Positions 1 to 64,000 of a DNA stretch of 64,000 nucleotides are shown piece after piece. How positions within the stretch are numbered: the first letter of the stretch is position 1; each line of letters begins with the position of its first letter. Below the pieces are notes generated by a model that saw only the letters and a list, made by a program, of their open reading frames with translations, searched no databases and was not told where the DNA came from. The stretch is from the sequence record PP400780. One strand, 5' to 3'. The stretch is from Escherichia phage FL18. Position numbers and translations under genes: made by a program.

Positions 1-21
1 TCTTAACGAGAGGAAAATATT

Positions 22-975
22 ATGACACGTTCACATTACATTGATTATTTTGCAGGTCTTATCGCTAACGTTCATGCCCAACGTGCTTCTGGTTCATTAG
101 GATTTGATGTTCCACACCGAGTTGTAGTAAGTGGTATTCTTCGCGATTTTGGTACATACACAGGCCAAGAAAATCATATCTGTAAAGATACTCAGAATGC
201 GTATTCTCATTCATTAGGGACACTGCTTCAATGGTTCAAACGTTCTCGTTTATTATCTTCGACTGTAGCTCGCGATAACATTAAAAACTTTATGAAGCCG
301 AGCTTTATTAAATCTGCGACATCTAAAACCGATTTGGTTGAATTCACTATTGTTAATGATGTTAAAAAGACTCATTTGGCTGATTGGTTATCTACCATTC
401 CTGAAACTAAATTTGCTGATAAATTTGCTTGTGAATTCAATAACCAAGTGAATATGCTTTTTAAACATTCTCGTAAATTATTTACAGGTGGCGATGGTCG
501 TACAAATAAAGTTCATGCTAAAGATTGGGTTACTGCAGTATTCAAACCAACCGGTAATGGTAACGCATCATTGTCAATTGATATCCAGGTTCCTTATTAC
601 TACTCACGTAATCTCGGTACCATGAAAGCCGAAGAAATTAATAAGCGCAACAAAACCGTTCGTTCGCTGTCTTATAAACTTTGTACGATGTTACAGATTA
701 TGGATGTTGTTGAAATGTTCGACGAAACCGAAGATAACGGTTCAATGTTATTCAGTTCTAATATTCGAATTAAGCTGAAGAACCCTAATACATATAAACC
801 TAAGCCTATTAAAGAACCTAAAGTAGAAAAAGTTGATAACTTAAGAGAAGAACGCGAATATCTCAAATCTCGTCTGAAAGAAGTCGAAGCCCAGATTGCA
901 GAACAGACTAAATCGTTAAAAGCTCTGAATGCGAAAGCGGATGGTTTACGAAATGCCATTGAGGTATTGAAATGA
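22..975 (+). CDS. hypothetical protein upstream of nrdC (nrdC.x series), coiled-coil C-terminus
   Basis: 317-aa ORF, ATG start, stop overlaps next ORF start (ATGA); C-terminal heptad-like charged stretch. Confidence 0.6.
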   Translation: MTRSHYIDYFAGLIANVHAQRASGSLGFDVPHRVVVSGILRDFGTYTGQENHICKDTQNAYSHSLGTLLQWFKRSRLLSSTVARDNIKNFMKPSFIKSATSKTDLVEFTIVNDVKKTHLADWLSTIPETKFADKFACEFNNQVNMLFKHSRKLFTGGDGRTNKVHAKDWVTAVFKPTGNGNASLSIDIQVPYYYSRNLGTMKAEEINKRNKTVRSLSYKLCTMLQIMDVVEMFDETEDNGSMLFSSNIRIKLKNPNTYKPKPIKEPKVEKVDNLREEREYLKSRLKEVEAQIAEQTKSLKALNAKADGLRNAIEVLK

Positions 976-1286
976 AAAAGCGTCTATTAGAAGACATTGC
1001 AGCTTCAAGTAATTCCAGTTTAATTAAAATTATTATGGCCGGTGAAGAAGACGATCTGGAAATGCGCGGAAAGATTCATGGTTGTGATGATTATAGCAGC
1101 CCTATTAATTGGAATTCTGTAATGGTCATGGTTGAACGCCGCGAACGTGCTTCTAAAAACGTTCCTAATTGCCCTGAATGTGGAACTGAACAGGTGCAAT
1201 TGGTCCATTGGCAGACTAATAATCTTCGTTATAAATGTCGCCATTGTAAACACCGATTTGACCGAGAAGAAAATGACCAAGCGTAA
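972..1286 (+). CDS. zinc-ribbon protein
   Basis: 104-aa ORF with CPEC-x17-CRHC motif; translationally coupled to upstream ORF. Confidence 0.55.
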
Positions 1287-1431
1287 AGAATATATGGAGA
1301 CTGCTGAAAAGGCAGTCCGTGAATTAGCAATAGCTTATTATAATGAACATGGTAAATTTCCTGATAGATACAGCGTGCTTAAATCAGCTTTAACTCGTTC
1401 ATATAAAAAATATGCTATCAGAAGTAAGTGA
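1273..1431 (+). CDS. small hypothetical protein (52 aa)
   Basis: Internal ATG (MTKRKEY) of ORF 1132..1431; upstream part overlaps previous gene in another frame. Confidence 0.3.
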
Positions 1432-1517
1432 TATTATATACAAACATAAAGAACAAACGGGCCAAAGTCTTGATTACGACGAGACTTTTAAACAAGTACT
1501 AGGAATTAAGGAATAAT

Positions 1518-1781
1518 ATGTTTAAAGTATATGGTTATGATAGCAACATCCATAAATGTGTGTATTGCGATAATGCAAAACGTCTTTTGACCGTGAAGAA
1601 ACAGCCATTTGAATTTATCAATATTATGCCGGAAAAAGGTGTTTTTGATGATGAGAAAATTGCTGAGCTTCTGACTAAACTAGGTCGTGATACTCAAATC
1701 GGCTTGACAATGCCTCAGGTATTTGCTCCTGATGGAAGTCATATTGGTGGATTTGACCAACTGCGAGAATATTTTAAATGA
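1518..1781 (+). CDS. nrdC: glutaredoxin/thioredoxin NrdC
   Basis: 87 aa, CVYC active site, matches T4 thioredoxin as recalled; RBS AAGGA upstream. Confidence 0.95.
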   Translation: MFKVYGYDSNIHKCVYCDNAKRLLTVKKQPFEFINIMPEKGVFDDEKIAELLTKLGRDTQIGLTMPQVFAPDGSHIGGFDQLREYFK

Positions 1782-2113
1782 ACGATATTGATTTTGCCAA
1801 AGCATATAAATTTGTAGCAACTCTTCTCGGCCCTGACGCTCCTACTAAGCTTGAAGTTTTAAATTCGATTCCGACTTCATTGGTTCGAGATGCTGAAATA
1901 TGGACATGGGACGACCCAGCTGTTTGTGAAGACCTGTACATTCTGATGAATGACATGATGGTTAAAAAGCCTGAAACAATGGTTACTATTACTGTTGAAG
2001 AATATAATCGCCTACAAGCCATCGAAGAGCTTCTGTGGAATGTTGAATCTGATTTGCCATCTGGGCTAGAATCCTGGGTTGATTATGAAGAGCTCAATAA
2101 GCTCCGCGGTTAA
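1778..2113 (+). CDS. hypothetical protein (49.x-like)
   Basis: 111-aa ORF, ATGA overlap with nrdC stop. Confidence 0.6.
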   Translation: MNDIDFAKAYKFVATLLGPDAPTKLEVLNSIPTSLVRDAEIWTWDDPAVCEDLYILMNDMMVKKPETMVTITVEEYNRLQAIEELLWNVESDLPSGLESWVDYEELNKLRG

Positions 2114-2163
2114 ACCGTGGTATTCGGCTCGACTGTCTCCCATCGAGCCAGACGTCGAAACAG

Positions 2164-2192
2164 TTTACAACGACGAAGAAACATGTTATGAT
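2164..2192 (+). promoter_or_regulatory. T4-type early promoter (TTTACA -35, TGtTATGAT extended -10)
   Basis: GTTTACA followed about 17 nt later by TGnTATGAT; preceded by inverted repeat GGCTCGA..TCGAGCC. Confidence 0.4.
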
Positions 2193-2241
2193 GAGCCTTC
2201 AATAAATGAATTAATTGATATGGAAATGGGAAGAGATTATT

Positions 2242-2412
2242 ATGCAAGTTAAATTATTGTACCGTTTATTAAAAAATGGCAAGCATGATTGGTATTTGCT
2301 TATTAAAACCGATCAGAATTTTTTCTCCGGACACCCATTTACAGTTCGTCCTACTAAACGTCAGCTTCGCAAAGCTAAACGTTCTCATCGTAACTTTTAT
2401 AACGTTTACTAA
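2242..2412 (+). CDS. small basic protein with VRPTKRQLR tail motif
   Basis: First ATG of ORF 2215..2412 (track start is TTG); C-terminus shares motif with ORF 30152..30364. Confidence 0.4.
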   Translation: MQVKLLYRLLKNGKHDWYLLIKTDQNFFSGHPFTVRPTKRQLRKAKRSHRNFYNVY

Positions 2413-2414
2413 AT

Positions 2415-2422
2415 TATAAATA
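2415..2422 (+). promoter_or_regulatory. late promoter TATAAATA upstream of gene 49
   Basis: Exact TATAAATA about 30 nt upstream of the gene 49 ATG; T4 late promoters are defined by this gp55-recognised element. Confidence 0.55.
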
Positions 2423-2451
2423 CCCTTATCTATTTAAGGTAAGGGTTTATC

Positions 2452-2925
2452 ATGTTATTATCAGGCGCAAAATATAAAGAAGAAAAACAAAAATTTTATG
2501 ATGCACAGAATGGTAAGTGTCCTATTTGCCACCGTGAATTAGACCCTGATGTTCAAGGTAACCATCTTGACCACGACCACGAATTAAACGGGCCAAAAGC
2601 CGGTAGAGTTCGTGGATTACTCTGTAATCTGTGCAACGCAGCAGAAGGTCAAATGAAGCATAAGTTCAACCGTTCCGGTCTTAAAGGACGTGGTGTCGAC
2701 TACCTCGAATGGCTTGAAGCTCTTCTTGTTTATTTGAAACAAGATTATTCTGATAATAATATCCATCCTAATTTTGTTCCAGACAAAACTAAAGAGTTCT
2801 CAAGACTAGGTAAAGAGGAAATGATGGCTGAGATGCTTCAAAGAGGATTTGAATATAATGAATCTGACACCAAAACACAGTTAATAACTTCATTTAAGAA
2901 GCAGCTTAGAAAGAGTTTAAAATGA
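2452..2925 (+). CDS. 49: endonuclease VII (Holliday junction resolvase)
   Basis: 157 aa; CPICHRELDP..HLDHDHE..GLLCNLCNAAEG zinc/HNH-like core as in T4 endo VII. Confidence 0.95.
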   Translation: MLLSGAKYKEEKQKFYDAQNGKCPICHRELDPDVQGNHLDHDHELNGPKAGRVRGLLCNLCNAAEGQMKHKFNRSGLKGRGVDYLEWLEALLVYLKQDYSDNNIHPNFVPDKTKEFSRLGKEEMMAEMLQRGFEYNESDTKTQLITSFKKQLRKSLK

Positions 2926-3590
2926 ATGTAGTATATAAACTATCATTTATTAGTAGAATTAATGCTAAAACCCCGCCATATTATTATATTGGAAGTAAAA
3001 CCAATTGCACTTTTGACGGAACGAATATTATTGATAAAAATGGTAAATTTTATTATTCGTCTTCGTCATCTTCCGAATTTCAAAAAGCTTTGTTGAAAGA
3101 AACACCGAAAGTTGAAATATTATATTTTCAATTAGTCGGAGATGAACAAATAACTAGCATTGAAGCTGAATTTCAAAAGAATATAGAAAAAGATATATGG
3201 AATAAAGAGTATTTTAATTTAGCATATGCTAATGGTCAATTTACAACGTACGGTGTTTCTCCTTCTAAAGAAACTAGAGAAAAGCAATCAATAACCATGA
3301 TTAAAAGAAATCGTAATAAAGGTAAAAATCATGGATTTTATGGAAAGCATCATACTAATTTAGCCAGAAAGAAAATATCAGAAGCTTCTAAAAAATACTG
3401 GAAAGAAAATCCACATCATGGATTTTCGCACACAAAGGAAGCTAAAATTAAAATTGGAATTTCATCTTCTATCAGGCATAAAGGAAGTGGAAATCCGATG
3501 TACGGCGTAAAACCTTGGAAAACTCCTAGCGTTGTTCCATGGAATTTAGGTAAAATGAAAGAAATGGTAAAACGAGTAAAACATGCATAG
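2922..3590 (+). CDS. GIY-YIG-like homing endonuclease-like protein (degenerate motif)
   Basis: 222 aa; VYKLSF...YYIGSK resembles GIY-x(n)-YIG; NUMOD-like GSGNPMYG repeat; paralog of ORF 13128..13661. Confidence 0.55.
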   Translation: MNVVYKLSFISRINAKTPPYYYIGSKTNCTFDGTNIIDKNGKFYYSSSSSSEFQKALLKETPKVEILYFQLVGDEQITSIEAEFQKNIEKDIWNKEYFNLAYANGQFTTYGVSPSKETREKQSITMIKRNRNKGKNHGFYGKHHTNLARKKISEASKKYWKENPHHGFSHTKEAKIKIGISSSIRHKGSGNPMYGVKPWKTPSVVPWNLGKMKEMVKRVKHA

Positions 3591-4413
3591 GTATTATATA
3601 ATTTATAAAATAACAAATATAATTAATTCAAAGGAATATATCGGTGCGCATAGCACCGATAACATAAATGATGGTTATATGGGATCAGGAACATTGATTC
3701 GTGCCGCTTTATTAAAATATGGTAGAAAAAATTTTAATAAAGAAATTTTACATGTTTTTGATAATGAAAAACAAATGTATGATAAAGAAGCTGAACTCGT
3801 AACCGAAGAGTATTGTCTAAAAGAAAATACATATAATATTAAACCTGGTGGAAAAGGTGGAACTGCCTATGAACAGACACTTGAACATCGCCGCAAAAAT
3901 AGTTTAGCAAATAAAGGTAAAAAGAGAACAGAAGAAACTAAAATAGCTATTTCACGTGCTTTAAAGAAATATAAACGTACGCCAGAGCATCAAGCAAATT
4001 TAAATAAAGCCGTAAGCATAGCTATGAAGCGAAAAGATGTTAGAAGTAAATTAGCTGGAGAGCGGTCTGAGAAAGATAAATTACCTATATCAAACGGTGT
4101 TAAAAAATATTACAATTCTTTGAGTGAAGAAGAACGCGAACTTCATCGCAAGCGAATTATTGAAGGTAAAAAGAATTCTCCCATGTCATTGGAATCTAGA
4201 CAAAAGCTTTCAAAAGCTTTAAAAGGACTTCAAGTTGGTTCAAAAAATCCAATGTATGGAAAAATTTCTCCAACTAGCAAAACCGTTTCAGTTGACGGTA
4301 TTAAATATGATTCAATTAAAAAGTGCTCAAATGCCATAAAAGTTTCTAGACATCTTATACTAAAACGCTGTAATTCTACTGATGAAGCTTGGAAAAATTG
4401 GATATTATTATGA
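3583..4413 (+). CDS. GIY-YIG homing endonuclease (Seg/I-TevI-like)
   Basis: 276 aa; IYKITNIINSKEYIGAHS GIY-YIG motif, repeated KNSPMS/NPMYGK NUMOD3-like modules, basic C-terminal DNA-binding region. Confidence 0.75.
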   Translation: MHRYYIIYKITNIINSKEYIGAHSTDNINDGYMGSGTLIRAALLKYGRKNFNKEILHVFDNEKQMYDKEAELVTEEYCLKENTYNIKPGGKGGTAYEQTLEHRRKNSLANKGKKRTEETKIAISRALKKYKRTPEHQANLNKAVSIAMKRKDVRSKLAGERSEKDKLPISNGVKKYYNSLSEEERELHRKRIIEGKKNSPMSLESRQKLSKALKGLQVGSKNPMYGKISPTSKTVSVDGIKYDSIKKCSNAIKVSRHLILKRCNSTDEAWKNWILL

Positions 4414-4880
4414 ATTATGACAGAATATACCCGTGTTGCTTTGTGAATGGCCCTGGATGCAGGGTCGTTCTTTTCGTTACAGGTTGTTTGCATAAATGCG
4501 AAGGGTGTTATAATAAATCAACATGGAATGCTAGAAATGGTGTTCCATTCACTGGTGAAACACTAGAACAATTAATTGAATGTTTGAATAATGATTATAT
4601 AGAAGGATTGACTATAACCGGAGGTGACCCTCTTTATCCTGATAACAGAGACGTGATTCACTCTGTGGTTCAAACTATTAAAAATCTTTATCCCAATAAA
4701 AGCATTTGGTTGTGGACAGGATATAAGTTTGAAGATATTAAACAACTAGAAATGCTTAAATATGTTGATGTTATTATTGATGGGAAGTATGAGAAAAATC
4801 TTCCGACTAAAAAGCTGTGGCGAGGATCAGATAATCAGCGACTTTGGTCAAATACCGATGTGGTGTGGAAACATGATTAA
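4410..4880 (+). CDS. nrdG: anaerobic ribonucleotide reductase activating protein (radical SAM)
   Basis: 156 aa from internal ATG (MNYDRIYP); CLHKCEGC radical-SAM cluster motif; ATGA coupling to upstream gene. Confidence 0.9.
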   Translation: MNYDRIYPCCFVNGPGCRVVLFVTGCLHKCEGCYNKSTWNARNGVPFTGETLEQLIECLNNDYIEGLTITGGDPLYPDNRDVIHSVVQTIKNLYPNKSIWLWTGYKFEDIKQLEMLKYVDVIIDGKYEKNLPTKKLWRGSDNQRLWSNTDVVWKHD

Positions 4881-4995
4881 ATTGAATTATATTATGGATA
4901 CTATAAATGATATGATTTTTCATTTTGGTCCAGAATTTTATTCGCAGTATAGTTTAGTGCTTATCAATGCTTGGTTAATCAATTAAGGGTAAAAT

Positions 4996-5211
4996 ATGTA
5001 TAAATTTCGTAAAGGTTTAGCTGATTTTCTTACAACTGTAACATTCTTTCTGTTTATGGCAGTTGGAGCTATTTTCCTTATTCCTTTTATTGCTATATTT
5101 TTCGTGATTAGTTTGATTTCTCCAGAAAAAGGACTATCTTCTAGTGAGTTCAATGAGCGTCTGGATAAAATTACTAACAAGCTGAATGCGGTTCTTGATA
5201 AAAAGGATTAA
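4996..5211 (+). CDS. small membrane protein
   Basis: 71 aa with one long hydrophobic segment (LTTVTFFLFMAVGAIFLIPFIAIFFVISLI). Confidence 0.5.
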   Translation: MYKFRKGLADFLTTVTFFLFMAVGAIFLIPFIAIFFVISLISPEKGLSSSEFNERLDKITNKLNAVLDKKD

Positions 5212-5213
5212 TT

Positions 5214-5525
5214 ATGATTAGTTTTGAGCGGTATGTAGTAGAGAGTTGGAATGGTTTTGATATGTTCGGTAATGACTATTATTTCTATGAATGTAGTCTG
5301 AACCCAAGCTTCTGGGCTGGACGTGAACAAGACCTCGAAGAAATCAACGCTCGTGCCGATTTGTTAGGTGAACTGCCTACGGTTTATTTTACCTTTGATG
5401 AATCCGGCTTCGTTATCCAGGTTTATTTTCCTGAAGAAAACTCTGGTGAGGATTCTGTTAATCCTCCTTATTGGGCTTACCAAGGAATTATTTCTCGTGG
5501 AACAAAACTCGAACTTAAAGAATAA
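5214..5525 (+). CDS. hypothetical protein
   Basis: 103-aa ORF, ATG 2 nt after previous stop. Confidence 0.55.
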   Translation: MISFERYVVESWNGFDMFGNDYYFYECSLNPSFWAGREQDLEEINARADLLGELPTVYFTFDESGFVIQVYFPEENSGEDSVNPPYWAYQGIISRGTKLELKE

Positions 5526-5820
5526 GATTGAAGTCTATGGAATTCCAGATGAAGTAGGTCGTTGTCCTGGATGTCAATCAGTTACAAAACTTCTAAAGGA
5601 GCTCAATGCTCCTTTTACTTTCTATAAAGTTCTTACAAATAATGGTAAGATTGAGTATGATCGTCCACTGATTGTATCTCTTGCTAAACGCGCTGGATTC
5701 ACATCTCTTAACATTCGTTATCCAGTCATTTTCATTAATGATTCTAGACAAAAGAATATTAAACACTTCAAAGAAACTCTCATTTCACTTGGATATGATA
5801 GAGATATCATAGAAGATTAA
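5398..5820 (+). CDS. nrdH: glutaredoxin-like protein (NrdH-like); start uncertain
   Basis: C-terminal ~97 aa form a CPGC redoxin domain (from about 5530); only in-frame ATG/GTG lie 130-160 nt upstream, overlapping ORF 5214..5525. Confidence 0.5.
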   Translation: MNPASLSRFIFLKKTLVRILLILLIGLTKELFLVEQNSNLKNKIEVYGIPDEVGRCPGCQSVTKLLKELNAPFTFYKVLTNNGKIEYDRPLIVSLAKRAGFTSLNIRYPVIFINDSRQKNIKHFKETLISLGYDRDIIED

Positions 5821-5823
5821 GAC

Positions 5824-5846
5824 GGGCCCTCTGGGCCTTTCTTTCT
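5824..5846 (+). terminator. intrinsic terminator-like hairpin
   Basis: GGCCC-TCT-GGGCC stem-loop followed by T-rich tract just after nrdH-like stop. Confidence 0.45.
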
Positions 5847-5918
5847 CACATTCTGTATATTACCATTCTAAGCTATCGTTCCTTTCTTATCATTCCCTAA
5901 AATATTTTTCACAAAGTT

Positions 5919-5949
5919 GTTTACAACGAGCTCAAACCGTGGTATTATT
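5919..5949 (+). promoter_or_regulatory. T4-type early promoter
   Basis: GTTTACA then about 17 nt then TGGTATTAT. Confidence 0.45.
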
Positions 5950-5978
5950 AACATATGAATTGCCTTTGAGGATTTGAT

Positions 5979-6161
5979 ATGGTTGTGGTTGATAAAGAAA
6001 TTAAAAAGGGACAGTATTATCTTATTAATGGTAATGCTGTTCGCGTTACCTACGTAAATGGTTATGATGTTTATTATCTTATACTTAAGTTACATAAACA
6101 CATGATTTGTGACCGTGCTGTATTTAGTTCAGTTGCTAAGGAAATTAAACTCCATGGGTAA
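5979..6161 (+). CDS. hypothetical protein (55.x series)
   Basis: 60-aa ORF, ATG with GAGGA RBS. Confidence 0.45.
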   Translation: MVVVDKEIKKGQYYLINGNAVRVTYVNGYDVYYLILKLHKHMICDRAVFSSVAKEIKLHG

Positions 6162-6447
6162 AACGTATCGTCGTAAAGACTTAAAAGTGCGTGATTATGA
6201 CTATTTCGGAAAGCGTAAAGCTCCTGACGGTGTAAGTCATAAAGATATGGTTGAAAACATTTTTCGCTCAGATAAATGGCGTAGAATGAAAGGTATTGAT
6301 TCAGAAGTTAAAGATGAGTTAAATCGTCAATTACGCGGTGAAGTAAGAAAGTTGAAAAAATCAGTTTACATTGACGATGATTTTGATTATAATACTTCTC
6401 AACGAGTTGCTAAACGTAAATCAAACGAGTGTTATCGTTACAGCTGA
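6154..6447 (+). CDS. hypothetical basic protein (55.x series)
   Basis: 97 aa from internal ATG (MGKTYRRKD); Lys/Arg-rich. Confidence 0.5.
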   Translation: MGKTYRRKDLKVRDYDYFGKRKAPDGVSHKDMVENIFRSDKWRRMKGIDSEVKDELNRQLRGEVRKLKKSVYIDDDFDYNTSQRVAKRKSNECYRYS

Positions 6448-6454
6448 GGAAAAT

Positions 6455-6586
6455 ATGAATATCAAACGCATGCTTTTTAAGCAAGGGCTATATACTTTAA
6501 ATGTTACTCCAAAAGGCGATACAACTAAGTGGTCAGTAAATGACTGGATTAAATTTATTGATGAAAACGGTAATTGGGAAATTTAA
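6455..6586 (+). CDS. small hypothetical protein (43 aa)
   Basis: ATG preceded by GAGGA RBS. Confidence 0.3.
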   Translation: MNIKRMLFKQGLYTLNVTPKGDTTKWSVNDWIKFIDENGNWEI

Positions 6587-6787
6587 ATGAATCCTGAATC
6601 TAAATTATCGCAGCGAATTGCTGAAGAACGCGCCAAATTTTTCCAGAACATGAAACACAATGGTATTGAGGATGAAGTTTTTCTAAATTGGTTCTGGAAT
6701 AATAAGTATGCAGCATGTGAAGGAGCTTTGTCATTGTCAGTCGCAATGATGTACGAAGGCTGGAAGGGTGCCAAAAAGTTTAGCTAA
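6587..6787 (+). CDS. hypothetical protein (55.x series)
   Basis: 66-aa ORF, TAAATGA coupling. Confidence 0.5.
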   Translation: MNPESKLSQRIAEERAKFFQNMKHNGIEDEVFLNWFWNNKYAACEGALSLSVAMMYEGWKGAKKFS

Positions 6788-6805
6788 GGGCTTCGGCCCT
6801 TTTTG
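6786..6805 (+). terminator. intrinsic terminator (UUCG-loop hairpin + U-run)
   Basis: AGGGC-TTCG-GCCCT followed by TTTTT. Confidence 0.5.
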
Positions 6806-6840
6806 GATAATAAAATTTTTAACGTAATTGAGGATAATGT

Positions 6841-7167
6841 ATGACTATTCAAATTAAAAACGCCATCAATTCTTACGCATATGATAAAGTAGTTTCTTTG
6901 CTAGAAAAAGGCGATATTGTAACTCCTCAAATTTTGGATAAATGGGAAAAAGAGCTTCATCAAATGATGAAACAGAATGATCAGAAGATTGGACGCAACA
7001 CTGTACGTGAATTGTTGGTTCAATATATCTTGTCAGAATTTGATGTTAAAGCTTTTGGTGTAGAATCTAAAGCTTATCAAAAGCATGAAATTTCCGATAA
7101 AACTATTCGTCGCATGAAAAATCAACGCAAGAAAAAAATTGCAGACCTGAAAATTACTAAGGTATAA
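6841..7167 (+). CDS. hypothetical protein (55.x series)
   Basis: 108-aa ORF with ATG and GAGGA RBS. Confidence 0.55.
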   Translation: MTIQIKNAINSYAYDKVVSLLEKGDIVTPQILDKWEKELHQMMKQNDQKIGRNTVRELLVQYILSEFDVKAFGVESKAYQKHEISDKTIRRMKNQRKKKIADLKITKV

Positions 7168-7169
7168 TT

Positions 7170-7385
7170 ATGAACGAAGCTCTTATTAACGATTTGCGTC
7201 TTGCTGGATATGAAGTAAATACAAATGGCATTGGTTTAACTCAAATTGAAGGAAACGGATTCATCCTTGAGTATGAATTTAGCCAATGGTGGTTATATGC
7301 CAATTACGGCGAATTGATTGAATATGTTGACCAATTTGATTCACTAGATGCAGCTCTTGAAGCGGCTAAGTTGATGAATGTATGA
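7170..7385 (+). CDS. hypothetical protein
   Basis: 71-aa ORF tightly packed after previous gene. Confidence 0.5.
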   Translation: MNEALINDLRLAGYEVNTNGIGLTQIEGNGFILEYEFSQWWLYANYGELIEYVDQFDSLDAALEAAKLMNV

Positions 7386-7651
7386 AATTTATTAATATTT
7401 CTATTACTATTGAAAATTATGGCATTTTCTATGTTGACCAATACATGAAAATTTCATTTTTCCCAAATAAGACTGGTGTTGGATATTGGGAAAGTCATGT
7501 TTCTGAATTAAATGAAAGTGAATATGTTAGCACACATGAAAAGTTTTTAGACTTTTTATATCATGCAGATTTAACTAGTCATTATATAGATATTCATGAA
7601 TTTAAAAAGATGATGGAGAAAGTGTTCCAAGCATACTGTTTACTTAGATAA
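7382..7651 (+). CDS. hypothetical protein
   Basis: 89-aa ORF, ATGA overlap. Confidence 0.5.
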   Translation: MKFINISITIENYGIFYVDQYMKISFFPNKTGVGYWESHVSELNESEYVSTHEKFLDFLYHADLTSHYIDIHEFKKMMEKVFQAYCLLR

Positions 7652-7691
7652 CTGATATCCTCTATGCTTTAAGATAGATCTTCAAATATTA

Positions 7692-7700
7692 TGATATAAT
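7692..7700 (+). promoter_or_regulatory. extended -10 element (TGaTATAAT) upstream of gene 55
   Basis: TGATATAAT about 30 nt upstream of gene 55 ATG; TGCTTTA-like box lies further upstream at about 7665. Confidence 0.3.
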
Positions 7701-7729
7701 AGATCTATGAATTGAGCTAAGAGGTGAAA

Positions 7730-8287
7730 ATGTCAGAAACTAAGCCTAAATATAATTACGTAAACAATAAAGAGCTTTTACAAGCTATTATTGATTGGAA
7801 AACAGAATTAGCAAATAATAAAGACCCAAATAAAGTAGTTCGTCAGAATGATACTATCGGATTAGCCATTATGCTTATTGCAGAAGGCTTATCTAAACGT
7901 TTCAACTTTTCAGGATACACCCAGTCTTGGAAACAAGAGATGATTGCAGATGGGATTGAAGCCTCTATTAAGGGACTTCATAATTTCGACGAAACTAAGT
8001 ACAATAACCCGCATGCATACATAACTCGAGCTTGTTTTAATGCTTTTGTCCAACGTATCAAAAAAGAACGTAAGGAAGTTGCAAAGAAATATAGTTACTT
8101 CGTTCATAATGTCTACGACAGTCATGACGATGATATGGTAGCGTTGGTAGATGAAACGTTTATTCAAGACATCTACGATAAAATGACGCATTATGAAGAA
8201 TCCGCTTATAAAGCTCCTGGGGCTGAAAAGAAGGAAGTTGTTAGCGATTCGCCTAGTTTGGATTTTTTATATGAGGACGACAATTGA
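7730..8287 (+). CDS. 55: late-transcription sigma factor gp55
   Basis: 185 aa from ATG ([10 protein letters not shown]); matches T4 gp55 N-terminus and length; GAGGTG RBS. Confidence 0.9.
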
Positions 8288-8486
8288 CATCTCTAACTAC
8301 TTAGAAGAACCTTTTGACGAAGCAATCCCTTATTTGGTAAAACTGTTGGGTCGAGAATTTAAAATTAATTTTGACATCGACCCTTTGAACCCACATGACG
8401 TGTCATTTTCGATAAATGGGACTCCAGTTGAGTACGAGTTCCGTATTGAAGAGGACGGACGTTTTTATTTTAATTTAATGAGATAA
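8271..8486 (+). CDS. hypothetical protein (71 aa)
   Basis: Internal ATG of ORF 8193..8486 overlapping gp55 stop. Confidence 0.4.
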
Positions 8487-8487
8487 T

Positions 8488-8811
8488 ATGACTACCGAGA
8501 TTATTGAAAATAAAGAAGCAGAAGATGCAGTAGCTAAAATGCTACAAGAAATCCAAAAGAAAAATGAAGCTGAAGCACGTAAAAAATCCGAAAAGATTCT
8601 TAAAAAGAATCGTTTTGAACTAAACCGTCTTTATGCTCATGCTCAAGAAGCAGCAATTCAAAACAACTTCGAAGCTTACGAATATGCTATTAAGAAATCT
8701 CGGGATATTCTACGACAACCATATAATGACAAGTTAATTAAAATCCAGTGGGTTACTACTCGTCAGGCTATTGAGGACATCATTAATGGCGCTAGTTCAA
8801 ACAAAGTTTAA
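8488..8811 (+). CDS. hypothetical coiled-coil protein
   Basis: 107-aa ORF rich in E/K/A/Q. Confidence 0.55.
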   Translation: MTTEIIENKEAEDAVAKMLQEIQKKNEAEARKKSEKILKKNRFELNRLYAHAQEAAIQNNFEAYEYAIKKSRDILRQPYNDKLIKIQWVTTRQAIEDIINGASSNKV

Positions 8812-8992
8812 ACGTCTGAAGCTGAACGCAGGGTTCACCCTTAAATTGGGAGGTCCTCTTTGTGTTAAAATTTCTGAAAAGGAATATCACGACGGTTCTA
8901 TTACAGAAATTTGTCCGCCTATTGTAAAGGCACACCCAAAACAACTCGTGTGGGTTGATTCATTTCAAGTTAAGAAATGGTGGAAACGATGA
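8786..8992 (+). CDS. hypothetical protein (68 aa)
   Basis: ATG (MALVQTKFKR) overlapping end of upstream ORF. Confidence 0.35.
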   Translation: MALVQTKFKRLKLNAGFTLKLGGPLCVKISEKEYHDGSITEICPPIVKAHPKQLVWVDSFQVKKWWKR

Positions 8993-9031
8993 GAGAAATT
9001 GATTTAGGCATTTTCTGAGAGGTGCTTATGC

Positions 9032-9205
9032 ATGACGAACATCCCGACTTCTGAAAATTTCGATAAAATCCGTAAAGGCAAAGCAGAAAGAATGAGACGT
9101 TTTAAAGAGTCTTATGATAAAGCTAAAGCCGAAGGAACTATTACATACAAGCCCATTCGATTTAAAAGTTCAAATGAGCCTCTGTACGGTGTACTATGTG
9201 GATAG
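9032..9205 (+). CDS. small hypothetical protein (57 aa)
   Basis: ATG after GAGAGGTG RBS; below ORF-track length cut-off; ends at terminator hairpin. Confidence 0.35.
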   Translation: MTNIPTSENFDKIRKGKAERMRRFKESYDKAKAEGTITYKPIRFKSSNEPLYGVLCG

Positions 9206-9228
9206 GAACTCTTCGGAGTTCCTTTTTT
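9205..9228 (+). terminator. intrinsic terminator
   Basis: GGAACTC-TTCG-GAGTTCC perfect hairpin followed by TTTTTT. Confidence 0.6.
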
Positions 9229-9251
9229 GCTTTATAAACGGATGATAGAAT
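9228..9251 (+). promoter_or_regulatory. MotA-box middle promoter upstream of gene 47
   Basis: TGCTTTA box about 19 nt (centre to centre) upstream of TGATAGAAT extended -10. Confidence 0.45.
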
Positions 9252-9274
9252 GAATTAACTAATGAGGAAATAAT

Positions 9275-10294
9275 ATGAAAATTTTGCACTTAGGCGACTT
9301 CCATATCGGAGTCAAACAAGACGACCCATGGGTTCAAGATATTCAACGTGATGGTATTCGACAAGCAATTGAATACTCTAAGAAACACGGGATTAAAACT
9401 TGGATTCAGTACGGTGATTGGTTTGACGTCCGTAAAGCAATAACACATCGTACAATGGAATTCAATCGTGAAATCGTTGATATGATTTCTAAAGCAGGCA
9501 TTCACGTTCATGTCACGATAGGAAACCATGACATGGCGTTTAAGAATACAATAACACCTAACACTGTTTCTGAATTGTTAACTCAATTTGAAAACTTTAC
9601 TATTTACGAGCATCCGACTACTGTAGATTTTGACGGATGTCTGATTGATATCGTTCCATGGATGTGTGAAGAAAATACAGGTGAAATCTTAGAGCACATC
9701 AAGACTTCTTCTGCCGCATATTGTGTTGGGCACTGGGAACTGAATGGCTTTTATTTCTATAAAGGGATGAAGTCTCATGGGCTTGAACCTGATTTCTTAA
9801 AGACCTATAAACAAGTCTGGTCTGGCCACTTCCATACAATCTCTGAAGCTGCTAACGTCAAATATATTGGGACACCATGGACCCTTACTGCAGGTGATGA
9901 GAACGACCCTCGCGGATTCTGGGTATTTGACACTGATGTTGAACGTATGGAATTTATTCCTAATGAAACAACATGGCATCGACGAATCACTTATCCATTT
10001 AAAGGCAAAATCAATTATTCTGATTATACTAATCTAGCCGTACGTGTTATAGTATCAGAAATTGATTCAGAGTTGACTAAGTTTGAATCTGAACTTGAAA
10101 AAGTAGTTCACTCTCTTCGTATGGTTTCTAAAGTTGATAACAGTGTTGAATCTGATGACGACCAGGAAATCGAGATTAAATCACTTCAAGATATCATTAA
10201 AGAATATATTGACGCGATTCCAGATATCTCAGACGAAGACAGAGAAGCGCTGGTCAAATATTCCAACGAACTTTATATTGAGGCGACACAATGA
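9275..10294 (+). CDS. 47: recombination endonuclease subunit gp47 (Mre11/SbcD-like)
   Basis: 339 aa; phosphoesterase motifs LHLGDFH, GDWFD, GNHD, GHWE, GHFH. Confidence 0.9.
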   Translation: MKILHLGDFHIGVKQDDPWVQDIQRDGIRQAIEYSKKHGIKTWIQYGDWFDVRKAITHRTMEFNREIVDMISKAGIHVHVTIGNHDMAFKNTITPNTVSELLTQFENFTIYEHPTTVDFDGCLIDIVPWMCEENTGEILEHIKTSSAAYCVGHWELNGFYFYKGMKSHGLEPDFLKTYKQVWSGHFHTISEAANVKYIGTPWTLTAGDENDPRGFWVFDTDVERMEFIPNETTWHRRITYPFKGKINYSDYTNLAVRVIVSEIDSELTKFESELEKVVHSLRMVSKVDNSVESDDDQEIEIKSLQDIIKEYIDAIPDISDEDREALVKYSNELYIEATQ

Positions 10295-10548
10295 CTTTAG
10301 ATGAATTTAATAATGCTGGTCTTGGGCTTGAAGTTGAAATAGACGTTAAAGATGATGATGGATTCGAGAACACTATCAAGTATTGGATTGAACCATTACG
10401 TGTTGAAGGCAATGAAGTTAAAGCAGTTCATGTCTGCACCGACTGGGCTATTGAATTTAGCTTTAATATAATGGACAACGATACTCCCGGCTCTATTCTT
10501 AAAATGGCTGAAGCGTGTATTGAGGATGCGTATAATGACGAAGACTGA
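10291..10548 (+). CDS. hypothetical acidic protein (46.x series)
   Basis: 85-aa ORF, ATGA overlap with gp47. Confidence 0.55.
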   Translation: MTLDEFNNAGLGLEVEIDVKDDDGFENTIKYWIEPLRVEGNEVKAVHVCTDWAIEFSFNIMDNDTPGSILKMAEACIEDAYNDED

Positions 10549-10774
10549 TTATGAAATCCATCGTCATGAATTTAGTATTGGTGACGGTTATATTGGTATC
10601 GTTGAATGGACTGAGAATTACGAGGAATCAACTCCTCGTTTCTTTGGAACAATGTATGTTACCTGTGAGTACGCACCAGGTGTTGTTATGTATGCAGAAC
10701 TAGATGAATATTTTGCTGATAGGGATGACATGTTAAAATATGTAGAGGACTTCATTCGAAGAGAATACATATGA
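10535..10774 (+). CDS. hypothetical protein (46.x series)
   Basis: ATG with GAGGA RBS inside ORF 10520..10774 (track start is TTG). Confidence 0.5.
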   Translation: MTKTDYEIHRHEFSIGDGYIGIVEWTENYEESTPRFFGTMYVTCEYAPGVVMYAELDEYFADRDDMLKYVEDFIRREYI

Positions 10775-12459
10775 AATCATTTAAATTAAATCGTGTTCGT
10801 TATCAAAACATCATGTCGGTAGGTGGGAATCCTATTGATATCCAATTAGATAAAGTCCAAAAGACATTAATCACCGGTAAAAATGGCGGCGGTAAATCTA
10901 CGATGTTAGAAGCCGTTACTTTCGGACTTTTCGGTAAACCATTTCGTGATGTTAAGAAAGGACAAATCATTAATAGCACGAACAAGAAAGAGCTCTTAGT
11001 TGAGCTTTGGATGGAATTCGATGATAAAAAATACTTCATTAAACGTGGCCAAAAGCCCAATATTTTCGAAATCTCCGTTGACGGTGTTCGTCTCGATGAA
11101 TCTGCCAGCAGTCGTGACTTCCAAGAAGAATTTGAACGTAGCATCGGAATGTCATACGCGTCTTTTAAACAGATCGTTGTGCTTGGGACGGCAGGGTATA
11201 CCCCTTTCATGGCTCTTAGCACCCCTGCTCGTAGAAAACTTGTCGAAGACCTTTTAGAAGTCGGCACACTCGCTGAAATGGATAAAATCAATAAGTCTCA
11301 AGTTCGCGAACTTAATTCTCAGGGACAAGTTCTTGATGCCAAGAAAGATGGTGTTATCCAACAAATTAAGATTTATAACGAGAATATCGAACGTCAAAAG
11401 AAATTATCTGGTGATAATGTAGCGCGTCTACAGAATATGTATGACGACCTAGCCAAAGAAGCTCGTTCATTAAAAGCAGAAATCGAAGAAGCTAATGAGC
11501 GACTACTTAATATCGTTCTTGATGAAGACCCTACTGAGGCATTCAACAAGATAGGACAAGAAGCATTCTTGATTAAATCTAAAATCGACTCATACAACAA
11601 AGTTATTAAGATGTATCATGACGGTGGCACATGTCCTACTTGTGCATCACAATTGCACCAGGGTGACCCTATTGTCTCTAAGATTACCGATAAGCTTCAT
11701 GAATGTAATCACTCATTCGAGCAACTTACCTGTCACAGAGATAATCTGAGTGTCCTAGTTGATGAATATAGAGCTAATGTTAAGACTAAGCAGGACCTTG
11801 CATCTGATATTCGTACCAAGAAACAAGCAATGATTGCCACTATTGATAAAGCTAAGAAAGTTAAAGCTGCAATAGAACAAGCCTCGGCGGAATTTATCGA
11901 CCATGCTGATGAGGTAGCTTTGCTTCAAAAAGAACTTGATAAAATCATTAAAACAAAATCAGATATCGTTCTTGAAAAATATCATCGTGGTATTATCACA
12001 GATATGTTAAAAGATTCTGGTATTAAAGGTGCTATCATTAAAAAATATGTGCCTCTGTTTAATAAGCAGATTAACCATTATCTTAAAATCATGGAAGCCG
12101 ATTACGTGTTTTCTATTGACGAAGAATTCAATGAATCTATAAAATCACGTGGCCGTGAAGAGTTCAGTTATGCTTCATTTAGTCAAGGTGAAAAGGCACG
12201 TATCGATATCGCATTGTTGTTTACATGGCGAGATATTGCTGAAAAGGTTTCTGGTGTTAAAATCAACACTCTAATTCTTGATGAGGTTTTTGATGGTGCT
12301 GTCGATTCTGAGGCTGTTAAGGCTATAGATACCATCCTTGGTAGTTTACAAAATACTAACGTGTTCATTATCTCTCATCGAGACCATGACCCTCAACGTT
12401 ATGGACAACATCTTCAAATGAGCAAAGTTGGACGATTTACTGTGATGACTGTCTCATAA
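10771..12459 (+). CDS. 46: recombination endonuclease subunit gp46 (Rad50/SbcC-like ATPase)
   Basis: 562 aa; Walker A GKNGGGKST, central coiled coil with CPTC zinc hook, C-terminal LILDEVFDG Walker B/signature. Confidence 0.9.
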   Translation: MKSFKLNRVRYQNIMSVGGNPIDIQLDKVQKTLITGKNGGGKSTMLEAVTFGLFGKPFRDVKKGQIINSTNKKELLVELWMEFDDKKYFIKRGQKPNIFEISVDGVRLDESASSRDFQEEFERSIGMSYASFKQIVVLGTAGYTPFMALSTPARRKLVEDLLEVGTLAEMDKINKSQVRELNSQGQVLDAKKDGVIQQIKIYNENIERQKKLSGDNVARLQNMYDDLAKEARSLKAEIEEANERLLNIVLDEDPTEAFNKIGQEAFLIKSKIDSYNKVIKMYHDGGTCPTCASQLHQGDPIVSKITDKLHECNHSFEQLTCHRDNLSVLVDEYRANVKTKQDLASDIRTKKQAMIATIDKAKKVKAAIEQASAEFIDHADEVALLQKELDKIIKTKSDIVLEKYHRGIITDMLKDSGIKGAIIKKYVPLFNKQINHYLKIMEADYVFSIDEEFNESIKSRGREEFSYASFSQGEKARIDIALLFTWRDIAEKVSGVKINTLILDEVFDGAVDSEAVKAIDTILGSLQNTNVFIISHRDHDPQRYGQHLQMSKVGRFTVMTVS

Positions 12460-12513
12460 ACGCTTTAACATGATGTGGTTATAATGACCACATCAAATTA
12501 AATGGAGAACAAC

Positions 12514-12702
12514 ATGGAGTATTCAACCGGTCAACATCTTCTTGTTGTCCCTGAAATTAAAAAATATGTTTTGACCAATACGTTTTCAGGTGAAGAACAT
12601 ATTGTTACTGAACAAATGCTCAAATCTGCTTTTAAAGATGAGTATAATAAAATAATGTCTAATCGCAATTCCGCATGGACAGTTACCGACTTCTACGAAT
12701 AA
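12514..12702 (+). CDS. hypothetical protein (45.2-like position)
   Basis: 62 aa from second ATG with GGAG RBS. Confidence 0.45.
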   Translation: MEYSTGQHLLVVPEIKKYVLTNTFSGEEHIVTEQMLKSAFKDEYNKIMSNRNSAWTVTDFYE

Positions 12703-12714
12703 GAGAGAAATAAT

Positions 12715-13131
12715 ATGTTTACTACTGTTAAAGGTTTCACTGCTGCTGATCTGAAAGTTACTTCTATCCGTACTGACGCTAACCCACATAACCATAATCG
12801 TGTTCGTAAAGCATGGGTCCTGCATTGTGATGAAGCAAGTGCTAAAAAACTCCAATCTTTGCCACAAGAAACTCGTTTTATGATTTATGGTTTTATTGAT
12901 AACGATGTATCTGATATGTGGATTCATCTGATGCGTAAGCACTATAAAGATTCTATCGAAGCAGGTGCTAAAATCGTTCTTGATAAAGACGGTTCTGAGC
13001 GTCTGGAAGATTTCTACTGTGTTGATGCCGACGAACAACTAATTGCAGCTGGCGAAATTGTTGCTTCTAAAATTCCAGAATATATTGAATCACTGCCTGA
13101 AGCTATTAAAAAGCAGATGGTTGCTGCTTGA
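12715..13131 (+). CDS. hypothetical protein (position of T4 rpbA)
   Basis: 138-aa ORF between gene 46 and gene 45; assignment by synteny only. Confidence 0.55.
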   Translation: MFTTVKGFTAADLKVTSIRTDANPHNHNRVRKAWVLHCDEASAKKLQSLPQETRFMIYGFIDNDVSDMWIHLMRKHYKDSIEAGAKIVLDKDGSERLEDFYCVDADEQLIAAGEIVASKIPEYIESLPEAIKKQMVAA

Positions 13132-14028
13132 TAATTATGAATTTAATATATCTTATAACCTTTTATAATCGTGAGATTAAAAATGAATACCCGTGTTATT
13201 ATATAGGTTCTAAAGTTTCGTGTCATTTTAATGGAAAGGATATTATTGAAGATTCTACCGGTAAAATATATACCGGTAGTGTTAATTCCTCGTATTCTCC
13301 TTTATATAACAGATTAATAGACCAAGGCGAATATTCTGTAAAAATTTTAGGCGAAACCACATTAGACCCTAGAAGAATAGAAAGACTATTCCAACTCAAT
13401 GTTAAAGCCGTTTCAAATGAAAAATATTTTAATAAGGCTTATGCTAACGAGAAGTCTAGAATATCAGCTAAAGGATATGCACCGTATAAAAATTTAAAAA
13501 CAGGCAAAATAGTAAAACTTTCTAAAAACGAAATAAACGAAGATTACGTCGGTGTTAGAAAAAATTGCAAATTGTCGGAGAATCATTTAAACGCAATTAG
13601 AGAATTTCAAAAAAACATATTGGACCAAAGAACGAAGAGAGAAAGTTTCTATTCGTTCTAAAAAAATGTTTAACGATAGAGATTTTGCTTTAAAATTTAA
13701 AGATATAATGAATTCTCCTAATGTTAAAGATAAAATAAAAATATCTAAAACATTGTATTGGTCTAAACCTGAAAATAGAGCAAAGGCCTCTATCGCAGCT
13801 TCGAAAAGAAATGCAACCAAAGAATTTAAGGATAAATTCAGAAAATCTAAAGCTAGAGGTACATGGATATTTCATGAACAAAAATTAAAGGAATTGTGGA
13901 TTGCTTTAGGAAAACCAAGTTATATTACATTTAGAAAACATGCAATTCAGCATGGTTTTAATGATGAATCATACCAAGGTGCTATCCGGTCTTGGACAAA
14001 TTATTATGCTAATAGGAAACCTAAATGA
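13128..14028 (+). pseudogene. GIY-YIG-like homing endonuclease gene split in two frames (13128..13661 and 13666..14028)
   Basis: N-part has YYIGSK/KYFNKAYAN motifs paralogous to ORF 2922..3590; C-part is basic DNA-binding-like; frames differ by one at an A7 run (ctaaaaaaatg). Confidence 0.5.
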
Positions 14029-14711
14029 AACTTAGCCGTGAAACCGTAAATATTCTGAAAAACTTCGCTTCTATTAACTCTGGCATTCTGCTGAGTCAAG
14101 GTAAATTTATTATGACTCGTGCAGTTAATGGCACCACTTATGCGGAAGCAAATATCTCTGATGAAATTGATTTTGACGTAGCACTTTATGATTTGAATAG
14201 CTTCTTAAGCATTTTGAGTCTAGTGTCTGATGATGCTGAAATTTCAATGCACACTGATGGCAATATTAAAATTGCAGATACACGTTCCACAGTTTATTGG
14301 CCTGCCGCTGACAAGAGCACCATTGTTTTTCCTAATAAGCCAATTCAATTCCCAGTGGCTTCTGTGATTACTGAAATTAAAGCTGAAGACCTTCAACAAT
14401 TGCTTCGAGTTTCACGTGGACTTCAGATTGATACAATTGCTATTACAAATAAAGATGGTAAAATTGTTATCAATGGCTATAATAAAGTTGAAGATTCCGG
14501 ACTAACTCGTCCTAAGTATTCTTTGACTCTTACTGATTATGACGGTTCTAATAACTTTAACTTCGTAATCAATATGGCTAATATGAAAATCCAGCCAGGT
14601 AACTATAAAGTAATGTTGTGGGGAGCTGGTGATAAAGTTGCAGCTAAGTTTGAAAGCTCTCAAGTAAGTTATGTTATTGCGATGGAAGCCGATTCTACTC
14701 ACGACTTCTAA
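14025..14711 (+). CDS. 45: sliding clamp gp45
   Basis: 228 aa, near-identical to T4 gp45 as recalled. Confidence 0.95.
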   Translation: MKLSRETVNILKNFASINSGILLSQGKFIMTRAVNGTTYAEANISDEIDFDVALYDLNSFLSILSLVSDDAEISMHTDGNIKIADTRSTVYWPAADKSTIVFPNKPIQFPVASVITEIKAEDLQQLLRVSRGLQIDTIAITNKDGKIVINGYNKVEDSGLTRPKYSLTLTDYDGSNNFNFVINMANMKIQPGNYKVMLWGAGDKVAAKFESSQVSYVIAMEADSTHDF

Positions 14712-14752
14712 GTCAAAGCTTTACGTTTATTGTGATACGATTATGGAGGAGA

Positions 14753-14768
14753 AATCCTCCAGTTTAAT
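14753..14768 (+). other. GNRA-loop hairpin upstream of gene 44
   Basis: GGAGGA-GAAA-TCCTCC stem-loop 19 nt before the gene 44 RBS. Confidence 0.3.
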
Positions 14769-14786
14769 GATAATGAGGAAAATTAC

Positions 14787-15749
14787 ATGATTACTATCAA
14801 TTCCAAAGAACACATTCTAGAACAGAAATATCGTCCTTCTTCCATTGACGAATGTATTCTGCCTGCGTATGACCATGAAACATTCAAGTCTTTAGTATCT
14901 AAAGGAAAACTTCCTCATATTATTTTGCACTCTCCATCTCCTGGTACCGGTAAAACAACCGTAGCAAAAGCATTATGTAATGATATCAATGCCGAAATGA
15001 TGTTCGTCAACGGTTCTGATTGTAAGATTGATTTTGTGCGTGGTCCATTAACTGCATTCGCTCGTTCAGTCTCAATGGAAGGCAAGCCTAAAGTTATTGT
15101 TATTGATGAATTTGACCGTAGTGGCCTCGCCGAATCACAACGGCACCTTCGTACATTCATGGAAGAATTCTCTAGTAACTGTTCTATTATTATTACTGCC
15201 AACAACATCGATGGAATTATTGAACCATTACGTAGTCGTTGTCGAGTTATCGAATTCGGACGTCCAACCGAAGAAGATAAAATCTCAATGATGAAGAAAA
15301 TGATTCATCGTATGGTTGAAATCTGTAAGAACGAAAATATCGAAATCGCTGATATGAAAGTTGTTGCAGCTCTGGTTAAAAAGAACTTCCCAGACTTTCG
15401 TCGTACAATTGGTCAATTAGACCAGTACTCGTCTAAAGGTGTTCTTGATGCGGGTATTTTGTCTATCGTAACTAATGACCGTGGCACAGTCTCTGATGTT
15501 ATCGAAGCAATGAAGAACAAAGATATCAAACAGCTTCGTGCATTAGCTCCAAAATATGCCGCTGATTATTCATGGTTCATCGATAAATTAGTTTCAGAAT
15601 GTTATGACCAAGTTGCGCCTGGTAAAAGTATTATTTCGCTTTACGAAATTGCAGGTGAAAATAATAAGTTTCATGGACTAGCTAGTAATATTGAATTACA
15701 TGTTATGTATATGCTTCTTCAACTGACTTGTGAATTGACTTGGAAATAA
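14787..15749 (+). CDS. 44: clamp loader large subunit gp44 (AAA+)
   Basis: 320 aa; Walker [19 protein letters not shown] Walker B, SRC motif. Confidence 0.95.
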
Positions 15750-15750
15750 T

Positions 15751-16314
15751 ATGAACTTATTTGATGATGACGTCCAGCTTAACGAGCACCAAATTGCATG
15801 GAAGTCTAACGACGCTGATGCGATTCAAAAATGTGCTGACATGTTTAAAGAAAAACCTGAGAATGAATTCTTTAAAATCATTAATGCTATTAATGAAAAG
15901 AAATCTATGTCAATTGCTCAGGTCGACTACTCAAAATTTATGGTTGAGAACTCATTATCCCAGTTCCCAGAATGTATGCCAGCCGTTTACATGATGAACT
16001 TAGTCGGTTCTGAATTAAGTGATGAAGCGCACTTCAACTATATGATGGCGGCAATTCCACGTGGCCGACGATTCTCTAAATGGGCTAAACTAGTCGAAGA
16101 CACTTCAGAGTTACTAGTTATCAAACTGTTGATGAAACATTACACAATCAACATGAATGATGCTACCGAGTATAAGCGGCTCCTTGAAAAAAATAACAAG
16201 TTGCCAATAGTCCTTAAAGAACTGAAGGCCATGGTCACTGATGAGTTTCTCAAAGAAGTTACAAAAAATGTGAAAGAACAAAAACAATTTAAAAAATTAG
16301 CATTGGAATGGTAA
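15751..16314 (+). CDS. 62: clamp loader small subunit gp62
   Basis: 187-aa ORF immediately after gp44, followed by regA, as in T4. Confidence 0.9.
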
Positions 16315-16316
16315 AA

Positions 16317-16685
16317 ATGATCGAAATTAAATTGAAGAACCCCGAAGATTTTCTGAAAGTCAAAGAGACTCTGACCCGTATGGGCATCGCTAATAACAAG
16401 GATAAAGTTCTTTATCAGTCCTGTCATATCCTCCAAAAGCAAGGTAAATATTACATCGTCCACTTTAAAGAAATGCTGCGTATGGACGGACGTCAGGTTG
16501 ATATTGATGGTGAAGACTATCAGCGACGTGATTCGATTGCTCAGTTGCTTGAAGACTGGGGCTTGATTGTTATTGAAGACTCTGCTCGTGAAGATCTGTT
16601 TGGCCTGACTAATAACTTCCGTGTTATCTCTTTTAAACAGAAAGATGACTGGACTTTGAAAGCAAAATATACAATTGGTAATTAA
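16317..16685 (+). CDS. regA: translational repressor RegA
   Basis: 122 aa from internal ATG (MIEIKLKNPEDF), matches T4 RegA as recalled. Confidence 0.9.
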   Translation: MIEIKLKNPEDFLKVKETLTRMGIANNKDKVLYQSCHILQKQGKYYIVHFKEMLRMDGRQVDIDGEDYQRRDSIAQLLEDWGLIVIEDSAREDLFGLTNNFRVISFKQKDDWTLKAKYTIGN

Positions 16686-16689
16686 AGCA

Positions 16690-16710
16690 ATGGGACTTCG
16701 GTCCCATTTG
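16690..16710 (+). terminator. intrinsic terminator-like hairpin
   Basis: GGGAC-TTCG-GTCCC followed by ATTTGG; TATAAT at 16713-16718 follows. Confidence 0.45.
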
Positions 16711-16766
16711 GAGTATAATAAGTTCATCAACAAACAAAAGACAATAACTCGTCTAAAGGAAATTAA

Positions 16767-19478
16767 ATGAAAGAATTTTACTTAACGGTTGAACAGATTG
16801 GTGATTCAATTTTTGAACGTTACATCGATTCTAATGGCCGTGAACGTACTCGTGAAGTAGAATATAAACCATCACTGTTTGCTCATTGTCCAGAAAGTCA
16901 GGCTACGAAATATTTCGATATCTACGGTAAGCCGTGTACTCGTAAGTTGTTCGCTAATATGCGTGATGCCTCCCAATGGATTAAACGCATGGAAGATATC
17001 GGACTTGAAGCACTTGGCATGGACGATTTCAAATTGGCGTATTTGTCTGACACTTATAACTATGAAATCAAATACGACCATACAAAAATTCGTGTGGCTA
17101 ACTTCGACATCGAAGTAACATCTCCGGATGGGTTCCCTGAGCCATCACAAGCAAAACATCCGATTGATGCTATCACCCATTATGACTCAATTGACGACAG
17201 GTTCTACGTATTTGATCTATTGAATTCTCCATATGGTAATGTAGAAGAATGGTCTATTGAAATCGCTGCTAAGCTTCAAGAACAAGGCGGTGATGAAGTT
17301 CCATCTGAAATTATCGATAAAATCATTTATATGCCGTTCGATAACGAAAAAGAATTGTTGATGGAATATCTCAACTTCTGGCAACAGAAAACTCCTGTCA
17401 TTTTGACTGGATGGAACGTTGAGTCATTCGATATTCCATATGTGTATAACCGAATCAAGAATATTTTTGGCGAATCTACTGCGAAACGTTTATCACCGCA
17501 TCGTAAAACTCGTGTTAAAGTTATCGAAAACATGTATGGTTCTCGTGAAATCATTACATTGTTCGGTATCTCTGTTCTTGATTACATTGACCTTTACAAA
17601 AAATTCTCTTTTACCAATCAACCGTCGTATTCTCTGGATTACATTTCAGAATTTGAATTGAACGTTGGTAAACTGAAATATGATGGCCCTATTTCTAAGC
17701 TTCGTGAAAGCAATCACCAACGATATATAAGCTATAACATCATCGACGTGTATCGTGTATTGCAAATTGATGCTAAGCGTCAGTTCATCAACTTGAGTTT
17801 GGACATGGGTTATTATGCTAAGATACAGATTCAATCTGTGTTTAGCCCAATTAAAACATGGGATGCTATTATTTTTAATAGCCTTAAAGAGCAGAACAAG
17901 GTGATTCCACAAGGTCGTTCTCACCCGGTTCAACCTTATCCCGGCGCTTTTGTTAAGGAACCTATTCCAAATCGATACAAATATGTAATGAGTTTCGACC
18001 TTACATCTCTGTATCCAAGTATTATTCGCCAAGTGAATATTAGCCCGGAAACAATAGCAGGAACGTTTAAAGTAGCTCCATTGCATGATTATATTAACGC
18101 AATCGCTGAACGTCCTTCAGATGTGTACAGTTGCTCTCCTAACGGCATGATGTATTATAAAGACCGTGATGGTGTAGTTCCAACTGAAATCACTAAGGTC
18201 TTTAATCAACGTAAAGAACATAAAGGTTACATGCTTGCAGCTCAACGTAATGGTGAAATAATTAAAGAGGCATTGCATAATCCTAATCTTTCTGTTGACG
18301 AACCATTAGATGTTGATTATCGTTTCGACTTCAGCGATGAGATTAAAGAAAAGATTAAAAAGTTGTCTGCTAAATCTCTTAATGAAATGTTGTTTAGAGC
18401 TCAACGTACTGAAGTTGCAGGTATGACTGCACAAATTAACCGTAAATTGCTTATCAACTCGCTTTATGGTGCACTTGGAAACGTTTGGTTCCGTTATTAC
18501 GATTTGCGTAATGCAACTGCAATCACAACATTCGGGCAAATGGCTTTACAGTGGATTGAACGTAAAGTTAATGAATATCTGAATGAAGTTTGTGGTACAG
18601 AAGGTGAAGCTTTCGTTCTATATGGTGATACAGACTCCATTTATGTATCTGCAGATAAAATTATTGATAAGGTTGGTGAATCTAAATTCCGTGATACCAA
18701 CCATTGGGTAGACTTCTTAGATAAGTTTGCACGTGAACGTATGGAACCTGCTATTGATAGAGGTTTCCGTGAAATGTGCGAATACATGAACAATAAACAA
18801 CACTTAATGTTCATGGACCGAGAAGCTATCGCTGGGCCTCCGCTTGGTTCTAAAGGTATTGGCGGATTTTGGACTGGTAAGAAACGTTATGCATTAAACG
18901 TGTGGGATATGGAAGGTACTCGTTACGCTGAGCCTAAACTCAAAATCATGGGTCTAGAAACTCAGAAATCTTCGACCCCTAAAGCAGTACAGAAAGCTCT
19001 TAAAGAATGTATTCGTCGTATGCTTCAAGAAGGTGAAGAATCATTACAAGAATATTTTAAAGAGTTTGAAAAAGAATTCCGTCAATTGAATTATATTAGC
19101 ATCGCGTCGGTATCTTCTGCGAATAACATTGCTAAATATGACGTAGGTGGATTCCCTGGTCCTAAATGCCCGTTCCATATTCGTGGAATTCTGACATATA
19201 ACCGAGCTATCAAAGGTAATATCGATGCACCACAAGTTGTAGAAGGTGAAAAAGTATATGTTCTGCCTTTACGTGAAGGAAACCCATTCGGTGATAAATG
19301 TATCGCATGGCCTTCTGGTACTGAAATCACAGATTTAATTAAAGACGATGTACTTCATTGGATGGACTACACTGTTCTCCTTGAGAAGACATTTATTAAA
19401 CCACTTGAAGGATTCACATCAGCAGCGAAACTCGATTATGAGAAGAAAGCATCTCTGTTCGATATGTTCGATTTTTGA
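16767..19478 (+). CDS. 43: DNA polymerase gp43 (family B)
   Basis: 903 aa; exonuclease motif FDIE, polymerase motifs SLYPS, NSLYG, YGDTDS. Confidence 0.97.
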   Translation: MKEFYLTVEQIGDSIFERYIDSNGRERTREVEYKPSLFAHCPESQATKYFDIYGKPCTRKLFANMRDASQWIKRMEDIGLEALGMDDFKLAYLSDTYNYEIKYDHTKIRVANFDIEVTSPDGFPEPSQAKHPIDAITHYDSIDDRFYVFDLLNSPYGNVEEWSIEIAAKLQEQGGDEVPSEIIDKIIYMPFDNEKELLMEYLNFWQQKTPVILTGWNVESFDIPYVYNRIKNIFGESTAKRLSPHRKTRVKVIENMYGSREIITLFGISVLDYIDLYKKFSFTNQPSYSLDYISEFELNVGKLKYDGPISKLRESNHQRYISYNIIDVYRVLQIDAKRQFINLSLDMGYYAKIQIQSVFSPIKTWDAIIFNSLKEQNKVIPQGRSHPVQPYPGAFVKEPIPNRYKYVMSFDLTSLYPSIIRQVNISPETIAGTFKVAPLHDYINAIAERPSDVYSCSPNGMMYYKDRDGVVPTEITKVFNQRKEHKGYMLAAQRNGEIIKEALHNPNLSVDEPLDVDYRFDFSDEIKEKIKKLSAKSLNEMLFRAQRTEVAGMTAQINRKLLINSLYGALGNVWFRYYDLRNATAITTFGQMALQWIERKVNEYLNEVCGTEGEAFVLYGDTDSIYVSADKIIDKVGESKFRDTNHWVDFLDKFARERMEPAIDRGFREMCEYMNNKQHLMFMDREAIAGPPLGSKGIGGFWTGKKRYALNVWDMEGTRYAEPKLKIMGLETQKSSTPKAVQKALKECIRRMLQEGEESLQEYFKEFEKEFRQLNYISIASVSSANNIAKYDVGGFPGPKCPFHIRGILTYNRAIKGNIDAPQVVEGEKVYVLPLREGNPFGDKCIAWPSGTEITDLIKDDVLHWMDYTVLLEKTFIKPLEGFTSAAKLDYEKKASLFDMFDF

Positions 19479-19518
19479 TATAATGTCATGGACGGTAAAC
19501 TAATTAAATGAGAGAAAT

Positions 19519-20154
19519 ATGAAAACTACTCCTATTACTATCGCTATTGACGCAATCATAAAACAAGCTTCTTCTTTGGCCGCTATGGCCAAAGTAATTA
19601 GTCAAAACCCTGCTCGTTATAATGCTATTCTAGAAACTCTTCGACGCCCTGGACTTAGTAATTATGAAAGCCGGGTAATTATTACAGGTGTTGGTAAGAA
19701 TGCTAATATCGCAACTAAAGCTTCCGAGACATTTGCTTCACTAGGTATTCCTAGCATGTATTTGAACACTGGGCATTATTCTCACGGTGATGCAGGATTC
19801 ATTGCGCCTAATGATGTGTTGATTCATATTAGTCGTTCTGGTAAGACTGAAGAAATGATAGGTGTTGCTAAACATCTTCGTATGATTCGTCCTCAGGTTA
19901 AACAGATTCTGTTACATTGTAACCCAGACATTCCACAAGAATACGAAGCTCTTTTTGATTATACGTTCTGTACTGGCATCGCGGTAGAGGTTGATGAGAA
20001 TTCTCTGGCTCCGACTATGTCCACTACATTGTTGTTAGCGCTTATCGATACGTTTGCTATCAACCTTTCGTCTGAACGTGGATTTACCTCTAATGATTTC
20101 CTTAAGTTCCATCCAGGCGGTGCACTAGGTGCCATGTTACGAGGCGAACAATGA
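19519..20154 (+). CDS. SIS-domain sugar-phosphate isomerase, arabinose-5-phosphate isomerase-like (KdsD/KpsF N-domain)
   Basis: 211 aa; VIITGVGKNANIATK, HGDAG, HISRSGKTEE, FHPGGALG match the KdsD/GutQ SIS signature; no CBS domains. Confidence 0.8.
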   Translation: MKTTPITIAIDAIIKQASSLAAMAKVISQNPARYNAILETLRRPGLSNYESRVIITGVGKNANIATKASETFASLGIPSMYLNTGHYSHGDAGFIAPNDVLIHISRSGKTEEMIGVAKHLRMIRPQVKQILLHCNPDIPQEYEALFDYTFCTGIAVEVDENSLAPTMSTTLLLALIDTFAINLSSERGFTSNDFLKFHPGGALGAMLRGEQ

Positions 20155-20280
20155 AAGCAATAACAATAGGACTTTTACTATTGATGCTTGTCATGACTAT
20201 CTACTGGAGCTTAACGGCTCCGGTAATGATTCCAACACTTGTAATTGGATGGATTATGATTGGACTACAAGCAAAGTATG

Positions 20281-20307
20281 AATGCTTTAACTAGAATAGT
20301 GTACAAT
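20281..20307 (+). promoter_or_regulatory. MotA-box middle promoter upstream of nucleotidyltransferase-kinase gene
   Basis: AATGCTTTAA box about 19-20 nt upstream of TACAAT -10. Confidence 0.45.
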
Positions 20308-20335
20308 ACTCCTACTTACCAATGAGGACTTTAAC

Positions 20336-22021
20336 ATGAAAAAAGCTGTTATTCTTGGTGCTGGACTGGCAACTCGTTTGTATCCAATAACGCATCATAT
20401 TCCTAAGGTGCTTGTTAACTATAAACAAGATACTATTCTGAGCAATTTGTATACAATTTATTCTGACCTTGGCGCAGATGAAATTATTGTAGTAGTTCAT
20501 TCAAAATTTGCTGAAACTGTTCGAGCTTATTGTGAACAAGAAGGGTTCAATGTGACTATTCGTACAGTTGATGAAGCGTATGGTTCTGCTTATGCTCTTG
20601 CTAAATTACACAAAGATTTAGACGGCCATAATGTAATTGTTAACTGGTGTGATATTATTCCTGATTTTGGTTCATGGTCTTGGAATGTTAACGCAATCTA
20701 TGTTAAGGGTGACGAATGTCGATATAATTTCGACGGTGAAAATATCACTAACGTAGGTTCAACAGGTGGTAATGTTGTAGGAATTTATCAGTTCAAAGAC
20801 TGGGAATTCTATATGGGTTCTACTGATGAGGAAATTCATGAATACTGCAAAGGACGTGATTTCGTAGAATTCCTTTACGGCAGCGCATTCAATAAATCAG
20901 AGCTTATGAATCTAATTGATTTAGGTGATATGCCTAAACTTGAAAAAGCTCATGAAGTTCGTGAACTTAATCGTAGTTTTAATGCAGTTGAAATTGGTGA
21001 AGAAACTGTAACTAAATTCGCATTAACCGAACAGGGTCGAGCTCTTCAGAAAGATGAGATTTCGTGGTATCTTAAAGTGAAATCAGATTCAGTTCCTCAG
21101 TTAGTTTCTGTTAATGAAAATAACTTTGAAATGGAACGCATTAAAGGTAAGCCTGCATTTGAATATATTAAATCCAAATCAAGTCTTGCTCGTCCACAAA
21201 TTGTTGATGCAATTTTAGATGCACTGAAATTCAGCACAGACACTTATTTTGTAAGTCCTGAAACTGTTCGTCGTGATTTCACTAAAGAATTCTATACGAA
21301 AGTTATTGATCGTTGTGAAAGCATTCAACCATTGATTGATTCATTTGGTAAAATCACACATGTGAACTACACTAAGATTGGACGTCTGAAGCCAATGCTG
21401 AAACAAGCTTTAGAACACCTCATTCGTTATCATAACCGTTCTCAGGGACAGTACTCTGTTATTCACGGTGACCCGAACTTCAGTAATACTATGATTACTG
21501 ATAATGGCGAAGTCAAGTTTATCGACCCTCGTGGATATTTTGGTGAAACCAAGATTTACGGGCCAAAATTGTACGATGAAGCTAAAGTGCTTTATGCTGT
21601 TTCAGGTTATGATGAATTCAATGCTAATCCGACCTGGGGGCAGTTTACTATTGATGAAACAACTTGTAATGTGACTATTAACATCAATCCATTAGTTTAC
21701 AAATATAGAAAGATGAGTTCGTTTAACGAGTATCATCATTTGGCAGTGGCAATTATCTGGATTGCATTAGGCGGTTATTTCAAGAATAATCCACTTAAAG
21801 CGGTAGCCGCATATTATAAAGGTATGGAACTTCTGACTAAGCAATTACGTAACATGGGCCGTGTACTTCAGGACGGCTCTATTAGTTATGACGTAGCAGA
21901 ACCTGTAACGGCTACTCTGATTACAAAAAATCCTGGTAAATGGGTACTAACTGATAAAGAAACTGGTGTTTCCTATCGTCCAATCGGTGGCGATATCACT
22001 CATCAATGGGAACGAATCTAA
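20336..22021 (+). CDS. bifunctional sugar-1-phosphate nucleotidyltransferase / APH-fold sugar kinase
   Basis: 561 aa; N-terminal AVILGAGLATRLYPIT nucleotidyltransferase loop; C-terminal HGDPNFSN...FIDPRG phosphotransferase catalytic/Mg loops. Confidence 0.75.
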   Translation: MKKAVILGAGLATRLYPITHHIPKVLVNYKQDTILSNLYTIYSDLGADEIIVVVHSKFAETVRAYCEQEGFNVTIRTVDEAYGSAYALAKLHKDLDGHNVIVNWCDIIPDFGSWSWNVNAIYVKGDECRYNFDGENITNVGSTGGNVVGIYQFKDWEFYMGSTDEEIHEYCKGRDFVEFLYGSAFNKSELMNLIDLGDMPKLEKAHEVRELNRSFNAVEIGEETVTKFALTEQGRALQKDEISWYLKVKSDSVPQLVSVNENNFEMERIKGKPAFEYIKSKSSLARPQIVDAILDALKFSTDTYFVSPETVRRDFTKEFYTKVIDRCESIQPLIDSFGKITHVNYTKIGRLKPMLKQALEHLIRYHNRSQGQYSVIHGDPNFSNTMITDNGEVKFIDPRGYFGETKIYGPKLYDEAKVLYAVSGYDEFNANPTWGQFTIDETTCNVTININPLVYKYRKMSSFNEYHHLAVAIIWIALGGYFKNNPLKAVAAYYKGMELLTKQLRNMGRVLQDGSISYDVAEPVTATLITKNPGKWVLTDKETGVSYRPIGGDITHQWERI

Positions 22022-22407
22022 TGCACCGTGTAGAAAACATGCTTAATCTTTGTTTTGATGTCGATGATTGTATAACAGAGTGGAATAACAATCGTGATTA
22101 CGTGAACTTCAAACCTGACGTCGAAATGGTGTCTGCCATTAATGCCCTGTATGATGCAGGGCATACCATAACGCTTTACACTGCTCGCGGTATGAAGTCA
22201 GTAGGTCCTGGACGTATAGCAATTGACATTCTCCCAAGTCTGATTCAGAACTTGGAAAACATTGGTTTGAAGTACCATAATTTGCTAACACATAAACCAG
22301 TATATGATTGGATTATCGACGACAAAGCTATGCGTCCTGACGAATTCAAAGCTCTTATGAATAAAGGCGAATTCGAAACATTTAAATCGTATAAACCGAA
22401 TCTATAA
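22021..22407 (+). CDS. HAD-superfamily phosphatase (KdsC-like size)
   Basis: 128 aa from ATG overlapping upstream stop (TAATG); HAD motif I CFDVDDCIT. Confidence 0.65.
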   Translation: MHRVENMLNLCFDVDDCITEWNNNRDYVNFKPDVEMVSAINALYDAGHTITLYTARGMKSVGPGRIAIDILPSLIQNLENIGLKYHNLLTHKPVYDWIIDDKAMRPDEFKALMNKGEFETFKSYKPNL

Positions 22408-22463
22408 TAATTTAAGTAAGACCTGCAAAAACCATCGCGTCAATTAACGTGAGATGCAAAAAA

Positions 22464-23624
22464 ATGAATACTTTTAAAATTGGAACGAATTTTGATTTAG
22501 CTCTTCTTGATAAAATCGTAGAGCTCAATAAAACTTATCCTAATAGCTTGATAAACGAAGTATACGGCTCTACAAGAGAAATGGCTTTTGTAGCAGCCAG
22601 ACCTGATTTTAGGCTTCCTGACGTTGACAAAAAGATGTTAGAAGATTACGTTAAACGTTGTAACGAATTAGGTATTTGCTTTAACTATACACTCAACACG
22701 ATAAATCCTGGTTCAAAAAGAGAACTAGTTGAGTGGAAGAAGAAAGCTATTCAGGATTATGTTCAGTATCTTTGGTCAATAGGTGTATGGCGTATTACTA
22801 TCGCTAACCCTGTTGTTATGGAAATTGTTCGTGAAGTCAATAAAGACATTGAGATTGAAGTTTCAACAATTCTACATGTCGATGCTGTAACTCAAATCAA
22901 ATACTTGCATGACCAGTATAATATCAAAAAGGTCTGCTGTGGAATTCATAAGAACCGTTCAGTTTCTTTCCTGAAGCGTGCAGCAGAGTTTTGCAATAAG
23001 AACAATATAATATTTGAAGTTCTTGTAAATGAGTTCTGTTCTAATGCTGGTAAAGGGTATACAACACATTGTAGCTATCGTGACTCTTGCTATATTTTCC
23101 ATAGTACTGATGTTACAGCTGATGATGCTAAATCCTTAAACGGATATCCTATGCAGCACTGTATTAAAGCTCGTGATACAGACCCATTTAACTGGTTGAG
23201 AACTCGTTTTGTTCGTCCTCAAGATTTGAAACTTTATAATGATATTGGTATCACTCAATTCAAAGTTTCAGGACGTACAGGTAGCACAGACTACATTTTG
23301 AAAGTTCTTGAAGCATACGCTTCTGAAAAGTTTGAAGGTAATTTGTTAGAACTGTGGAAGCCTTTAGAGACTATTTTCACTCTTGAAAACGAAACTGAGT
23401 TTTCACATACAGTAAATATTGAAACCTCTTTGTTAGATGGCTTTTTAGAAAAAAGGTGGTTCAGACATCCAGATTTCGATTGTGCTAATGAAATCTGCGG
23501 GACGACGTGTACATATTGTGAAAGATATTATAAACGTCAATTATCTAAAAACGGGTTAGCAGAAAACTCTATATCTATTATTGATATAACTAACTCTGAT
23601 GACGCTTTGAGGTACCCGGAATGA
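22464..23624 (+). CDS. U32-peptidase-family-like protein (TIM-barrel, Cys-rich)
   Basis: 386 aa from first ATG; N-terminal VYGS..FVAAR..NYTLNT resembles U32 barrel; EFCSNAGKGYTTHCSYRDSC cysteine cluster; family assignment tentative. Confidence 0.45.
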   Translation: MNTFKIGTNFDLALLDKIVELNKTYPNSLINEVYGSTREMAFVAARPDFRLPDVDKKMLEDYVKRCNELGICFNYTLNTINPGSKRELVEWKKKAIQDYVQYLWSIGVWRITIANPVVMEIVREVNKDIEIEVSTILHVDAVTQIKYLHDQYNIKKVCCGIHKNRSVSFLKRAAEFCNKNNIIFEVLVNEFCSNAGKGYTTHCSYRDSCYIFHSTDVTADDAKSLNGYPMQHCIKARDTDPFNWLRTRFVRPQDLKLYNDIGITQFKVSGRTGSTDYILKVLEAYASEKFEGNLLELWKPLETIFTLENETEFSHTVNIETSLLDGFLEKRWFRHPDFDCANEICGTTCTYCERYYKRQLSKNGLAENSISIIDITNSDDALRYPE

Positions 23625-23860
23625 TTTCTAGAAAAACTTTTAATCACCAACTTAATGAAGAGATTTTGACTACGAAACTGAACACTAACGAACAAATTCT
23701 TAAAAAGGCCCTTATGGGCCTGTTTGAAACCAAAGCGGCTAAAGTGATTAAAGGACCTGTTCAATTAGAATATTACGCTGATACATTTCTTCATAGTGTT
23801 CTTGGAAGTATCGATGCTGAAGCTTTACGTTATATCAACATTGCCAAGAAATTCAAATAA
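23621..23860 (+). CDS. hypothetical protein (79 aa)
   Basis: ATGA-coupled ORF inside the cassette. Confidence 0.5.
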   Translation: MISRKTFNHQLNEEILTTKLNTNEQILKKALMGLFETKAAKVIKGPVQLEYYADTFLHSVLGSIDAEALRYINIAKKFK

Positions 23861-23883
23861 GCTTTACGAATTGAGTATATAAT
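23859..23883 (+). promoter_or_regulatory. MotA-box middle promoter upstream of hydroxymethylase gene
   Basis: AAGCTTTAC box about 18 nt upstream of TATATAAT. Confidence 0.4.
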
Positions 23884-23902
23884 AAATTGTATTGAGGTAA
23901 AC

Positions 23903-24619
23903 ATGGGGAAACATAACACAATGAAATATATCAAAGCCGCAGATTTTCAAACCGCATTTAAAGCAGTCAATCGTGAAATTTTAGAAAACCCGGAATTCGT
24001 AACTGATTCTCGTATTGGACGTTGTAATGAAATTGGGTCTATGACAGTAGTTGTTGACACTCCATCATCATTCAAAATGACTGACCCACGTATTAACCGC
24101 ATCTCTTATGAATATGCCGAAGACTTCTGGAAGTTTATGATTTCTGGTGGTACCAACGCAGAAGAAGCGTTTAAGGCATATCCTAATGTCGCTAAATTTA
24201 TTTCTAAACCAAAATCAGATGTTTTGCCGGCGAACTTCAATACTTTCTATGGTCCTCGCATTGCGGCCCAATTACCAGCTCTTCTAAAAGAACTTAAAGA
24301 GAAGCCTAACTCTCGAAGAGTTGTGTTCCAAATTCTAGAAAGTTCTGATCAGGCTTTGCTTGATTCGGATGAAACGCTTGAATATCCATGTACTGACTCA
24401 GTGACTTATTATATTCGTGATGGTAAGCTTTATACCCACTGTCATATGCGTTCTCAGAACTGTGCTGTTGTTATGCAGTTGGATTTTTATCTCCAAGGAA
24501 AATTACTTCATTATATCGCTAACGAATGCGGTGTAGAAGTTGGTGATTATACTCATACCATGGTAAGTGCCCATGTGTTTGAACGTGATTTTGATTATGT
24601 TAAAGGATTCCTTGACTAA
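23903..24619 (+). CDS. thymidylate-synthase-fold pyrimidine hydroxymethylase, divergent (gene 42 position; likely dCMP hydroxymethylase)
   Basis: 238 aa; PNSRRVVFQIL, catalytic-Cys context YPCTDSVTYYIRDGKL, MRSQN, HTMVSAHVFERDF align with T4 gp42/TS motifs but overall divergent. Confidence 0.65.
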   Translation: MGKHNTMKYIKAADFQTAFKAVNREILENPEFVTDSRIGRCNEIGSMTVVVDTPSSFKMTDPRINRISYEYAEDFWKFMISGGTNAEEAFKAYPNVAKFISKPKSDVLPANFNTFYGPRIAAQLPALLKELKEKPNSRRVVFQILESSDQALLDSDETLEYPCTDSVTYYIRDGKLYTHCHMRSQNCAVVMQLDFYLQGKLLHYIANECGVEVGDYTHTMVSAHVFERDFDYVKGFLD

Positions 24620-25518
24620 TGGCTATTTTCCGCGTACCAATCTTGAGTATGCGGTCTTATGAAACTGGACAGTATGCTATCCTTAAGGATGGCAACTTCC
24701 AACTTCATTTGCACCGTGCTAATCCGGGTGATGTGATTACATATCCACGTAATGCATCTGATATTAAAGAATGCGAACGTCTTTTCCCAGAATTTAAGTT
24801 TGTTCCATTATGGTATAAAGATAACGCTTATAACACTCGTAAATATTTCTGGTCTGAAAATGAATTTGTGGTTGATTCATTAATTGCTTATTATGATTGC
24901 GATTTTCTAATCACAGATATAACTGGATATGACGGCGCTTTTGATGTAGAATTCAATTTCAATATCACTGCAGACCCTAATAAACCACGTTTTTATATTG
25001 ACGAATTCTTAAAAACCGACATGTTGTCGGTTAATCGTTCAATCCAAACAACTGTGTTGAATGAACGTCAAAAAGAAGTGCTGGTTAACGCAGGTGCAGA
25101 TGGTAATAAGATTATCGTAACGCAGAAAGTTATACGTCCTTCCATCATGCAGCGTCTTGTAGGTGATTTGGCTCCTATTTATCTAGATGGTATTTTTCAT
25201 CCATTTCGAATTAGTGACCCGTGCTATCGTTTTGAACAAGTGGTTGAATGTGCAATTCAATTAGGTCAACCGCTTTATATAACCGATCCAAATAATAGCT
25301 TTGACAGAAATAAGTATCCTGAAGAAGCGTTGATTCGAATTTTTAAACCAACTAAAACTGAGTACTATCAAATTCTTAAAGGACGTCCGAAGATTCAATA
25401 TTTCGAAAATCCTGAAGAGGTATTTCATCCAGGTCTTGGTGAGTTCATCTACTTTAATGCTTTAATTTCTTCACCGTATAATATACCTAAATATGAAGAT
25501 GTCGTAATCGAGGAATAA
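24619..25518 (+). CDS. hypothetical protein at beta-glucosyltransferase locus (candidate DNA sugar transferase)
   Basis: 299 aa; no similarity to T4 beta-gt noticed; function by position only. Confidence 0.5.
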   Translation: MAIFRVPILSMRSYETGQYAILKDGNFQLHLHRANPGDVITYPRNASDIKECERLFPEFKFVPLWYKDNAYNTRKYFWSENEFVVDSLIAYYDCDFLITDITGYDGAFDVEFNFNITADPNKPRFYIDEFLKTDMLSVNRSIQTTVLNERQKEVLVNAGADGNKIIVTQKVIRPSIMQRLVGDLAPIYLDGIFHPFRISDPCYRFEQVVECAIQLGQPLYITDPNNSFDRNKYPEEALIRIFKPTKTEYYQILKGRPKIQYFENPEEVFHPGLGEFIYFNALISSPYNIPKYEDVVIEE

Positions 25519-25519
25519 A

Positions 25520-26068
25520 ATGGCTAAAATTATTTTAGTAGATGGCCCGGATAATGCTGGTAAAACAACTTTCATTAATGACATAATGGAAATTAGTGAA
25601 AGATATGTAAAAATTGATTTCCCTAAACGAACAGTTGATGGACGTTTCGATGTTAAGTCTCGAAATGAAGTTGGCTGTTTTGAAACGATGTTGAATTATT
25701 TAGACCCTACTAAGATTTATCTGTTAGACCGTGGATATATTAGTAACTGGGTTTACGGACGTATTCGACAAGATGCGGACTCGGTTCTTGACGTTTATGA
25801 ACAGGATTATATTCGTCTTTGCCAAAACCATGATGTGTTCACAATTATTTTAACACGTAACGAAATGACTGAAAGTTTTGAAGACGACCTTATTACTTTG
25901 TCTTCATTCGGTTTTAATACAGTCATTTCACATTTTGAAGAGTTTGCAATTCATAACAAAATCCAAACGTATCAATTACTTAATCATGATGGTGCTAACA
26001 AAGTTATAGGATTTAATGCAAGCGAACGTAATGGTTTGATTACAGAAATCATCAAATGGGCTCGTTAA
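25520..26068 (+). CDS. P-loop nucleotide kinase, thymidylate-kinase-like
   Basis: 182 aa; Walker A VDGPDNAGKTT, LLDRGY (DRY/H-like) motif. Confidence 0.65.
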   Translation: MAKIILVDGPDNAGKTTFINDIMEISERYVKIDFPKRTVDGRFDVKSRNEVGCFETMLNYLDPTKIYLLDRGYISNWVYGRIRQDADSVLDVYEQDYIRLCQNHDVFTIILTRNEMTESFEDDLITLSSFGFNTVISHFEEFAIHNKIQTYQLLNHDGANKVIGFNASERNGLITEIIKWAR

Positions 26069-26085
26069 GAGCCATTTAAAGTTTT

Positions 26086-26113
26086 AAATGCTGTATAACC
26101 CTTAGTATATAAT
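26086..26113 (+). promoter_or_regulatory. MotA-box middle promoter upstream of uvsX
   Basis: AATGCTGTA box about 20 nt upstream of TATATAAT. Confidence 0.45.
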
Positions 26114-26167
26114 CATCTTATCTTTTAAACATGAGTAAAATATAATGATGCCTATGGAAAAAATACA

Positions 26168-27340
26168 ATGTCTGATTTAAAATCTCGTCTGATTAAAGCT
26201 TCTACTTCTAAAATGACTGCAGACTTGACTAAGTCTAAGCTGTTTAATAATCGTGATGAAGTCCCTACTCGTATTCCGATGTTGAATATTGCACTAGGTG
26301 GTGCTCTGAATGCAGGATTGCAATCAGGCTTGACTATTTTTGCTGCACCTTCTAAACACTTTAAAACGTTGTTTGGACTGACCATGGTTGCAGCATATAT
26401 GAAGAAATATAAAGATGCAATCTGTTTGTTTTATGACTCAGAATTCGGTGCTTCAGAATCTTATTTTCGTTCAATGGGTGTTGATTTAGACCGTGTAGTT
26501 CATACACCAATTCAGTCAGTCGAACAACTTAAAGTTGATATGACTAATCAGCTTGACGCTATTGAACGCGGTGATAAAGTTATTATCTTTATCGATTCAA
26601 TCGGTAATACTGCATCTAAGAAAGAAACCGAAGATGCATTGAACGAGAAAGTTGTAGGTGATATGTCTCGTGCTAAGGCACTTAAATCTCTTTTCCGTAT
26701 TGTGACTCCTTATCTGACTATTAAAGATATTCCATGTGTTGCAATCAACCATACCGCAATGGAAATTGGTGGATTGTACCCTAAAGAGATTATGGGCGGC
26801 GGTACAGGTATTCTTTACTCGGCTAACACTGTATTCTTTATCTCTAAACGTCAGGTTAAGGATGGCACTGAATTGACCGGTTATGACTTCACGTTGAAAG
26901 CAGAAAAATCTCGTACAGTTAAAGAGAAATCTACTTTCCCAATCACAGTTAATTTTGATGGTGGTATCGACCCATTCAGTGGCTTGTTAGAAATGGCAAC
27001 TGAAATCGGTTTTGTAGTTAAGCCTAAAGCTGGTTGGTATGCTCGTGAATTCCTTGACGAAGAAACAGGTGAAATGATTCGTGAAGAGAAATCATGGCGT
27101 GCTAAAGCTACTGATTGTGTAGAATTCTGGGGTCCTTTGTTTAAACACAAACCTTTCCGAGATGCAATTGAAACTAAATATAAACTAGGTGCTATCTCTT
27201 CTATTAAAGAAGTTGATGACGCTGTTAATGACCTTATTAATTGCAAAGCAACAACTAAAGTTCCGGTTAAAACTTCTGATGCTCCGTCTGCAGCAGATAT
27301 AGAAAACGACCTTGACGAAATGGAAGATTTCGATGAATAA
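26168..27340 (+). CDS. uvsX: RecA-like recombinase UvsX
   Basis: 390 aa, close match to T4 UvsX as recalled (MSDLKSRLIKASTSK..., acidic C-terminus). Confidence 0.95.
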   Translation: MSDLKSRLIKASTSKMTADLTKSKLFNNRDEVPTRIPMLNIALGGALNAGLQSGLTIFAAPSKHFKTLFGLTMVAAYMKKYKDAICLFYDSEFGASESYFRSMGVDLDRVVHTPIQSVEQLKVDMTNQLDAIERGDKVIIFIDSIGNTASKKETEDALNEKVVGDMSRAKALKSLFRIVTPYLTIKDIPCVAINHTAMEIGGLYPKEIMGGGTGILYSANTVFFISKRQVKDGTELTGYDFTLKAEKSRTVKEKSTFPITVNFDGGIDPFSGLLEMATEIGFVVKPKAGWYAREFLDEETGEMIREEKSWRAKATDCVEFWGPLFKHKPFRDAIETKYKLGAISSIKEVDDAVNDLINCKATTKVPVKTSDAPSAADIENDLDEMEDFDE

Positions 27341-27674
27341 TCTCGATGATTTAAATCTAGAAATCATTGATGAATCCCCTTCTTCGGAAGGGGAGGACAT
27401 TCGCAAAGAACGAGTGTTTAATGAATCTCTTAAAATTATCCGTTCAGCAATGGAAAATGTCATTCAAGAGATTCTGATTACACTTGAAGACGGTTCCCAT
27501 CATATAGTCTATATTACAAAACTAGACTGGGTTGATGGTAAAATCGTAATGGACTTTGCAGTTCTTGACCAGGACAGAAAAGCAGAACTTGCACCACATG
27601 TTGAAAAATGTGTTACAATGCAAGTACAACAAGCTTTTAATGAACGAACCAAGAAAAAATTTAAATTCTTTTAA
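27333..27674 (+). CDS. 40: gp40-like protein (head vertex assembly chaperone)
   Basis: 113 aa from ATG overlapping uvsX stop; position between uvsX and 41 as in T4. Confidence 0.6.
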   Translation: MNNLDDLNLEIIDESPSSEGEDIRKERVFNESLKIIRSAMENVIQEILITLEDGSHHIVYITKLDWVDGKIVMDFAVLDQDRKAELAPHVEKCVTMQVQQAFNERTKKKFKFF

Positions 27675-27683
27675 GGAGTTATC

Positions 27684-29126
27684 GTGGTAGAAATTATTTT
27701 GTCTCATCTCGTATATGACCAGGCTTATTTTTCTAAGGTCTGGCCTTATATGGATTCTGAGTATTTTGAGCGTGGACCAGCAAAAAATGTCTTTAAAATT
27801 ATAAAGAGCCACGTTAACGAATATAATGCAATGCCATCTATCAATGCGTTAAAGGTGGCTTTAGATAACAGTTCTTTAACTGAAGCCGAATATAAAGGAA
27901 CTTCAGACCTAATTGAAAAATTGGCTGATACTCCTGAAGACCATGAATGGTTGGTTAAAGAAACTGAGAAATATGTCCAGCAAAAAGCGATGTATAATGC
28001 TACATCCAAAATCATTGAGATTCAGTCTAATGCTGAACTACCTCCAGAACAACGTAACAAGAAAATGCCTGACGTAGGAGCTATTCCTGATATTATGCGT
28101 CAAGCACTTTCAATTTCGTTCGATAGTTATGTTGGACATGACTGGATGGAAGACTACGAAGCACGCTGGCTTTCTTATCTAAATAAAGCGCGTAAGGTCC
28201 CGTTCAAATTAAACATTTTGAATAAAATCACTAAAGGTGGTGCTGAAACAGGTACACTAAACGTTTTAATGGCCGGTGTTAACGTTGGTAAATCTTTAGG
28301 CCTTTGTTCACTTGCTGCAGATTATCTTCAAACAGGTCATAATGTTCTTTATATTTCCATGGAAATGGCTGAAGAAGTTTGTGCTAAGCGTATAGATGCA
28401 AACATGCTTGACGTATCACTCGATGATATCGATGATGGTAACGTATCTTATGCTGAATATAAAGCCAAGATGGAAAAATGGCGTTCAAAAACAACATTAG
28501 GACGTTTAGTAGTTAAACAGTATCCTACTGGCGGAGCTAATGCTAATACATTCCGTGCATTGCTTAATGAGTTAAAACTTAAGAAGAACTTTGTGCCATC
28601 TGTAATCATGGTTGATTACTTAGGTATTTGTGGGTCTTGTCGTATCAGAGTTTACACTGAAAATAGCTACACATTAGTTAAAGCTATCGCAGAAGAACTT
28701 CGTGCATTAGCAGTAGAATCTGAAACAGTTCTATGGACTGCAGCTCAAGTAGGACGTGCAGCATGGGATGCTTCAGACATGAACATGAGTGATATCGCAG
28801 AATCAGCAGGTTTACCAGCAACGGCAGATTTCATGTTGGCTGTAATTGAAACCGAAGAACTTGCACAAGCCGAACAACAACTTATCAAACAAATCAAATC
28901 ACGATATGGTGATAAGAATAAGTGGAATAAATTCCTGATGGGTGTACGTAAAGGCAATCAGAAATGGGTTGAGATTGAGCAAGAAGGCATGAACACACCT
29001 AACACAGTAAATGAAAACGCAGGTGCTCAGATGCGTCAGGCAGAGGTGAATCGTACGGAACGCGTAGGTAAAGCCAAAGCAACACGTGCTGACCTAGATA
29101 GCTTAGCCAATGAGTTAAAATTTTAA
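27684..29126 (+). CDS. 41: replicative DNA helicase gp41 (DnaB-like)
   Basis: 480 aa, GTG start with AAGGAG RBS; Walker A MAGVNVGKS; close to T4 gp41. Confidence 0.95.
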   Translation: MVEIILSHLVYDQAYFSKVWPYMDSEYFERGPAKNVFKIIKSHVNEYNAMPSINALKVALDNSSLTEAEYKGTSDLIEKLADTPEDHEWLVKETEKYVQQKAMYNATSKIIEIQSNAELPPEQRNKKMPDVGAIPDIMRQALSISFDSYVGHDWMEDYEARWLSYLNKARKVPFKLNILNKITKGGAETGTLNVLMAGVNVGKSLGLCSLAADYLQTGHNVLYISMEMAEEVCAKRIDANMLDVSLDDIDDGNVSYAEYKAKMEKWRSKTTLGRLVVKQYPTGGANANTFRALLNELKLKKNFVPSVIMVDYLGICGSCRIRVYTENSYTLVKAIAEELRALAVESETVLWTAAQVGRAAWDASDMNMSDIAESAGLPATADFMLAVIETEELAQAEQQLIKQIKSRYGDKNKWNKFLMGVRKGNQKWVEIEQEGMNTPNTVNENAGAQMRQAEVNRTERVGKAKATRADLDSLANELKF

Positions 29127-29131
29127 TAAAA

Positions 29132-29155
29132 AGGAGACTTCGGTCTCCTTTCGGG
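29132..29155 (+). terminator. intrinsic terminator-like hairpin
   Basis: GGAGAC-TTCG-GTCTCC followed by TTTCGGGGTTT. Confidence 0.5.
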
Positions 29156-29156
29156 G

Positions 29157-29185
29157 TTTACATCTTCCTCTAGGCATGATATGAT
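29157..29185 (+). promoter_or_regulatory. T4-type early promoter
   Basis: TTTACA then 17 nt then TGATATGAT. Confidence 0.5.
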
Positions 29186-29214
29186 GTACTTACACAAACC
29201 AAGAGGAAAACATT

Positions 29215-29589
29215 ATGAATATGTCTCAAGCAATTTTTACTGCAATCACCGAAAACACAACTGTTGAAGTAGTTTCTCCGCTGGCAACCTACGTTATTCT
29301 TGCTCCTAAAACTATTGTATCTCGTATGGAAAACATGGGCAAACGTATCGTACAAATTGTTGGAGCTGGAAATCAAAAACTTGATTATCTACGAACCATC
29401 AAAGCTTATGAACATTTCCAACTCGAAAAAGGTTCTCCTATCCAGGTAGAACTCGTAAATGGTGATATCGTTCGAGCAATGTTCCATCATTTCTATGCAT
29501 TGAATGACCCATCTAAAGCGGTTCGTTTAATTGCATATGACGCAAACCAAAACGAAATCAACGCAGATGTATCTAAATTACGTTTTTAA
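29215..29589 (+). CDS. hypothetical protein (124 aa)
   Basis: ORF with AAGAGGAAAA RBS downstream of early promoter. Confidence 0.55.
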   Translation: MNMSQAIFTAITENTTVEVVSPLATYVILAPKTIVSRMENMGKRIVQIVGAGNQKLDYLRTIKAYEHFQLEKGSPIQVELVNGDIVRAMFHHFYALNDPSKAVRLIAYDANQNEINADVSKLRF

Positions 29590-29590
29590 G

Positions 29591-29619
29591 TTTACTTCTC
29601 CGGTAGTTGTGTTATTATA
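29591..29619 (+). promoter_or_regulatory. T4-type early promoter
   Basis: TTTACT then about 17 nt then TGTTATTAT. Confidence 0.45.
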
Positions 29620-29644
29620 GATCTATCAACTACTGGAGAACAAA

Positions 29645-29962
29645 ATGAAAACCATCGATTGTAAAGCAGAATTTAAGATTTTTTATCATGGTTCAAGTAG
29701 TTCAGCTAACATCGAAAACATGCTTTGTCCTCCTGAAGAAACAGGAGTTCTGTCTGAAACTGGACGTAAGAAAAACTTGGATCGTGTATTCTTTACTGAA
29801 GATATCGGTTTAGCAAAGATTTATGCAGGACGAGCAGCACGCTCTTATGGAGGTGAACCACGTCTCTATCGAGTAATTTCTCCGGTAGATGTAGTTCAAA
29901 TGAATGATACTAAAGGTGCTACAGTTTATCACGCTGAATGGGCATTTTGCGAGGAAATATGA
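29645..29962 (+). CDS. small protein with H-Y-E ADP-ribosyltransferase-like motifs (tentative)
   Basis: 105 aa; FYHGSSSSANIENM (H-G-S), VFFTEDIGLAKIYAG, YHAEWAF order resembles minimal PARP/DT-type ART core. Confidence 0.5.
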   Translation: MKTIDCKAEFKIFYHGSSSSANIENMLCPPEETGVLSETGRKKNLDRVFFTEDIGLAKIYAGRAARSYGGEPRLYRVISPVDVVQMNDTKGATVYHAEWAFCEEI

Positions 29963-30150
29963 GCAAATTAACTAAAGTTACTTTTATCGGTTGGTTTAAA
30001 AGCGGTGAGATGTTCACTAAAGATATCATGTTATCAGGTGATCGCGAAGAAATCGAGTGGGTTACGGTACAACTTGCTGAAGTGAACAATGCATTAGTTA
30101 AAGCATTTATTAATGACGAGAAAGTTTTTGAAGCTGATTTCAGAGGATAA
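29959..30150 (+). CDS. dmd: Dmd-like antitoxin (inhibitor of RnlA/LsoA)
   Basis: 63 aa; VTFIGWFKSGEMFTKDI...LAEVNNALVKAFINDEKV resembles T4 Dmd (61.5) as recalled. Confidence 0.65.
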   Translation: MSKLTKVTFIGWFKSGEMFTKDIMLSGDREEIEWVTVQLAEVNNALVKAFINDEKVFEADFRG

Positions 30151-30151
30151 T

Positions 30152-30364
30152 ATGTATTCAACTGTGTTTAAACCATCAGCATACGAATTTGCATCAACTA
30201 CACAATGGAAAGCTCTTATTCTGGAAGGATGGGAACTAATGATGGACTGTGAAGCATCTGAAAAGTTTCCACACGGCAAAGTGGACTTCGTTAAATTTGC
30301 TGTGCGTCCGACTAAACGACAGATTCGTCAAGAAAAACGCAAATTTCGAAAAAGTTTAAAATAG
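30152..30364 (+). CDS. small basic protein with VRPTKRQIR...RKSLK tail (61.4-like position)
   Basis: 70 aa; C-terminal motif shared with ORF 2242..2412 and with gp49 C-terminus (RKSLK). Confidence 0.5.
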   Translation: MYSTVFKPSAYEFASTTQWKALILEGWELMMDCEASEKFPHGKVDFVKFAVRPTKRQIRQEKRKFRKSLK

Positions 30365-30366
30365 CT

Positions 30367-30395
30367 GTTTACAAGCACCACATACTGTGTTACTA
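30367..30395 (+). promoter_or_regulatory. T4-type early promoter
   Basis: TTTACA then 17 nt then TGTTACTAT. Confidence 0.45.
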
Positions 30396-30424
30396 TATTT
30401 CTATCAACTACAGAGGAAATTGAA

Positions 30425-30793
30425 ATGAAAAAATTAATCGCTTTAGCAATGGTGTTCGGATTAACTGGATGTGGTGCTCATGGCTTTATCCCTAATAACG
30501 TTGGCCAACTGATTTACAATCCGAATGTTAAACAGTACAACCAACCTAAAGTTGAAGTGGAAGACCCGGTTACTGTAGGTAATCGAATGATTCAAGCTGA
30601 TGCCCATGCTCAACGTTATCGTGATTCTGATACCGTAGCGTTGTCAAAAGAACAACGCGTTAAAGAACATTGCTTACAGGCTACTGAAATCGCATTCATT
30701 CGCTATGTTGAAACAACTGGTAAAGAGCCTACCCAGAAACAAATCGCGAATAACTACGTCCAGTGTATTGAACGTTTAAACAAATTTAATTAA
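30425..30793 (+). CDS. lipoprotein
   Basis: 122 aa; signal peptide with lipobox LTGC. Confidence 0.65.
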   Translation: MKKLIALAMVFGLTGCGAHGFIPNNVGQLIYNPNVKQYNQPKVEVEDPVTVGNRMIQADAHAQRYRDSDTVALSKEQRVKEHCLQATEIAFIRYVETTGKEPTQKQIANNYVQCIERLNKFN

Positions 30794-30797
30794 TTGG

Positions 30798-30826
30798 TTT
30801 ACGCAAAAGTTAAAACAAGATACTAT
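30798..30826 (+). promoter_or_regulatory. T4-type early promoter
   Basis: TTTACG then 17 nt then GATACTAT. Confidence 0.45.
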
Positions 30827-30854
30827 AAACATAACAAATCAAGAGGAAATTAAC

Positions 30855-31103
30855 ATGGAATTATTCGTAGCTAGTTCAGTAGCAGTTTTAATCGCAGGTA
30901 TTGGTTCAATCATCATTTACATGTTGCCTTGGGTAATCGCACTTATTCGTGGCACAAAAAGCACAACAGCAATCTTCTTTGTATCTTTACTCTTTAACTG
31001 GACGATGATTGGTTGGATTGGAACTTTAATTTGGTCTATCGTTGCCGAAAAGAAATCTGCTCAGCAGCCTCAACAAGTAATTATTATTCGCGAAAAAGAA
31101 TAA
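30855..31103 (+). CDS. imm: superinfection immunity protein Imm-family membrane protein
   Basis: 82 aa, two TM helices; YMLPWVIALIRG...NWTMIGWIGTLIWSI fits the Imm family signature as I recall it. Confidence 0.55.
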   Translation: MELFVASSVAVLIAGIGSIIIYMLPWVIALIRGTKSTTAIFFVSLLFNWTMIGWIGTLIWSIVAEKKSAQQPQQVIIIREKE

Positions 31104-31108
31104 ACTTG

Positions 31109-31137
31109 TTTACATTATAGATGGACTATGGTATAGT
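31109..31137 (+). promoter_or_regulatory. T4-type early promoter
   Basis: TTTACA then 17 nt then TGGTATAGT within GGACTA...TAGTCC inverted repeat. Confidence 0.45.
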
Positions 31138-31166
31138 AGTCCTATCAAATCAACTAAGGAGTTAAA

Positions 31167-31460
31167 ATGAAAAAGTTATCATTGGCAGCAATCTTACTTG
31201 CAGTATCATGTGCACCGGCTCCAGTTACGGCAGGTTATGATAAAGACCTCTGTGAGTGGTCAATGACTGCAAATCAAGAAGATGTTGAACAACAAATCTT
31301 CTCTGATATCATGAACATCACTAAACGAGACCGTCCTAATATGGTTAATAAAGTTGTTGAACAACTTAAGTCTGGCGGTATCATGCAGTACAACTATGTT
31401 TTGTATTGTGACCCTAATTTCGATAACAAAGATATCGTAACCGAAATCACAGGTGAATAA
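31167..31460 (+). CDS. sp: spackle periplasmic protein Sp
   Basis: 97 aa; signal peptide then GYDKDLCEWSMTA...GGIMQYNYVLYCD closely resembles T4 Sp (61.3) as recalled. Confidence 0.8.
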   Translation: MKKLSLAAILLAVSCAPAPVTAGYDKDLCEWSMTANQEDVEQQIFSDIMNITKRDRPNMVNKVVEQLKSGGIMQYNYVLYCDPNFDNKDIVTEITGE

Positions 31461-31461
31461 T

Positions 31462-32112
31462 ATGATTTATTACATGCACAAAAACGCACCATTTAAATAT
31501 GGTAAATTTCCTAATGCACAATGTTATAATATAACGCCGAATGAAAATAATAACGGATACCATATTGGTGTAATTTTTGTAATTGTTAAAGATAACGAAA
31601 TCGTTGCCTGGGCAGATTTTAAAGGTACAACATATGATGTTAATCCTGTGCCTTTCACATATTACAATATAATGGATTTGGCATATGATTATAATTGGTT
31701 TACTCATGACACGTTGGCTCATATTGAAGGTGTAGGATTTGACATCTCTTATTCTAGCTATTCATTATGTCCTATGAGCCGAGCTCACGGTAAAGATGTA
31801 TCATATCTTTCAATTCGGAAACGTGTAAACTTCAAACGTAGTACAGAGTATGTTGGTGGACTCTTTGTTAAAGATAATAAAATAACCCGTATTAGTTATC
31901 CTTTAAGTGTAGGTCAAAAAGATGTTGATGTTGATTTAGACTTAACTGAAAGTAACATTAATCGTATTGCTTCTGTATATTTTGATATCGATGAAAAAAT
32001 TGTAGTGTGTGGATACGAATTACCACCTGAAGAAAAGGCTGAAACAATTGAAGTCGAATTAGAAATTTCTGTTGATGACCAAATATTTAACGCATTTATG
32101 AATCGAGGTTAA
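31462..32112 (+). CDS. hypothetical protein (61.2-like position)
   Basis: 216 aa from ATG overlapping sp stop. Confidence 0.6.
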   Translation: MIYYMHKNAPFKYGKFPNAQCYNITPNENNNGYHIGVIFVIVKDNEIVAWADFKGTTYDVNPVPFTYYNIMDLAYDYNWFTHDTLAHIEGVGFDISYSSYSLCPMSRAHGKDVSYLSIRKRVNFKRSTEYVGGLFVKDNKITRISYPLSVGQKDVDVDLDLTESNINRIASVYFDIDEKIVVCGYELPPEEKAETIEVELEISVDDQIFNAFMNRG

Positions 32113-32113
32113 A

Positions 32114-32311
32114 ATGACTACTGCAATTTGCACTGGTTCTAAAATTAGTGTTTTTACAAGTTTTGAAGATTATGAAGTTGTTTCAAAACACCAATGCCAT
32201 ATTAGCGTAAAAGCTAATGATGGTGTAATTTGGAATATTCCACACTATGAAGACACTACATATGAAGTCACAGATGCGAACGGTGATAAAGCGATCTTTG
32301 TGATTGATTAA
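32114..32311 (+). CDS. hypothetical protein (65 aa)
   Basis: ATG 1 nt after previous stop. Confidence 0.5.
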   Translation: MTTAICTGSKISVFTSFEDYEVVSKHQCHISVKANDGVIWNIPHYEDTTYEVTDANGDKAIFVID

Positions 32312-32330
32312 ATATACTCAGGAGGTACCT

Positions 32331-32798
32331 ATGGGTATTATTAACACTGCAATAGATTCTGTTTATGCATATAAGTTTATTCGACTAATGCAAAAACCTT
32401 TTACTGAATGGAAAGCATACGAAGCCAAAATCATCGATGAACGTGGAAGTGTTCTTAAACGTCCTTCTACTCCAGAAGAGAAAGCGGCTTATACACCTTT
32501 TCATGCTTCAGTTCGTTCAATGAAGCGAATGATGAGCACTGTTCCAGGTCTTAATGGAATGGCCTCAATGATGTCTGCCTGGAGTGCTGTAGCTTCACGC
32601 TATAACATTACAGAAGAACAACAGAAAGAAATATTTAAAGAACTCCCTTTATTTGAGGATATGGTTGCTGGTGATTCAGGTGGCAGCCCTCAAGCTATTG
32701 CATCAGGAACAACTACAGGTGCAGTCGTAAATAAAGGCCCCGAACAAATTCCTTCCAAGAAAAGAAAGCGAATTAAAGTAAATATTAATAAGTTGTGA
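32331..32798 (+). CDS. hypothetical protein (61.1-like position)
   Basis: 155 aa from ATG with perfect AGGAGG RBS (track start is TTG). Confidence 0.55.
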   Translation: MGIINTAIDSVYAYKFIRLMQKPFTEWKAYEAKIIDERGSVLKRPSTPEEKAAYTPFHASVRSMKRMMSTVPGLNGMASMMSAWSAVASRYNITEEQQKEIFKELPLFEDMVAGDSGGSPQAIASGTTTGAVVNKGPEQIPSKKRKRIKVNINKL

Positions 32799-32837
32799 TA
32801 AGATGGCCTTATTAATTTAAGGCCTCTGGAGAATACT

Positions 32838-33860
32838 ATGGCTGAATGGATAGATAATGAATTTGCTTATCGTGCGTTTTCTCACCTACCTCGTTTTAGA
32901 CAAATCAATAATTCAAGCACATTTAAATTAACATTTCGATGTCCAGTTTGTGGCGACTCCCAGACAGATGCAATGAAAGCTCGCGGATGGTATTACGGTG
33001 GTACTCCTGGTAATGTACATTGCTATAACTGTCAATACCACAATACAATTTCCGGATACTTAAAAGAGTACGATGAAGAGCTTTATCGCGAATATCTAAT
33101 GGAAGTTCGTAAAGAAAAAGCTAGAATGGAACCAAAGATTGAAAAGGTTCCTGAAGCTAAGCCGGAGCCAGAGAAAAAGACTATAAATTCTTTGCCGTCT
33201 TGTTCTCGTCTGGACAAGTTGCCTGAAGAGCATCCTATTGTGAAATATGTTAAGTCTCGGTGTATTCCTAAAGAATCATGGAACAGATTATGGTTCACAT
33301 TAGAATGGCCCAAATTGGTCAACAAGATTCAACCTGGTACGTATAAGAAAGAGATTCCCGAACCACGTTTAGTGATTCCTATTTTTAATAAAGACGGGAA
33401 GGCCGAGTCATTCCAAGGACGTGCACTTCGTAAAGATGCTCCTCAGAAATATATCACTATTAAAGCATTTGAGTCTGCAACAAAAATTTATGGTGTTGAA
33501 CGTGTTAAGGAAGGAGACGTCTGGGTAATGGAAGGCCCTATTGATAGTTTATTCATACCCAATGCAATCGCTATTACAGGCGGCTCAATAGATTTAGATG
33601 TGGTACCATTTAAAGAACGTCGGGTATGGGTAATGGATAATGAACCTAGGCATCCGGATACTATAGCTCGCATGAAGCGATTAGTTGATGCAGGCGAACG
33701 TGTCATGTTCTGGGACCGAGCTCCATGGAGTTCAAAGGATGTGAATGATATGGTAATGAAAGAAAATGCAACACCACAAGAAATTTTAGAATATATGAAA
33801 CAGAATATTTCAAGTGGGTTGCATGCTAAAATGAGATTATCTCGTTATTCGAAGATTTAA
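32838..33860 (+). CDS. 61: DNA primase gp61
   Basis: 340 aa; N-terminal zinc ribbon CPVCGDS...CYNC, TOPRIM-like core. Confidence 0.92.
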   Translation: MAEWIDNEFAYRAFSHLPRFRQINNSSTFKLTFRCPVCGDSQTDAMKARGWYYGGTPGNVHCYNCQYHNTISGYLKEYDEELYREYLMEVRKEKARMEPKIEKVPEAKPEPEKKTINSLPSCSRLDKLPEEHPIVKYVKSRCIPKESWNRLWFTLEWPKLVNKIQPGTYKKEIPEPRLVIPIFNKDGKAESFQGRALRKDAPQKYITIKAFESATKIYGVERVKEGDVWVMEGPIDSLFIPNAIAITGGSIDLDVVPFKERRVWVMDNEPRHPDTIARMKRLVDAGERVMFWDRAPWSSKDVNDMVMKENATPQEILEYMKQNISSGLHAKMRLSRYSKI

Positions 33861-34054
33861 ACCAGACCTATAATAGCAAAGGCCAAATCAACTACAGTAT
33901 CCAATGGAACAGAAGGAACTATAATACCATGGGCAACTAACAATGGTGCAATCCCGAAGTTCCATGAAATAATGCCACCTACAACTATTGCAGCGATAGC
34001 AGTTTTCTTTTTATTGCCTTTAATAGCGTTGATTAACGATGGAAGTTTAAACAT
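33857..34054 (-). CDS. small membrane protein on opposite strand
   Basis: 65 aa, two hydrophobic segments; ATG preceded by AAGGAG at 5-nt spacing; in 61-56 intergenic space. Confidence 0.5.
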   Translation of the reverse strand: MFKLPSLINAIKGNKKKTAIAAIVVGGIISWNFGIAPLLVAHGIIVPSVPLDTVVDLAFAIIGLV

Positions 34055-34085
34055 AATATCTCCTTAGTTACCTTATTATTTATTA

Positions 34086-34110
34086 CGCTTTATAAAATTA
34101 ATGTTAGAAT
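34086..34110 (+). promoter_or_regulatory. MotA-box-like middle promoter upstream of gene 56
   Basis: CGCTTTA (one mismatch to TGCTTTA) about 20 nt upstream of TGTTAGAAT. Confidence 0.35.
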
Positions 34111-34143
34111 TAACTCTCTTATACTGAATTGAAAGGAAAAATA

Positions 34144-34665
34144 ATGGCACACTTTAACGAATGTTCACAACTTATTTCTGGTGTTGATAAAGCAGAAGAA
34201 GCTTATTTTAATGCTCTGATTCACGAAGATAAAGACCCACTGCAGGTAATGCTTGATATGCAGAAATCTTTACAGGTTCTTCTGGCAAATGACAAGCCTG
34301 AACATAACAAACATCCTGATGAATTGGCTACTGCTGGTGATGTTGTTGATTGGCTGCGTAATCAGAAAGATTATATTGATGATGAATTTCGTGAACTGCT
34401 GACTTCACTTGGCGGTATGAGCAATGGTGAAAAAGCTGCCAGCAGTGTATGGAAGCCGTGGAAGGCACAACACGCTGAATATCGAAATCGTCGTATCGAT
34501 GAACTGTCTCCTGAAGACCAGCTTGAAATTAAATTTGAAATGATTGATATTCTGCATTTCGTTCTAAATATGTTCCAAGGTCTAGGACTTTCTGCTGAAG
34601 AAATCTTCAAACTGTATTATCTGAAAAACCAACACAACTTTGAACGTCAGGATAATGGTTACTAA
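34144..34665 (+). CDS. 56: dCTP pyrophosphatase gp56 (MazG-like)
   Basis: 173 aa from ATG (MAHFNEC); close to T4 gp56 as recalled. Confidence 0.92.
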   Translation: MAHFNECSQLISGVDKAEEAYFNALIHEDKDPLQVMLDMQKSLQVLLANDKPEHNKHPDELATAGDVVDWLRNQKDYIDDEFRELLTSLGGMSNGEKAASSVWKPWKAQHAEYRNRRIDELSPEDQLEIKFEMIDILHFVLNMFQGLGLSAEEIFKLYYLKNQHNFERQDNGY

Positions 34666-34670
34666 TTAAG

Positions 34671-34678
34671 TTATAAAT
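34671..34678 (+). promoter_or_regulatory. late promoter TATAAATA upstream of soc
   Basis: Exact TATAAATA about 30 nt before soc ATG. Confidence 0.6.
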
Positions 34679-34710
34679 ACACCTGTAATTAAACAACAAA
34701 GGAGTTAATT

Positions 34711-34947
34711 ATGGGTGGTTATGTAAACATCAAAACCTTTACGCATCCTGCTGGTGAAGGTAAAGAAGTTAAAGGTATGGAAGTTTCTGTACCGTTTGAG
34801 ATTTATTCAAACGAACATCGGATTGCAGATTCTCATTACCAAATCTTTCCATCAGAAAAGGCAGCTTATTCTACTGTAGTTTCTGATGCAGCTGACTGGA
34901 AAACTAAGAACGCTGCAATGTTTACCCCTACACCAGTAAGCGGTTAA
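34711..34947 (+). CDS. soc: small outer capsid protein Soc
   Basis: 78 aa; GYVNIKTF...HYQIFPSEKAAYSTV resembles T4 Soc. Confidence 0.85.
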   Translation: MGGYVNIKTFTHPAGEGKEVKGMEVSVPFEIYSNEHRIADSHYQIFPSEKAAYSTVVSDAADWKTKNAAMFTPTPVSG

Positions 34948-34956
34948 ATAATTTAA

Positions 34957-34986
34957 GGAATCCTTCGGGATTCCTTTTTTTTTTTG
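34957..34986 (+). terminator. intrinsic terminator
   Basis: GGAATCC-TTCG-GGATTCC hairpin followed by T11. Confidence 0.65.
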
Positions 34987-34995
34987 TTTCTACAG

Positions 34996-35024
34996 TTTAC
35001 AACCACTAAAAACTGTGTTAAGAT
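34996..35024 (+). promoter_or_regulatory. T4-type early promoter
   Basis: TTTACA then 17 nt then TGTTAAGAT. Confidence 0.45.
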
Positions 35025-35052
35025 ATTTTTACTTACTCAAGAGGAGAACAAT

Positions 35053-35280
35053 ATGTTAAATCGTTGGATTAAACCTAATAACACATTAGGTGCTTTGATT
35101 GCTCAAGAAGTTTCGTTGAAATACGGTCTTGGATATTACGATGATGTGGTCGTACACTCATTCATGATGGATGGTGAAGACGTCAAATTTAATGCCGAAA
35201 TCCGTTGGGATGATGGTGGTGTTCGTTTTGTTCGAGGAACAATTAATGCTTACGATACTGAAGAAGTTGTTTGCTGTTAA
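35053..35280 (+). CDS. hypothetical protein (75 aa)
   Basis: ATG with GAGGAG RBS inside ORF 34984..35280. Confidence 0.5.
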   Translation: MLNRWIKPNNTLGALIAQEVSLKYGLGYYDDVVVHSFMMDGEDVKFNAEIRWDDGGVRFVRGTINAYDTEEVVCC

Positions 35281-35293
35281 ACCAGGCGAAGGT

Positions 35294-35482
35294 ATGATGC
35301 CTATTCCTGATACACACGAAAAAAGTTGTGAATATATCGGTGACGGAATGATGGAAGAAGTTGTTCGTCCTAAGTCTGCTTCAAGCTCTTCAAGTTATAA
35401 TCATTCATACGTATCGTCTTGGCCTGGTGATTCTGGGTCAAGTTATTCTGATTGTGGTTCAAGCTCAGGGAGCTGCGAATGA
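35294..35482 (+). CDS. small Ser-rich protein (62 aa)
   Basis: ATG pair MMPIPD; low-complexity Ser/Gly-rich C-terminal half. Confidence 0.3.
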   Translation: MMPIPDTHEKSCEYIGDGMMEEVVRPKSASSSSSYNHSYVSSWPGDSGSSYSDCGSSSGSCE

Positions 35483-35658
35483 ACAAGATAGTTAAATGGT
35501 TTAAAAGCTGGGACGATGGTGTCGGTCCAGAAGATTGGCTGGATGTTCTTGAAGAGAATATGGTTAAAGAATTCCAGAAACACGAAGAGAAGATCATCGA
35601 AGATGAAGGCGAACGTATTGTAAAACTTTATATGGGTGAACCATCGAGGAAATTATAA
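35479..35658 (+). CDS. small hypothetical protein (59 aa)
   Basis: ATGA-coupled ORF with AGGGAG RBS. Confidence 0.4.
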   Translation: MNKIVKWFKSWDDGVGPEDWLDVLEENMVKEFQKHEEKIIEDEGERIVKLYMGEPSRKL

Positions 35659-36122
35659 TGGATGCTATGTTATTTAAAATGTATTTGCTTGAAGCCAAGT
35701 CGTTTAAACATATACCAGTAGAAGATAAGACTCCACTAGAAATAGCTATTCTCATTAACAAAAGTCTAAATAATCCGCAATATATCGTAGAAGAATTCTG
35801 CAAATTGCAGATTCCTAAAGGTTACAAAATTCGTGTAGATCGAGTTGGAGCTATTACTCATTCTAAAAATTCTCCGTTTAGTCTTGAAGAAGGCATAAAG
35901 GACTTAGGTTATGAATCTACGGAAAATGCCGTTTATGTGAATCCTGAAAAGCGTTTAGACTTGTTTGAAAAGCGAGACCATAAGTATTTTGCCAAAAAAT
36001 ACTTTATTACATCATTAGCAGATTTAATCCATTTGCAACGAGCTATTTGGAAATTTTTTAAGACAAAAGGTGTAGCACTAGAAACATTCTCTGAACCTGC
36101 TAGTTTTTATTTAGGTGAATAA
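35658..36122 (+). CDS. hypothetical protein (154 aa)
   Basis: ORF tightly coupled to neighbours. Confidence 0.6.
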   Translation: MDAMLFKMYLLEAKSFKHIPVEDKTPLEIAILINKSLNNPQYIVEEFCKLQIPKGYKIRVDRVGAITHSKNSPFSLEEGIKDLGYESTENAVYVNPEKRLDLFEKRDHKYFAKKYFITSLADLIHLQRAIWKFFKTKGVALETFSEPASFYLGE

Positions 36123-36123
36123 T

Positions 36124-36312
36124 ATGGACTTGATGAGTATGTTTGATGAGCCTGAAGTTGAGTCTCCTAAAGTGCATCGTAGTGAACTTGTTGATGAACT
36201 AGATAGTATTATACAACGTCATGGCTTTAGTTTACCTGTTGAAGCCCTGAAAGACCTTGCCTCTTATTATGACGACCCTCCACCATGGAGTCCTTGGAGT
36301 CCTTGGAAATGA
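36124..36312 (+). CDS. small acidic protein ending PPWSPWSPWK
   Basis: 62 aa from ATG 1 nt after upstream stop. Confidence 0.4.
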   Translation: MDLMSMFDEPEVESPKVHRSELVDELDSIIQRHGFSLPVEALKDLASYYDDPPPWSPWSPWK

Positions 36313-36473
36313 AAGAGAAATTGAAAGAGAAATTCTTACTAGAAATCAAGGAAAAAGACTTTGAGACATGGTATCGAATGGTGAAAGGGTTGACATTGCT
36401 TTTTAAAACATCCTTATTCATGTTAGAACAACCTGGCCCTGATGGACCTTTAGTAGGAAAGCTTAAAAAGTAG
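36309..36473 (+). CDS. small hypothetical protein (54 aa)
   Basis: ATGA-coupled ORF. Confidence 0.3.
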   Translation: MKEKLKEKFLLEIKEKDFETWYRMVKGLTLLFKTSLFMLEQPGPDGPLVGKLKK

Positions 36474-36502
36474 TTTACATTCCCTCCTCTCGTGTTATGA
36501 TA
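36474..36502 (+). promoter_or_regulatory. T4-type early promoter
   Basis: TTTACA then 17 nt then TGTTATGAT. Confidence 0.45.
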
Positions 36503-36528
36503 GGCTTATCTTTAAATGGAGGACTATC

Positions 36529-37110
36529 ATGACATGTCAATCTGAACTTCAAGAACGCGAATACCTAACAAATCTGATTGATAGCAAATTCACCCGCCAA
36601 GAACAAAACATTCTCTGGGCTTGCACCGATTCTAAGGAAGACCCGGATTTCCACTATGAATTAGACCATCTTGTTCGTAAGCATATGACTTCTACAGTAC
36701 CAATAGAACTCTACCGTGGTGTAACTCCTGAAGAAGTAGAACGTCTTTCCCTTCTTTCTGTTGGATGTCATTGGTCTCCTGGACGAGTAACATCGTTCAC
36801 AACTGATTTCAGTACAGCTCGTCAATTCTCTGGGAGTTGGGAATATCAGACGTACACTATTCTTAGTCTCAGGAATGCTCCATTCATTTTTGATTACTAC
36901 CAAAACATGATTAACATTGTACTTGCCGGAAAGAACCCTAAGCATGTTATGGAAGAAAAGCGTGTTGACGTCCTAGATATGATTGAATCTGAACAAGAGT
37001 ATATGGTCTCAGGTATCTCTAGATTTGAGATTGTGGAAATTGAAGACTTAGAATATGACCCTTTATCTCGATTATACAAAATCATTCATTTGAAAATGTT
37101 GAATTTTTAG
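36529..37110 (+). CDS. modB: ADP-ribosyltransferase, ModB-like (R-S-E class)
   Basis: 193 aa; LYRGV (Arg), FTTDFSTA (STS-like), EQEYMV (ExE); paralog of next gene; position as in T4. Confidence 0.65.
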   Translation: MTCQSELQEREYLTNLIDSKFTRQEQNILWACTDSKEDPDFHYELDHLVRKHMTSTVPIELYRGVTPEEVERLSLLSVGCHWSPGRVTSFTTDFSTARQFSGSWEYQTYTILSLRNAPFIFDYYQNMINIVLAGKNPKHVMEEKRVDVLDMIESEQEYMVSGISRFEIVEIEDLEYDPLSRLYKIIHLKMLNF

Positions 37111-37140
37111 TGTACAAACTCTACCGACGATGATACTATA
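37110..37140 (+). promoter_or_regulatory. T4-type early promoter
   Basis: TGTACA then about 18 nt then TGATACTAT. Confidence 0.4.
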
Positions 37141-37167
37141 CTTTTATCAACCAGAGGAGAAACCTAA

Positions 37168-37776
37168 ATGTTTATGCCATATAACGAGTGTGAAATTGAA
37201 GAAATGGTTCGTCGTGCTCAAAACCCCGAATATCAAGATGTATTGCAGTACGAAATTGATAGTCAATTCAGCGACATTGAACAAAGTGTACTGTGGCAGT
37301 GTATGGAAAACAAGCCAGACAGCATCCAACAAGATTTAAGTGCAATTGTTCGTAGAAATTGGTCGTCTTCTGTTCCTGAGACAATGTATCGTGGAATCTC
37401 TAAGAAAACTATGGCCACACTCGATGATAAAGGCATTGGTAGTATTATTAAATTTGACAGAGTAATGAGCTTCAGCCCAGTGTTCGGTGTAGCACGTAAC
37501 TTTGCTTCGTATAATTTTTACGGAACATTTAATATGTTCTGCATCAAAGATGCACCATTTGCTTTCAACTTCCGTGAACATATGCTTAACATGATTCTGG
37601 CTGCGCCATCTTGTGAGTTCAATGGAGCTTTCCCTGAAGCGACAAGACGGTCTAATGCTAGACTTATATCTGACGAATGTGAATTTATGCTCCCTATAGG
37701 GACTACACTGCGTGTAGATTCTATTATTCAAGATGGACGTTATACAATCTGGAATCTGTCTATTGTCAGTTACTGA
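37168..37776 (+). CDS. modA: ADP-ribosyltransferase, ModA-like (R-S-E class)
   Basis: 202 aa; MYRGI, MSFSPVFG, DECEFML motifs; paralog of previous gene. Confidence 0.65.
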   Translation: MFMPYNECEIEEMVRRAQNPEYQDVLQYEIDSQFSDIEQSVLWQCMENKPDSIQQDLSAIVRRNWSSSVPETMYRGISKKTMATLDDKGIGSIIKFDRVMSFSPVFGVARNFASYNFYGTFNMFCIKDAPFAFNFREHMLNMILAAPSCEFNGAFPEATRRSNARLISDECEFMLPIGTTLRVDSIIQDGRYTIWNLSIVSY

Positions 37777-37851
37777 CTGAATTGGAATAACCGGATGGAA
37801 CTCAGAACCATTATAACACATAAAAAATTAAAGCATTTTATGAAAAAAGAG

Positions 37852-37879
37852 TGTACACTACCTGAGGGCATGATATTAT
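37852..37879 (+). promoter_or_regulatory. T4-type early promoter
   Basis: TGTACA then about 16 nt then TGATATTAT. Confidence 0.4.
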
Positions 37880-37929
37880 AAAGCTTATCAGCTAAATGAC
37901 CTAACGTCCGTAAGACAGAGGAAAATATT

Positions 37930-38676
37930 ATGTTATCAAATAATAAAATTAACAAAATCAATCGTCGTCTTGACCACACCAGAGCTTCTGCGAAGAGACG
38001 CTCTAAGGATTTTAACTTAGACTTTAATTACCTTAAAAACATTCTTGATCAAAAGGTCTGCGCTTACTCAGGTGAATCTTTTAATAACTCTGTTGAAGGT
38101 GAGAAATTATCCTTAGAACGTTTTAATAATGATATAGGCTACATTAAAGGTAATGTTATTCCGGTTAAGAAAAAATATAACACGGCTCGTTCTGATTTAA
38201 CATTAGAAGAACTTATTGAGAAACGTGATGCCATTGCAAGACGTATCGCTAATCCTTCTGTCCGTAAAGTAGAGAAACTTAATCTCGACGAGAAGAAATG
38301 GGCCCAAATTAAAAAGGTTTATGATACTATTTTAAAAATCCGGGCAAAACGTGAAAATCGTGTTAAGCATATGGCGAACATGATGAAAAATCAACCTTTA
38401 TCTAACGAATCTAAACTTAGAATTGTTGCTTTGAAAGCACGCATTAATGGCTCACATCAAGCAGAAGGCCATGAACTTACTAAACTCAACGTTCTTCTTA
38501 AAGGCTCTGACTGGAAAACTAAAACTAAATTAACTGACGCTGAATCGCTTTTCGATACATATGATAAAGTTATCCAAGGTCTGCAACGTTTTGAAAAGAT
38601 TAGTTTCATTGGTAAATTAAAATTGAAACGTGGCTTACCACTTAGCGCATCATTATTCCAACTGATTAAAGGTTAA
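37930..38676 (+). CDS. Srd-like protein (by synteny); N-terminal HNH_3-like motif
   Basis: 248 aa between modA and dda; CAYSGESF...SLERFNNDIGYIKGNV resembles HNH_3 signature. Confidence 0.45.
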   Translation: MLSNNKINKINRRLDHTRASAKRRSKDFNLDFNYLKNILDQKVCAYSGESFNNSVEGEKLSLERFNNDIGYIKGNVIPVKKKYNTARSDLTLEELIEKRDAIARRIANPSVRKVEKLNLDEKKWAQIKKVYDTILKIRAKRENRVKHMANMMKNQPLSNESKLRIVALKARINGSHQAEGHELTKLNVLLKGSDWKTKTKLTDAESLFDTYDKVIQGLQRFEKISFIGKLKLKRGLPLSASLFQLIKG

Positions 38677-38678
38677 TT

Positions 38679-38990
38679 ATGGTTTATGTATATGCAATAG
38701 TTTATCGAGATATGGAAGGATTTACTGTCCCGGTTCCACTTGATGAGCATCGTCCTGCAGTATTTTTTAGAAAGGATATTGCAGATAAAGTTTTCGATAC
38801 TTTGAAAACACAGTATAAAACAGATTTAAAAATGGGAGTTCTAAGAATGGTCGAAACTCCGCGTAAGTTCTGGTTTAATAAGCTTGAAATGAAACACGTT
38901 AAACTAGATGCGGAGACGCAAAGATTGTATCAACGAATCCTGGACACAGGCCGTATTGTTAGTATTCCAATTGCAGGGACTTTACGATGA
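38679..38990 (+). CDS. hypothetical protein (dda.1-like position)
   Basis: 103-aa ORF. Confidence 0.55.
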   Translation: MVYVYAIVYRDMEGFTVPVPLDEHRPAVFFRKDIADKVFDTLKTQYKTDLKMGVLRMVETPRKFWFNKLEMKHVKLDAETQRLYQRILDTGRIVSIPIAGTLR

Positions 38991-40300
38991 CATTTGATGA
39001 TTTGACTGAAGGCCAGAAAAACGCCTTCAACGTTGTTATGAACGCTATTAAAGAAAAGAAACATCACGTAACTATTAATGGGCCTGCTGGTACAGGTAAA
39101 ACAACCCTTACTAGATTCATCGTTGAAGCCCTTATTTCTTCTGGAGAATCAGGTATTATTTTAGCGGCCCCTACACATGCTGCTAAAAAGGTTCTAAGCA
39201 AACTTGCTGGTCAAGAAGCATCGACTATTCATAGCATTCTTAAAATCAACCCAACTACATACGAAGAAAATGTATTGTTTGAACAGAAAAAGGTTCCCGA
39301 CTTAGCCTTGTGTCGTGTACTGTTATTTGATGAAGCGTCAATGTGCGACCGTTCTCTGTTTAAAATAATGTTAGCTAGTATCCCTAAATGGTGCACAGTA
39401 ATTGGAATCGGCGACCGATGCCAGATTCGTCCGGTAGACCCAGGCGAATCAACTGCGTATCTAAGTCCTTTCTTCACTCACAAAGACTTCGTGCAATGCA
39501 ACCTTACAGAAGTTAAACGTAGCAATGCACCAATTATTGATGTTGCGACTGACATTCGTAATGGCAAATGGATTTACGATAAAGTAGTTGACGGGCATGG
39601 TGTTCATGGATATACAGACCTTAAATCGTATATGACGAACTATTTTAACGTCGTTAAAACTCCTGAAGACCTTTTTGAAAATCGAATGATGGCATTCACA
39701 AATAAGTCGGTGGACAAGTTAAATTCAATTATTCGCCGAAAACTTCTTGAAACAGAAAAACCATTTATTAAAGACGAAGTCATTGTTCTACAAGAGCCAT
39801 TTACTAAGACATATAAGCTAGATGGTAAAAATATGACCGAAATGCTTTTCAATAACGGGCAATTCGTTCGTATTCGAGATGCTGTAGAAACGTCTACATT
39901 CGTTAAAGCACGTGGTGTTTCAGGCGAATATATGATACGATACTGGAATCTTACAGTAGAAACATATGGGGATGATGAAGAATACATCCGCGAAGATATA
40001 AAGGTTATTTCTTCTGAAGAAGAGCTTTATAAATTCAATTTGTTTTTGGCTAAGACCGCAGAAACATACAAATTTTGGAATAAAGGTGGTAAAGCTCCGT
40101 GGAGCGAATTCTGGGATGCTAAACGTATGTTCACTAAGGTGAAGGCACTACCGGTATCAACCTTCCATAAGGCCCAGGGTATGTCTGTTGACACGGCCTT
40201 TGTTTATACACCGTGTATCCATTATGCTGATTCAGAATTAGCTAAACAGTTATTGTATGTCGGCACAACTCGTGGTCGTTTTGACGTCCATTTTATTTGA
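38987..40300 (+). CDS. dda: SF1 DNA helicase Dda
   Basis: 437 aa; Walker A GPAGTGKTT, LLFDEASM Walker B; size and position as T4 Dda. Confidence 0.92.
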   Translation: MTFDDLTEGQKNAFNVVMNAIKEKKHHVTINGPAGTGKTTLTRFIVEALISSGESGIILAAPTHAAKKVLSKLAGQEASTIHSILKINPTTYEENVLFEQKKVPDLALCRVLLFDEASMCDRSLFKIMLASIPKWCTVIGIGDRCQIRPVDPGESTAYLSPFFTHKDFVQCNLTEVKRSNAPIIDVATDIRNGKWIYDKVVDGHGVHGYTDLKSYMTNYFNVVKTPEDLFENRMMAFTNKSVDKLNSIIRRKLLETEKPFIKDEVIVLQEPFTKTYKLDGKNMTEMLFNNGQFVRIRDAVETSTFVKARGVSGEYMIRYWNLTVETYGDDEEYIREDIKVISSEEELYKFNLFLAKTAETYKFWNKGGKAPWSEFWDAKRMFTKVKALPVSTFHKAQGMSVDTAFVYTPCIHYADSELAKQLLYVGTTRGRFDVHFI

Positions 40301-40309
40301 GAGAAAATT

Positions 40310-40987
40310 ATGAGCACTGATGTTATTATAGATTTTGAAACATTCGGCAATACATCAAAAGCGGCTGTTATTGACCTTGCGGTTATTGCATATAATTCAG
40401 ACCCTGAAGTTGTTGAATCATTTGAAGAACTTGTTCAACGAGGTAAGCGAATTAAATTTAATTTAGCTTCTCAAAAAGGGAAGCGAGTTTTCGCTAAATC
40501 CACTATGAAATGGTGGAAAGAACAATCAGCAGAAGCACGTAAAAACCTGGCCCCGTCTGAAGACGATGTCACTACGCTTGAAGGCATTAAAATCTTTTTA
40601 GACTATTGCCGAGCTAATAAAGTTGACCAATGGAAATCACAGATGTGGTGCCGTGGTATGAGCTTTGACTTCCCGATCTTGGTCGATTTGATTCGTGACC
40701 TCTATCGTGATGAAGGTGTTCTTGAACCAGATATTGATACTGATAAATTAGAACCTGTTAAATTCTGGGCTCAACGTGATATTCGTACGGCAATCGAAGC
40801 TTACTCGTTGACACGAGGAGTAAGTATGTGTCCATTACCGATGGGTACGCTAAAAGGATTCGTTGCCCATGATAGTATTCATGATTGTGCTAAAGATATT
40901 TTGATGTTAAAATATGCTCAGCGTTATGCGCTTGGCCTTGAAGATGTCCCTGAGAATCCTGACCCGTTAAGTGTAAAACAGCGATAA
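40310..40987 (+). CDS. dexA: 3'-5' exonuclease DexA (DEDD family)
   Basis: 225 aa; N-terminal IIDFETFG exonuclease motif; position after dda. Confidence 0.85.
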   Translation: MSTDVIIDFETFGNTSKAAVIDLAVIAYNSDPEVVESFEELVQRGKRIKFNLASQKGKRVFAKSTMKWWKEQSAEARKNLAPSEDDVTTLEGIKIFLDYCRANKVDQWKSQMWCRGMSFDFPILVDLIRDLYRDEGVLEPDIDTDKLEPVKFWAQRDIRTAIEAYSLTRGVSMCPLPMGTLKGFVAHDSIHDCAKDILMLKYAQRYALGLEDVPENPDPLSVKQR

Positions 40988-40993
40988 AATCAG

Positions 40994-41022
40994 TTTACAA
41001 CCAAGGACGGTTGGAGTATAAT
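40994..41022 (+). promoter_or_regulatory. T4-type early promoter
   Basis: TTTACA then 17 nt then TATAAT. Confidence 0.45.
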
Positions 41023-41053
41023 CTTTCTATCTTAACCAAACAGGAAAAACATT

Positions 41054-41548
41054 ATGAATATCAATACTACGGCTACTTACATCCTGAAAGACGAAAAACA
41101 AATTAACTGGTATGGTGCTTCAGTGCGAGCTTATGAAAAGTTTTGTGAAATTTTAGGTGCCACTCAAGGTAATAGTTTCACTATTGTTAACTTCATCAAA
41201 CAAGCTGAAGGCCCTTGGTTATTCTTAGAAATTAAAAATTCATATGGTACAATTTCTACTACCGCCCTTCCAAGCACCGACTTTGAACTGTTGATTGAAG
41301 AAGTAGAACCCGTTAAAGATATCTGTATTGATATGGATATCGCTTGTATGTACGGTACTCTGATTAAGCCTATTGAGCCTACTGATTTGTTGTGTAAAGC
41401 TGTTTCAATTCGACGTCCGTTCGCAGGTCCAGTAAATGGATGGGTGACTGATCAGTGGATTGAAGACGGTGTTGAACTTCTGAACGTTGTTCATGCAGGT
41501 GATTTTAGTGTAGTTCCACGTAGTGCTGTGGTTAATATCCTTAATTAA
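41054..41548 (+). CDS. hypothetical protein, member of three-gene paralog family
   Basis: 164 aa; C-terminal WIEDGVELLNVVHAGDFSVVP shared with next two ORFs. Confidence 0.6.
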   Translation: MNINTTATYILKDEKQINWYGASVRAYEKFCEILGATQGNSFTIVNFIKQAEGPWLFLEIKNSYGTISTTALPSTDFELLIEEVEPVKDICIDMDIACMYGTLIKPIEPTDLLCKAVSIRRPFAGPVNGWVTDQWIEDGVELLNVVHAGDFSVVPRSAVVNILN

Positions 41549-41550
41549 TG

Positions 41551-41580
41551 TTGTACATCCAAGGATGGATGGAGTATAAT
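41551..41580 (+). promoter_or_regulatory. T4-type early promoter
   Basis: TTGTAC then about 18 nt then TATAAT. Confidence 0.4.
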
Positions 41581-41610
41581 GAATTCAACTTAAACAAAGA
41601 GAGAAAAATT

Positions 41611-42075
41611 ATGATTACTATTGGTGAAATTAAGCGTGTATCAACTGCATCCCGTTCTAAAGCCGCAGGTCGTCTGGTTGAAGTTGTCGGACTTCGCACA
41701 AATGGCATGGGACGTATTAAAGAAGTTAAAGTTCGAATCATTCCTAGTTTTGGACGTCAGGATACTCAGTACGCTTACGTAAGTCCTAAATTCTTGGAAA
41801 CTCGTGTAAGTGCCCACTTTGCTTCAAGCGATATCGTTGAGCCTACTACACAGTTCAAATGGGCCCTTTGCAAAGGTGTTGAATTCCAGACTGATAAAGA
41901 ATTTGACTTCATCGATGAATACGGTTATCCAAGCAAAACTGATACTATGTGTGGCTTTATTAGTGACCAATGGGTTGAAGATGGTGAAAAGTTATACAAT
42001 ATCGTATTCTTAGGTGACTTCCGAGTTGTTAAAGAATCTGAAATCACTCGCTATGTGTCTCCTCGTAAAGCTTAA
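41611..42075 (+). CDS. hypothetical protein, paralog family member
   Basis: 154 aa from internal ATG; SRSKAAGRLVEV and WVEDGEKLYNIVFLGDF motifs. Confidence 0.6.
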   Translation: MITIGEIKRVSTASRSKAAGRLVEVVGLRTNGMGRIKEVKVRIIPSFGRQDTQYAYVSPKFLETRVSAHFASSDIVEPTTQFKWALCKGVEFQTDKEFDFIDEYGYPSKTDTMCGFISDQWVEDGEKLYNIVFLGDFRVVKESEITRYVSPRKA

Positions 42076-42084
42076 GGAATTATT

Positions 42085-42504
42085 ATGAATATTGTAAATC
42101 TCTCTACAGGTGATTACGTATATGTATCTGTTGCTTCTCGCTCTAAAGTTGCCGGGAAGTTGGTTGAAGTTCTTTCTGTGAGTGATCCGGTTTTTGGACG
42201 TAACGAAGTTAAAGTTCGTGATGCTGATGGTAACATTGGTTACGTTAAAAGCCAATTCATTGAACCAGAAGAAAAAGCGTTCAAATGGGGACTATGCAGA
42301 TCAGTTTCTGTTGAAAAAGACCATGAATTCACTATTGCTGCGGCAACTGATGGAACACCGTGGAAAACTAAGCAAATCGCCGGATTTATTAGCGACCGTT
42401 GGGTAGAAGATGGTGTTAAGCTTTATAACATCGTTTTCGCTGGTCAGTTCATGGTAGTTCCTGAATTCCAAATTAAAAAATATAGCCCAGCTGCTTTCGC
42501 ATAA
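42085..42504 (+). CDS. hypothetical protein, paralog family member
   Basis: 139 aa; SRSKVAGKLVEV and WVEDGVKLYNIVFAGQF motifs. Confidence 0.6.
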   Translation: MNIVNLSTGDYVYVSVASRSKVAGKLVEVLSVSDPVFGRNEVKVRDADGNIGYVKSQFIEPEEKAFKWGLCRSVSVEKDHEFTIAAATDGTPWKTKQIAGFISDRWVEDGVKLYNIVFAGQFMVVPEFQIKKYSPAAFA

Positions 42505-42509
42505 AATTG

Positions 42510-42538
42510 TTTACTTCTCCTCTGGTTTTGATATTATA
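42510..42538 (+). promoter_or_regulatory. T4-type early promoter
   Basis: TTTACT then about 16 nt then TGATATTAT. Confidence 0.45.
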
Positions 42539-42563
42539 ACCATATCAACCAGAGGAGAATAAT

Positions 42564-43088
42564 ATGTTAGTTTACCGCGTAGAACGTAGTTTTTGTACTC
42601 AACGTGAATCATTACCAGGAATTGCTATCGAAGACGGTAAAGCCGTCAGAATTTGGGAAACCTCTTGGAATAAAGAACCTCGCTCGCCATACGGTTGGTC
42701 GGGTGCCGACAACTCTGAAGAAACATGGGAGTTCCTTGATAAACATGGAATAATCTCAGGTAACTTCTACCATCACGGCGACAACTATAATGTCCCTAAT
42801 CGTCCTACAGTAAATGAAGACAAACTCCTTGAACAAAATATCTTAAGATACTATAGAATTGAGCACGCATTTGAATTGAGTGAAGATTGGGCTCAAGGGT
42901 TCTATTTTGGATTTGAAAGTGTTGACGCGGTTTATGCATGGTTTGATGACCAGGTGGATGTTGAACTCTTGAAAGCTAAAGGATACTACATCGCGGTCTA
43001 TGAAGCACCTGATTTCATCCTCGGAAGTTGTCAATTAATGTTTAGACGTTCATTGGCAGAACAAGTTGATTTTATTTTGCTAAAATGA
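42564..43088 (+). CDS. hypothetical protein (174 aa)
   Basis: ORF with GAGGAGAA RBS. Confidence 0.6.
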   Translation: MLVYRVERSFCTQRESLPGIAIEDGKAVRIWETSWNKEPRSPYGWSGADNSEETWEFLDKHGIISGNFYHHGDNYNVPNRPTVNEDKLLEQNILRYYRIEHAFELSEDWAQGFYFGFESVDAVYAWFDDQVDVELLKAKGYYIAVYEAPDFILGSCQLMFRRSLAEQVDFILLK

Positions 43089-43118
43089 TGTACAACAACT
43101 ATGGTCTATGATACTATA
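43089..43118 (+). promoter_or_regulatory. T4-type early promoter
   Basis: TGTACA then about 18 nt then TGATACTAT within GTCTAT..ATAGAC inverted repeat. Confidence 0.45.
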
Positions 43119-43145
43119 GACCTATCAAAACAAGAGGAGAATATT

Positions 43146-43373
43146 ATGAAACGTCAAATCATTAAAAACGTAACTACTGATTCAAACATCGATGAGTTTG
43201 AAGATGTTCTGTTTAATCCTGATTTAGTTGTTGTACAGAAAAACTGGACCGAATTTTTATGCTACACCGAAGTGGTTTACGTTTACGAAAAACTCGGCGA
43301 TGAAATGCCTATCTATGGTATCTTCCGTGAAATCACTGAAAATGGTACAACTTATTGGAAGGAAACTTACTAA
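43146..43373 (+). CDS. hypothetical protein (75 aa)
   Basis: ATG with GAGGAG RBS. Confidence 0.5.
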
Positions 43374-43783
43374 TGGCTAATAAATTCCGCGTTAACTCAT
43401 GGTACCAATTTATAGATAAACGTGCCCAAGAAGAGTTTATTAAAGACCACACTGATAATGGGATTTATTCACGACGTCTTGGCATGGAACCATTTAAAGT
43501 ATTAGATGTTGACCATCTTGGACGTCCTACTAAAATTGTGACATCTACTGGCACGGTTGGATATGCATCAGGCGGTGATATCCTTGATGAAAACTTTATC
43601 TGGCTTTCCACGAATGAAGCAGAGTTCTTTGACGAAGTTGAAAATCCGTATCAAGCGTCCGAAGAGCAAGATTCTGGTGAACTTGATGAATTGTCTGAAT
43701 TTCCGGCGATGACGATTACTATCGAAAATAACGACCAGGCATGGTCTTTGTATCAAATGTTGAAAGCACATTTTAAGGAATAA
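43373..43783 (+). CDS. hypothetical acidic protein (136 aa)
   Basis: ATG overlapping upstream stop. Confidence 0.55.
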
Positions 43784-43785
43784 TA

Positions 43786-43965
43786 ATGCCGTTATACGAC
43801 TATAAATGCCAATCTGAAGATTGTGGACATGAATATGAAAAAATTAAAAGGATTTCTGAACGAGAAAACGATGTTTGCCCTGAATGTCATCGTCTGTCTA
43901 CTCGTCGGGTTTCTGCTCCTAAACATGTGAACGGTGGTTTTTACGACTTACTTAAGAAGGGTTAA
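43786..43965 (+). CDS. zinc-ribbon protein (FmdB-like, 59 aa)
   Basis: MPLYDYKCQSEDCGHEY...CPECH; two CxxC pairs; below ORF-track cut-off. Confidence 0.5.
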   Translation: MPLYDYKCQSEDCGHEYEKIKRISERENDVCPECHRLSTRRVSAPKHVNGGFYDLLKKG

Positions 43966-43967
43966 TT

Positions 43968-44393
43968 ATGGCTTTTAAAGGTTTTGAAGTTGGTAAGAAA
44001 TATCGTATTATCAAAGGACAGGAAGATAATTTCTTGAGAATTCTTAATACGACTGGTAAACGTCTTAATACTAATCTGCATACTACTTTATTGTCCAAAG
44101 ATTTTATTGTGGAAGAGATGATTGGTTACGGTGTTTCGGTTATTGCTGTAGAAGCCGTAGGCGATTATGGCCGAACTATTCATAGTATGCAAGGTGATAT
44201 TCTGCTTTATGGTGCAGAATTTAAATTCTTTGAAGAAGTTCCGGAACCAGATACAGCTGTCGATTTCAAAAAAGGCTCTATAGAATTTGTTGATGGTTCG
44301 GTGATCGTATCAGGCGATGTGGTCATTACAGTTAAAAGTGAACAAGGGCGTTTGGCTGCAATCGATACACTTCAGAAAATTAAATTTAAATAA
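43968..44393 (+). CDS. hypothetical protein (39.x-like position)
   Basis: 141-aa ORF ending at terminator hairpin. Confidence 0.6.
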   Translation: MAFKGFEVGKKYRIIKGQEDNFLRILNTTGKRLNTNLHTTLLSKDFIVEEMIGYGVSVIAVEAVGDYGRTIHSMQGDILLYGAEFKFFEEVPEPDTAVDFKKGSIEFVDGSVIVSGDVVITVKSEQGRLAAIDTLQKIKFK

Positions 44394-44411
44394 GGGCTTC
44401 GGCCCTTTTTG
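44393..44411 (+). terminator. intrinsic terminator
   Basis: AGGGC-TTCG-GCCCT followed by TTTTT. Confidence 0.55.
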
Positions 44412-44434
44412 CTTTAGATTTCGGATGATAGAAT
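44410..44434 (+). promoter_or_regulatory. MotA-box middle promoter upstream of gene 39
   Basis: TGCTTTA box about 19.5 nt upstream of TGATAGAAT. Confidence 0.45.
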
Positions 44435-44456
44435 ACCTTCATAACGAGGAGACAAC

Positions 44457-46274
44457 ATGATTAAAAATGAAATTAAGGTATTGACAGATGTAGAACATAT
44501 TAAGAAACGTAGTGGTATGTATATTGGTTCTTCGGCTAAAGAAGCACATGAGCGTTTTTTGTTTGGTAAATATCAACAAGTTGAATATGTTCCTGGTCTG
44601 GTTAAATTAATCGATGAGATTATTGACAACTCGGTTGATGAAGCTATTCGTACATCATTTAAGTTTGCAAATAAAATTGATGTGCAAATTAAAAATAATC
44701 AAGTTTCGGTGGAAGATAACGGACGTGGTATTCCTCAAGGTTTAGTTACTGACCAAACAGGTGAACAAATTCCTGGTCCTGTAGCGGCCTGGACTATTCC
44801 AAAGGCTGGTGGTAACTTTGGTGATGATTCTGAACGCAAGACTGGTGGTATGAACGGCGTCGGGAGTAGTTTAACTAATATCTTCTCTACGTTGTTTACA
44901 GGCATCACGTCAGATGGCGAAAACGAAATCACTGTTAACTGTTCAAACGGAATGGAAAACAAATCATGGTCTTCTAAGAAATCTAAAGGTAAAGGCACTA
45001 AAGTAATCTTCACTCCTGATTTCTCTTCATTTGAAGAACATAATTTATCTCAAATTTATTTAGATATTACTTTAGACCGACTTCAAACATTGGCAGTCGT
45101 TTATCCTGATATCAAGTTCACATTTAATGGTAAAAAGGTTGATGGTAATTTTAAACGATTTGCTAAACAATTTGGTGAAGATAACATCATTCAAGAAAAT
45201 GATAAAGTCTCTATAGCATTCACAACATCACCAGATGGCTTCCGTCATTTAACTTATGTGAATAACATCCATACTAAAAATGGTGGCCATCATGTTGAAT
45301 GCGTAATGGATGATATCTGCGAACATCTTTTGCCGGGTATTAAAAAGAAATATAAGGGTATTGAAGTCACTAAAGCTCGTGTTAAAGAATGCCTCACAAT
45401 GTTGATGTTTATTAGAGACATGAGCAACATGCGTTTTGATTCTCAGACTAAAGAACGTTTAACGTCAACGTATGGTGATATTCGTAATCATATCCAATTA
45501 GATGCTAAGAAAATTGCTCAGGCACTTCTTAAAAACGAAGCCTTGATTATGCCTATTGTTGAAGCAGCATTAGCTCGTAAATTGGCAGCAGAAAAGGCTG
45601 CAGAAACTAAAGCAGCTAAAAAGGCAACTAAAGCTAAGGTTCATAAGCATATTAAAGCTAACCAATGTGGTAAAGATGCAGATACGACATTGTTTTTAAC
45701 AGAAGGTGATTCGGCAATTGGTTATCTCATTGATGTTCGTGACCGTGAACTACACGGCGGATTCCCATTACGTGGTAAGGTGATGAATAGCTGGGGTATG
45801 TCATATGCTGATATGATGAAGAACAAAGAGCTCTTTGATATCTGTGCTATCACAGGTCTTATTCTTGGTGAAAAGGCAGAGAATACGAACTATCGTAATA
45901 TTGCAATTATGACCGATGCCGATCACGACGGTCTTGGAAGTATTTATCCTGCTTTGCTTGCTTTCTTTAGTAATTGGCCCGAATTGTTTGAACAAGGACG
46001 TATTCGCTTTGTTAAAACACCTGTAATTATTGCACAAATTGGCAAAACTCAAAAATGGTTTTATACTGTAGCTGAGTATGAAGAAGTTAAAGATACACTG
46101 CCTAAGCATAGTATTCGATACATCAAGGGATTAGGCTCCCTTGAAAAGTCAGAGTATCGTGAAATGATTCAGAACCCTGTGTACGACGTAGTTAAACTTC
46201 CTGAAAATTGGAAAGAACTCTTTGAAATGTTGTTGGGTGATGATTCAGAACTTCGTAAAGAATGGATGTCCTAA
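44457..46274 (+). CDS. 39: type II DNA topoisomerase large (ATPase/GyrB-like) subunit gp39, unsplit
   Basis: 605 aa continuous; GHKL motif IDEIIDNSVDEA, TOPRIM-like region; no separate gene 60 follows. Confidence 0.92.
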   Translation: MIKNEIKVLTDVEHIKKRSGMYIGSSAKEAHERFLFGKYQQVEYVPGLVKLIDEIIDNSVDEAIRTSFKFANKIDVQIKNNQVSVEDNGRGIPQGLVTDQTGEQIPGPVAAWTIPKAGGNFGDDSERKTGGMNGVGSSLTNIFSTLFTGITSDGENEITVNCSNGMENKSWSSKKSKGKGTKVIFTPDFSSFEEHNLSQIYLDITLDRLQTLAVVYPDIKFTFNGKKVDGNFKRFAKQFGEDNIIQENDKVSIAFTTSPDGFRHLTYVNNIHTKNGGHHVECVMDDICEHLLPGIKKKYKGIEVTKARVKECLTMLMFIRDMSNMRFDSQTKERLTSTYGDIRNHIQLDAKKIAQALLKNEALIMPIVEAALARKLAAEKAAETKAAKKATKAKVHKHIKANQCGKDADTTLFLTEGDSAIGYLIDVRDRELHGGFPLRGKVMNSWGMSYADMMKNKELFDICAITGLILGEKAENTNYRNIAIMTDADHDGLGSIYPALLAFFSNWPELFEQGRIRFVKTPVIIAQIGKTQKWFYTVAEYEEVKDTLPKHSIRYIKGLGSLEKSEYREMIQNPVYDVVKLPENWKELFEMLLGDDSELRKEWMS

Positions 46275-46299
46275 GCTCCTTCGGGAGCTTCATTTTAAT
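46274..46299 (+). terminator. intrinsic terminator-like hairpin
   Basis: AGCTCC-TTCG-GGAGCT followed by T-rich tract. Confidence 0.5.
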
Positions 46300-46316
46300 T
46301 TTAATAAGGCTTAATT

Positions 46317-47417
46317 ATGAAAGTTATGTTTATCCCATCTCGCGCAGTCCCATTTAACCCAGAACGTGTACAAGGTGGTCTTGAAGCAGTACATTTAAAT
46401 GTGTTGAAATATCTTGTGTCCATCGGTGCTGATATTGATTATATCGGCTTTGATAATGACACGTTTGGTGACTGGAAGGTTAATCATCATCCTGTTGGTC
46501 ATCTGACTAAATTCAGTCTAGGTATGAGTTATACTATGGCTCGTAAGATTGTTGAACTAGCCGGCATTAATGAGTACGATTTCGTTGTTACAATGGAACC
46601 GACCAAACTAACCGTTCAGGCAATTAAAGACGCAGGTCTCTCTAAAGTTCATAAGAATTTTATGGCAACACCATTTGAACCAGTATCTCGTGGCATTGTT
46701 CAAATTTGGGACCAGACTATTCAAATTCATAAGAACGGTGGTAAGAGTTATGCTCCTACTAAAGCCTTCCGTGAATTTGAACGCAAATATTGTTATATGA
46801 CTTCAGGTCTGACTGACAAAATTGATTATGATTATTGGCGAGCAAATCCGTTGTTTGAAGCCGAAGATTATCCGGTTATTTGTTTGAATGATAAACCTGA
46901 AGTTCTTCCGGCGACGGATCTGATTATTAGTGCACAACGTTATGACACTAAAATGCGTCGTACTGATGTTGCTCTTGAAGCGATTAAAGCACTAGGCGAA
47001 AATGGTGCAGGATACTGTCCAAGCAAATGGGCGCCACCGGCTAAATATCCTGTTATTATTGATGCTCCACACAGTGAAATTATGGAACGTCTTAAAACAG
47101 CTAAAGCACTTATTAATACGTGTCCTGACACAGGTACGGTAGAGAATAGTTCTATTGAAGCCATCTCTAAAGGTGTCCCTGTAATCCAGTTAGTTTTTAA
47201 GGATTATCCTCATGCGACATTTGAATACGACCCAGATACTGTGCGTGTAGAAATTGATTCCTCTACTCCTAAGAAAGAAGTAGTTGCGCTTTACACAAAA
47301 GCTGTATTAGAATTCACTGACACATACGAAGCTCGAGTTAAACGTGCTGAAGCTGTATGGAAGAAGTATAACCGAGATGCAGTTGTTGCGATGTGGGATA
47401 AAATCTTCACAGCGTAA
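46317..47417 (+). CDS. GT-B fold glycosyltransferase (candidate DNA sugar transferase)
   Basis: 366 aa; N-terminal MKVMFIP..GGLEAVH Rossmann start; C-terminal TGTVENSSIEAISKGVPVI resembles the GT4 E-x7-E donor-binding motif. Confidence 0.6.
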   Translation: MKVMFIPSRAVPFNPERVQGGLEAVHLNVLKYLVSIGADIDYIGFDNDTFGDWKVNHHPVGHLTKFSLGMSYTMARKIVELAGINEYDFVVTMEPTKLTVQAIKDAGLSKVHKNFMATPFEPVSRGIVQIWDQTIQIHKNGGKSYAPTKAFREFERKYCYMTSGLTDKIDYDYWRANPLFEAEDYPVICLNDKPEVLPATDLIISAQRYDTKMRRTDVALEAIKALGENGAGYCPSKWAPPAKYPVIIDAPHSEIMERLKTAKALINTCPDTGTVENSSIEAISKGVPVIQLVFKDYPHATFEYDPDTVRVEIDSSTPKKEVVALYTKAVLEFTDTYEARVKRAEAVWKKYNRDAVVAMWDKIFTA

Positions 47418-47509
47418 ATCCTGAATAGCCTGAGGCACTATTACACATAAGATGATAGATTATATGGTCTTTAGTAATAGTGCCCTAGGAATCTACTGAA
47501 GAGAATATT

Positions 47510-47710
47510 ATGAGAACATATAACGTGGACTTGGAACTTTTTGATAAAGCAGTGCTCCGGGAATTCCGGCTTATCCAAAGATTTTTTGATATCGAGTCAG
47601 CAGAGTCCTTTAAAGAACGCTTTAAAGAAATTCGATATAAAATACAAACCGATACAGCTACTAAAGAAGAACTTCTCGAAGTGGCAGAAATTTTTAAACG
47701 TAACTTGTGA
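47510..47710 (+). CDS. hypothetical protein (66 aa)
   Basis: ORF between glycosyltransferase and rIIA. Confidence 0.45.
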   Translation: MRTYNVDLELFDKAVLREFRLIQRFFDIESAESFKERFKEIRYKIQTDTATKEELLEVAEIFKRNL

Positions 47711-47722
47711 TGAGAGAAAAAT

Positions 47723-48677
47723 ATGATTATTGAAACGGCTAAAGAAACGATTATTGGTTCTGGTGGTAAAAGCACAGCATTTACTATTCAAGGCAATAGC
47801 AAAGTTTATAAGATTTTGTCTAATGACCTTTATACAAACAAAGAATTGGCTTGTGTACGTGAATTAATCACAAACTGTATCGATGGACAAATTCTTAATG
47901 GTTGCACTGATAAGTTTATTGTTCAGGCTCCAGGTCGTTTAGACCCACGTTTTGTAGTTCGAGACTTTGGTCCTGGTATGAGTGATTTCACCATTCGAGG
48001 TAATGACGAAGAGCCAGGAATCTATAACTCATATTTTGCTTCAACTAAAACATCGAGTAACGATTTCATTGGTGGATTCGGACTCGGCTCTAAAGCTCCA
48101 CTAGCATATACCGATACGTTTAACATTACTTCTTATCATAATGGTGAAGTTCGTGGTTATGTAATTTATCAAGATGACAGTGGTCCACAGATTAAGCCAA
48201 CCTTCGTAGATAAGATGGGTCCTGATGACCGGACCGGCGTTGAAGTAGTTGTGCCTGTTAACCCAGAAGATTTTGAAAAGTTCGCATCCGAAATTGCATA
48301 TGTTATGCGTCCTCTAGGTGATATTGCAGAAGTTCGCGGTGTTAAAGATATCAAATACTTTCCTGAATTCGATGATGTTTATTTAGCCAAGGAAGCTCCA
48401 TGGGGTGAACGTGGTAATATCATGGCTGTTTATGGTGGTATTGTATATCCAATCGGAAGTGTTATTAAAGAACAAACCTGGATGATGACGCGATGCACAC
48501 TACGGCTGGTTAGAATGCAACGAAGTTGTTATTGAAATCCCACCGGTAGATGCAGAATATCTTGAAGAAGGAGACCGCATTTATTTTGGCGAACTACACA
48601 TCAGAGGTATCTATGGTAAAGACGAACTTGGGGCTGTTGAGGCTGAAGAGTCTTCCGACATTTATCCTGTCGAATGA
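47723..48677 (+). pseudogene. rIIA: rII-locus remnant: rIIA N-terminal portion (270 codons) followed by a frame-shifted protein-like segment
   Basis: N-terminus close to T4 rIIA as recalled; frame stops at 48535; another frame stays open 48489..48677 with protein-like sequence. Confidence 0.55.
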
Positions 48678-48693
48678 GTTTTTGACTAGCGAA

Positions 48694-49170
48694 ATGAAGG
48701 TTAAGATCGCTGATACTGCTCGGTACTCGTTGAAACAAGATCCAGACCAAAACAAAGAAGATGTAGTTCGACGTTGTAAGGTTGCGGTCTTTGCAGAGTA
48801 TGTAGTAGCAAATTGGCTAGACGGATATGTTAATAAAGGTATTGAAGACGTAGAAGACCCGTACACGTATGCATGGGACGTGTTAGCCCATCCCAAGTAT
48901 TGTGGAATTCGTGTAGAAGTCAAGACACACCAGATAGATTCTAAATGGATTTCGGTTACCACAGGATACAGTGGTGATTATCCGGGTGGTAATGGAATCA
49001 ATATAGGGCCCTTCCTTAATCATCGAGTCGCAGATTGCATTATTATATTAGATGTCAAAGAAACCTCACCTGACGTCTTCTCTTATTCTATAAAGTTCGT
49101 GGGAGACCATGAAGACCTAAAGAAAATCGTCCGTAAGAGCAACTACAACGGGTGGTATCTTCATCTTTAA
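48694..49170 (+). CDS. hypothetical protein, possible PD-(D/E)xK nuclease (denB candidate by position)
   Basis: 158 aa from ATG in ORF 48550..49170; D...EVK motif (WDVLAHPKYCGIRVEVKTHQ); upstream of ndd as denB is in T4. Confidence 0.4.
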   Translation: MKVKIADTARYSLKQDPDQNKEDVVRRCKVAVFAEYVVANWLDGYVNKGIEDVEDPYTYAWDVLAHPKYCGIRVEVKTHQIDSKWISVTTGYSGDYPGGNGINIGPFLNHRVADCIIILDVKETSPDVFSYSIKFVGDHEDLKKIVRKSNYNGWYLHL

Positions 49171-49183
49171 TTTCATAAAAATG

Positions 49184-49212
49184 TTTACAACTAAGTAGGA
49201 CTATGATATAGT
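49184..49212 (+). promoter_or_regulatory. T4-type early promoter
   Basis: TTTACA then 17 nt then TGATATAGT within GGACTA..TAGTCC inverted repeat. Confidence 0.45.
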
Positions 49213-49238
49213 AGTCCTATCTAAAAGAGGATAACATC

Positions 49239-49502
49239 ATGAAATTTAAATTTTTCTACGCAAAACATAAAGTGACCGGTGAGTTTGTTTCAATGTACAA
49301 CACTGTAGATGACGAAGGGATGATTTATACTCATTTAAGTCTATCTCATTGGGACTCAGACGTGCCTTATATGTCATCTGAAGCCGAAATAACTCGTTTA
49401 GTTAATGGACATATGAACGACCATTTTGGTGTTATTCTTTCTAAAGACCTTAAAGAGGTTATCAACAAAGGATATATGGAACTCGCGGAAGTTGAGATAT
49501 GA
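49239..49502 (+). CDS. hypothetical protein (87 aa)
   Basis: ORF with AAGAGGA RBS. Confidence 0.55.
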   Translation: MKFKFFYAKHKVTGEFVSMYNTVDDEGMIYTHLSLSHWDSDVPYMSSEAEITRLVNGHMNDHFGVILSKDLKEVINKGYMELAEVEI

Positions 49503-49695
49503 GCTCTAAAATGTGGATAGGAATATGGTTGCTTAGTATCCCAATGATTTGTATAATATTTTCAATTGTGTTGAGGTACTTATGAAAAATGCACTTCTTA
49601 TTGTACTAAGAACAATTTGTGATGCGTGGTTTTACATTGCATGTTCGTTCACTGGAACATGGTTGGCTTTAACATATTTTAATGTAATTTAATTG

Positions 49696-49725
49696 TTTAC
49701 ATCAAGGTAGGATTATGGTATAGTA
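49696..49725 (+). promoter_or_regulatory. T4-type early promoter
   Basis: TTTACA then about 18 nt then TGGTATAGT. Confidence 0.45.
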
Positions 49726-49752
49726 GTCCTATCAAATCAAGAGGAAAACAAA

Positions 49753-49953
49753 ATGGCTAAGCTTTTTAAAGATGTTGAAATTGGTGAAAAATTTGTCCTG
49801 AATAATGGTCAGCAGCTTATTCGTGTAGCTTCTATAGCCGGACAAACTCATAACTGTATCGCCCCAACGTGTTGGGCCCGATTCTTTATTGAGGATGACA
49901 CCGAATGTTTAACTGTTGAAGAGCTTTTTGAACGTTCTGATATGGCCGAATAA
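49753..49953 (+). CDS. hypothetical protein (66 aa)
   Basis: ORF with AAGAGGAAAA RBS. Confidence 0.5.
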   Translation: MAKLFKDVEIGEKFVLNNGQQLIRVASIAGQTHNCIAPTCWARFFIEDDTECLTVEELFERSDMAE

Positions 49954-49955
49954 AA

Positions 49956-49985
49956 TTGTACAAACTCTTGAGAGCAGAGTATAAT
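49956..49985 (+). promoter_or_regulatory. T4-type early promoter
   Basis: TTGTAC then about 18 nt then TATAAT. Confidence 0.45.
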
Positions 49986-50029
49986 GCTCTCATGGATTAC
50001 AAAAACATTAATCAATTGAGGAAATTAGC

Positions 50030-50476
50030 ATGACCAAATATTTAACTCGTAAAGACCTTCTGGCAGTTGGCGGTGAAGTTGTTGCAGTAGTTCGTAATGG
50101 CGAATACGGTTCTGAAGTTTCTAAAGAGTTTCGTTCTCGTGAAGGTTTTTACTTCTTCGTTAAAGGTTCATCTGATTGGCGACAAGTAGCAGCACGATTC
50201 TTTGTAGGACGTCAACGTTCTAAACAAGGGTTGGATGCAATTCTTTCTCATATTCGTCAAGGCCGTTCGCAACTAGCCCGTACCATGGGCACTAACAATA
50301 TTGAATATGATGTAATCTTTGTTTCAGCTAAGAACATGAAACCTCTGACTACTGGTTATGGTAAAGGTCAATTGGCTCTGGCGTTCACTCGCAATCATTC
50401 ATCAGAATATCAAACACTCACTGAAATGAACCGTCTTCTGGCAGATAATTTCAAATTCATTCTGCAGAGTTACTAA
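50030..50476 (+). CDS. ndd: nucleoid disruption protein Ndd
   Basis: 148 aa; [31 protein letters not shown]...[22 protein letters not shown] matches T4 Ndd as recalled. Confidence 0.85.
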
Positions 50477-50528
50477 TTTATATAGGCCTATTAAGTTGGG
50501 CCTTTAATTTATTTTTGAGGTAATTAAA

Positions 50529-50675
50529 ATGATAGCATGGATTATTGCATTGCTGTGTTGGTCGTTTTTATTCGTTAACACTTTAGTTACAGGCGAAACA
50601 ACAGTATTTCAACAGGCGGTATCACAAGGTACCTTAGCGGTCTTAGCTCTTCTTAACGTATTAAAAGGCGAGTAA
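50529..50675 (+). CDS. small hydrophobic peptide (48 aa; ac/52.1-like region)
   Basis: ATG with GAGGT RBS; single TM segment; below ORF-track cut-off. Confidence 0.4.
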   Translation: MIAWIIALLCWSFLFVNTLVTGETTVFQQAVSQGTLAVLALLNVLKGE

Positions 50676-50815
50676 TGATTAAGAAAATCTTAGCAGGAGC
50701 CTTCGGGCTCTTGTTGTTGCTTACGGTTCTGTACTACGGTGTGATGTTTGGGCTAATCCAAGTAGTGCTTTTCATTTCAGATGTTATAATGGTTATTCGT
50801 TCATTAATATGGTGA
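50675..50815 (+). CDS. small hydrophobic peptide (46 aa)
   Basis: ATG overlapping previous stop; hydrophobic throughout. Confidence 0.4.
   Translation: MIKKILAGAFGLLLLLTVLYYGVMFGLIQVVLFISDVIMVIRSLIW
50765..50790 (+). promoter_or_regulatory. MotA-box middle promoter upstream of gene 52
   Basis: TGCTTTT box about 19.5 nt upstream of TGTTATAAT. Confidence 0.4.
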
Positions 50816-50819
50816 AAAT

Positions 50820-52145
50820 ATGCAATTGAATTCTCGTAATCTAAAAAGTATTATTGATAACGAAGCCTTAGCATATGCGATGTACACCGTTGAAAACCGT
50901 GCAATCCCAAACATGATTGATGGATTTAAGCCGGTTCAACGTTTTGTGGTTCATCGTGCGTTAGATTTGGCTCGTGGTAATAAAGAAAAATTTCATAAAC
51001 TTGCGTCAATTGCAGGCGGTGTTGCAGATTTAGGTTATCACCATGGTGAATCTTCTGCACAAGATGCAGGTGCATTGATGGCTAACACATGGAACAACAA
51101 CTATCCACTGTTAGATGGCCAAGGCAACTTTGGTTCTCGAACAGTCCAAAAAGCTGCAGCATCTCGTTATATTTTTGCTCGTGTAAGTAAAAATTTCTAT
51201 AACGTATATAAAGATACTGAATATGCTCCAGCTCATGAAGATAAAGAACACATTCCACCAAAATTCTATCTTCCTATTATTCCGACAGTTCTTTTGAATG
51301 GTGTCTCTGGTATTGCAACCGGTTACGCAACAAATATTCTGCCTCATAGTTTTAAATCAGTCAAAAAGGCTGTATTACAAGCTCTTCAAGGTAAAAATGT
51401 CACTAAGCCAAAAGTTGAATTCCCGGAATTCCGTGGTGAAGTACATGAAGTTGATGGGCGTTATGAGATTCACGGAACATATAAGTTCACATCTCGCACT
51501 CAAATGCAGATAACTGAAATCCCATATAAATTCGACCGTGAAACGTATGTGAGTAAGGTTCTTGACCCGTTGGAAGACAAAGGTCTAATCTCATGGGAAG
51601 ATGATTGTGGTGAACACGGCTTTGGGTTTAAGGTGAAGTTCCGTAAAGAGTACTCGCTTCCTGATGATGAAGAGCTACGTCATGAAAAAATCATGAAAGA
51701 TTTTAGTCTCATCGAACGTCGTTCACAAAACATCACAGTGATTAATGAAAAGGGTAAATTAGCTGTCTACGATAACGTAGTGGACTTAATCAAAGATTTT
51801 GTTGAAGTCCGTAAGACTTACGTTCAGAAACGTATTGACAACAAAATCCTTGAATCTGAAAAAGCATTTAAACTGGCTTTTGCTAAGGCACACTTCATCA
51901 AAAAAGTTATCAACGGTGAAATTGTGATTCAGGGCAAGACTCGTAAAGCTTTGACTGAAGAGCTAGCACAAATCGAAATGTATAAAGAACATGTCGATAA
52001 ACTGGTAGGTCTTAACATCTTCCATATCACTTCTGACGAAGCACGTAAACTAGCAGAAGAAGCTAAAGCTAAGAAAGAAGAAAATGAGTATTGGAAGTCT
52101 ACTGATGTTGTGACAGAGTATACTAAAGACTTGGAGGCACTTTGA
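50820..52145 (+). CDS. 52: type II DNA topoisomerase medium (GyrA-like) subunit gp52
   Basis: 441 aa; N-terminal NMIDGFKPVQRFVVH, catalytic-Tyr region; size as T4 gp52. Confidence 0.92.
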   Translation: MQLNSRNLKSIIDNEALAYAMYTVENRAIPNMIDGFKPVQRFVVHRALDLARGNKEKFHKLASIAGGVADLGYHHGESSAQDAGALMANTWNNNYPLLDGQGNFGSRTVQKAAASRYIFARVSKNFYNVYKDTEYAPAHEDKEHIPPKFYLPIIPTVLLNGVSGIATGYATNILPHSFKSVKKAVLQALQGKNVTKPKVEFPEFRGEVHEVDGRYEIHGTYKFTSRTQMQITEIPYKFDRETYVSKVLDPLEDKGLISWEDDCGEHGFGFKVKFRKEYSLPDDEELRHEKIMKDFSLIERRSQNITVINEKGKLAVYDNVVDLIKDFVEVRKTYVQKRIDNKILESEKAFKLAFAKAHFIKKVINGEIVIQGKTRKALTEELAQIEMYKEHVDKLVGLNIFHITSDEARKLAEEAKAKKEENEYWKSTDVVTEYTKDLEAL

Positions 52146-52221
52146 GTGCCCTAGCCTTAGGATTTCTCAGTGCAATAGCTGCACTAGTGATTTGGCTATA
52201 TTGGTTGGACAAACATGATTA

Positions 52222-52245
52222 GGGAGCTTCGGCTCCCTTTGTGCA
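52222..52245 (+). terminator. intrinsic terminator
   Basis: GGGAGC-TTCG-GCTCCC followed by T-rich tract. Confidence 0.55.
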
Positions 52246-52262
52246 TTTTCCTCACAAAACAG

Positions 52263-52290
52263 TTTACACGTGCTTCAAACATGATATTAT
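52263..52290 (+). promoter_or_regulatory. T4-type early promoter upstream of motA
   Basis: TTTACA then about 16 nt then TGATATTAT. Confidence 0.5.
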
Positions 52291-52329
52291 AGACCTATCA
52301 AAACAAAACAACCAAATTGGAGAAATAAA

Positions 52330-52962
52330 ATGTCTAAAGTTACTTACATCATCAAAGCTTCTGAAAACGTTCTGAATGAAAAAACTGCTGCAATAATGGT
52401 TTATATCATTAAGAACAACTTCACAACTGCTGCCAATGTCCGTGAAGCTCTGGAAGCAGAATACAATGCATCAGTTGTTAACTCTAACATTGGTGTATTG
52501 ATTAAGAAAGGTTTAGTCGAAAAATCTGGTGATGGACTTGTAGCAACAGGCGAAGCAATGGATATTATCCAAAAAGCTGCAGACCTATTTGCTCAAGAAA
52601 ATGCTCCAGAACTTCTTCAGAAACGTAACACCAGAAAAGCACGTGGAGTTACTCCTGAAATGCATGAACTAGCAAACTTTGTTTTTGAAAATATTAAAGA
52701 TAAAGTTGAAGTTAAAGAAATTGGTGAAAACCGTAGTAACTTGGAAGTTCGATTTGCAAAACGAGTTCTAGGTATTCGTCAGATCGAAATTCGTCGAGAT
52801 GGCGCTCTTAGAATCTTTGCATACAACATGTCAGAAACTGAATCAAAGCTGTTTACTTCTCTTGAAAATGATGTTAAGATTAAGATCGGTGGTAAATATA
52901 CCTACATTGACTTCCCTAATGTGTCCAAAGAAATCATTACCCTTGTAACTAACGTACTGTGA
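52330..52962 (+). CDS. motA: middle-transcription activator MotA
   Basis: 210 aa; N-terminal MSKVTYIIKAS and NSNIGVLIKKGLVEKSGDGL match T4 MotA as recalled; C-half more divergent. Confidence 0.85.
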   Translation: MSKVTYIIKASENVLNEKTAAIMVYIIKNNFTTAANVREALEAEYNASVVNSNIGVLIKKGLVEKSGDGLVATGEAMDIIQKAADLFAQENAPELLQKRNTRKARGVTPEMHELANFVFENIKDKVEVKEIGENRSNLEVRFAKRVLGIRQIEIRRDGALRIFAYNMSETESKLFTSLENDVKIKIGGKYTYIDFPNVSKEIITLVTNVL

Positions 52963-52972
52963 GGAATACATA

Positions 52973-53302
52973 ATGAATAAGCTGAATATTATTAACGAAC
53001 TTCGTAAATGTGCAGAACCTACTCAGGAAGGATGGGATATTTGGTACCACGGGGCTTATTTAGGGACAATTGTAAAGATTAAAGCAGGCCAATATACGGT
53101 TATTCGTGAAAATAATGACGCGCCATTTGGCCTTCGTAAAAACTACATGGCAGCGATCAGTTCATTTGTTGATGCAGCTTACGAAATCTATAAAGAAGAT
53201 TATAAAGAATATCAGCAGTCACAACCGGTTATTCGTTCGATTGGTGTAAATAAACAAGCACAAAAATCTATTTGGCAACGTATTAAGGAATGGTTTAAAT
53301 GA
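52973..53302 (+). CDS. hypothetical protein (109 aa)
   Basis: ORF between motA and asiA. Confidence 0.55.
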
Positions 53303-53760
53303 AAACTTTTAAAGAACGTTTAGCTCTGTTAGATAAAGCTTTGTCGCGTGAGACTCCGGAAAGTCTGGCTGCTAAATTAGCTTCTTACGGTGGTGAATAT
53401 ACAGAACAAAATGTTTTAGACGAAGTTCCTGAAATCTGTTGGCAGACTGTGTATTGGGATGAAAACCAAAAGTATCAACGACGAATTGTCTGTGCAGCCA
53501 ACCGTTTTAAATTAAAAGATGGACGAACTCTTGTTATTCCAGGTGCTCGTCATTATTCTAAAGATATGGCAGAAGTTTTAGATGTAGTTAAACCTCAATT
53601 AGTTACTCAGCAAGTTTGTGATGATGACCAAGGGTTTATTGATCAATATAGTAATTATTGGACACGTGAAGAAGCAATGATTATTGCAACTTACGCTGGA
53701 CAAGTACGTATTGAACGTGGTGGTAATGAAAAAGAACTTTACTCTGAGGACCTTTACTAA
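53299..53760 (+). CDS. hypothetical protein (153 aa)
   Basis: ATGA-coupled ORF. Confidence 0.6.
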
Positions 53761-54056
53761 TGAATATTAAAAAGTTTCAAATTGATGGAATTACGAATCA
53801 AATTAAGGCATTGGAATATGCTAACAAAATGATGTCAACTAATTGGGGAATTTATACCAATGAGCCGGGATTTAAGTTCTGCGATATGGAATTCGCCAAA
53901 AAGCTTGTAGGAAAAGATTATGTATGTCCATTTAGTTCTCCAGTAAATGGAATGCTAAAACCTGCTTTACGCGATCTTTATATTGCGATGAACGAAGAAA
54001 TGATAAAAGAGTTAAAACGTCAACTGAAGGTGATTCAATTTGGCCAGGGAAATTAA
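53760..54056 (+). CDS. hypothetical protein (98 aa)
   Basis: ORF overlapping previous stop. Confidence 0.55.
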   Translation: MNIKKFQIDGITNQIKALEYANKMMSTNWGIYTNEPGFKFCDMEFAKKLVGKDYVCPFSSPVNGMLKPALRDLYIAMNEEMIKELKRQLKVIQFGQGN

Positions 54057-54258
54057 TTCAAAATCTGATTATTTTAATTCTCTCAATGATAAAGATAAAA
54101 ATCTAATAAGGCATTTTATTGTTGAGATGGGATATACGGATACACACGATTTAAGAGAACATATATTTGAATGTGGTGTAGCTAAAAAGTTTTCATTCAC
54201 ATGCAAATGTTTGAGAGAGGTAATTCAGCACTATGAACAATTTAGTCGCAAAACATAA
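54040..54258 (+). CDS. hypothetical protein; start uncertain
   Basis: Track start is TTG; first in-frame ATG would give only 43 aa. Confidence 0.3.
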   Translation: MAREINSKSDYFNSLNDKDKNLIRHFIVEMGYTDTHDLREHIFECGVAKKFSFTCKCLREVIQHYEQFSRKT

Positions 54259-54341
54259 TTTTAATAAAGCTTCTGTTCATAAAGATAAGAAGAAAGCGTT
54301 TAAAGAATCTAATCGCAAACAGAAACATAAGGGGAAGGTCT

Positions 54342-54620
54342 ATGATTATTGATTCTCAGTCCGTGGTTCAATACACAATCAAAATTGATATTCTAGAAAA
54401 GCTATATAAGTTTCTACCAAATTTATACCACTCAATTGTCAGTGAATTAGTTGAAGAACTGCATCTTGAGAATAATGATTTCTTGATTGGAACTTATAAA
54501 GACCTCTCAAAAGCAGGATATTTTTACGTAATTCCAGCTCCAGGAAAAAGTATCGATGATGTATTAAAAACTATAATGATTTATGTCCATGATTACGAAA
54601 TTGAAGATTATTTCGAATGA
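54342..54620 (+). CDS. hypothetical protein (92 aa)
   Basis: ATG with AAGGGGAAGG RBS. Confidence 0.55.
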   Translation: MIIDSQSVVQYTIKIDILEKLYKFLPNLYHSIVSELVEELHLENNDFLIGTYKDLSKAGYFYVIPAPGKSIDDVLKTIMIYVHDYEIEDYFE

Positions 54621-54721
54621 GTCATAATCTTGAAAAGGTAATCGAGCATAATGTAGCTCAGGAACGTGAGTCGTTCAAAGAATTCGTAGAAAAAATTTTT
54701 GAAGAAAATAACACAGACCAG

Positions 54722-54750
54722 TTTACAAATCAAGCGTCTGATGATATTAT
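54722..54750 (+). promoter_or_regulatory. T4-type early promoter upstream of asiA
   Basis: TTTACA then 17 nt then TGATATTAT; second TGGTATAGT at about 54771. Confidence 0.45.
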
Positions 54751-54781
54751 AACAAAGTCAACTAATTGAGTGGTATAGTTA

Positions 54782-55054
54782 ATGAATAAAAATATTGATA
54801 CAGTTCGTGAAATTATTACTGTTGCGTCTATTTTGATTAAATTTTCCAGAGAAGATATTGTTGAAAATCGTGCTAATTTTATTGCATTTCTGAATGAGAT
54901 TGGAGTAACGCATGAAGGTAGAAAATTAAATCAGAATTCATTCCGTAAAATTGTTTCTGAATTAACTCAAGAAGATAAGAAAACCCTCATCGACGAATTC
55001 AACGAGGGTTTTGAGGGTGTATATCGATATCTAGAGATGTATACGAACAAATAA
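54782..55054 (+). CDS. asiA: anti-sigma70 protein AsiA
   Basis: 90 aa, identical to T4 AsiA as recalled. Confidence 0.95.
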   Translation: MNKNIDTVREIITVASILIKFSREDIVENRANFIAFLNEIGVTHEGRKLNQNSFRKIVSELTQEDKKTLIDEFNEGFEGVYRYLEMYTNK

Positions 55055-55711
55055 TTATTTAGCCCTTCCTAATATTCTGGCCGCCTGAGCACATATTGAT
55101 TCAAGGCGGTCATTACTTATATGATCATTTCTATACCAGTACATGGTTATCGTTCCAGCATAGATATTATCCAAATTAAAATATGGACAACTGTACATGT
55201 AGTTTATTTCGGGAGTAGGCTTTTTAGTTGGTAAAAAAGCAAATTTTGAGTTGGAATAATAATGACGTCCATTTAAATGAACTGTATATTCATCCATAGT
55301 TTTATCAACAGGATATCCTCCAAGTGATTTTTCACTTATTGTTGAAGGTAATTTTCCTTCGTATGCTATAATATCAACAAAATAGTTTAAGTTTTTAGGG
55401 CGGAAAGAATACACCGCACTAAAGTCTGCCTCAGATGATATATGAACTATCTGGAGTTGTTCCAGGGCGACAGATTCAAAGCGTGCAGTTCTTTCCTTTT
55501 CAATAATTTCACGGTATGTTTCATACTTTGATTGCTTATAGTACTCAAAGAAACTATCTCCCCTATACCAAACAATCGCCATTATAAACAAAAGAATTAC
55601 GACAGCTACCCGGGAAGCAAGAACTTTCCCGGTAGCGTTATCTTTGAACAAGCGATCTAGAACACCAAATAGAATATCAGAGGGCGAAAATGATATTCTA
55701 GGTGCTGCCAT
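55055..55711 (-). CDS. t: holin T
   Basis: 218 aa, matches T4 holin; single N-terminal TM and large periplasmic domain; convergent with asiA. Confidence 0.95.
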   Translation of the reverse strand: MAAPRISFSPSDILFGVLDRLFKDNATGKVLASRVAVVILLFIMAIVWYRGDSFFEYYKQSKYETYREIIEKERTARFESVALEQLQIVHISSEADFSAVYSFRPKNLNYFVDIIAYEGKLPSTISEKSLGGYPVDKTMDEYTVHLNGRHYYSNSKFAFLPTKKPTPEINYMYSCPYFNLDNIYAGTITMYWYRNDHISNDRLESICAQAARILGRAK

Positions 55712-55742
55712 AGACCCTCCTTTTAAGGATATTTATTCAAAA

Positions 55743-56516
55743 TTATACTCTTGAACCGTATATTGTACCAACCTTAGTCCATGTTGGGGCATTTCCGGTA
55801 ACAGCTTTACCTGCTGCGCCGCCGTTATATTCTGTACCGTTACCTTGAGTATTACATCTTCCTCCAGCAGCACCAACGTTACCGCCCGCACCGCCTGTAT
55901 ATGCACTAAGAGACCCCTCACCAACAGATCCTTTACCAGGAGCGGAAATAGTACCAGCAGTTGCACCGGAACTCATATGAGAGGAAGACCCACCAGCACC
56001 GAATGGGCACCCACCGCCACCGCCAAATATTAGTTTACCCCTGTTACCGCCGCCACCGCCGCCGCCGCCGCCTGCAATAGCTCCGCCATTATTAATTCTT
56101 AGTCTCCCACCAATATCGTTTTGAATACAATGACCCCCAGCTGAGCCAGGACTATTGCTACCACCATTACCTCCACGACCATACATTGTTACGCCATGTA
56201 TATTTAACTGAACATATTCATTTGGTGTATCTCCGTACATGAAGAATAAAGGAACATCTTTAGAATATGATACTAAATCTCCAGTGATATTAAACACTAT
56301 AGGTGCACTACCTGCCTCAAAACATCTATCTCGGAACCATTGACCATTGAAGTTATGGTCTGCTCCAAGTGTGTGAATTACTTCAACAGATCGACCTATC
56401 ATATTACTCATCCAAAACGGAATTCCCATTCTCAATCTCTGTGCGGCACCACCCATCCAAGGATCTCCAGTCTGTACCCTCGCAGACCATCCTACCCACG
56501 GTCCTTCAACTGCCAT
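55743..56516 (-). CDS. 38: long tail fibre tip adhesin gp38 (T2/T6-type, glycine-rich motifs)
   Basis: 257 aa from ATG (track start is GTG); conserved N-terminus [10 protein letters not shown]; poly-Gly blocks [20 protein letters not shown]. Confidence 0.85.
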
Positions 56517-56526
56517 ATACACCTCC

Positions 56527-56543
56527 GAGGGGCTGAAGCCCCT
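56527..56543 (-). other. hairpin between gene 37 stop and gene 38 RBS
   Basis: GAGGGGC-TTCA-GCCCCTC on the transcribed strand, immediately upstream of GGAGGTG RBS. Confidence 0.3.
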
Positions 56544-56547
56544 CTTA

Positions 56548-59500
56548 TTATTTTAACAATGATTTAACTAATTTTTTAAGCTCTTCAATCTCTGACTTAA
56601 GTTCTGCAATTTCTGCAGTATGTTCATTGATTGCAGCTGTATTTAAACCAATTACACCGTTATAGTTCAAACGAAGTAAAGCTTCGCCATCAGGGTCACC
56701 TTCAACTAATTCAGGCAAAATAGCTTGAACTTCTTGAGCTATCAAACCGGCGTTTGGTTCCCATTTCTGATTACCATCTTCGTCAGTTCCACGTTTCTGC
56801 ATATATGTGTAACCATTAATTTTGGAAAGCTTCTCAGAAGCATTTTCAAATTTAATTAAATCCTTTTTAACACGAATATCAGAACGAACATAAACATCGC
56901 GGACATATGTAGAATAGGCATCGCTCTGTTGGACTAAATGACCATGAGAAACGATAGCTCTTCCGGTTTCTGTCCAAAAAGCACCAGTTGTATCCCAAAG
57001 CCCAGGATGAGATTGATAGCCTGCTCCCCAGTTTGCAATATGTATACCATTGGCAACCATATTGATTCGGCCGTCACCACCATGAACTAATCCTGTATCA
57101 TTATCACCAATAACAAGACATGGTCCAGTCCACACTGGGTCGCCACCGCCAGCCGATAATCTTGCTCCGGTTTTAACCATGTTAGGAACATACATAACTC
57201 CATTGTGGTGAAATTCATAGATGGCTTGTGGGCCGGAACCATTTTCCTGATTACCTACACGAATAATACCTTGTGCCCATATATTAGGGGCACGGCGCAT
57301 ACCAAAATCTACGCCGGAAAAATATCCTTCATTCGTAATACCAGATCTTCCTTTAATAATAGGATAATAACAGTCATTACTGACACTACCAAAATCCACA
57401 AATACAGGAGCTTCTAAGCCCCATTGGTCACCCCATGCACCGGATTGATGGGCCGACCATTGTGCAGCCTTTATATAAAGGCGGTCCCTATTAAAATAAA
57501 AAGTATCCGACCCTTGAGGAGCTAAACTAATTTCCCCGCTATTATGAATATTAACACCCGAATTAGTTTGGAAACTATAAAACGATAGGGCGTTATGAGC
57601 GCCGCCATTGCCCACATACCAGTTATTAACGCCTGCTTTTTGTCCTTTCACATAACCAGATTCAGTTGCCGCACTGTTAATAACAATAGCATCCGAGTTT
57701 GTATTCAGAGTTAAACGGCCGGTCATCGTGTCGCCTTCTTTAGAAACACGGGTAGCAATAGCGTCACGGATATTTGTAGTGTCTCCTGCTGAAGTAAACG
57801 ATTTCCAAATATCCGAGAAAATATTACCATTTCTAGCAATAGTAGCTTCACCGCCGCCGACCTGAACGTTATCTGGGAAGTTAACAGTACCGTCTTGATT
57901 AAAACGAGACGTATGGCCTTGTGATCCATCTTCTTTGATATGGTGTAAAACAAATGTACCCGAATTAATTTCAGTACCTAAAGACCAAACGCATTTACCG
58001 TTTAAAAACTTCTGTTTAACAATAGGATAATATTTGCTTACAGCATCATCGATTTCCTGGAAAATAGGAGCCGCTTGAGCATATTGAATGTCATAACCGC
58101 CAGCTCCCGCACCGTGACCAGTAAATTTAATATAGCCGTTTGCTGCGAACGTATTGTAACTTGATTGTAAATCTGGAATAGTAACTTTACCAGTATCTAA
58201 AGCCATACTAAACGGGCGAAGTGGACCGATATCGCCGTGTTTACCTTCACCGTAAGCAGTTGGAATAATATGAAGACTTCCTTCTGAACGTCTAAAAATA
58301 GCTCCATAATCTGCGTTCCAAATACGAAGCGCATTCACAGCCCCAGATGAAATTTCGCCTGTTGTGTGAACTCCCCTATCTCCAGCAGTAACGCCAGATG
58401 ATTCAAATGAACCGTTAACGTTCATTTCTACTTCACCTGTTGTAAGTCTTTGAATATAGCTCATCCAACTAGTTGCATCAGAAATTTCCATGACGTTTTT
58501 ACGATTACCTACACTAGGATTAGTAAACGTATTGCCCCAAACGGAAATTGTCATATTATCAACTGAACTACTACCAGTTGTGTTACCTCTAAACATCAGT
58601 GTAGAAGCATTATTTCTACCATCGATATTAACAGAACCGCCGACCACATCTACATCACCGGGAGTAACTAACAAACCGCCATGGGTATTAATGTTTGTAG
58701 TACCTTTACCGCGGAAATAGTGATGATAATTACCGCCTTGATAATATCCTAAAAGAGTCTGACCATCTCCAACCGCGTTATTATCGTGATATGTCACAAC
58801 AGTAGCAAGAGCATAATTTTCAGTTGGAGGAGTAGTTAAATCGGTTCCGTTAGTAGAATATCCAGCTACAAATTTTCTTAGGCTAGTTGTTTCGCTAGGA
58901 CTAAATAAAAACGTTTTTGTTCCATTATTAACGCTGAAATAATATCCGTCCTGATGCCATTTTAGCCCGGTATCATTATCGCCAAGAGAAATTGAAGCAG
59001 TCCCTAATTCAGAGTATCCTTTATTGCCACCAGGAGTACCAACAGAAATAGAATGGCCTGCTTTCAATCCACCGGACCAGGTAAACGACCAAAGATAAGT
59101 GTCTAAGCCATCTCCAGTATACCAAGTTATTCCATCATTATCTTTAACTTCATGGAATACGCCAGCGCCTACAGCATTGCGCATAACACGGAGATGATTA
59201 ATAGCCGTAGTGCTTTCAGCCAATGGAACGTTGTCTGCCATAGAATAAATGTCATAATCGCTCGTAGATTTATTATTAGTAATAACTCTATTTGTCAAAA
59301 TCTGAGGAGTTGACATAGATTTCCATGCTGATACTTCAGGTGAAGTAAATAGGCCACTGCCTGAAAATGCATAAGTGCTTTCGCTACCGGCGGCGTAGTC
59401 TTGAACCCTGATATTAAGTACTTGTGTAGTTAAACCATCATTAGCCGGGGCATAAATGATTCCACGTTCACGATCAGCCGAATCATTAAAACGAACATGT

Positions 59501-59856
59501 GCTGTACCTGAACTTTTTGTAACAAGTTCACCGCCTTCGGTCATAATCTGCCCAGCGGCAATAATATCACGAGTTACTCGAGCAATACCGGTTAAATTAA
59601 AATTACCTGTCTGAGTGAAGGTGCCATTTAAAGTATAATCGCCAGTTTGGTTATAATTGCCAGTATGAATAACATTCCCGTCAATACTACCACCTTTAGC
59701 AAAACCCAGATCAATAATATTTCCTTGGTCATCTTTAGTAAAAAGTACACGGTCTTTTAAGTTTATAGCCAATTCACCTTCGGCTAATACTGAAGCGGCA
59801 GGACGTGCTCCTGCAGTTTTGCTTCTTTTAAATTGTATTTGTTTTAAAGTAGCCAT
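56548..59856 (-). CDS. 37: long tail fibre distal subunit gp37
   Basis: 1102 aa; N-terminus [13 protein letters not shown] as T4 gp37; C-terminal [15 protein letters not shown] intramolecular-chaperone-like domain. Confidence 0.92.
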
Positions 59857-59864
59857 AAGTCCTC

Positions 59865-60527
59865 TTAATAATAGCCGAAATCTTGAACAGAATCTTTAAT
59901 TACAATCTGGTCGAAACGAGGAACATGATTAGCCTTGGAGGCCGGATTCTGTGAGAAAAAGTTTGGTGCTGTTAAAGTACCCGTCATGGTATCGCCTTTA
60001 CGCAATACACGGGAATTTGCGTTATCCGTAACAATATTTATTCGTCCATCAACATAATCTTTACGAGTAAGGTCATTTGCTGCTATAGGAGCAGCCGCAT
60101 CACTTCTTACTTGACCTGATGCTGATACAACACCTTTTGTGTTAATATCACCATTACGTGTATTAATTACAATAGTTCGGGCTGCTGAACCTTGTGATGA
60201 TTTAAAACCAATACCATTCCATGAAACGATGTCAATATTTGCCATAGCAAAAGTAGCTGCATCACCGTTACCTGGATAAACACCACACTGTTGACTACTA
60301 CCTACAGTAGGAACATGTACGCCTCCATTAAATCGAACAGTTGCAGCGTAAGTACCACCATTAGCTTTAGAAACGAAATCGTTATCAGCAGCTTGTGGTT
60401 TATTATATTCTGAATAGAGTTTAAACGTTTTATACAGGACGTCATCACCTGCTGGCATTAAAGGGAAATTACCTTGATGCCATATAACGGCACCGCCAGT
60501 TGTACTACCAGCTTTTAAATCGGCCAT
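59865..60527 (-). CDS. 36: long tail fibre hinge protein gp36
   Basis: 220 aa, near-identical to T4 gp36 as recalled. Confidence 0.92.
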   Translation of the reverse strand: MADLKAGSTTGGAVIWHQGNFPLMPAGDDVLYKTFKLYSEYNKPQAADNDFVSKANGGTYAATVRFNGGVHVPTVGSSQQCGVYPGNGDAATFAMANIDIVSWNGIGFKSSQGSAARTIVINTRNGDINTKGVVSASGQVRSDAAAPIAANDLTRKDYVDGRINIVTDNANSRVLRKGDTMTGTLTAPNFFSQNPASKANHVPRFDQIVIKDSVQDFGYY

Positions 60528-60551
60528 AGTTGTCTCCTTATATGTATACCA

Positions 60552-60559
60552 TATTTATA
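60552..60559 (-). promoter_or_regulatory. late promoter TATAAATA upstream of gene 36
   Basis: TATTTATA on + strand, i.e. TATAAATA on the coding strand, about 25 nt before gene 36 ATG. Confidence 0.55.
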
Positions 60560-60566
60560 CAAAAAT

Positions 60567-60584
60567 GGGAGACCGAAGTCTCCC
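60567..60584 (-). terminator. terminator-like hairpin after gene 35
   Basis: GGGAGAC-TTCG-GTCTCCC on coding strand followed by ATTTTTG. Confidence 0.45.
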
Positions 60585-60589
60585 TAAAT

Positions 60590-61717
60590 TTATTCTGATG
60601 CTTCTTTAAATTCTTGTCCAAATACCTTACCAGTATCAGTTGAAGATTGAGTAGGTAATGTCATTATGTCTGGGGCACTTAAAGATTCTGAAACATAATT
60701 TACACGAATACCATTTATACCAAACTCAGCAGGTTTTGAAACGCTTCCATTACATGATACTTCAGTGAATATAACGTTTCTTAATCCACCTTGCCCGACT
60801 GGAGCTGTACGATAACAATAAATCGTGAACCCGTCAGCACCAGCAGGAATTTCTATGTAGTCTTCATATATCTTCCATTCACCTGCGTCCCCATCAAAGT
60901 TTATATCCTTAAATGAAATAGGTGAAGTAGAAGGAGATTTAAAGAAACGAATAGAAAGTCGTGTCGTCCCTTGTGCTAACAAATCGGCATCGGCCATTAG
61001 TTGGAATTTCATATAAAGGAAATCTCCAGGCTTCAATTTATACCCAGCGAGAGGTGTAATAATGGACGTTGTAGGCATCCTTTTAATTTCATTATTAGTA
61101 CCTCCAACAGCAGATAAAAATGTGTCTGTCGATTCGTACGTACGACTAGGGAAGCCGGTAGCACCAATATCATCGATCGTGTCGTACACAACATCAAGTG
61201 GTGTACTATAGTCGGTTGAAGTTTTCTTATTACTATACTTAATATGTTCTAGTGCTATAGCATTCTTACCAGAAATATAAAATGCAGAATAAGAAATGTC
61301 CACTATATTTAAAACTTGTTGAGCTAATGGAATAGCAGAACTCCCAGCTTTGGTAAACCATGCGAGAACTTCAGGAGGAAAGTTTGTTTTAGCGTTAGTA
61401 ACAAGAGCAAATATAAAATTTGAAGCATATGTGTCCATGTAAGTAACAAATGCACTTGACGTGGCGTCGTTTTCAGTAGAGAAATTATATGACTTAGATT
61501 CAACTACTGCACCTGTTGTAGGATTTATTACACGAACGTTTAATCCAACGTAAAAAACCTGGGAACCAAGTGGATTATCCTGGAACTTAATATAAGCAGG
61601 AGATGTTGATAGCGGGCAAGAGCCCGCTATGCTTAATTTAAATCGTACTGAATTGCTTTCCGATAAAAATGGCGTTTGGACGTATCCTTGTCCAAACTTA
61701 GCCATAAATTTTTCCAT
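60590..61717 (-). CDS. 35: long tail fibre proximal connector gp35
   Basis: 375 aa, close to T4 gp35 as recalled. Confidence 0.92.
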   Translation of the reverse strand: MEKFMAKFGQGYVQTPFLSESNSVRFKLSIAGSCPLSTSPAYIKFQDNPLGSQVFYVGLNVRVINPTTGAVVESKSYNFSTENDATSSAFVTYMDTYASNFIFALVTNAKTNFPPEVLAWFTKAGSSAIPLAQQVLNIVDISYSAFYISGKNAIALEHIKYSNKKTSTDYSTPLDVVYDTIDDIGATGFPSRTYESTDTFLSAVGGTNNEIKRMPTTSIITPLAGYKLKPGDFLYMKFQLMADADLLAQGTTRLSIRFFKSPSTSPISFKDINFDGDAGEWKIYEDYIEIPAGADGFTIYCYRTAPVGQGGLRNVIFTEVSCNGSVSKPAEFGINGIRVNYVSESLSAPDIMTLPTQSSTDTGKVFGQEFKEASE

Positions 61718-61725
61718 AATACCTC

Positions 61726-64000
61726 TTATTCAATCCACTCGAATTTAACAGATTTATTCACAGGGTCCGGAATAATGCGGACATTACCAATCCTTAAGAA
61801 ATCCCTTATTGTCAAGTTTCCGATTGTTGCATTATCAGAAGGTAAAGCACCAATATCAGAAGGTTGAGGAGGGTTTCCACCATCAAATACCTGAACAAAA
61901 CTTGACCAAGAATTTTTGGTTTTCTGCCATGTACGTGTCCAACGGGTTGTACGTGCTTCTGGAGTTGTTGGATAAGTAATCCAATCTTGGTAAAGTGAAT
62001 CAAGTGTGTTACCAAACTGAGTCAGTGTACCAGGAGATTTAACTTCTTCGCCACGTTCTAAGTATGGAAGCCCAGTCACTTCATTAGTTTTTTCAACCAT
62101 TTTAAAATAACCTGGGAACTGGTTATAAGTGGCTGAATCGTTAATATCGATTGACCAGAATCCTACAGTATCAGATGTTGGCGAACGGGTATATAAATCA
62201 GATGTTTTAGTACCCTGAGAACGAATGCTCGAGTAAACAGATAAACCACCTGAATTTATAGTAACACCTTTAGCAATGATTAAGCCTTCACCAATTGTAA
62301 TCTGGCCGGATTGATTATTAATTGATAATGGGCGTAATCCATTAAATCCACCAGTCTGATCACCTGATGCAGTAAGCATAAAATATGTGCTGCCTCCATC
62401 ATTGCGAATAAAGAATCCGTAATCACCACTAATTGCTCTGAAAGCATTTGCAGACTTGCTAATGAATTCACCATTGGCTGTAACTGAACGACCAAATGTT
62501 GCAACACCATTCGCATTTAACGTGCCTGAAGCGTTAACATTTATTGGCATCACAGTACCATTAATGCTAAACGTTATATTCCCAGCTTTATTACGTTGAG
62601 AATAAAAGTGATTAGATGTTTCATCACCAACTTCAAATACAGTAGAACGTGTTGTATCTGAACCACCACCAAATTCATTTCCCCAAACTCTGATAGTCAT
62701 CGTCTGTGCTGGGTTAGTTCCAGTCTGAGGTCCTTTCTCAAAAATCAGACGAGTTGCCGTTCCAGTATTAGAAATAGTTAATGTACTATTTGCCGAAACT
62801 GAACCACCAAACGTAGCAGTACTAGATGATACAAGAGGGGCACTCAGATTCGTTTGTTGTGTTAAGGTTAGTGAACCATTAACCGTCTGTGCAATGTCCC
62901 TACGAATGAACTGAGATGAATCTAGGCCATCTAATAAATTTGCATCAGCAGCTTTAGCTTTCAATGGCAAATAGTTAGCAAGTACACGGTTTAATTCATA
63001 TGGAGATATAGCATAGCTATTTTTTTCATACGATTCTAAAGGTTGTGTTGAACCAACTGTATCATTACCAACAAATGTAATAGAACCAGATGAAGTTTTA
63101 ACGAATCCGCGAATTGTTGTAGTAGCAGCCCATGTTGGTTCATTCTGGACAATCCATTTTAAATTCTTAGGAGATACAGCAGTATTAGCAGAAGTTCCTG
63201 TTACAGTTTCAGCCTGAGTAGCAACCTTAATTACGCCTTCAGACGTTTCAGTGGACTTAGTCCCTAAAAGCTTTTTAGGAGTAATAAGAACATCATCTAA
63301 AGTTCCTGCATTAGATTCTGCCTGGGTCGCTACTCGAAGTGTACCACGTTGTGTTTCATTTGCTTTAGAAATATCAAGAGTATAATGGTTCCACAAGGTT
63401 CCTTCTTCAATAAGTCCGGAATCAGAATTAACACTGGTACGGTCAGAAGAATCAAAATGAGTTTTAATTTTCAGTGGAGTCGAGATACGAGTATCATCAG
63501 TTCCAGTATCAAATTCAACTTGCGTAGCAAGTTCGGCTATGCCGGATAATCCTTCCGTCGCTCTCCTATCATTTAACGTCTTAGGCGTTACTGCACGTGT
63601 ATAATCAGTCCCAGCATTAGTTTCTGCTTGCGTAGCAATTTCAATTAAACCAATACGTCCATCAGTAGAAGTTTTCTTATGTAGTGTTTCAGGAGTTACT
63701 ACAGCGTGAGAATAACCTGCTTGGGATTGACCAGCAATTACTTCACTTTCAAGAGCCAGAATAGTAGCACCCTGTTGAGTAGAAGTCGCTTTATACTGAT
63801 CGAGAGCTTTAGGCGAAATAGTTAACGTAGTTGTGTCTTTATTATAAACGTTAGTGCCTGCAGTTCCACGAGTTTCAGCAGGAGTAGCAGAAGCAGTTGA
63901 TACATATTTAACTATACCCGATAGTGTTTCGGAACCCTGACGTGCCTGTAATTTCTTAGGCGTAATAATCGTTGTGTCATCAATTCAGCCTGAGTAGCAA
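61726..64000 (-). CDS. 34: long tail fibre proximal subunit gp34 (C-terminal part; gene continues beyond window)
   Basis: Open frame from window edge region to stop at 61726; repeated VATQAE-type motifs; C-terminus IGNVRIIPDPVNKSVKFEWIE as T4 gp34. Confidence 0.85.

Follow-up and report, generated by a model that had tools for sequence, protein, structure and literature searches.

Why three genes predicted to act at the cell envelope, imm.1, imm and sp, stand side by side between genes 41 and 61 of Escherichia phage FL18 is the question raised by this locus, which a sequence-only reading had answered by proposing a superinfection-exclusion module. The window analysed here, a stretch of 64,000 nucleotides (PP400780), is on sequence grounds that of an RB69-like Mosigvirus, and its 41–61 interval is a T-even early accessory-gene region of the RB69 type. 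Between gene 41 (27684–29126) and gene 61 (32838–33860) lie the ten short + strand ORFs that had been described, all of them confirmed in the ORF listing and each preceded by a Shine-Dalgarno sequence 5–9 nt 5′ of its start:

29215..29589, + strand: RB69ORF041c homologue, 124 aa (phrog_10668, E 4e-86)
29645..29962, + strand: RB69ORF040c homologue, 105 aa, with a predicted minimal ADP-ribosyltransferase fold
29959..30150, + strand: dmd, predicted antitoxin against RnlA/LsoA toxins (PF17587)
30152..30364, + strand: gp61.4 homologue (DUF7279; PF23945, E 3.6e-20)
30425..30793, + strand: imm.1, predicted lipoprotein of 122 aa, lipobox LTGC with Cys16 and Gly at +2 (PF17578/DUF5481, pattern search)
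30855..31103, + strand: imm, 82 aa, two transmembrane segments, predicted superinfection immunity protein (PF14373)
31167..31460, + strand: sp (spackle), predicted periplasmic inhibitor of the gp5 tail lysozyme (PF25676)
31462..32112, + strand: gp61.2, or AdfA, anti-DarT factor A, R164 allele (PF23813)
32114..32311, + strand: RB69ORF033c homologue, 65 aa (phrog_3249, E 2.9e-34)
32331..32798, + strand: gp61.1, long form, 155 aa (phrog_2086, E 1e-73)

The interval shares 98.3% nucleotide identity with RB69 over 3.75 kb, 152 phage records match at least 80% of it, and its layout is common to about 150 Mosigvirus genomes with a mutual identity of 95–99%. The gene set itself is ordinary, all these genes being already named in the 2003 RB69 annotation. 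Our answer to the question is that the exclusion genes adjoin through the relocation of one old gene pair, and not as a new module.

The identities proposed earlier for the three envelope genes were borne out. Imm, described as a two-transmembrane protein of the Imm family for which a profile search was advised, matched PF14373 (Imm_superinfect) with 57.2 bits (cut-off 27.9, E 1.5e-15, profile positions 1–42 of 42) and phrog_1039, ‘immunity to superinfection’ (E 1e-30). A failure of this match, named beforehand as a refutation of the reading, did not occur. The hydrophobic segments of Imm span approximately residues 3–31 and 40–59 (Kyte-Doolittle, 19-residue windows above 1.6), and it is identical to the experimentally defined T4 Imm (83 aa) at 54 of 83 positions (65%) from end to end, the C-terminal VIIIREKE being common to both. 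Spackle scored 145 bits against PF25676 (cut-off 27) and is 66% identical to T4 Sp. An export signal, MKKLSLAAILLAVSCAPAPVTA, followed by the conserved mature start GYDKDLCEW, could be read by eye at its N-terminus, and the alignment showed that C29, C81, S32-M33-T34-A35, Q37 and N76 of T4 Sp are kept, when read against the disulfide cysteines and gp5 lysozyme contact residues listed in PMC7677548. By homology, Imm would enter the inner membrane and block the transfer of superinfecting phage DNA, while Sp would be exported to the periplasm and bind the gp5 lysozyme of later phages. The lipobox lipoprotein noticed directly upstream of imm is Imm.1, a name already in use in RB69 and T4 (PF17578/DUF5481, 37.3 bits, cut-off 27; phrog_1754, E 2.5e-29; 32% identity to T4 Imm.1). 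A pattern search placed its lipobox at residues 13–16, so that lipidation is predicted; the corresponding motif is LAGC in T4, LTGC in Merlin and Roth76, and LSGC in IME281 and P896. The lipobox is retained in eight of nine family members, and in one metagenomic homologue Phe replaces its Cys. The structure model of Imm.1 was poor (mean pLDDT 62) and matched no known fold.

How these genes would be transcribed was approached with the pattern GTTTAC-N16-19-TAnnnT, all promoter calls being motif matches. The window holds 22 such sites against 3.7 expected from shuffles, and five of the 19 on the + strand fall inside the 3.7-kb interval (at 29156, 29590, 30367, 30797 and 31108), where 0.86 would follow from their density elsewhere in the window (P ~0.002); a motif search found no MotA box on the + strand. 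The region is thus promoter-dense, as had been claimed, but the accompanying statement that most ORFs have their own early promoter is overstated, since the ten ORFs fall into five transcription units with one putative promoter each. The promoters and the hairpins found around them are as follows:

29130..29151, + strand: terminator-like GC-rich hairpin, core GGAGAC-UUCG-GUCUCC (fold −12.8 kcal/mol, z −2.4)
29156..29185, + strand: putative early promoter 1, GTTTAC/spacer/TATGAT, serving ORF 29215 (pattern match)
29590..29618, + strand: putative early promoter 2, GTTTAC/spacer/TATTAT, serving the 29645-dmd-61.4 run (pattern match)
29596..29640, + strand: 14-bp hairpin enclosing the −10 box of promoter 2 (fold −20.5 kcal/mol, z −4.6)
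30367..30396, + strand: putative early promoter 3, serving imm.1 (pattern match)
30797..30826, + strand: putative early promoter 4, serving imm (pattern match)
31108..31137, + strand: putative early promoter 5, serving sp-adfA-033c-61.1 (pattern match)
32805..32824, + strand: 7-bp hairpin GGCCUUA/UAAGGCC between 61.1 and gene 61 (fold −13.9 kcal/mol, z −2.1)

The five putative promoters occupy exactly the five gaps of 55–88 nt, all remaining gaps being of 39 nt or less. Only 29215, 30425 and 30855 form single-gene units, and the other seven ORFs are packed into two tight runs (29645-29959-30152 and 31167-31462-32114-32331) in which neighbours are −4 to 19 nt apart. After infection, host RNA polymerase would fire all five promoters. 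The first hairpin lies just 3′ of the gene 41 stop codon and immediately 5′ of promoter 1, and IME281 has a similar hairpin with a T-run at the equivalent position. None of 200 shuffles was as stable as the hairpin at promoter 2, whose 3′ arm includes GGAG, the Shine-Dalgarno sequence of ORF 29645; this structure may stop read-through from promoter 1 and mask the ribosome site in read-through RNA. Another hairpin lies across the −10 box of promoter 5 (−15.4 kcal/mol, z −2.3), and the one ahead of gene 61 is not followed by a U-run. Stable hairpins occur in three of the five promoter spacers (41-041c, 041c-040c and imm-sp), folding having revealed none in the two that flank imm.1 (z +0.9 and +1.2).

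The history of the three genes became apparent when the T-even genera were compared. An Imm.1-family lipoprotein adjoins imm or sits one gene off in all six genera examined, directly upstream in FL18, RB69, T4, Merlin and Roth76, downstream in IME281 and one gene apart in P896, which indicates that the pairing is ancestral and not a new consolidation. In T4, IME281, P896, Merlin and Roth76, imm lies in the 43-42 interval with a phrog_1754 lipoprotein adjacent or one gene away; among the six genera, the imm.1-imm pair stands in the 41-61 interval only in Mosigvirus. The earlier observation that imm lies between 42 and 43 in T4, where this phage carries another cassette, was correct, as the FL18 43-42 interval contains SIS, nucleotidyl-transferase and U32-like ORFs in place of the pair, and the window holds no second copy of imm or imm.1. 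The only Mosigvirus-specific event is the move of the imm.1-imm pair to a place between 61.4 and sp. The cluster would be accounted for if the ancestral pair had left the 43-42 interval in a single relocation, the likely route being recombination between near-identical promoter spacers, although we found neither a recombination scar nor mini-circle evidence for it. Promoter-flanked cassettes are a published shuffling route in T4-type phages (PMC2839356), and the clustering of imm.1, imm and sp would be a matter of cassette shuffling rather than of a functionally integrated module.

Taken together, we consider it likely that the 41-61 region of Mosigvirus is built of five cassettes, a T4-type early promoter heading each, and that the ten small proteins they encode act separately. 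The module of the sequence-only reading, in which the linkage of imm.1, imm and sp would have been selected through joint inheritance during recombination of co-infecting phages or through physical cooperation across the envelope, appears unlikely to us. It could draw on the presence of three envelope-targeted genes in a row within 1.04 kb, on a layout kept by some 150 Mosigvirus genomes, and on the proximity of an Imm.1-family lipoprotein to imm, at most one gene away, in six genera. However, these genomes are so closely related that they represent one evolutionary event, and each of the three genes has its own putative promoter, so that they do not form one operon. Of the clustering, the comparison upheld the imm.1-imm pairing but confined the adjacency of sp to a single genus. 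Lu and Henning reportedly found that T4 imm and sp act independently, and cloned T4 imm alone is said to have conferred exclusion in their work of 1989. Since imm and sp are 5–9 kb apart in the other five genera and reportedly independent in T4, their adjacency here provides no evidence of functional consolidation.

The notion that Imm.1 is an independent outer-membrane lipoprotein masking or inactivating a phage receptor, like T5 Llp or phi80 Cor, unrelated to the mechanism of Imm and next to imm only by history, would suit its conserved lipobox, the absence of Asp at +2 from all nine family members, the precedent of T5 Llp, a lipoprotein that causes exclusion, and a divergence between T4 and FL18 much faster than that of Imm (32% against 65% identity), as would fit a protein tracking variable surface targets, but it is highly improbable. 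Imm.1 resembles neither Llp nor Cor nor any other protein in sequence or fold, and its persistence near imm in six genera, through shifts of order and location, would be difficult to account for if the two were not functionally linked. Within the cassette arrangement that we favour, Imm.1 would be lipidated and tethered to the envelope, and the outer membrane is predicted as its location, since by the E. coli sorting rule lipoproteins without Asp at +2 go there. It probably assists or modulates Imm, a role that we guess from the gene neighbourhood. The conserved pairing argues for some functional linkage, and to say that all ten proteins act separately may therefore be too strong for imm.1 and imm.

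The other genes fit the description of the region as plastic, 61.4 being deleted in the close relatives L003 and L004 and ORF 29215 being confined to Mosigvirus (homologues in 134 phage records, 132 being at least 95% identical; searches of Pfam and NCBIfam gave no match). The Dmd-like antitoxin had also been recognized correctly (PF17587, 77.2 bits, cut-off 27, E 1.3e-21; 58% identity to T4 Dmd over 60 aa), and in the cytoplasm it would neutralise RnlA/LsoA-type toxins. The remaining ORFs had been put forward as anti-defence candidates, which proved right for 31462 and is doubtful for 32331. The former encodes AdfA, a published anti-defence protein (PMC11257639), which matched PF23813 over profile positions 1–211 of 211 (393 bits) and is 97.7% identical to its RB69 counterpart. 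As judged from its family, AdfA would serve as a cytoplasmic DarT-binding decoy. Residue 164 (RB69 numbering) is Arg, as in wild-type RB69, and not the required His; binding and neutralisation of DarT1 require His164 and are both absent from the R164 form (PMC11257639), and the FL18 allele is thus predicted to be inactive against that particular DarT1. In the case of 32331, the long form of gp61.1 occurs also in T4-like phages of Aeromonas, Acinetobacter and Klebsiella, and a gene so conserved across distant phages is hardly to be expected among plastic anti-defence genes.

The least explored gene of the interval is ORF 29645, its stop codon and the dmd start codon overlapping in ATGA. Its predicted structure has an ADP-ribosyltransferase core fold, tested against the H-Y-E clade superfamily, and its candidate catalytic His, aromatic and Glu residues, H15 (YHGS), F49 (VFFT), Y60 (IYAG) and E103 (AFxE), do not vary among 38 sequences and resemble those of diphtheria toxin in order and spacing. 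The sequence gave no match in Pfam or NCBIfam, nor in the PDB by sequence or profile, and a few GenBank records label the homologue ‘ADP-ribosyl transferase’. Made together with Dmd, the protein probably ADP-ribosylates some target. Arr (rifampin ADP-ribosyltransferase), AcrIF11 and the NAD-binding lobe of Tpt1/KptA, all small members of the H-Y-E clade, exceed its 105 aa; Pfam and PDB profile searches detected no sequence relationship to any of them, and unlike Tpt1 the protein has no RNA-binding lobe.

Among known systems, RB69 (NC_004928, RB69p041 to RB69p031) has the same order as FL18: ORF041c, ORF040c, dmd, 61.4, imm.1, imm, sp, 61.2, ORF033c and 61.1. The two AdfA proteins differ at five residues and share R164, and a frameshift in the RB69 reference splits into ORF032c and 61.1 what is a single 155-aa ORF in FL18. 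In T4, the 41-61 interval comprises dmd, 61.4, sp, 61.2 and 61.1, without ORF041c, the small ADP-ribosyltransferase-fold gene or ORF033c, and with only a short, 54-aa form of gp61.1; besides 61.4, the T4 homologues are 58% (dmd), 66% (sp), 65% (61.2), 65% (imm) and 32% (imm.1) identical to those of FL18. T4 imm.1 is directly upstream of imm, as in FL18, but in T4 the pair sits in the 43-42 interval, ~6 kb off, and its two genes are separated by only 11 nt that contain no promoter. The PeSL cassettes of RB49 and phi1 (Arbiol et al. 2010, PMC2839356) are likewise short ORFs flanked by early-promoter spacers, and as there, some FL18 stem-loops overlap or precede a promoter and gene content differs among close relatives. 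A PeSL combines an early promoter of sigma-70-like consensus with a stem-loop, whereas FL18 has promoters of the T4 early type (GTTTAC) in all five spacers and a stable hairpin in three, and its cassettes yielded no mini-circle evidence. T-even elements are regarded as analogues of PeSL, not homologues (PMC2839356), and the promoter spacers of FL18 share one architecture with those of T4 at 61.4-sp, 41-dmd and 43-imm.1.

An RB69-like T-even phage of the genus Mosigvirus is the source of the window. The interval between genes 41 and 61 (29100–32850) is 98.3% identical to positions 17265–21013 of RB69 (NC_004928) and is covered to at least 80% by 152 phage records. The flanking genes are placed as follows.

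26168–27340, uvsX, upstream of the interval and followed by gene 40
27684–29126, helicase gene 41, upstream flank
32838–33860, primase gene 61, downstream flank

Ten ORFs lie on the plus strand at the start codons assigned by the sequence-only reading, each preceded by a Shine-Dalgarno sequence: ORF041c (29215), ORF040c (29645), dmd (29959), 61.4 (30152), imm.1 (30425), imm (30855), sp (31167), 61.2 (31462), ORF033c (32114) and 61.1 (32331). The RB69 reference shows an identical order with these names already in place, ORF032c and 61.1 together standing for the last. Annotation of this region dates back to 2003, when its genes were named in RB69, and part of it has been characterised by experiment; our description of the region itself adds nothing to what was known. 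An Rfam search over the interval gave zero matches. The sole minus-strand gene in the 41–61 neighbourhood is a homologue of RB69ORF029w, a 65-aa hydrophobic ORF (33857–34054) that shares 4 nt with the 3' end of gene 61.

Profile and pairwise comparisons confirmed the earlier calls of Dmd, Sp, Imm and a lipoprotein. Dmd matched PF17587 (E 1.3e-21) and is 58% identical to its T4 counterpart. The Imm-family call, whose failure in a profile search would have refuted the sequence-only reading, is upheld by a score of 57.2 bits to PF14373 (cut-off 27.9); the protein has two hydrophobic segments and aligns with T4 Imm end to end at 65% identity. Spackle (Sp; PF25676, 145 bits; 66% identity with T4 Sp) has retained C29 and C81, the cysteines of the disulfide, as well as the residues S32, M33, T34, A35, Q37 and N76 listed as contacts of the gp5 lysozyme (PMC7677548), and its mechanism is already solved. 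The signal peptide of T4 Spackle (L002, the T4 genome NC_000866, 2259–2552) contains a perfect lipobox, LASC, at residues 12–15, whereas the sequence here (31167–31460) reads AVSC, off pattern.

The T4 early-promoter pattern GTTTAC-N16-19-TAnnnT has 22 matches in the window, where chance alone would give 3.7, and five of the 19 plus-strand sites (P1 to P5, at 29156, 29590, 30367, 30797 and 31108) fall inside the 3.7-kb interval, where the density of the rest of the window predicts 0.86 (P about 0.002). These sites occupy exactly the five intergenic gaps of 55–88 nt, the other gaps ranging from −4 to 39 nt, and no MotA-box middle-promoter motif was detected on the plus strand of the interval. 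Taken together, the promoter-bearing gaps and the missing MotA box indicate five transcription units.

Unit 1, from P1: ORF041c
Unit 2, from P2: ORF040c-dmd-61.4
Unit 3, from P3: imm.1
Unit 4, from P4: imm
Unit 5, from P5: sp-61.2-ORF033c-61.1

The interval is thus promoter-dense, as had been proposed, but most of its ORFs do not have a promoter of their own, since single-gene units account for only three of the ten. Stable hairpins were found in three of the spacers and in neither of the two flanking imm.1.

3' of gene 41, hairpin, −12.8 kcal/mol
29596–29640, 14-bp stem enclosing the −10 box of P2, −20.5 kcal/mol, z −4.6
around the −10 box of P5, hairpin

The ribosome-binding GGAG of ORF040c sits in the 3' arm of the 29596–29640 stem, which could halt read-through from P1 and hide the ribosome site on read-through RNA; given such masking, we infer that ORF040c would be translated from P2 transcripts only. 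The 3' arm and leader of this gene (CTATCAACT..GGAGAA..ATG) are kept in three genera (29590–29644 in the window, 18228–18290 in sequence L010 and 10665–10711 in sequence L011). The complementary 5' arm that completes the hairpin is seen in the Mosigvirus sequence only, where ORF041c is added upstream.

The lipoprotein, Imm and Sp had been regarded as a consolidated superinfection-exclusion module. A scan of viral contigs with the Imm alignment gave only seven loci, all from Tequatrovirus or Mosigvirus, after which the annotated phage collection was used. The arrangement was compared in six genera, with one phage each except for Mosigvirus (this phage and RB69).

Gene order around imm and lipobox of the accompanying lipoprotein
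T4 (Tequatrovirus): 43, imm.1, imm, 42; LAGC
Merlin (Moonvirus): 43, ..., 146-aa lipoprotein, imm, 42; LTGC
Roth76 (record gives no genus): 43, 147-aa lipoprotein, imm, 42; LTGC
IME281 (Dhakavirus): 43, imm, 166-aa lipoprotein; LSGC
P896 (Gaprivervirus): 43, imm, 47-aa ORF, 167-aa lipoprotein; LSGC
This phage and RB69 (Mosigvirus): 61.4, imm.1, imm, sp; LTGC

The lipoproteins of all six genera match phrog_1754 (E 2e-15 to 2e-52), and the residue at +2 is Asp in none of them. The pairing is not specific to Mosigvirus; it is old and persistent, and provides reasonable gene-neighbourhood support for a functional link. The T4 pair imm.1-imm occupies the 43–42 interval, with a promoterless gap of 11 nt between the two genes, and dmd, 61.4, sp, 61.2 and 61.1 are found in the 41–61 interval of that phage. 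As the sequence-only reading stated, imm is absent from the 43–42 interval of the window, where SIS-domain, nucleotidyl-transferase and U32-like ORFs are found instead. That stretch (19519–23860), bounded by the genes for DNA polymerase (43) and dCMP hydroxymethylase (42), has five ORFs, among them those of the SIS-domain protein, the 561-aa nucleotidyl-transferase and the U32-peptidase-like protein; it may be the arabinosyl-hydroxymethylcytosine DNA-modification cassette of RB69. Dhakavirus IME281 carries a similarly laid-out cassette in its 43–uvsX interval, but has kept imm directly after gene 43.

In the five other genera imm and sp are 5–9 kb apart, and transfer of the imm.1-imm pair into the 61.4–sp gap is the one change peculiar to Mosigvirus. 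Since the three genes have separate promoters and the some 150 near-identical genomes of this layout represent one event, adjacency to sp is no proof of functional consolidation. What survives of the proposed module is the link between imm.1 and imm, which looks real and ancient, while that with sp looks incidental. Spacer design is common to this phage and T4, and promoter-flanked cassettes are a published shuffling vehicle in T4-type phages (PMC2839356), making it plausible that imm.1-imm moved through recombination between spacers. The likeness of individual spacers, such as imm-sp here and 41-dmd in T4, was rejected as an unproven mark of the recombination junction, because other promoters in the window also carry the common GGACTATGGTATAGT motif.

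The lipoprotein encoded at 30425, with its lipobox LTGC, is Imm.1: it scores 37.3 bits to DUF5481 (cut-off 27), matches phrog_1754 and has 32% identity with T4 Imm.1. A tblastn search detected Imm.1 in 656 phage records, of which 154 have at least 95% identity and 502 less than 60%, counts that parallel the two classes of Imm matches, Mosigvirus and Tequatrovirus. A word-indexed homologue search returned three matches and an exhaustive profile search eight clusters among 1.84 billion representatives, a family so narrow that the alignment is too shallow for a good structure model; a literature search on 'imm.1' yielded unrelated papers only. P0122, a metagenomic homologue 46% identical to Imm.1, reads LAGF followed by AHA, without the lipobox cysteine. 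Such a protein would be soluble in the periplasm instead of being a lipoprotein, and lipid anchoring may thus be dispensable in the family. RefSeq names T4 imm.1 (L002 9137–9514) 'iduronate sulfatase', which looks like an annotation error, given that the 125-aa lipoprotein matches only DUF5481/phrog_1754.

Among the remaining ORFs, all taken as anti-defence candidates, 31462 fits that role and 32331 fits it poorly. The former encodes gp61.2, or AdfA (PF23813, 393 bits), the anti-DarT factor discovered and characterised in RB69 (PMC11257639). AdfA here (31462–32112) carries Arg164 (codon 168, residue 164 in RB69 numbering), and the R164 form is reported to show no binding or neutralisation of DarT1, in contrast to the H164 form of T4 (PMC11257639); this residue predicts a phage sensitive to DarTG1, like RB69. 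The latter encodes the 155-aa long form of gp61.1, whose conservation in distant T4-like phages makes it a poor plastic anti-defence candidate; T4 has kept only its C-terminal third. In the RB69 reference (L001 6231–6697) a frameshift splits this gene into ORF032c and 61.1, whereas the window (32331–32798) and two other Mosigvirus contigs have one intact 155-aa ORF, the split being either a sequencing error or a laboratory-strain mutation in the reference. The ORF at 29215 is found in Mosigvirus only, and that at 30152 encodes gp61.4 (DUF7279). Gene 61.4 (30152–30364) is cleanly absent from two otherwise 98–100% identical Mosigvirus contigs (L003 6495–6571; L004 719–794); the ends of dmd and 61.4 have short stretches of similar sequence, GATTTCAGA and AATTTCGAA, with the break between them.

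Among T4-like phages, those of Escherichia, Klebsiella, Acinetobacter and Aeromonas show very strong conservation of the 105-aa protein of ORF 29645, encoded directly upstream of dmd; matches in Vibrio phages are weaker. Sequence and profile searches of the PDB gave zero matches, a literature search on ORF040c identifiers returned unrelated papers only, and it was fold search alone that tied the protein to ADP-ribosyltransferases. It may represent a new enzyme for counter-defence or host takeover, absent from T4 itself. So small and conserved a protein, present in many T4-like phages, is a modest lead, as is Imm.1, which for decades had no proposed role and now appears as the lipoprotein accompanying imm in every genus examined. 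Adjoining imm or one gene off in six genera, despite shifts in gene order and place, Imm.1-family lipoproteins may be working partners of Imm; if so, the two would jointly block DNA delivery through the envelope, acting from an anchor in the outer membrane as far as the inner membrane. The pairing offers a cheap genetic test for a second component in T-even superinfection immunity. That both proteins are new players, one as Imm partner and the other as counter-defence or host-takeover enzyme, we consider rather unlikely. Imm.1 has its counterpart beside imm in T4; the small ADP-ribosyltransferase-fold gene is missing from the T4 41–61 interval and was thus overlooked by classical genetics.

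Follow-up and report, generated by a model that had tools for sequence, protein, structure and literature searches.

A reading frame of 105 amino acids lies directly upstream of the antitoxin gene dmd in the window analysed here, a 64,000-nucleotide stretch of DNA from Escherichia phage FL18 (sequence record PP400780). The original prediction recognized in its product three short motifs in the order typical of a minimal ADP-ribosyltransferase (ART) of the H-Y-E class, of the PARP/diphtheria toxin kind. The locus raises the question of whether the protein is an ART and of which branch, on what it might act, and whether it works alone or as a partner of Dmd. T4-type phages are the classical example of a host taken over by means of ADP-ribosylation, and the enzymes involved, Alt, ModA and ModB, are all of the R-S-E class: the window gene would add to these a His-class, Arr/KptA-like enzyme. 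Weighing sequence comparisons together with a predicted structure, we regard it as probable that the frame encodes a stand-alone, minimal NAD+-dependent mono-ADP-ribosyltransferase, with a core of about 95 residues, of the Arr/KptA-like branch.

That the gene encodes an ART is in itself already known, both from names present in GenBank/RefSeq and from the ART-Dmd gene pair presented by Iyer et al. 2022 (PMC9503650); a search of the literature under several names found no experimental study of the RB69-type ART. New in this work are the placement next to Arr and KptA, instead of PARP and diphtheria toxin, the rejection of the candidate catalytic Glu, the lineage-restricted character of the pairing with Dmd, and a conservation of the ART exceeding that of the gp41 helicase.

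The locus and its expression signals

The window belongs to an RB69-type Mosigvirus, being 98.7% identical to phage RB69 over positions 29000-30500. The ART ORF coincides with RB69ORF040c, annotated in RB69 as 'hypothetical protein', and is placed between ORF041c, which itself follows the helicase gene 41, and dmd; a DUF7279 protein is the downstream neighbour at the ART-dmd locus. The position directly upstream of dmd was confirmed, the sequence quoted in the original prediction being exact and the following gene being recognized by the Pfam Dmd model. A Shine-Dalgarno (SD) sequence, GGAG, is found at 29635-29638, 6 nt 5' of the ATG of the ART ORF, whose TGA overlaps the ATG of dmd (29959) as ATGA. 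The relevant features are listed below.

29591..29618, + strand: sigma-70/T4-early-type promoter-like site found by consensus scan, TTTACT-N16-TATTAT, with a G before it and a TG before the -10
29596..29640, + strand: 14-bp RNA hairpin, 29596-29609 paired with 29627-29640, whose 3' arm includes the SD and whose loop includes the -10 hexamer
29645..29962, + strand: ART ORF (RB69 ORF040c homologue), 105 aa, ATG start; predicted stand-alone minimal Arr/KptA-like domain
29959..30150, + strand: dmd, antitoxin against RnlA/LsoA; Pfam Dmd E 1.8e-21, and RB69 annotation

Promoter-like sites comparable to the one in the window, read by eye, are found directly upstream of the homologous gene in four other lineages, namely Dhakavirus VR5 and phages of Klebsiella, Acinetobacter and Aeromonas. 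The hairpin which surrounds the -10 hexamer is predicted to fold with a dG of -20.9 kcal/mol (z -3.4), and none of 200 shuffled sequences was as stable; in VR5 only its outer 6 bp are retained. Since the SD lies in the 3' arm and the -10 hexamer in the loop, this putative regulatory hairpin could mask the ribosome-binding site in RNA reading through from gene 41, and leave it free in RNA started at the proximal promoter. Such arrangements of hairpin and promoter are known for some T4 genes. The ART would, by its own early promoter, be transcribed in the first minutes of infection. A terminator-like site was also noticed inside the ART ORF (29730-29747), but shuffled sequences give as many, and it was discarded as a chance occurrence.

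Fold, motifs and closest relatives

The AF2 model of the protein features the ART fold, including the split beta-sheet involved in NAD binding, with two three-stranded units and helices set between them, as the original prediction had anticipated; a strand is modelled at residues 48-51 and a helix at 54-68. Foldseek, run with the model against the PDB, placed Arr at the top (probability 0.99, E 0.027) with Tpt1 next, in both cases with weak E-values, and in structural comparison these two outscore every protein-modifying ART. TreX, OspC3, PARP15, pertussis-like and cholera-like toxins, DarT and RES toxins follow at lower ranks, while Alt, ModA and ModB are absent among both the structural and the sequence matches. 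Among viral models, Foldseek retrieved a 39% identical phage protein carrying the name rifampin ADP-ribosyl transferase.

By sequence, known ARTs were reached only through the relatives. The window protein alone matched no ART model in Pfam (E <= 1), NCBIfam or PADLOC, it falls within a PHROGs family of 'unknown function', and no PDB match was obtained by sequence either with the single protein or with A1, a narrow profile of T4-like proteins. When 1.84 billion cluster representatives were searched with a profile, 221 relatives were selected, 121 of them at E <= 1e-10; the 149 closest clusters share more than 60% identity. A broader profile, A2, corresponds to a 65-sequence alignment of T4-like proteins and related domains, and was the only one to reach Arr in the PDB: Arr-ms (2HW2, 9IAF) was matched with an E-value of 2.5e-4 and Arr-2 with one of 3e-3. 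This alignment pairs H15 with His19 of Arr, F49 with Tyr49 and T51 with Thr51. The Pfam Arr-ms model (PF12120), which does not recognize the window protein at E <= 1, is matched by 27 of the 65 relatives (best value 1.4e-10); for three relatives with several domains the score (26.9, 27.5 and 29.4 bits) is above the gathering value of the model, 25 bits, over the exact region matching the profile.

In every case, Arr residues 13-82 alone, about the first two-thirds of the protein, could be aligned: for the C-terminal third, including the region of Arr Asp84, no sequence alignment to Arr was obtained, even via two divergent members. A comparison with E. coli KptA by hhalign returned the same register, at a probability of 4.6%, too weak to be significant alone; the NAD lobe of KptA, at its C-terminus (residues about 97-184), is the only part to which the window protein corresponds. 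Predicted structure and transitive similarity through relatives both support the ART assignment, and the protein is best described, on this basis, as a putative His-class ART nearest to Arr and KptA, with a configuration that may be summarized as roughly H-F-hydrophobic.

The three motifs originally proposed lie within FYHGSSSSANIENM (residues 13-26), VFFTEDIGLAKIYAG (residues 48-62) and YHAEWAFCEEI (residues 95-105). The first two, and a conserved loop between them, are encoded as follows.

29687..29695, + strand: codons of His15-Gly16-Ser17, the first (NAD-binding) motif, on strand 1
29756..29776, + strand: codons of Glu38-x-Gly-Arg41-Lys-Lys-Asn44, a conserved loop between strands 1 and 2, with a presumed role
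29789..29824, + strand: codons from Phe49 to Tyr60, the aromatic-x10-Tyr motif, made of the VFFT strand 2 and the following helix

Four positions, H15, G16, A57 and Y60, are invariant in all 65 sequences, and a further seven (E38, R41, F49, T51, G69, G70 and G91) are nearly so. Position 17 is occupied by T (50 sequences) or S (15), and position 49 by F in 63 cases and by Y in the other 2; T51 is likewise found in 63. H15 pairs not only with His19 of Arr-ms but also with the HGT of E. coli KptA, and F49, aligned to Tyr49 of Arr-ms, faces the second His of the KptA 'VHLS' sequence. Phe is able to stack, but unable to form hydrogen bonds. The loop carrying E38 (64/65) and R41 (62/65) matches E40-A-G-R43 of Arr-ms; E38 is the sole acidic residue conserved throughout the family, and its loop is the part of the AF2 model with the lowest confidence (pLDDT < 50 at residues 38-40). 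Within the T4-like subfamily (34 aligned sequences) 25 positions are invariant, including H15, G16, E38, R41, F49, T51, Y60 and E103.

The C-terminal motif, in which a catalytic Glu had been proposed, behaves differently from the other two. E98 is variable, being Glu in just 7 of the 65 members; E103 is retained in the T4-like subfamily and in a few relatives; its position holds Glu or Asp in 26 of 65 sequences, and a hydrophobic residue in most others. The start of strand 5 (residues 92-94) consists of A/T, T/S and V/I, with no conserved acidic residue, and D88, the loop residue nearest to the unalignable region of Arr Asp84, is Asp in 26 of the 65. The third catalytic position could be placed only by the secondary structure of the model and by a manual alignment to E. 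coli KptA, whose register (NGVWLT/GATVYHA) is followed by the terminal strand: E103 appears, accordingly to this strand order, to lie on the last strand and not at the start of strand 5.

Of the proposed motifs, then, His15-Gly-Ser and Phe49-x10-Tyr60 are family-wide, and the C-terminal Glu is not. Their order is more than chance, as indicated by the homologues present in 609 phage records, by the ART fold of the AF2 model and by the profile match to Arr. The same evidence, namely the His-Gly-Ser and aromatic-x10-Tyr motifs, the modelled fold and the match to Arr, bears out the view that the protein is a His-class ART, distinct from the R-S-E type of Alt, ModA and ModB. Membership of the minimal PARP/diphtheria toxin H-Y-E class is not supported: Arr, an H-Y-D enzyme, and Tpt1/KptA are the closest proteins by both sequence and structure, and no conserved Glu was found on strand 5.

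A protein modifier of the H-Y-E type, using Glu103 as catalytic residue and directed against RNA polymerase, a defence protein, a translation factor or some other protein of the host, is in our opinion a doubtful reading, if one deserving attention. AcrIF11, which acts on Csy1, offers an example of a minimal ART targeting a protein; it has no detectable sequence relationship to the window ART, and is an anti-CRISPR enzyme acting on a sporadic defence complex, whereas the window ART is maintained in phages whose hosts differ widely. Against a protein modifier stand the structural scores, in which Arr and Tpt1 prevail over the protein-modifying ARTs, the fact that these two are also the only ones reached by sequence, and E103 itself, which is acidic in a minority of members and is assigned to the terminal strand by the manual KptA alignment.

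Conservation and the relation to dmd

By tblastn, the ART was found in 609 phage records, at 60-100% identity, contributed by phages of Escherichia (215), Klebsiella (116), Acinetobacter (68), Aeromonas (62) and others. A scan of genomes with profile A1 detected three contigs in bacterial assemblies, either of the size of a T4-like phage or fragmentary, and two Patescibacteria loci, with uninformative neighbours. In the T4-like phages compared, the ART is more conserved than the replicative helicase gp41, as results from the following identities to the window phage.

Dhakavirus VR5 (same phage): ART 88.6%, gp41 67.5%
Cronobacter phage leE (same phage): ART 71.4%, gp41 61.7%
Acinetobacter phages (group level): ART about 70-74%, gp41 about 59%
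Aeromonas phages (group level): ART about 65%, gp41 about 45%

Being more conserved than the helicase, and having about 600 relatives, the ART probably has a target of fundamental importance to the host. Such conservation of a small accessory gene points, as far as sequence comparison can tell, to a constrained and widely shared target, not to a fast-evolving defence protein; recent horizontal exchange could partly explain it as well. For an H-Y-E-type modifier, a defence protein would be a poorly fitting target, given the 65-70% identity maintained across Escherichia, Acinetobacter and Aeromonas phages.

A different role has been proposed for an ART next to dmd. The study of Iyer et al. 2022 (PMC9503650) describes the ART-Dmd gene pair of Escherichia, Shigella and Salmonella phages as a toxin-antitoxin system, and places the ART concerned, the 'p0068-family', in an H-Y-[EDQ] clade. 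Because gene order, the ART followed by dmd, and host range both match, the window ART is very probably the p0068-family gene, although here it is placed nearest to Arr and KptA. As proposed there, the two genes would form a phage type II toxin-antitoxin, the ART being a toxin, perhaps acting on RNA, which is neutralised by Dmd in the same way as RnlA. The gene order and host range found in the present analysis agree with the proposal, the ATGA overlap of the ART stop and dmd start suggests translational coupling, the same order recurs in Dhakavirus VR5, and the two genes occur together in many Mosigvirus records.

Adjacency of the two genes is, however, limited to Mosigvirus, where they overlap, and Dhakavirus, where they abut, among the loci examined. 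After gene 41, the place of dmd is taken in Yersinia phage TG1 by spackle (Pfam T4_Spackle 2.8e-16) and in Edwardsiella phage PEi20 by a 117-aa ORF of unknown function, both overlapping the ART; in Klebsiella, Cronobacter, Aeromonas, Proteus and Acinetobacter phages the ART is located elsewhere in the genome and followed by unrelated ORFs, none of them Dmd. Conversely, T4, whose gp41 is 85% identical to that of the window phage, carries dmd directly after 41, with no ART at the locus.

The overall distributions of the two genes are also largely independent. Dmd was found in 798 records, nearly all of them from phages infecting Escherichia and its close relatives; the T4/T2 type accounts for 564, at less than 60% identity, as compared to the 215 Escherichia records containing the ART, and Klebsiella, Acinetobacter and Aeromonas phages are absent from the ten commonest organism names among the Dmd records. 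Even where the pair is conserved, its members have diverged unequally, Dmd being 62.7% identical between the window phage and VR5 as against the 88.6% of the ART.

The restriction of adjacency to two genera, the different neighbours found elsewhere and the occurrence of dmd without the ART in T4 argue against an obligate toxin-antitoxin pair, and indicate that the pairing is lineage-restricted; a toxin restrained by Dmd is, all considered, an unlikely explanation of the ART. Identifying the acceptor would decide on the role of Dmd, which might have a second job as antitoxin or be a mere neighbour. As to other candidate partners, a faint WWE_2 match, two genes downstream of the ART in the Cronobacter phage, was rejected for having no counterpart in the Klebsiella phage.

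Domain context, acceptor and known systems

Many relatives are not free-standing proteins, but internal or C-terminal domains of proteins of 272-3924 aa, whereas the window protein represents a solo version of the domain. The Pfam domains accompanying it in the large relatives are ART-PolyVal, LPD23, CHAP, GNAT, Toprim, PcfJ, lambda-type portal, 2H/Acb1-like and NUDIX. In three relatives (P0130, P0139 and P0162) ART-PolyVal is found in tandem with the Arr/KptA-like ART domain, each of the two being matched by its own model. In one protein, P0166, a lambda-type portal is followed by the Arr/KptA-like domain and then by a 2H/Acb1-like domain; in another, P0162, a NUDIX domain comes immediately after the Arr/KptA-like one: both arrangements are single examples.

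The large relatives belong to the polyvalent proteins, for which packaging and injection together with the DNA are predicted (Iyer et al. 2017). Given its recurrence within them, the Arr/KptA-like ART domain is an effector used at the onset of invasion, separate from ART-PolyVal. The latter (ART-PolyVal/Tox-ART-HYD2, PF18760) is likewise of the His class, and embedded in large injected effectors of phages and conjugative elements, but constitutes a different family, described as H-Y-D with the Asp on strand 5. By analogy with the steps downstream of KptA, the neighbouring 2H and NUDIX domains would fit the processing of an ADP-ribose derivative.

These elements may be combined into a mechanism. 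Once made early in infection, the ART would bind NAD+ via His15, with the nicotinamide stacked between Phe49 and Tyr60, and would transfer a single ADP-ribose to a target conserved across gammaproteobacterial hosts, working alone, instead of being a toxin kept under control by Dmd. We would favour as acceptor a non-protein oxygen nucleophile, either a phosphate end of RNA or DNA or a nucleotide, in view of the affinity to Arr, which modifies a hydroxyl, and KptA, which modifies a phosphate, of the lack of a conserved Glu on strand 5, and of the fusions to 2H and NUDIX domains; a conserved host protein comes as a close second, being nearly as likely.

In a more specific and tentative form, the protein might be a fourth kind of ART of T-even-type phages, one which does not modify proteins: a pared-down enzyme of the KptA/Arr type, whose synthesis would be confined to the first minutes of infection, acting on a phosphate or hydroxyl of RNA or DNA ends or of a nucleotide, possibly a second messenger of host immunity, and kept nearly unchanged in Escherichia, Klebsiella, Acinetobacter, Aeromonas and Vibrio phages by the universal nature of its substrate. 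T4 Alt, ModA and ModB also use NAD+ and serve the early reprogramming of the host, but belong to the R-S-E clade.

The resemblance to Tpt1/KptA has a structural limit. These enzymes are two-lobed, with an N-terminal RNA-binding lobe which the window ART, in its 105 residues, does not have, and the second His of KptA is replaced by Phe. In Tpt1, the N-terminal lobe provides Arg-His-Arg, three of the four catalytic Arg-His-Arg-Arg residues.

An enzyme with no acceptor at all, either an NAD+ glycohydrolase which would drain the NAD pool or alter its make-up, or a decoy binding NAD or ADP-ribose but devoid of catalysis, seems to us quite improbable. The strict conservation of the NAD-contacting motifs argues against a dead protein, NAD is generally needed by T4-like phages, and the closest relatives, Arr and KptA, are genuine transferases although they too are devoid of the strand-5 Glu.

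Least credible of all, to the point that we give it very little weight, is a true Arr, sparing the host RNA polymerase needed by the phage through ADP-ribosylation of rifamycin-type antibiotics. In its favour, no solved protein other than Arr was reached by sequence, the homologue is called 'rifampin ADP-ribosyl transferase' in some phage records, and Arr-family ARTs occur in some actinobacterial phages according to Iyer et al.; but the ART ORF is about 40 residues shorter than Arr (PF12120; PDB 2HW2, 9IAF, 9IBA), with 105 aa against 143, has Phe at the position of Tyr49, can be aligned to Arr over residues 13-82 only, which leaves unmatched the Asp84-bearing part and what remains of the C-terminal region, escapes the Pfam Arr-ms model, and belongs to a family found in lytic T4-like phages and in injected polyvalent effectors, a setting unlike the antibiotic-resistance contexts of Arr.

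With 105 residues, the protein would be among the smallest ART domains, and convenient for structural and mechanistic work. Its names in sequence records vary: the 99% identical protein of phage HX01 is called 'ADP-ribosyl transferase' in RefSeq, while other records, and likewise one cluster name, feature 'putative ADP-ribosyl transferase' or 'rifampin ADP-ribosyl transferase'.

Promoter-like site and hairpin upstream of the ART gene

Two features precede the gene of the Arr/KptA-like ADP-ribosyltransferase domain protein (ART):

29215-29589, ORF041c, 124 aa, phrog_10668 (unknown function), between gene 41 and ART
29591-29640, early-type promoter-like site interleaved with a 14-bp hairpin, predicted by consensus scan and RNA folding

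The hairpin holds the -10 element in its loop and the Shine-Dalgarno sequence of ART in its 3' arm; therefore RNA running through from gene 41 or ORF041c could be untranslatable for ART, while promoter-proximal RNA would be translatable. This arrangement is kept only in part in the Dhakavirus VR5. ORF041c, which has a promoter-like site of its own at 29157-29185, is missing from the matching position in VR5, TG1, PEi20 and T4.

Known or predicted conflict genes between genes 41 and 61

The ART gene lies within a run of consecutive genes with known or predicted roles in conflict:

27684-32112, genes 41 to 61.2, interval containing consecutive conflict genes, known or predicted
31474-32112, gp61.2 homologue, AdfA (anti-DarT factor A)

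The known or predicted conflict genes of the 41-to-61 interval are ART, dmd, the gene of a DUF7279 protein (61.4), imm.1, imm, sp and adfA, and the gene content of the interval varies among T4, RB69, VR5, TG1 and PEi20. Residue 164 of the AdfA encoded here is Arg, as in the native RB69 allele, which reportedly fails to neutralise DarT1, the escape allele being R164H (PMC11825919).

Downstream of ART, the place of dmd is taken at the post-gene-41 locus of Yersinia phage TG1 (1201-1808 of locus L007) by spackle, and at that of Edwardsiella phage PEi20 (1225-1868 of L008) by an unknown 117-aa ORF, both overlapping ART. In Cronobacter phage SemperBestia (1681-2043 of L010), the second gene after ART gives a faint match (E 0.04) to WWE_2, an ADP-ribose-binding domain. 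This match is probably due to chance, because it is below threshold and no counterpart was found at the matching place in one Klebsiella phage.

A near-invariant loop of the ART domain

29756-29776, loop E38-x-G-R41-K-K-N, ART residues 38-44

By alignment, this loop is near-invariant throughout the family, and its E38-x-G-R41 portion is shared with the rifampin ADP-ribosyltransferase Arr, where it reads E40-A-G-R43. It may also be the counterpart of G-E124-R125 in KptA, where the Arg is the fourth member of the catalytic tetrad known from Tpt1. Residues 38-44 form the lowest-confidence part of the predicted ART structure.

Homologues in bacterial assemblies and polyvalent proteins

Homologues of 143-148 aa, with 48-51% identity and an N-terminal extension of about 45 residues, were found in two Patescibacteria (CPR) assemblies (L014, 3902-4348; L015, 3923-4354), the L014 homologue adjoining an ORF which resembles an IS-type transposase. 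The remaining three "bacterial" matches are located on contigs, either of T4-like-phage size or fragmentary, inside bacterial assemblies.

Among the multidomain relatives P0130, P0139, P0162 and P0166, all encoded outside the window, polyvalent proteins feature the ART domain in tandem with a second, distinct one, ART-PolyVal. In a single polyvalent case the ART domain follows a lambda-type portal and precedes a 2H/Acb1-like domain, and in a single case it is directly followed by a NUDIX domain.

Follow-up and report, generated by a model that had tools for sequence, protein, structure and literature searches.

The 366-amino acid (aa) open reading frame (ORF) between gene 39 and rIIA.1 of Escherichia phage FL18 encodes a GT-B glycosyltransferase, which almost certainly belongs to a DNA modification pathway and uses a UDP-sugar. 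The enzyme is probably a second, extending β-arabinofuranosyltransferase that converts α-arabinofuranosyl-5-hydroxy-dC to a β-1,3-linked disaccharide, as suggested by the phyletic pattern of the family, the biochemistry of its paralogues, and a published assignment. Gene, fold, pathway, and probable step are already known from publications of 2018 and 2025–2026, and the finding of the ORF is a rediscovery. What is added here are corrections to the initial annotation of the sequence: the modified base is 5-hydroxycytosine, the sugar cassette has a GT-B protein of its own, and the distant gene most likely encodes the enzyme for the second sugar. Whether DNA is di- or monoarabinosylated affects which restriction and defense systems a therapeutic Mosigvirus escapes.

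The Transferase Gene and Its Neighbors

The analysis covered 64,000 nucleotides of the FL18 genome (record PP400780), in the following called the window. The ORF is found at 46317..47417 on the plus strand, where the initial annotation had placed it, and the two peptides quoted there are present in the translation, MKVMFIPSRAVPFNPERVQGGLEAVHLNVLKYL at the N terminus and TGTVENSSIEAISKGVPVIQL at residues 272-292. The ATG start codon is preceded, at a distance of 7 nt, by an AAGG ribosome-binding site (46306..46309, plus strand) that was read from the sequence. Upstream lies gene 39 (44457..46274, 605 aa). The first 473 residues of its product share 79% identity with T4 gp39, and its orthologue in the RB69 record is an unsplit 39/60 topoisomerase subunit. 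Directly 3' of the gene 39 stop, and before the transferase gene, the plus strand contains a UUCG-tetraloop hairpin (AAGCTCC-TTCG-GGAGCTT, 46273..46290). The downstream neighbor is rIIA.1 (47510..47710; Pfam T4_RIIA1, 2e-30), followed by rIIA. T4 carries gene 60 and mobA at this site, as had been pointed out, and in addition gene 60.1.

A chance ORF can be rejected. In 64 kb of the composition of the window, about 2e-7 open frames of 366 codons are expected, the pairwise dN/dS values of the gene against three orthologues are 0.03–0.09, and a ribosome-binding site is in place. The ORF is a real gene under strong purifying selection. The protein matches phrog_8302 over residues 1-366 of 366 (E 3.6e-222). 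It is 98.9% identical to RB69 ORF003c (gp3, NP_861693; 4 substitutions) and 97.3% identical to the HY126 glycosyltransferase XAN60436 (10 substitutions), both of the same length. Both are orthologues of the FL18 protein: their genes lie at the same site, both genomes carry the same cassette, and nothing suggests a functional difference. The order gene 39, transferase, rIIA.1 is common to the FL18 window, RB69, HY126, HX01, and 348Ecol098PP. At the nucleotide level the gene matched 155 phage records with 90–99% identity, all of them RB69-like Escherichia or Shigella phages (Mosigvirus), with vB_Eco_NicPhage as the best match (99.2%). The window is from a Mosigvirus of the RB69 group.

In AV116, gene 39 and the transferase gene are separated by a homing endonuclease gene (AV116 segment 1..75), which recalls mobA at the same site of T4. 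JK45 has the full transferase gene and, after it, a partial duplicate of the 3' part that spans 136 codons (JK45 segment 2694..3104). The LH01 gene is split and annotated as two ORFs.

Fold and Donor Binding

When the family profile was compared with the PDB, one solved protein was found (E 2.5e-195). It is represented by the entries 9IQZ, with the title "phage HY126 glycosyltransferase," and 9IR0, the same "with UDP" (released 2025-07-16, Foldseek library). The proposed GT-B fold was thus borne out by a 97%-identical orthologue solved both as apoprotein and with UDP. The AlphaFold2 (AF2) model of the FL18 protein, based on an alignment of 6 sequences, was poor (pLDDT 60.8, N-terminal domain below 50) and was used only for Foldseek. 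The Foldseek search with this model returned 9IR0 and 9IQZ first and then the GT-B enzymes PimA, tll1591, BshA, WaaG, and LmbT. E values of about 1e-8 were obtained for PimA (2GEJ), BshA (3MBO), WaaG, and tll1591, the nearest folds after the orthologue. The 366-aa protein has a GT-B fold, a conclusion that rests on the solved orthologue and not on the model. By homology to the UDP-bound HY126 protein in 9IR0, the C-terminal domain is predicted to bind a UDP-sugar donor. In the C-terminal part, the motif TGTVENSSIEAISKGVPV is kept across the family.

The protein had also been described as a GT4-type retaining enzyme with an E-x7-E-like stretch, a classification that found no support. No Pfam family was found in the ORF, even at E≤10, and the gathering score of Glycos_transf_1 (PF00534) was reached only by an outlying relative, P0016 (34.6 versus 26.4 bits). 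P0016 is a genuine member of Glycos_transf_1 and aligns with residues 248-352 of the 366-aa protein at 35% identity. Of the two Glu residues in its motif PDE-SFGITAL-EALS, the first is aligned with Thr272 and the second with E281, which is invariant in the 366-aa family. The conserved pattern of the family itself is TGTVE276-x4-E281 and not the canonical E-x7-E. A likeness to bacterial GT4-type enzymes is seen in the nearest folds and in the C-terminal EA(I/L)SxGxP(V/C) helix, which aligns with P0016. The protein differs from them in that it scores below every Pfam threshold, has the first Glu of E-x7-E replaced, and would act on a DNA-borne sugar. Characterized GT4 enzymes are retaining, whereas the linkage proposed here is β.

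The glucosyltransferases of T4 are absent from the window, as had been stated. In tblastn searches with both T4 proteins, the best match of α-glucosyltransferase had an E value of 2.7 and β-glucosyltransferase gave no match, and both syntenic T4 sites, one flanked by genes 55 and 47 and the other by gene 42 and uvsX, fall inside the window. A relationship of the 366-aa ORF to either enzyme at the sequence level was rejected, with no significant tblastn match and no shared Pfam family. The T4 α-glucosyltransferase (PDB 1XV5/1Y6F) and β-glucosyltransferase are likewise GT-B DNA glycosyltransferases that use a UDP-sugar, and HHpred links RB69 ORF003c to 1XV5 (Thomas 2018). Their acceptor, however, is hydroxymethylcytosine (hmC), whereas the acceptor proposed for the FL18 enzyme is a sugar on 5-hydroxycytosine.

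The functional analogue would be found in T2 and T6. Their β-α-glucosyltransferase acts as a second transferase on DNA that already bears a sugar and forms gentiobiosyl-hmC, a disaccharide on cytosine. Sugar, donor, and acceptor base differ from those proposed for the 366-aa enzyme, and a sequence relationship would not be expected.

The Sugar Cassette and the Acceptor Base

The distance of about 20 kb between the transferase gene and the sugar-nucleotide genes was confirmed, with the latter forming a cassette at 19.5–26 kb. The whole cassette (19519..26068) is 97–99.7% identical to that of HY126, and all of its genes are on the plus strand. It starts with a SIS-domain protein (19519..20154; Pfam SIS), 99% identical to an HY126 protein annotated as D-arabinose-5-phosphate isomerase, which would catalyze the first step toward UDP-arabinofuranose. 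The next gene encodes a putative UDP-arabinose-making bifunctional nucleotidyltransferase/kinase of the RB69 gp52:53 and HY126 AfhE type (20336..22021; Pfam NTP_transferase, kinase-like C terminus; function according to PMC13326640). It is followed by a small phosphatase of the RB69 gp51 and HY126 AfhF type (22006..22407), which had no Pfam match, is 99% identical to its HY126 orthologue, and is assigned its function in PMC13326640. Downstream of a thymidylate synthase homologue (23903..24619) and a 299-aa GT-B protein (24619..25518), both described below, lies a nucleotide kinase-like protein orthologous to RB69 gp45 (25520..26068; 98% identity to HY126, 46% to the "thymidylate kinase" of Acinetobacter phage Apostate; PMC13326640, Table 1). 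After the kinase gene comes uvsX.

The middle of the cassette is occupied by a peptidase-U32-like protein (22449..23624; Pfam Peptidase_U32, 7.5e-11). It has no counterpart in the cassette of Apostate, and the literature lists for it only a possible "sugar or heterocycle reductase."

The acceptor base in the initial annotation was hmC, which is outdated. The thymidylate synthase homologue (Pfam Thymidylat_synt) matched the HY126 structures PDB 9iqc/9ir2 over its full length with a phmmer E value of 8e-161 and is nearly identical to them; its identity to the HY126 protein in GenBank is 98%. Its identity to T4 gp42 is only 25%, compared with 76–96% to T4 for the core genes 39, 47, and 55. This low identity fits a predicted 5-hydroxy-dCMP synthase better than a dCMP hydroxymethylase. 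For RB69 gp48, formation of 5-hydroxy-dCMP and not hydroxymethyl-dCMP was shown (PMC13326640). In RB69 and NicPhage DNA, arabinose is attached to 5-hydroxycytosine via an ether bond (PMC13326640, PMC13390438). RB69 DNA contains β-D-arabinofuranosyl-(1-3)-α-D-arabinofuranose (β-D-Araf-(1-3)-α-D-Araf) on O5 of 5-hydroxy-dC (PMC13326640), and NicPhage DNA contains 5-ara-dC and 5-ara-ara-dC (PMC13390438).

The 299-aa protein, the orthologue of RB69 gp46:47, is a candidate for the base-proximal α-arabinosyltransferase. It had no Pfam match, but a model based on 57 homologues showed a confident GT-B fold (pLDDT 95.2). The GT-B fold of RB69 gp46:47 was published earlier by Lee et al. and is reproduced here for the FL18 orthologue. 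The same authors label gp46:47 "arabinosyltransferase 1" and gp3 "beta-arabinosyltransferase 2." No sequence relationship was detected between the 299-aa and 366-aa proteins, either by profile-profile comparison (hhalign probability 0.3%) or by BLASTP, and their genes are 21 kb apart. Members of the 299-aa family were detected in 350 phage records, among them those of Dhakavirus JS98, phages of Klebsiella, Edwardsiella, Yersinia, Proteus, and Pseudomonas, and Serratia phage LC53. The presence of this more widely distributed GT-B protein within the cassette displaces the 366-aa ORF as the best candidate for transfer onto the base.

Distribution of the 366-aa Family

The 366-aa family is very small. 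An exhaustive phmmer search of 1.84 billion representatives gave 16 matches at E≤1e-3, and a word-indexed homologue search gave only 5 clusters. In the phage collection, family members were present in 211 records, namely Mosigvirus, 55 Acinetobacter phages, and one Tegunavirus, and none was found outside these groups at E≤1e-3. Among the records listed, Mosigvirus has one copy and the Acinetobacter phages have two. In Apostate, the two paralogues are 43% and 41% identical to the FL18 protein and 57% identical to each other. They are placed directly after the cassette genes for kinase, GT-B protein, ThyA homologue, phosphatase, pyrophosphorylase, and isomerase. This location of the Acinetobacter homologues supports one part of the role initially proposed, a place in the pathway that puts sugar onto DNA; the other part, transfer of the first sugar to hmC, was not sustained.

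The homologue in the single Tegunavirus record has less than 60% identity and could belong to a further diarabinosylating lineage. Matches of the other Yersinia Tegunaviruses were confined to the 299-aa family.

Order of Action

Across a handful of chemically characterized phages, the number of 366-aa family copies correlates with the number of arabinoses on cytosine. LC53 has no copy and one arabinose. RB69, NicPhage, and Bas46 (the copy number of Bas46 was not individually checked) have one copy and mono- plus diarabinosylated cytosine. DLP3 carries up to three arabinoses and probably two copies, judging from its gp76-gp83 gene order, which matches that of Apostate. The single arabinose in LC53 DNA and the two in Bas46 DNA are reported in bioRxiv 10.64898/2025.12.19.695335.

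By gene order, the DLP3 proteins gp76 and gp77 are the counterparts of the Apostate paralogues orf069 and orf070, which are related to the FL18 protein over their full length and keep the GG loop, the QR, and the TGTVE-x4-EA pattern. In combination, gp76 and gp77 extended RB69 DNA in vitro by a third Araf, with UDP-Araf as the donor (PMC13326640). The two systems differ in that the DLP3 enzymes are adjacent paralogues within the cassette, are needed together, and build the third sugar through a β-1,5 linkage, whereas FL18 has one distant copy. Because sugar number follows copy number and the Acinetobacter pair extends di- to triarabinose, the FL18 enzyme is most likely the second, extending transferase. 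The same step, addition of the second, β-linked arabinose, is proposed for RB69 gp3, with the base-proximal sugar being α-linked (PMC13326640). Transfer of Araf from UDP-Araf to arabinosylated DNA has been shown only for the gp76/gp77 pair, and for RB69 gp3 it is a proposal; an experiment on the activity of the Mosigvirus 366-aa enzyme itself was not found in the accessible literature.

We infer the acceptor and the linkage of the 366-aa enzyme, as well as the role of the 299-aa protein, in the following scheme. The thymidylate synthase homologue would make 5-hydroxy-dCMP, an activity established for its orthologues in RB69 and HY126, and this nucleotide would replace dC in phage DNA. The cassette genes at 19.5–22.4 kb would convert ribulose-5-phosphate to UDP-D-arabinofuranose, a route partly shown for HY126. 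The cassette GT-B protein (24619..25518) would then add α-D-Araf to O5 of the base. Finally, the soluble 366-aa enzyme would use the same UDP-Araf to add β-D-Araf to O3 of the first sugar. The product would be β-Araf-(1-3)-α-Araf-5-hydroxy-dC, the structure found in RB69 DNA, and the enzyme would act late in the DNA hypermodification of RB69-like (Mosigvirus) phages. The second sugar would be accessory and may provide steric protection against nucleases or defense systems that are still active on monoarabinosylated DNA. In PMC13216743, which cites Mahler 2025, Bas46 without an arabinosyltransferase (Aat) is described as viable and sensitized to a defense system.

Alternative Functions

It is improbable that the published order is wrong or incomplete for Mosigviruses. 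In such a case the 366-aa enzyme could glycosylate 5-hydroxycytosine itself or could act only in complex with the unrelated 299-aa GT-B protein. Equally improbable is an inverting β-arabinofuranosyltransferase on a GT4-like scaffold that has lost the first Glu of E-x7-E.

Placement of the 366-aa enzyme at the base, where it would add the first arabinose to the modified cytosine and leave another role to the 299-aa protein, is unlikely. It is the model of 2018 and of the initial annotation, with hmC replaced by 5-hydroxycytosine. ORF003c was proposed as DNA arabinosyltransferase by Thomas et al. in 2018, and the Bas47 orthologue is annotated as "putative hmC-arabinosyltransferase" in BASEL. He et al. 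crystallized the 366-aa protein of HY126, also with UDP, and not the 299-aa protein, of which there is no structure. This could mean that they treat the former as the main transferase, and the choice weighs against a role in second-sugar transfer. A further point against our assignment is that DNA glycosylation has never been demonstrated for the 299-aa family. For the Thanatos homologue, the only reported activity is formation of UDP-xylose in vitro, which is pyrophosphorylase-like, and transfer to DNA was not seen. However, the narrow distribution of the 366-aa family is difficult to reconcile with an enzyme for the first sugar, because LC53, Thanatos, and many other genera have a cassette with 5-hydroxy-dCMP synthase and a pentose on cytosine. 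Moreover, none of the DLP3 glycosyltransferases acted on 5hoC DNA by itself (PMC13326640), yet the family members of this phage extended diarabinosyl DNA.

Still less probable is a 366-aa enzyme that has no autonomous activity and installs the disaccharide jointly with an obligate partner, either the 299-aa GT-B protein or further copies of itself. The precedent is the DLP3 pair, which is active only in combination, and entry 9IQZ, with chains up to at least H, is compatible with oligomers. Pairing of the gp76/gp77 type is unavailable to Mosigviruses, however, since they have a single family member, and neither the sequence comparison with the 299-aa protein nor the distance between the two genes points to a partnership. 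Glycosylation of a non-DNA acceptor (host LPS, a phage protein, or a small molecule), unrelated to DNA modification, is highly improbable. The structural neighbors PimA, WaaG, and BshA are indeed lipid, LPS, and small-molecule transferases, but the 366-aa family occurs only in phages with a 5-hydroxycytosine arabinosylation cassette, is part of that cassette in Acinetobacter phages, and has paralogues that act on DNA in vitro.

A Deletion in the rII Region

Downstream of the transferase gene and rIIA.1, the rII region of FL18 (47723..49170) is shortened. The rIIA gene is reduced to a stub of 270 aa, and the next gene, joined directly to it, encodes a DenB-like endonuclease (48550..49170; phrog_1360). 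Compared with HX01, about 2.54 kb are missing, comprising the part of rIIA from approximately codon 259 onward, the complete rIIB gene, and an ORF of 78 nt. The deletion junction at approximately 48490..48498 lies in an 8-nt microhomology, CGATGCAC, that is present at both breakpoints. Among 159 matching phage records, the junction was shared only with AV116 (OR352946.1). FL18 and AV116 are collinear at 96.3% identity and thus represent two diverged isolates with the same rII deletion.

Follow-up and report, generated by a model that had tools for sequence, protein, structure and literature searches.

Gene Content and Order of the FL18 rII Region

The DNA analyzed here (the window) is a 64,000-nucleotide stretch of the Escherichia phage FL18 genome (sequence record PP400780). 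The phage is T-even and falls within the RB69-like genus Mosigvirus; the closest database matches to the window showed about 97.5% identity across 24 kb. The wild-type Mosigvirus locus consists of rIIA (737 aa), rIIB (311-315 aa), a 95-aa DUF7418 gene and denB; the gene between rIIB and denB corresponds to RB69ORF272c in the curated RB69 record and is referred to below as ORF272c. Phage Bas46 (ChristianSchoenbein), which has an rIIA of 737 aa, an rIIB of 311 aa, a 95-aa hypothetical gene and denB, was used as the wild-type comparator. In FL18 the genes were found in the order gp39, the putative arabinosyltransferase gene, rIIA.1, a shortened rIIA (rIIA′), a gene remnant, denB, two small ORFs, ndd.1, ndd, ac, 52.1 and gp52. 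The features of the region (window positions; strand where assigned) are as follows.

44457-46274: gp39, undivided, 605 aa
46317-47417: putative hmC-arabinosyltransferase
47510-47710, plus strand: rIIA.1, intact (Pfam T4_RIIA1, E = 2.1e-30, profile positions 1-65 of 67)
47723-48535, plus strand: truncated rIIA, 270 aa, with about 259 native codons (to 48499), 11 out-of-frame codons and a TGA stop
48490-48498, no strand: deletion junction as placed by alignment, holding the single kept copy of the 9-bp direct repeat GCGATGCAC
48499-48677, plus strand: RB69ORF272c/DUF7418 remnant, codons 35-95 of 95, without start codon, ribosome-binding site or upstream region
48613-49170, plus strand: denB (endonuclease IV), intact; probable length 185 aa, the ATG preceded by GAGG at a distance of 5 nt
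50030-50476, plus strand: ndd (Pfam Phage_T4_Ndd, E = 1.4e-89), which anchors the conserved gene order on the downstream side
50820-52145: gp52
55743-56522, minus strand: 259-aa ORF, placed by position at the gp38 site

An earlier note on this DNA, made from the sequence alone, had described a truncated rII locus, and all of its coordinates proved correct, including that of ndd at 50030 downstream of denB, which the Pfam match identifies. The synteny upstream of rIIA′ is fixed by rIIA.1, whose placement is equal in phages moskry, mar007P3 and HX01. The whole FL18 genome is 165,790 bp, which is short for Mosigvirus; in the paper describing the phage, its smaller size relative to FL31 was put down to extra genes in FL31 (PMC12032242). 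A gp38 adhesin has been described for FL18 (PMC12032242), and the 259-aa ORF at the gp38 position is consistent with it. An apparent 13-nt frameshift was seen in gene 34 at the end of the window, near position 63984, and Rfam and tRNA scans of the window gave no matches.

FL18 Retains Only the 5′ Part of rIIA

The ORF at 47723 had been proposed in the earlier note to be the rIIA N-terminus, ending after 270 codons at 48535. A match to positions 1-257 of 725 of the RIIA profile PHROG 612 (E = 1.7e-116) confirmed this, and at the DNA level rIIA′ was colinear with, and about 97% identical to, the corresponding sequence of Bas46 and mar007P3. By these comparisons, what remains of the gene at its 5′ end is genuinely orthologous to rIIA and sits at the conserved position. 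Its reading frame ends at a TGA codon at 48533-48535, and the 270-aa rIIA′ product is letter for letter the FL18 protein XAO15106.1, which is annotated as “rIIA lysis inhibitor”.

The note had also called this N-terminus GHKL-like. That description gained indirect support, by way of related proteins and not by a direct Pfam match: Pfam and NCBIfam searches returned nothing for the RIIA stub (no direct Pfam match at E < 0.1) and nothing for DenB, whereas the RIIA homologue P0003 (33% identity, E = 2e-32) carries Pfam HATPase_c_3 (E = 1.3e-9) across the aligned residues, and RIIA residues 17-55, the N-box region, gave weak matches to Hsp90/endoplasmin (E about 0.002). In addition, N, G1 and G2 motifs of the GHKL type can be seen within stub residues ~45-125, including GGFGLGSK. 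The 270-aa stub thus appears to keep the ATPase-like N-terminal region; we treat it as presumably non-functional.

A Deletion at a 9-bp Direct Repeat Removes rIIB and Parts of Two Genes

The earlier note had put forward alignment against T4 rIIA, rIIB and denB as a check; here, alignment with complete relatives places the break at 48490-48498. From the left, window positions 44524-48498 align with positions 1-3975 of the Bas46 locus, and from the right, positions 48490-53000 align with Bas46 positions 6501-11011, so that the two alignments overlap by exactly 9 bases, GCGATGCAC. In the alignment to the wild type, about 2,525 bp are missing relative to Bas46, and 2,532-2,546 bp relative to relatives with a longer rIIB. 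At the junction, rIIA codon ~259 is followed by DUF7418 codon 35, and what is lost comprises the 478 C-terminal codons of rIIA, the entire rIIB, the rIIB-ORF272c intergenic region and the first 34 codons of ORF272c. In wild-type phages vB_EQ1 and mar007P3, GCGATGCAC is perfect at both end points; in G2469, WFK and WFL6982, the window is matched with 100% identity over the left repeat copy and the 110 bp leading up to it. When window positions 17028-53787 were compared with mar007P3, the rII deletion was the only large indel.

Searching the whole 64-kb window by tblastn with Bas46 RIIA and RIIB recovered RIIA residues ~1-259 only, and there was no match to RIIB better than E = 1.4. This agrees with the earlier statement that no rIIB is recognizable, and it also rules out an rIIB relocated within the window, which covers 64 kb of the 165,790-bp genome. 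An in-frame rIIA-rIIB fusion of the T4 r1589 type was considered and rejected as well, rIIB being wholly absent from the window and the rIIA frame entering ORF272c out of frame. The alignments and the profile matches bear out the central proposal of the earlier note, namely an rII deletion after which the start of rIIA runs, out of frame, into a fragment from further downstream.

The Downstream Fragment Is an ORF272c Remnant and denB Is Intact

The second reading frame, 48489-48677, had been noted as open and protein-like, and it was read as a downstream fragment. This was correct as far as it went, and the fragment comes from DUF7418/ORF272c, not from rIIA or rIIB. The frame matches Pfam DUF7418 at positions 37-99 of 101 (E = 1.6e-20) and PHROG 2237 at positions 36-105 of 106, and by tblastn the remnant matches residues 29-95 of Bas46 ORF272c. 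On these alignments the fragment represents the last 61 codons of the small gene that separates rIIB from denB, and the DUF7418 element of FL18 is, by the same matches, a gene remnant and not a full family member. There is no ATG, GTG or TTG in the remnant frame and a TGA lies just upstream of it, at 48486; with that stop and without a start codon, the remnant should stay untranslated.

The third frame, suggested as a possible denB of 158 aa, is indeed denB, although a length of 185 aa is the more probable. The 158-aa frame (48694-49170) matches the DenB profile PHROG 1360 with an E-value of 1.4e-81. With the N-terminal extension the match covers positions 1-188 of 203 (E = 7.9e-89), the 27 additional upstream codons filling profile positions 1-27 and raising the score from 273.8 to 297.4 bits. 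Because the extension raises the profile score and GAGG precedes the ATG, the most likely start of denB is 48613, giving 185 aa, and not 48694, which would give 158 aa. Both the 185-aa and the 158-aa versions are annotated among GenBank relatives. FL18 DenB shows 98% identity to Bas46 DenB.

Origin of the Short rII Arrangement

Taken together, we consider it very probable that the FL18 locus is a spontaneous loss-of-function rII deletion in a Mosigvirus. In the proposed course of events, two GCGATGCAC copies separated by about 2.53 kb, the first within rIIA codons ~257-259 and the second in codons ~34-36 of the DUF7418 gene, would have been misaligned during replication or recombination, and one copy together with all the intervening DNA would have been dropped. 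Retention of a single repeat copy is what slipped misalignment or illegitimate recombination typically leaves behind, and it is from the junction that we infer the mechanism. Direct repeats of at least 7 bp in the wild-type rIIA-to-denB interval were ranked by nearest-neighbor duplex stability, and GCGATGCAC came second to third of about 440. The repeat is flanked by additional imperfect homology, CCTGG upstream and TAC(A/G)GC downstream. Use of GCGATGCAC as the longest repeat was rejected as an explanation, since longer AT-rich repeats of 10-12 bp are present in the same wild-type interval; with these available, the choice of the 9-bp pair is not fully explained. Repeat-flanked deletions have been described in T4-family phages (PMC5449768), T4 deletion junctions at short direct repeats are attributed to Singer and Westlye, 1988, as cited in PMC5449768, and a repeat-flanked deletion has been recorded for phage CSP1 (PMC13577005). 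The FL18 deletion is a new instance of this classical type of mutation, with no new mechanism, that was overlooked in the annotations of field isolates; all that sets it apart is the identical junction in another phage from Danish pigs.

The main alternatives to a genuine deletion are an artefact of sequencing or assembly, or promotion of a minority variant by the assembler, in a phage whose real genome has a full rII locus, and a short arrangement that is ancestral or lineage-specific, with the other phages having gained rII sequence. The apparent gene 34 frameshift means that the sequence may hold errors. However, assemblers work with k-mers far longer than 9 bp, so that a repeat of this size cannot collapse 2.5 kb, colinearity of the flanks is clean, the FL18 genome is itself short for the genus, and phage AV116 (OR352946.1), the only record in the phage collection that spans the FL18 junction, was sequenced independently and has an identical one; an artefact is therefore highly unlikely. 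The existence of AV116 is at the same time what an ancestral short form can call on, as one relative with the same arrangement. The earlier note had held that such sharing among wild-type relatives would speak against a deletion; AV116 does share the short arrangement, and about 152 of 153 Mosigvirus records keep full rIIB (at least 80% of the gene was kept in about 152 records, against 153 with the nearby ndd.1 segment). Given also that the retained genes are truncated, RIIA having 259 of its 737 aa plus a junk tail and ORF272c having lost its start and first 34 codons, the short form is derived and not ancestral. With the junction, moreover, sitting in a direct repeat that occurs twice in the wild type, we give the ancestral reading practically no credence.

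Other rII-Null Alleles in Mosigvirus Assemblies

Further inactivated rII loci were found in sequence assemblies. Assembly L022 (Logan SRR8797781) has an rII deletion at a 6-bp GTTGCA repeat that results in an in-frame 407-aa RIIA(1-294)::RIIB(~198-311) fusion of the T4 r1589 type, and L024 (Logan ERR15003903) has an rII deletion at the 9-bp repeat AAGATGGGC that leaves a 172-aa RIIA′ and a 75-aa RIIB′. Three more assemblies (L025, L026, and L027) carry independent single-base nonsense alleles of rIIA, namely E295*, Y237*, and W227*. All five share with FL18 the inactivation of the same locus, and the two deletions are likewise flanked by short direct repeats, which speaks for the mechanism proposed above; they differ from FL18 in that ORF272c is intact in all of them and in having other end points or point mutations. 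A literature search by the SRA/ENA sample accessions of these other rII-null alleles gave no match. Because the nonsense alleles fall at codons 227, 237 and 295, a stub of the size seen in FL18 is a recurrent end state. With two distinct field isolates, FL18 and AV116, sharing one clean null and further nulls present in assemblies, loss of rII is evidently tolerated outside the laboratory.

The Junction Shared by FL18 and AV116

AV116 was obtained from Danish pig waste (PMC10844046), and FL18 was isolated by the same Copenhagen laboratory, on MG1655, from the faeces of piglets (PMC12032242); rII is mentioned neither in the FL18 paper (PMC12032242) nor in the AV116 paper (PMC10844046). In the AV116 record the locus is given as a “rIIA lysis inhibitor” of 269 aa with an endonuclease gene after it. 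The two phages have an identical junction with the same 9-bp repeat kept and the same gene content (rIIA′ of 269 aa in AV116, then denB), and they differ in that the rIIA′ stop of AV116 lies one codon earlier, a homing endonuclease gene is inserted upstream in AV116, and AV116 has a T4-type gp37 fibre tip and not a Gp38 adhesin (PMC10844046). Overall identity is about 96%, and the haplotypes diverge within 21-105 bp of the junction. In the 200 bp to the left of the junction, FL18 is identical to the rII+ phage G2469 and differs from AV116 at 9 sites, one of them 12 bp off the repeat; in the 200 bp to the right, FL18 shows 7 differences from AV116 and a single one from mar005p1. FL18 and AV116 are not mutually closest relatives at the rII flanks. 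Mosigvirus genomes are mosaic at a scale of 100-300 bp.

Two readings of this shared junction deserve serious weight. One is that a single deletion allele, common to both phages by descent, circulates in Danish pig Mosigvirus and has been moved among backgrounds by homologous recombination. FL18 and AV116 are the only phages among about 154 Mosigvirus genomes without rII, their junctions are identical, and both come from pig samples handled in one laboratory. Because rII mutants are without a plaque phenotype on MG1655-type hosts, as T4 genetics has established, the FL18 deletion was probably already present in the faeces rather than selected during purification, which fits an allele in circulation. 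In addition, the other rII nulls all differ, so a random null would rarely be the FL18 junction, and mosaicism at 100-300 bp means that only short shared tracts are expected of an old allele. Against common descent stand the flanks themselves, the left one departing from AV116 and yet equal to that of an rII+ phage and the right one far closer to mar005p1 than to AV116, with no allele private to FL18 and AV116 marking a common tract. Sites 47677, 49797 and 49836 were considered as SNPs private to the pair; for 49797 and 49836 this looked like a sampling artefact, many phages, including RB69, being within one mismatch in the segment that holds them. The junction is also missing from viral, metagenome and genome contig collections: the 29-mer junction pattern GATGATGACGCGATGCACACTACGGCTGG had no match in the viral contig or metagenome contig collections, and the seven metagenome matches and one genome match to a 19-mer pattern were set aside as chance, in DNA of 52-60% GC with no other similarity.

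The other reading is that the same deletion arose twice independently in different backgrounds, with GCGATGCAC acting as a hot-spot repeat pair. This would account directly for the differing flanking haplotypes on either side, each of which is present in rII+ phages, and it is consistent with the high duplex stability of GCGATGCAC, a GC-rich repeat in genomes of roughly 37% GC (PMC10844046), and with the imperfect homology around it. Recurrence of this kind also has a precedent in nine escape mutants of a T4-family phage that had one repeat-flanked deletion in common (PMC5449768). However, both de novo mutants must then have reached a frequency at which they could be sampled, use of the longer 10-12 bp repeats in the interval was not observed, and, with point nulls and other deletions available, the same junction twice in the pig samples of one laboratory would be a coincidence. 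On balance, we regard a single origin as about an even proposition and recurrence as a credible reading that falls somewhat short of even, and the remainder goes to other explanations.

Comparison with Known Deletions

In T4, Benzer's deletion set includes r1272, which spans both rII cistrons, and r1589, an rIIA-rIIB fusion, while the rII-denB deletions rPT8 and NB5060 remove denB too. The FL18 allele resembles T4 rII deletions in that a T-even phage has lost DNA within rIIA-rIIB and the junction lies at a short direct repeat. T4 rII deletions are viable on hosts without RexAB, and by analogy the same would be expected of FL18. In contrast to the T4 mutants, FL18 is a Mosigvirus from pig faeces and not a laboratory T4 stock; its deletion is out of frame, unlike the in-frame fusion of r1589 (shown in S5 Fig of PMC8594841), and unlike rPT8 and NB5060 it passes through rIIB into DUF7418/ORF272c and ends 114 bp before denB, which is kept. 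Outside rII, the deletions of PhiCHI14, PhiCBH8 and PhiX20 (PMC5449768) and of CSP1C (PMC13577005) are likewise of kilobase scale, with repeats of 5-14 bp and one copy kept; the repeat in CSP1C is 14 bp (PMC13577005), and in PhiX20 the same deletion was recovered repeatedly (PMC5449768). These differ from FL18 in affecting other loci and in having been selected in the laboratory under a defined pressure.

Predicted Consequences of rII Loss

The rII locus is the one behind fine-structure genetics and the triplet code, and its natural role is still poorly understood. T4 genetics has shown that rII mutants are without a plaque phenotype on non-lysogenic K-12. In published work, rII is needed against RexAB and is otherwise dispensable (PMC8594841; bioRxiv 10.1101/2023.05.28.542683). 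In the BASEL study all wild-type T-even phages tested were RexAB-resistant, whereas a T4 rII fusion mutant was not (PMC8594841). In addition, RIIB triggers a CARD-gasdermin defence that rIIB-null T6 mutants escape (bioRxiv 10.1101/2023.05.28.542683). From these T4 and T6 rII results, FL18 is predicted to be sensitive to RexAB and blind to RIIB-sensing defences. By analogy, it should behave as an rII-null that is viable on ordinary hosts including MG1655, should be excluded by RexAB-carrying lambda lysogens, should lyse B-type hosts rapidly and should be insensitive to defences that RIIB triggers.

It is possible, though on present evidence doubtful, that the rII-null allele is naturally maintained and recombines among pig-gut Mosigviruses, the loss of RIIA and RIIB being neutral or advantageous there. 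If this were so, one possible gain would be that RIIB no longer triggers host defences of the CARD-gasdermin type, and rII would be a conditionally costly counter-defence locus whose presence or absence is polymorphic in the wild. The deletion in FL18 is of modest interest by itself and would gain in interest were the allele shown to persist in nature as a polymorphism. Natural nulls provide material for testing the cost and benefit of rII on real hosts and for testing whether RexAB-like or RIIB-sensing defences shape its retention. By analogy with T4, FL18 and AV116 would be expected to fail on lambda-lysogenic or RexAB strains, which matters for host-range and biocontrol work. In both genomes the stub is annotated as “rIIA lysis inhibitor”, and the defect is thereby hidden.

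Other rII alleles in Mosigvirus assemblies

Several other public Mosigvirus assemblies carry rII-null alleles that differ from that of the window, and these comprise both deletions and rIIA nonsense mutations, as listed below with contig coordinates.

rII alleles in other public Mosigvirus assemblies
4001-5224, L022 (Logan SRR8797781 contig): in-frame fusion RIIA(1-294)::RIIB(~198-311), 407 aa
L024 (Logan ERR15003903): rII deletion of 2.34 kb, bounded by copies of AAGATGGGC
4883-4885, L025: rIIA nonsense E295* (GAA to TAA), rIIB intact
4709-4711, L026: rIIA nonsense Y237* (TAT to TAA), rIIB intact
4679-4681, L027: rIIA nonsense W227* (TGG to TGA), rIIB intact

The fusion in L022, which is reported on three contigs, resembles T4 r1589, the classical in-frame rIIA-rIIB fusion deletion; it was produced by the loss of ~1.93 kb at the repeat GTTGCA. 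The nonsense mutations in L025, L026 and L027 are independent of one another (n = 3), and each is a single-base change. In a further contig, L023 (ENA ERZ1745275), rIIA is interrupted at ~4495, at the same AAGATG site as in L024, and the DNA beyond this point is glnE-like and resembles that of a host. The coverage of this contig is only 5x, and it is probably a chimeric assembly. That L023 and L024 share the AAGATG break point is a notable coincidence.

Divergence around the AV116 homing endonuclease gene

Escherichia phage AV116 (OR352946.1), which shares the rII junction of the window, has a homing endonuclease gene located between gp39 and an arabinosyltransferase-like gene.

1578-2375 (AV116): homing endonuclease gene

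Compared with the window, the adjoining 3′ end of AV116 gp39 was only 82% identical. The arabinosyltransferase-like gene showed 28-38 differences per 200 bp in its 5′ part. This flanking divergence is consistent with co-conversion of the sequence on either side of an inserted homing endonuclease gene.

Other features of the window

Megablast of window positions 53788-59671, from the arn genes to gp37, against mar007P3, a Mosigvirus relative with a complete rII locus, returned no match. This region, which includes asiA, the holin gene t, a putative gp38 adhesin ORF (259 aa) and gp37 (1102 aa), is the usual hypervariable host-range module.

Gene 34 lies at the end of the window.

Stop at 61726, running past the window end, minus strand: gene 34 (long-tail-fibre proximal subunit)

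At 63984-63988, 13 nt are missing that read ACCGATGCTGGTC in mar007P3 and are present in all full-coverage Mosigvirus matches (121-nt query versus 134 nt per record). The upstream 'ATQAE' frame is thereby put out of phase with the downstream 'DDTTIITPKKLQ' frame, and a TGA lies within the latter. Either a frameshift or an error in the sequence may explain this gap, which affects an essential gene. The window extends only 16 nt upstream of it, and a compensating change could lie beyond the window end.

Ahead of ndd.1 is a near-identical pair of promoter-like elements.

49184-49212: TTTACA, 17 nt, TATAGT, with upstream TG
49696-49724: TTTACA, 17 nt, TATAGT, with upstream TG

Both elements lie within ~70 bp of repeated sequence, upstream of an ORF270c-like gene and ndd.1, and they look like T4-type early promoters.
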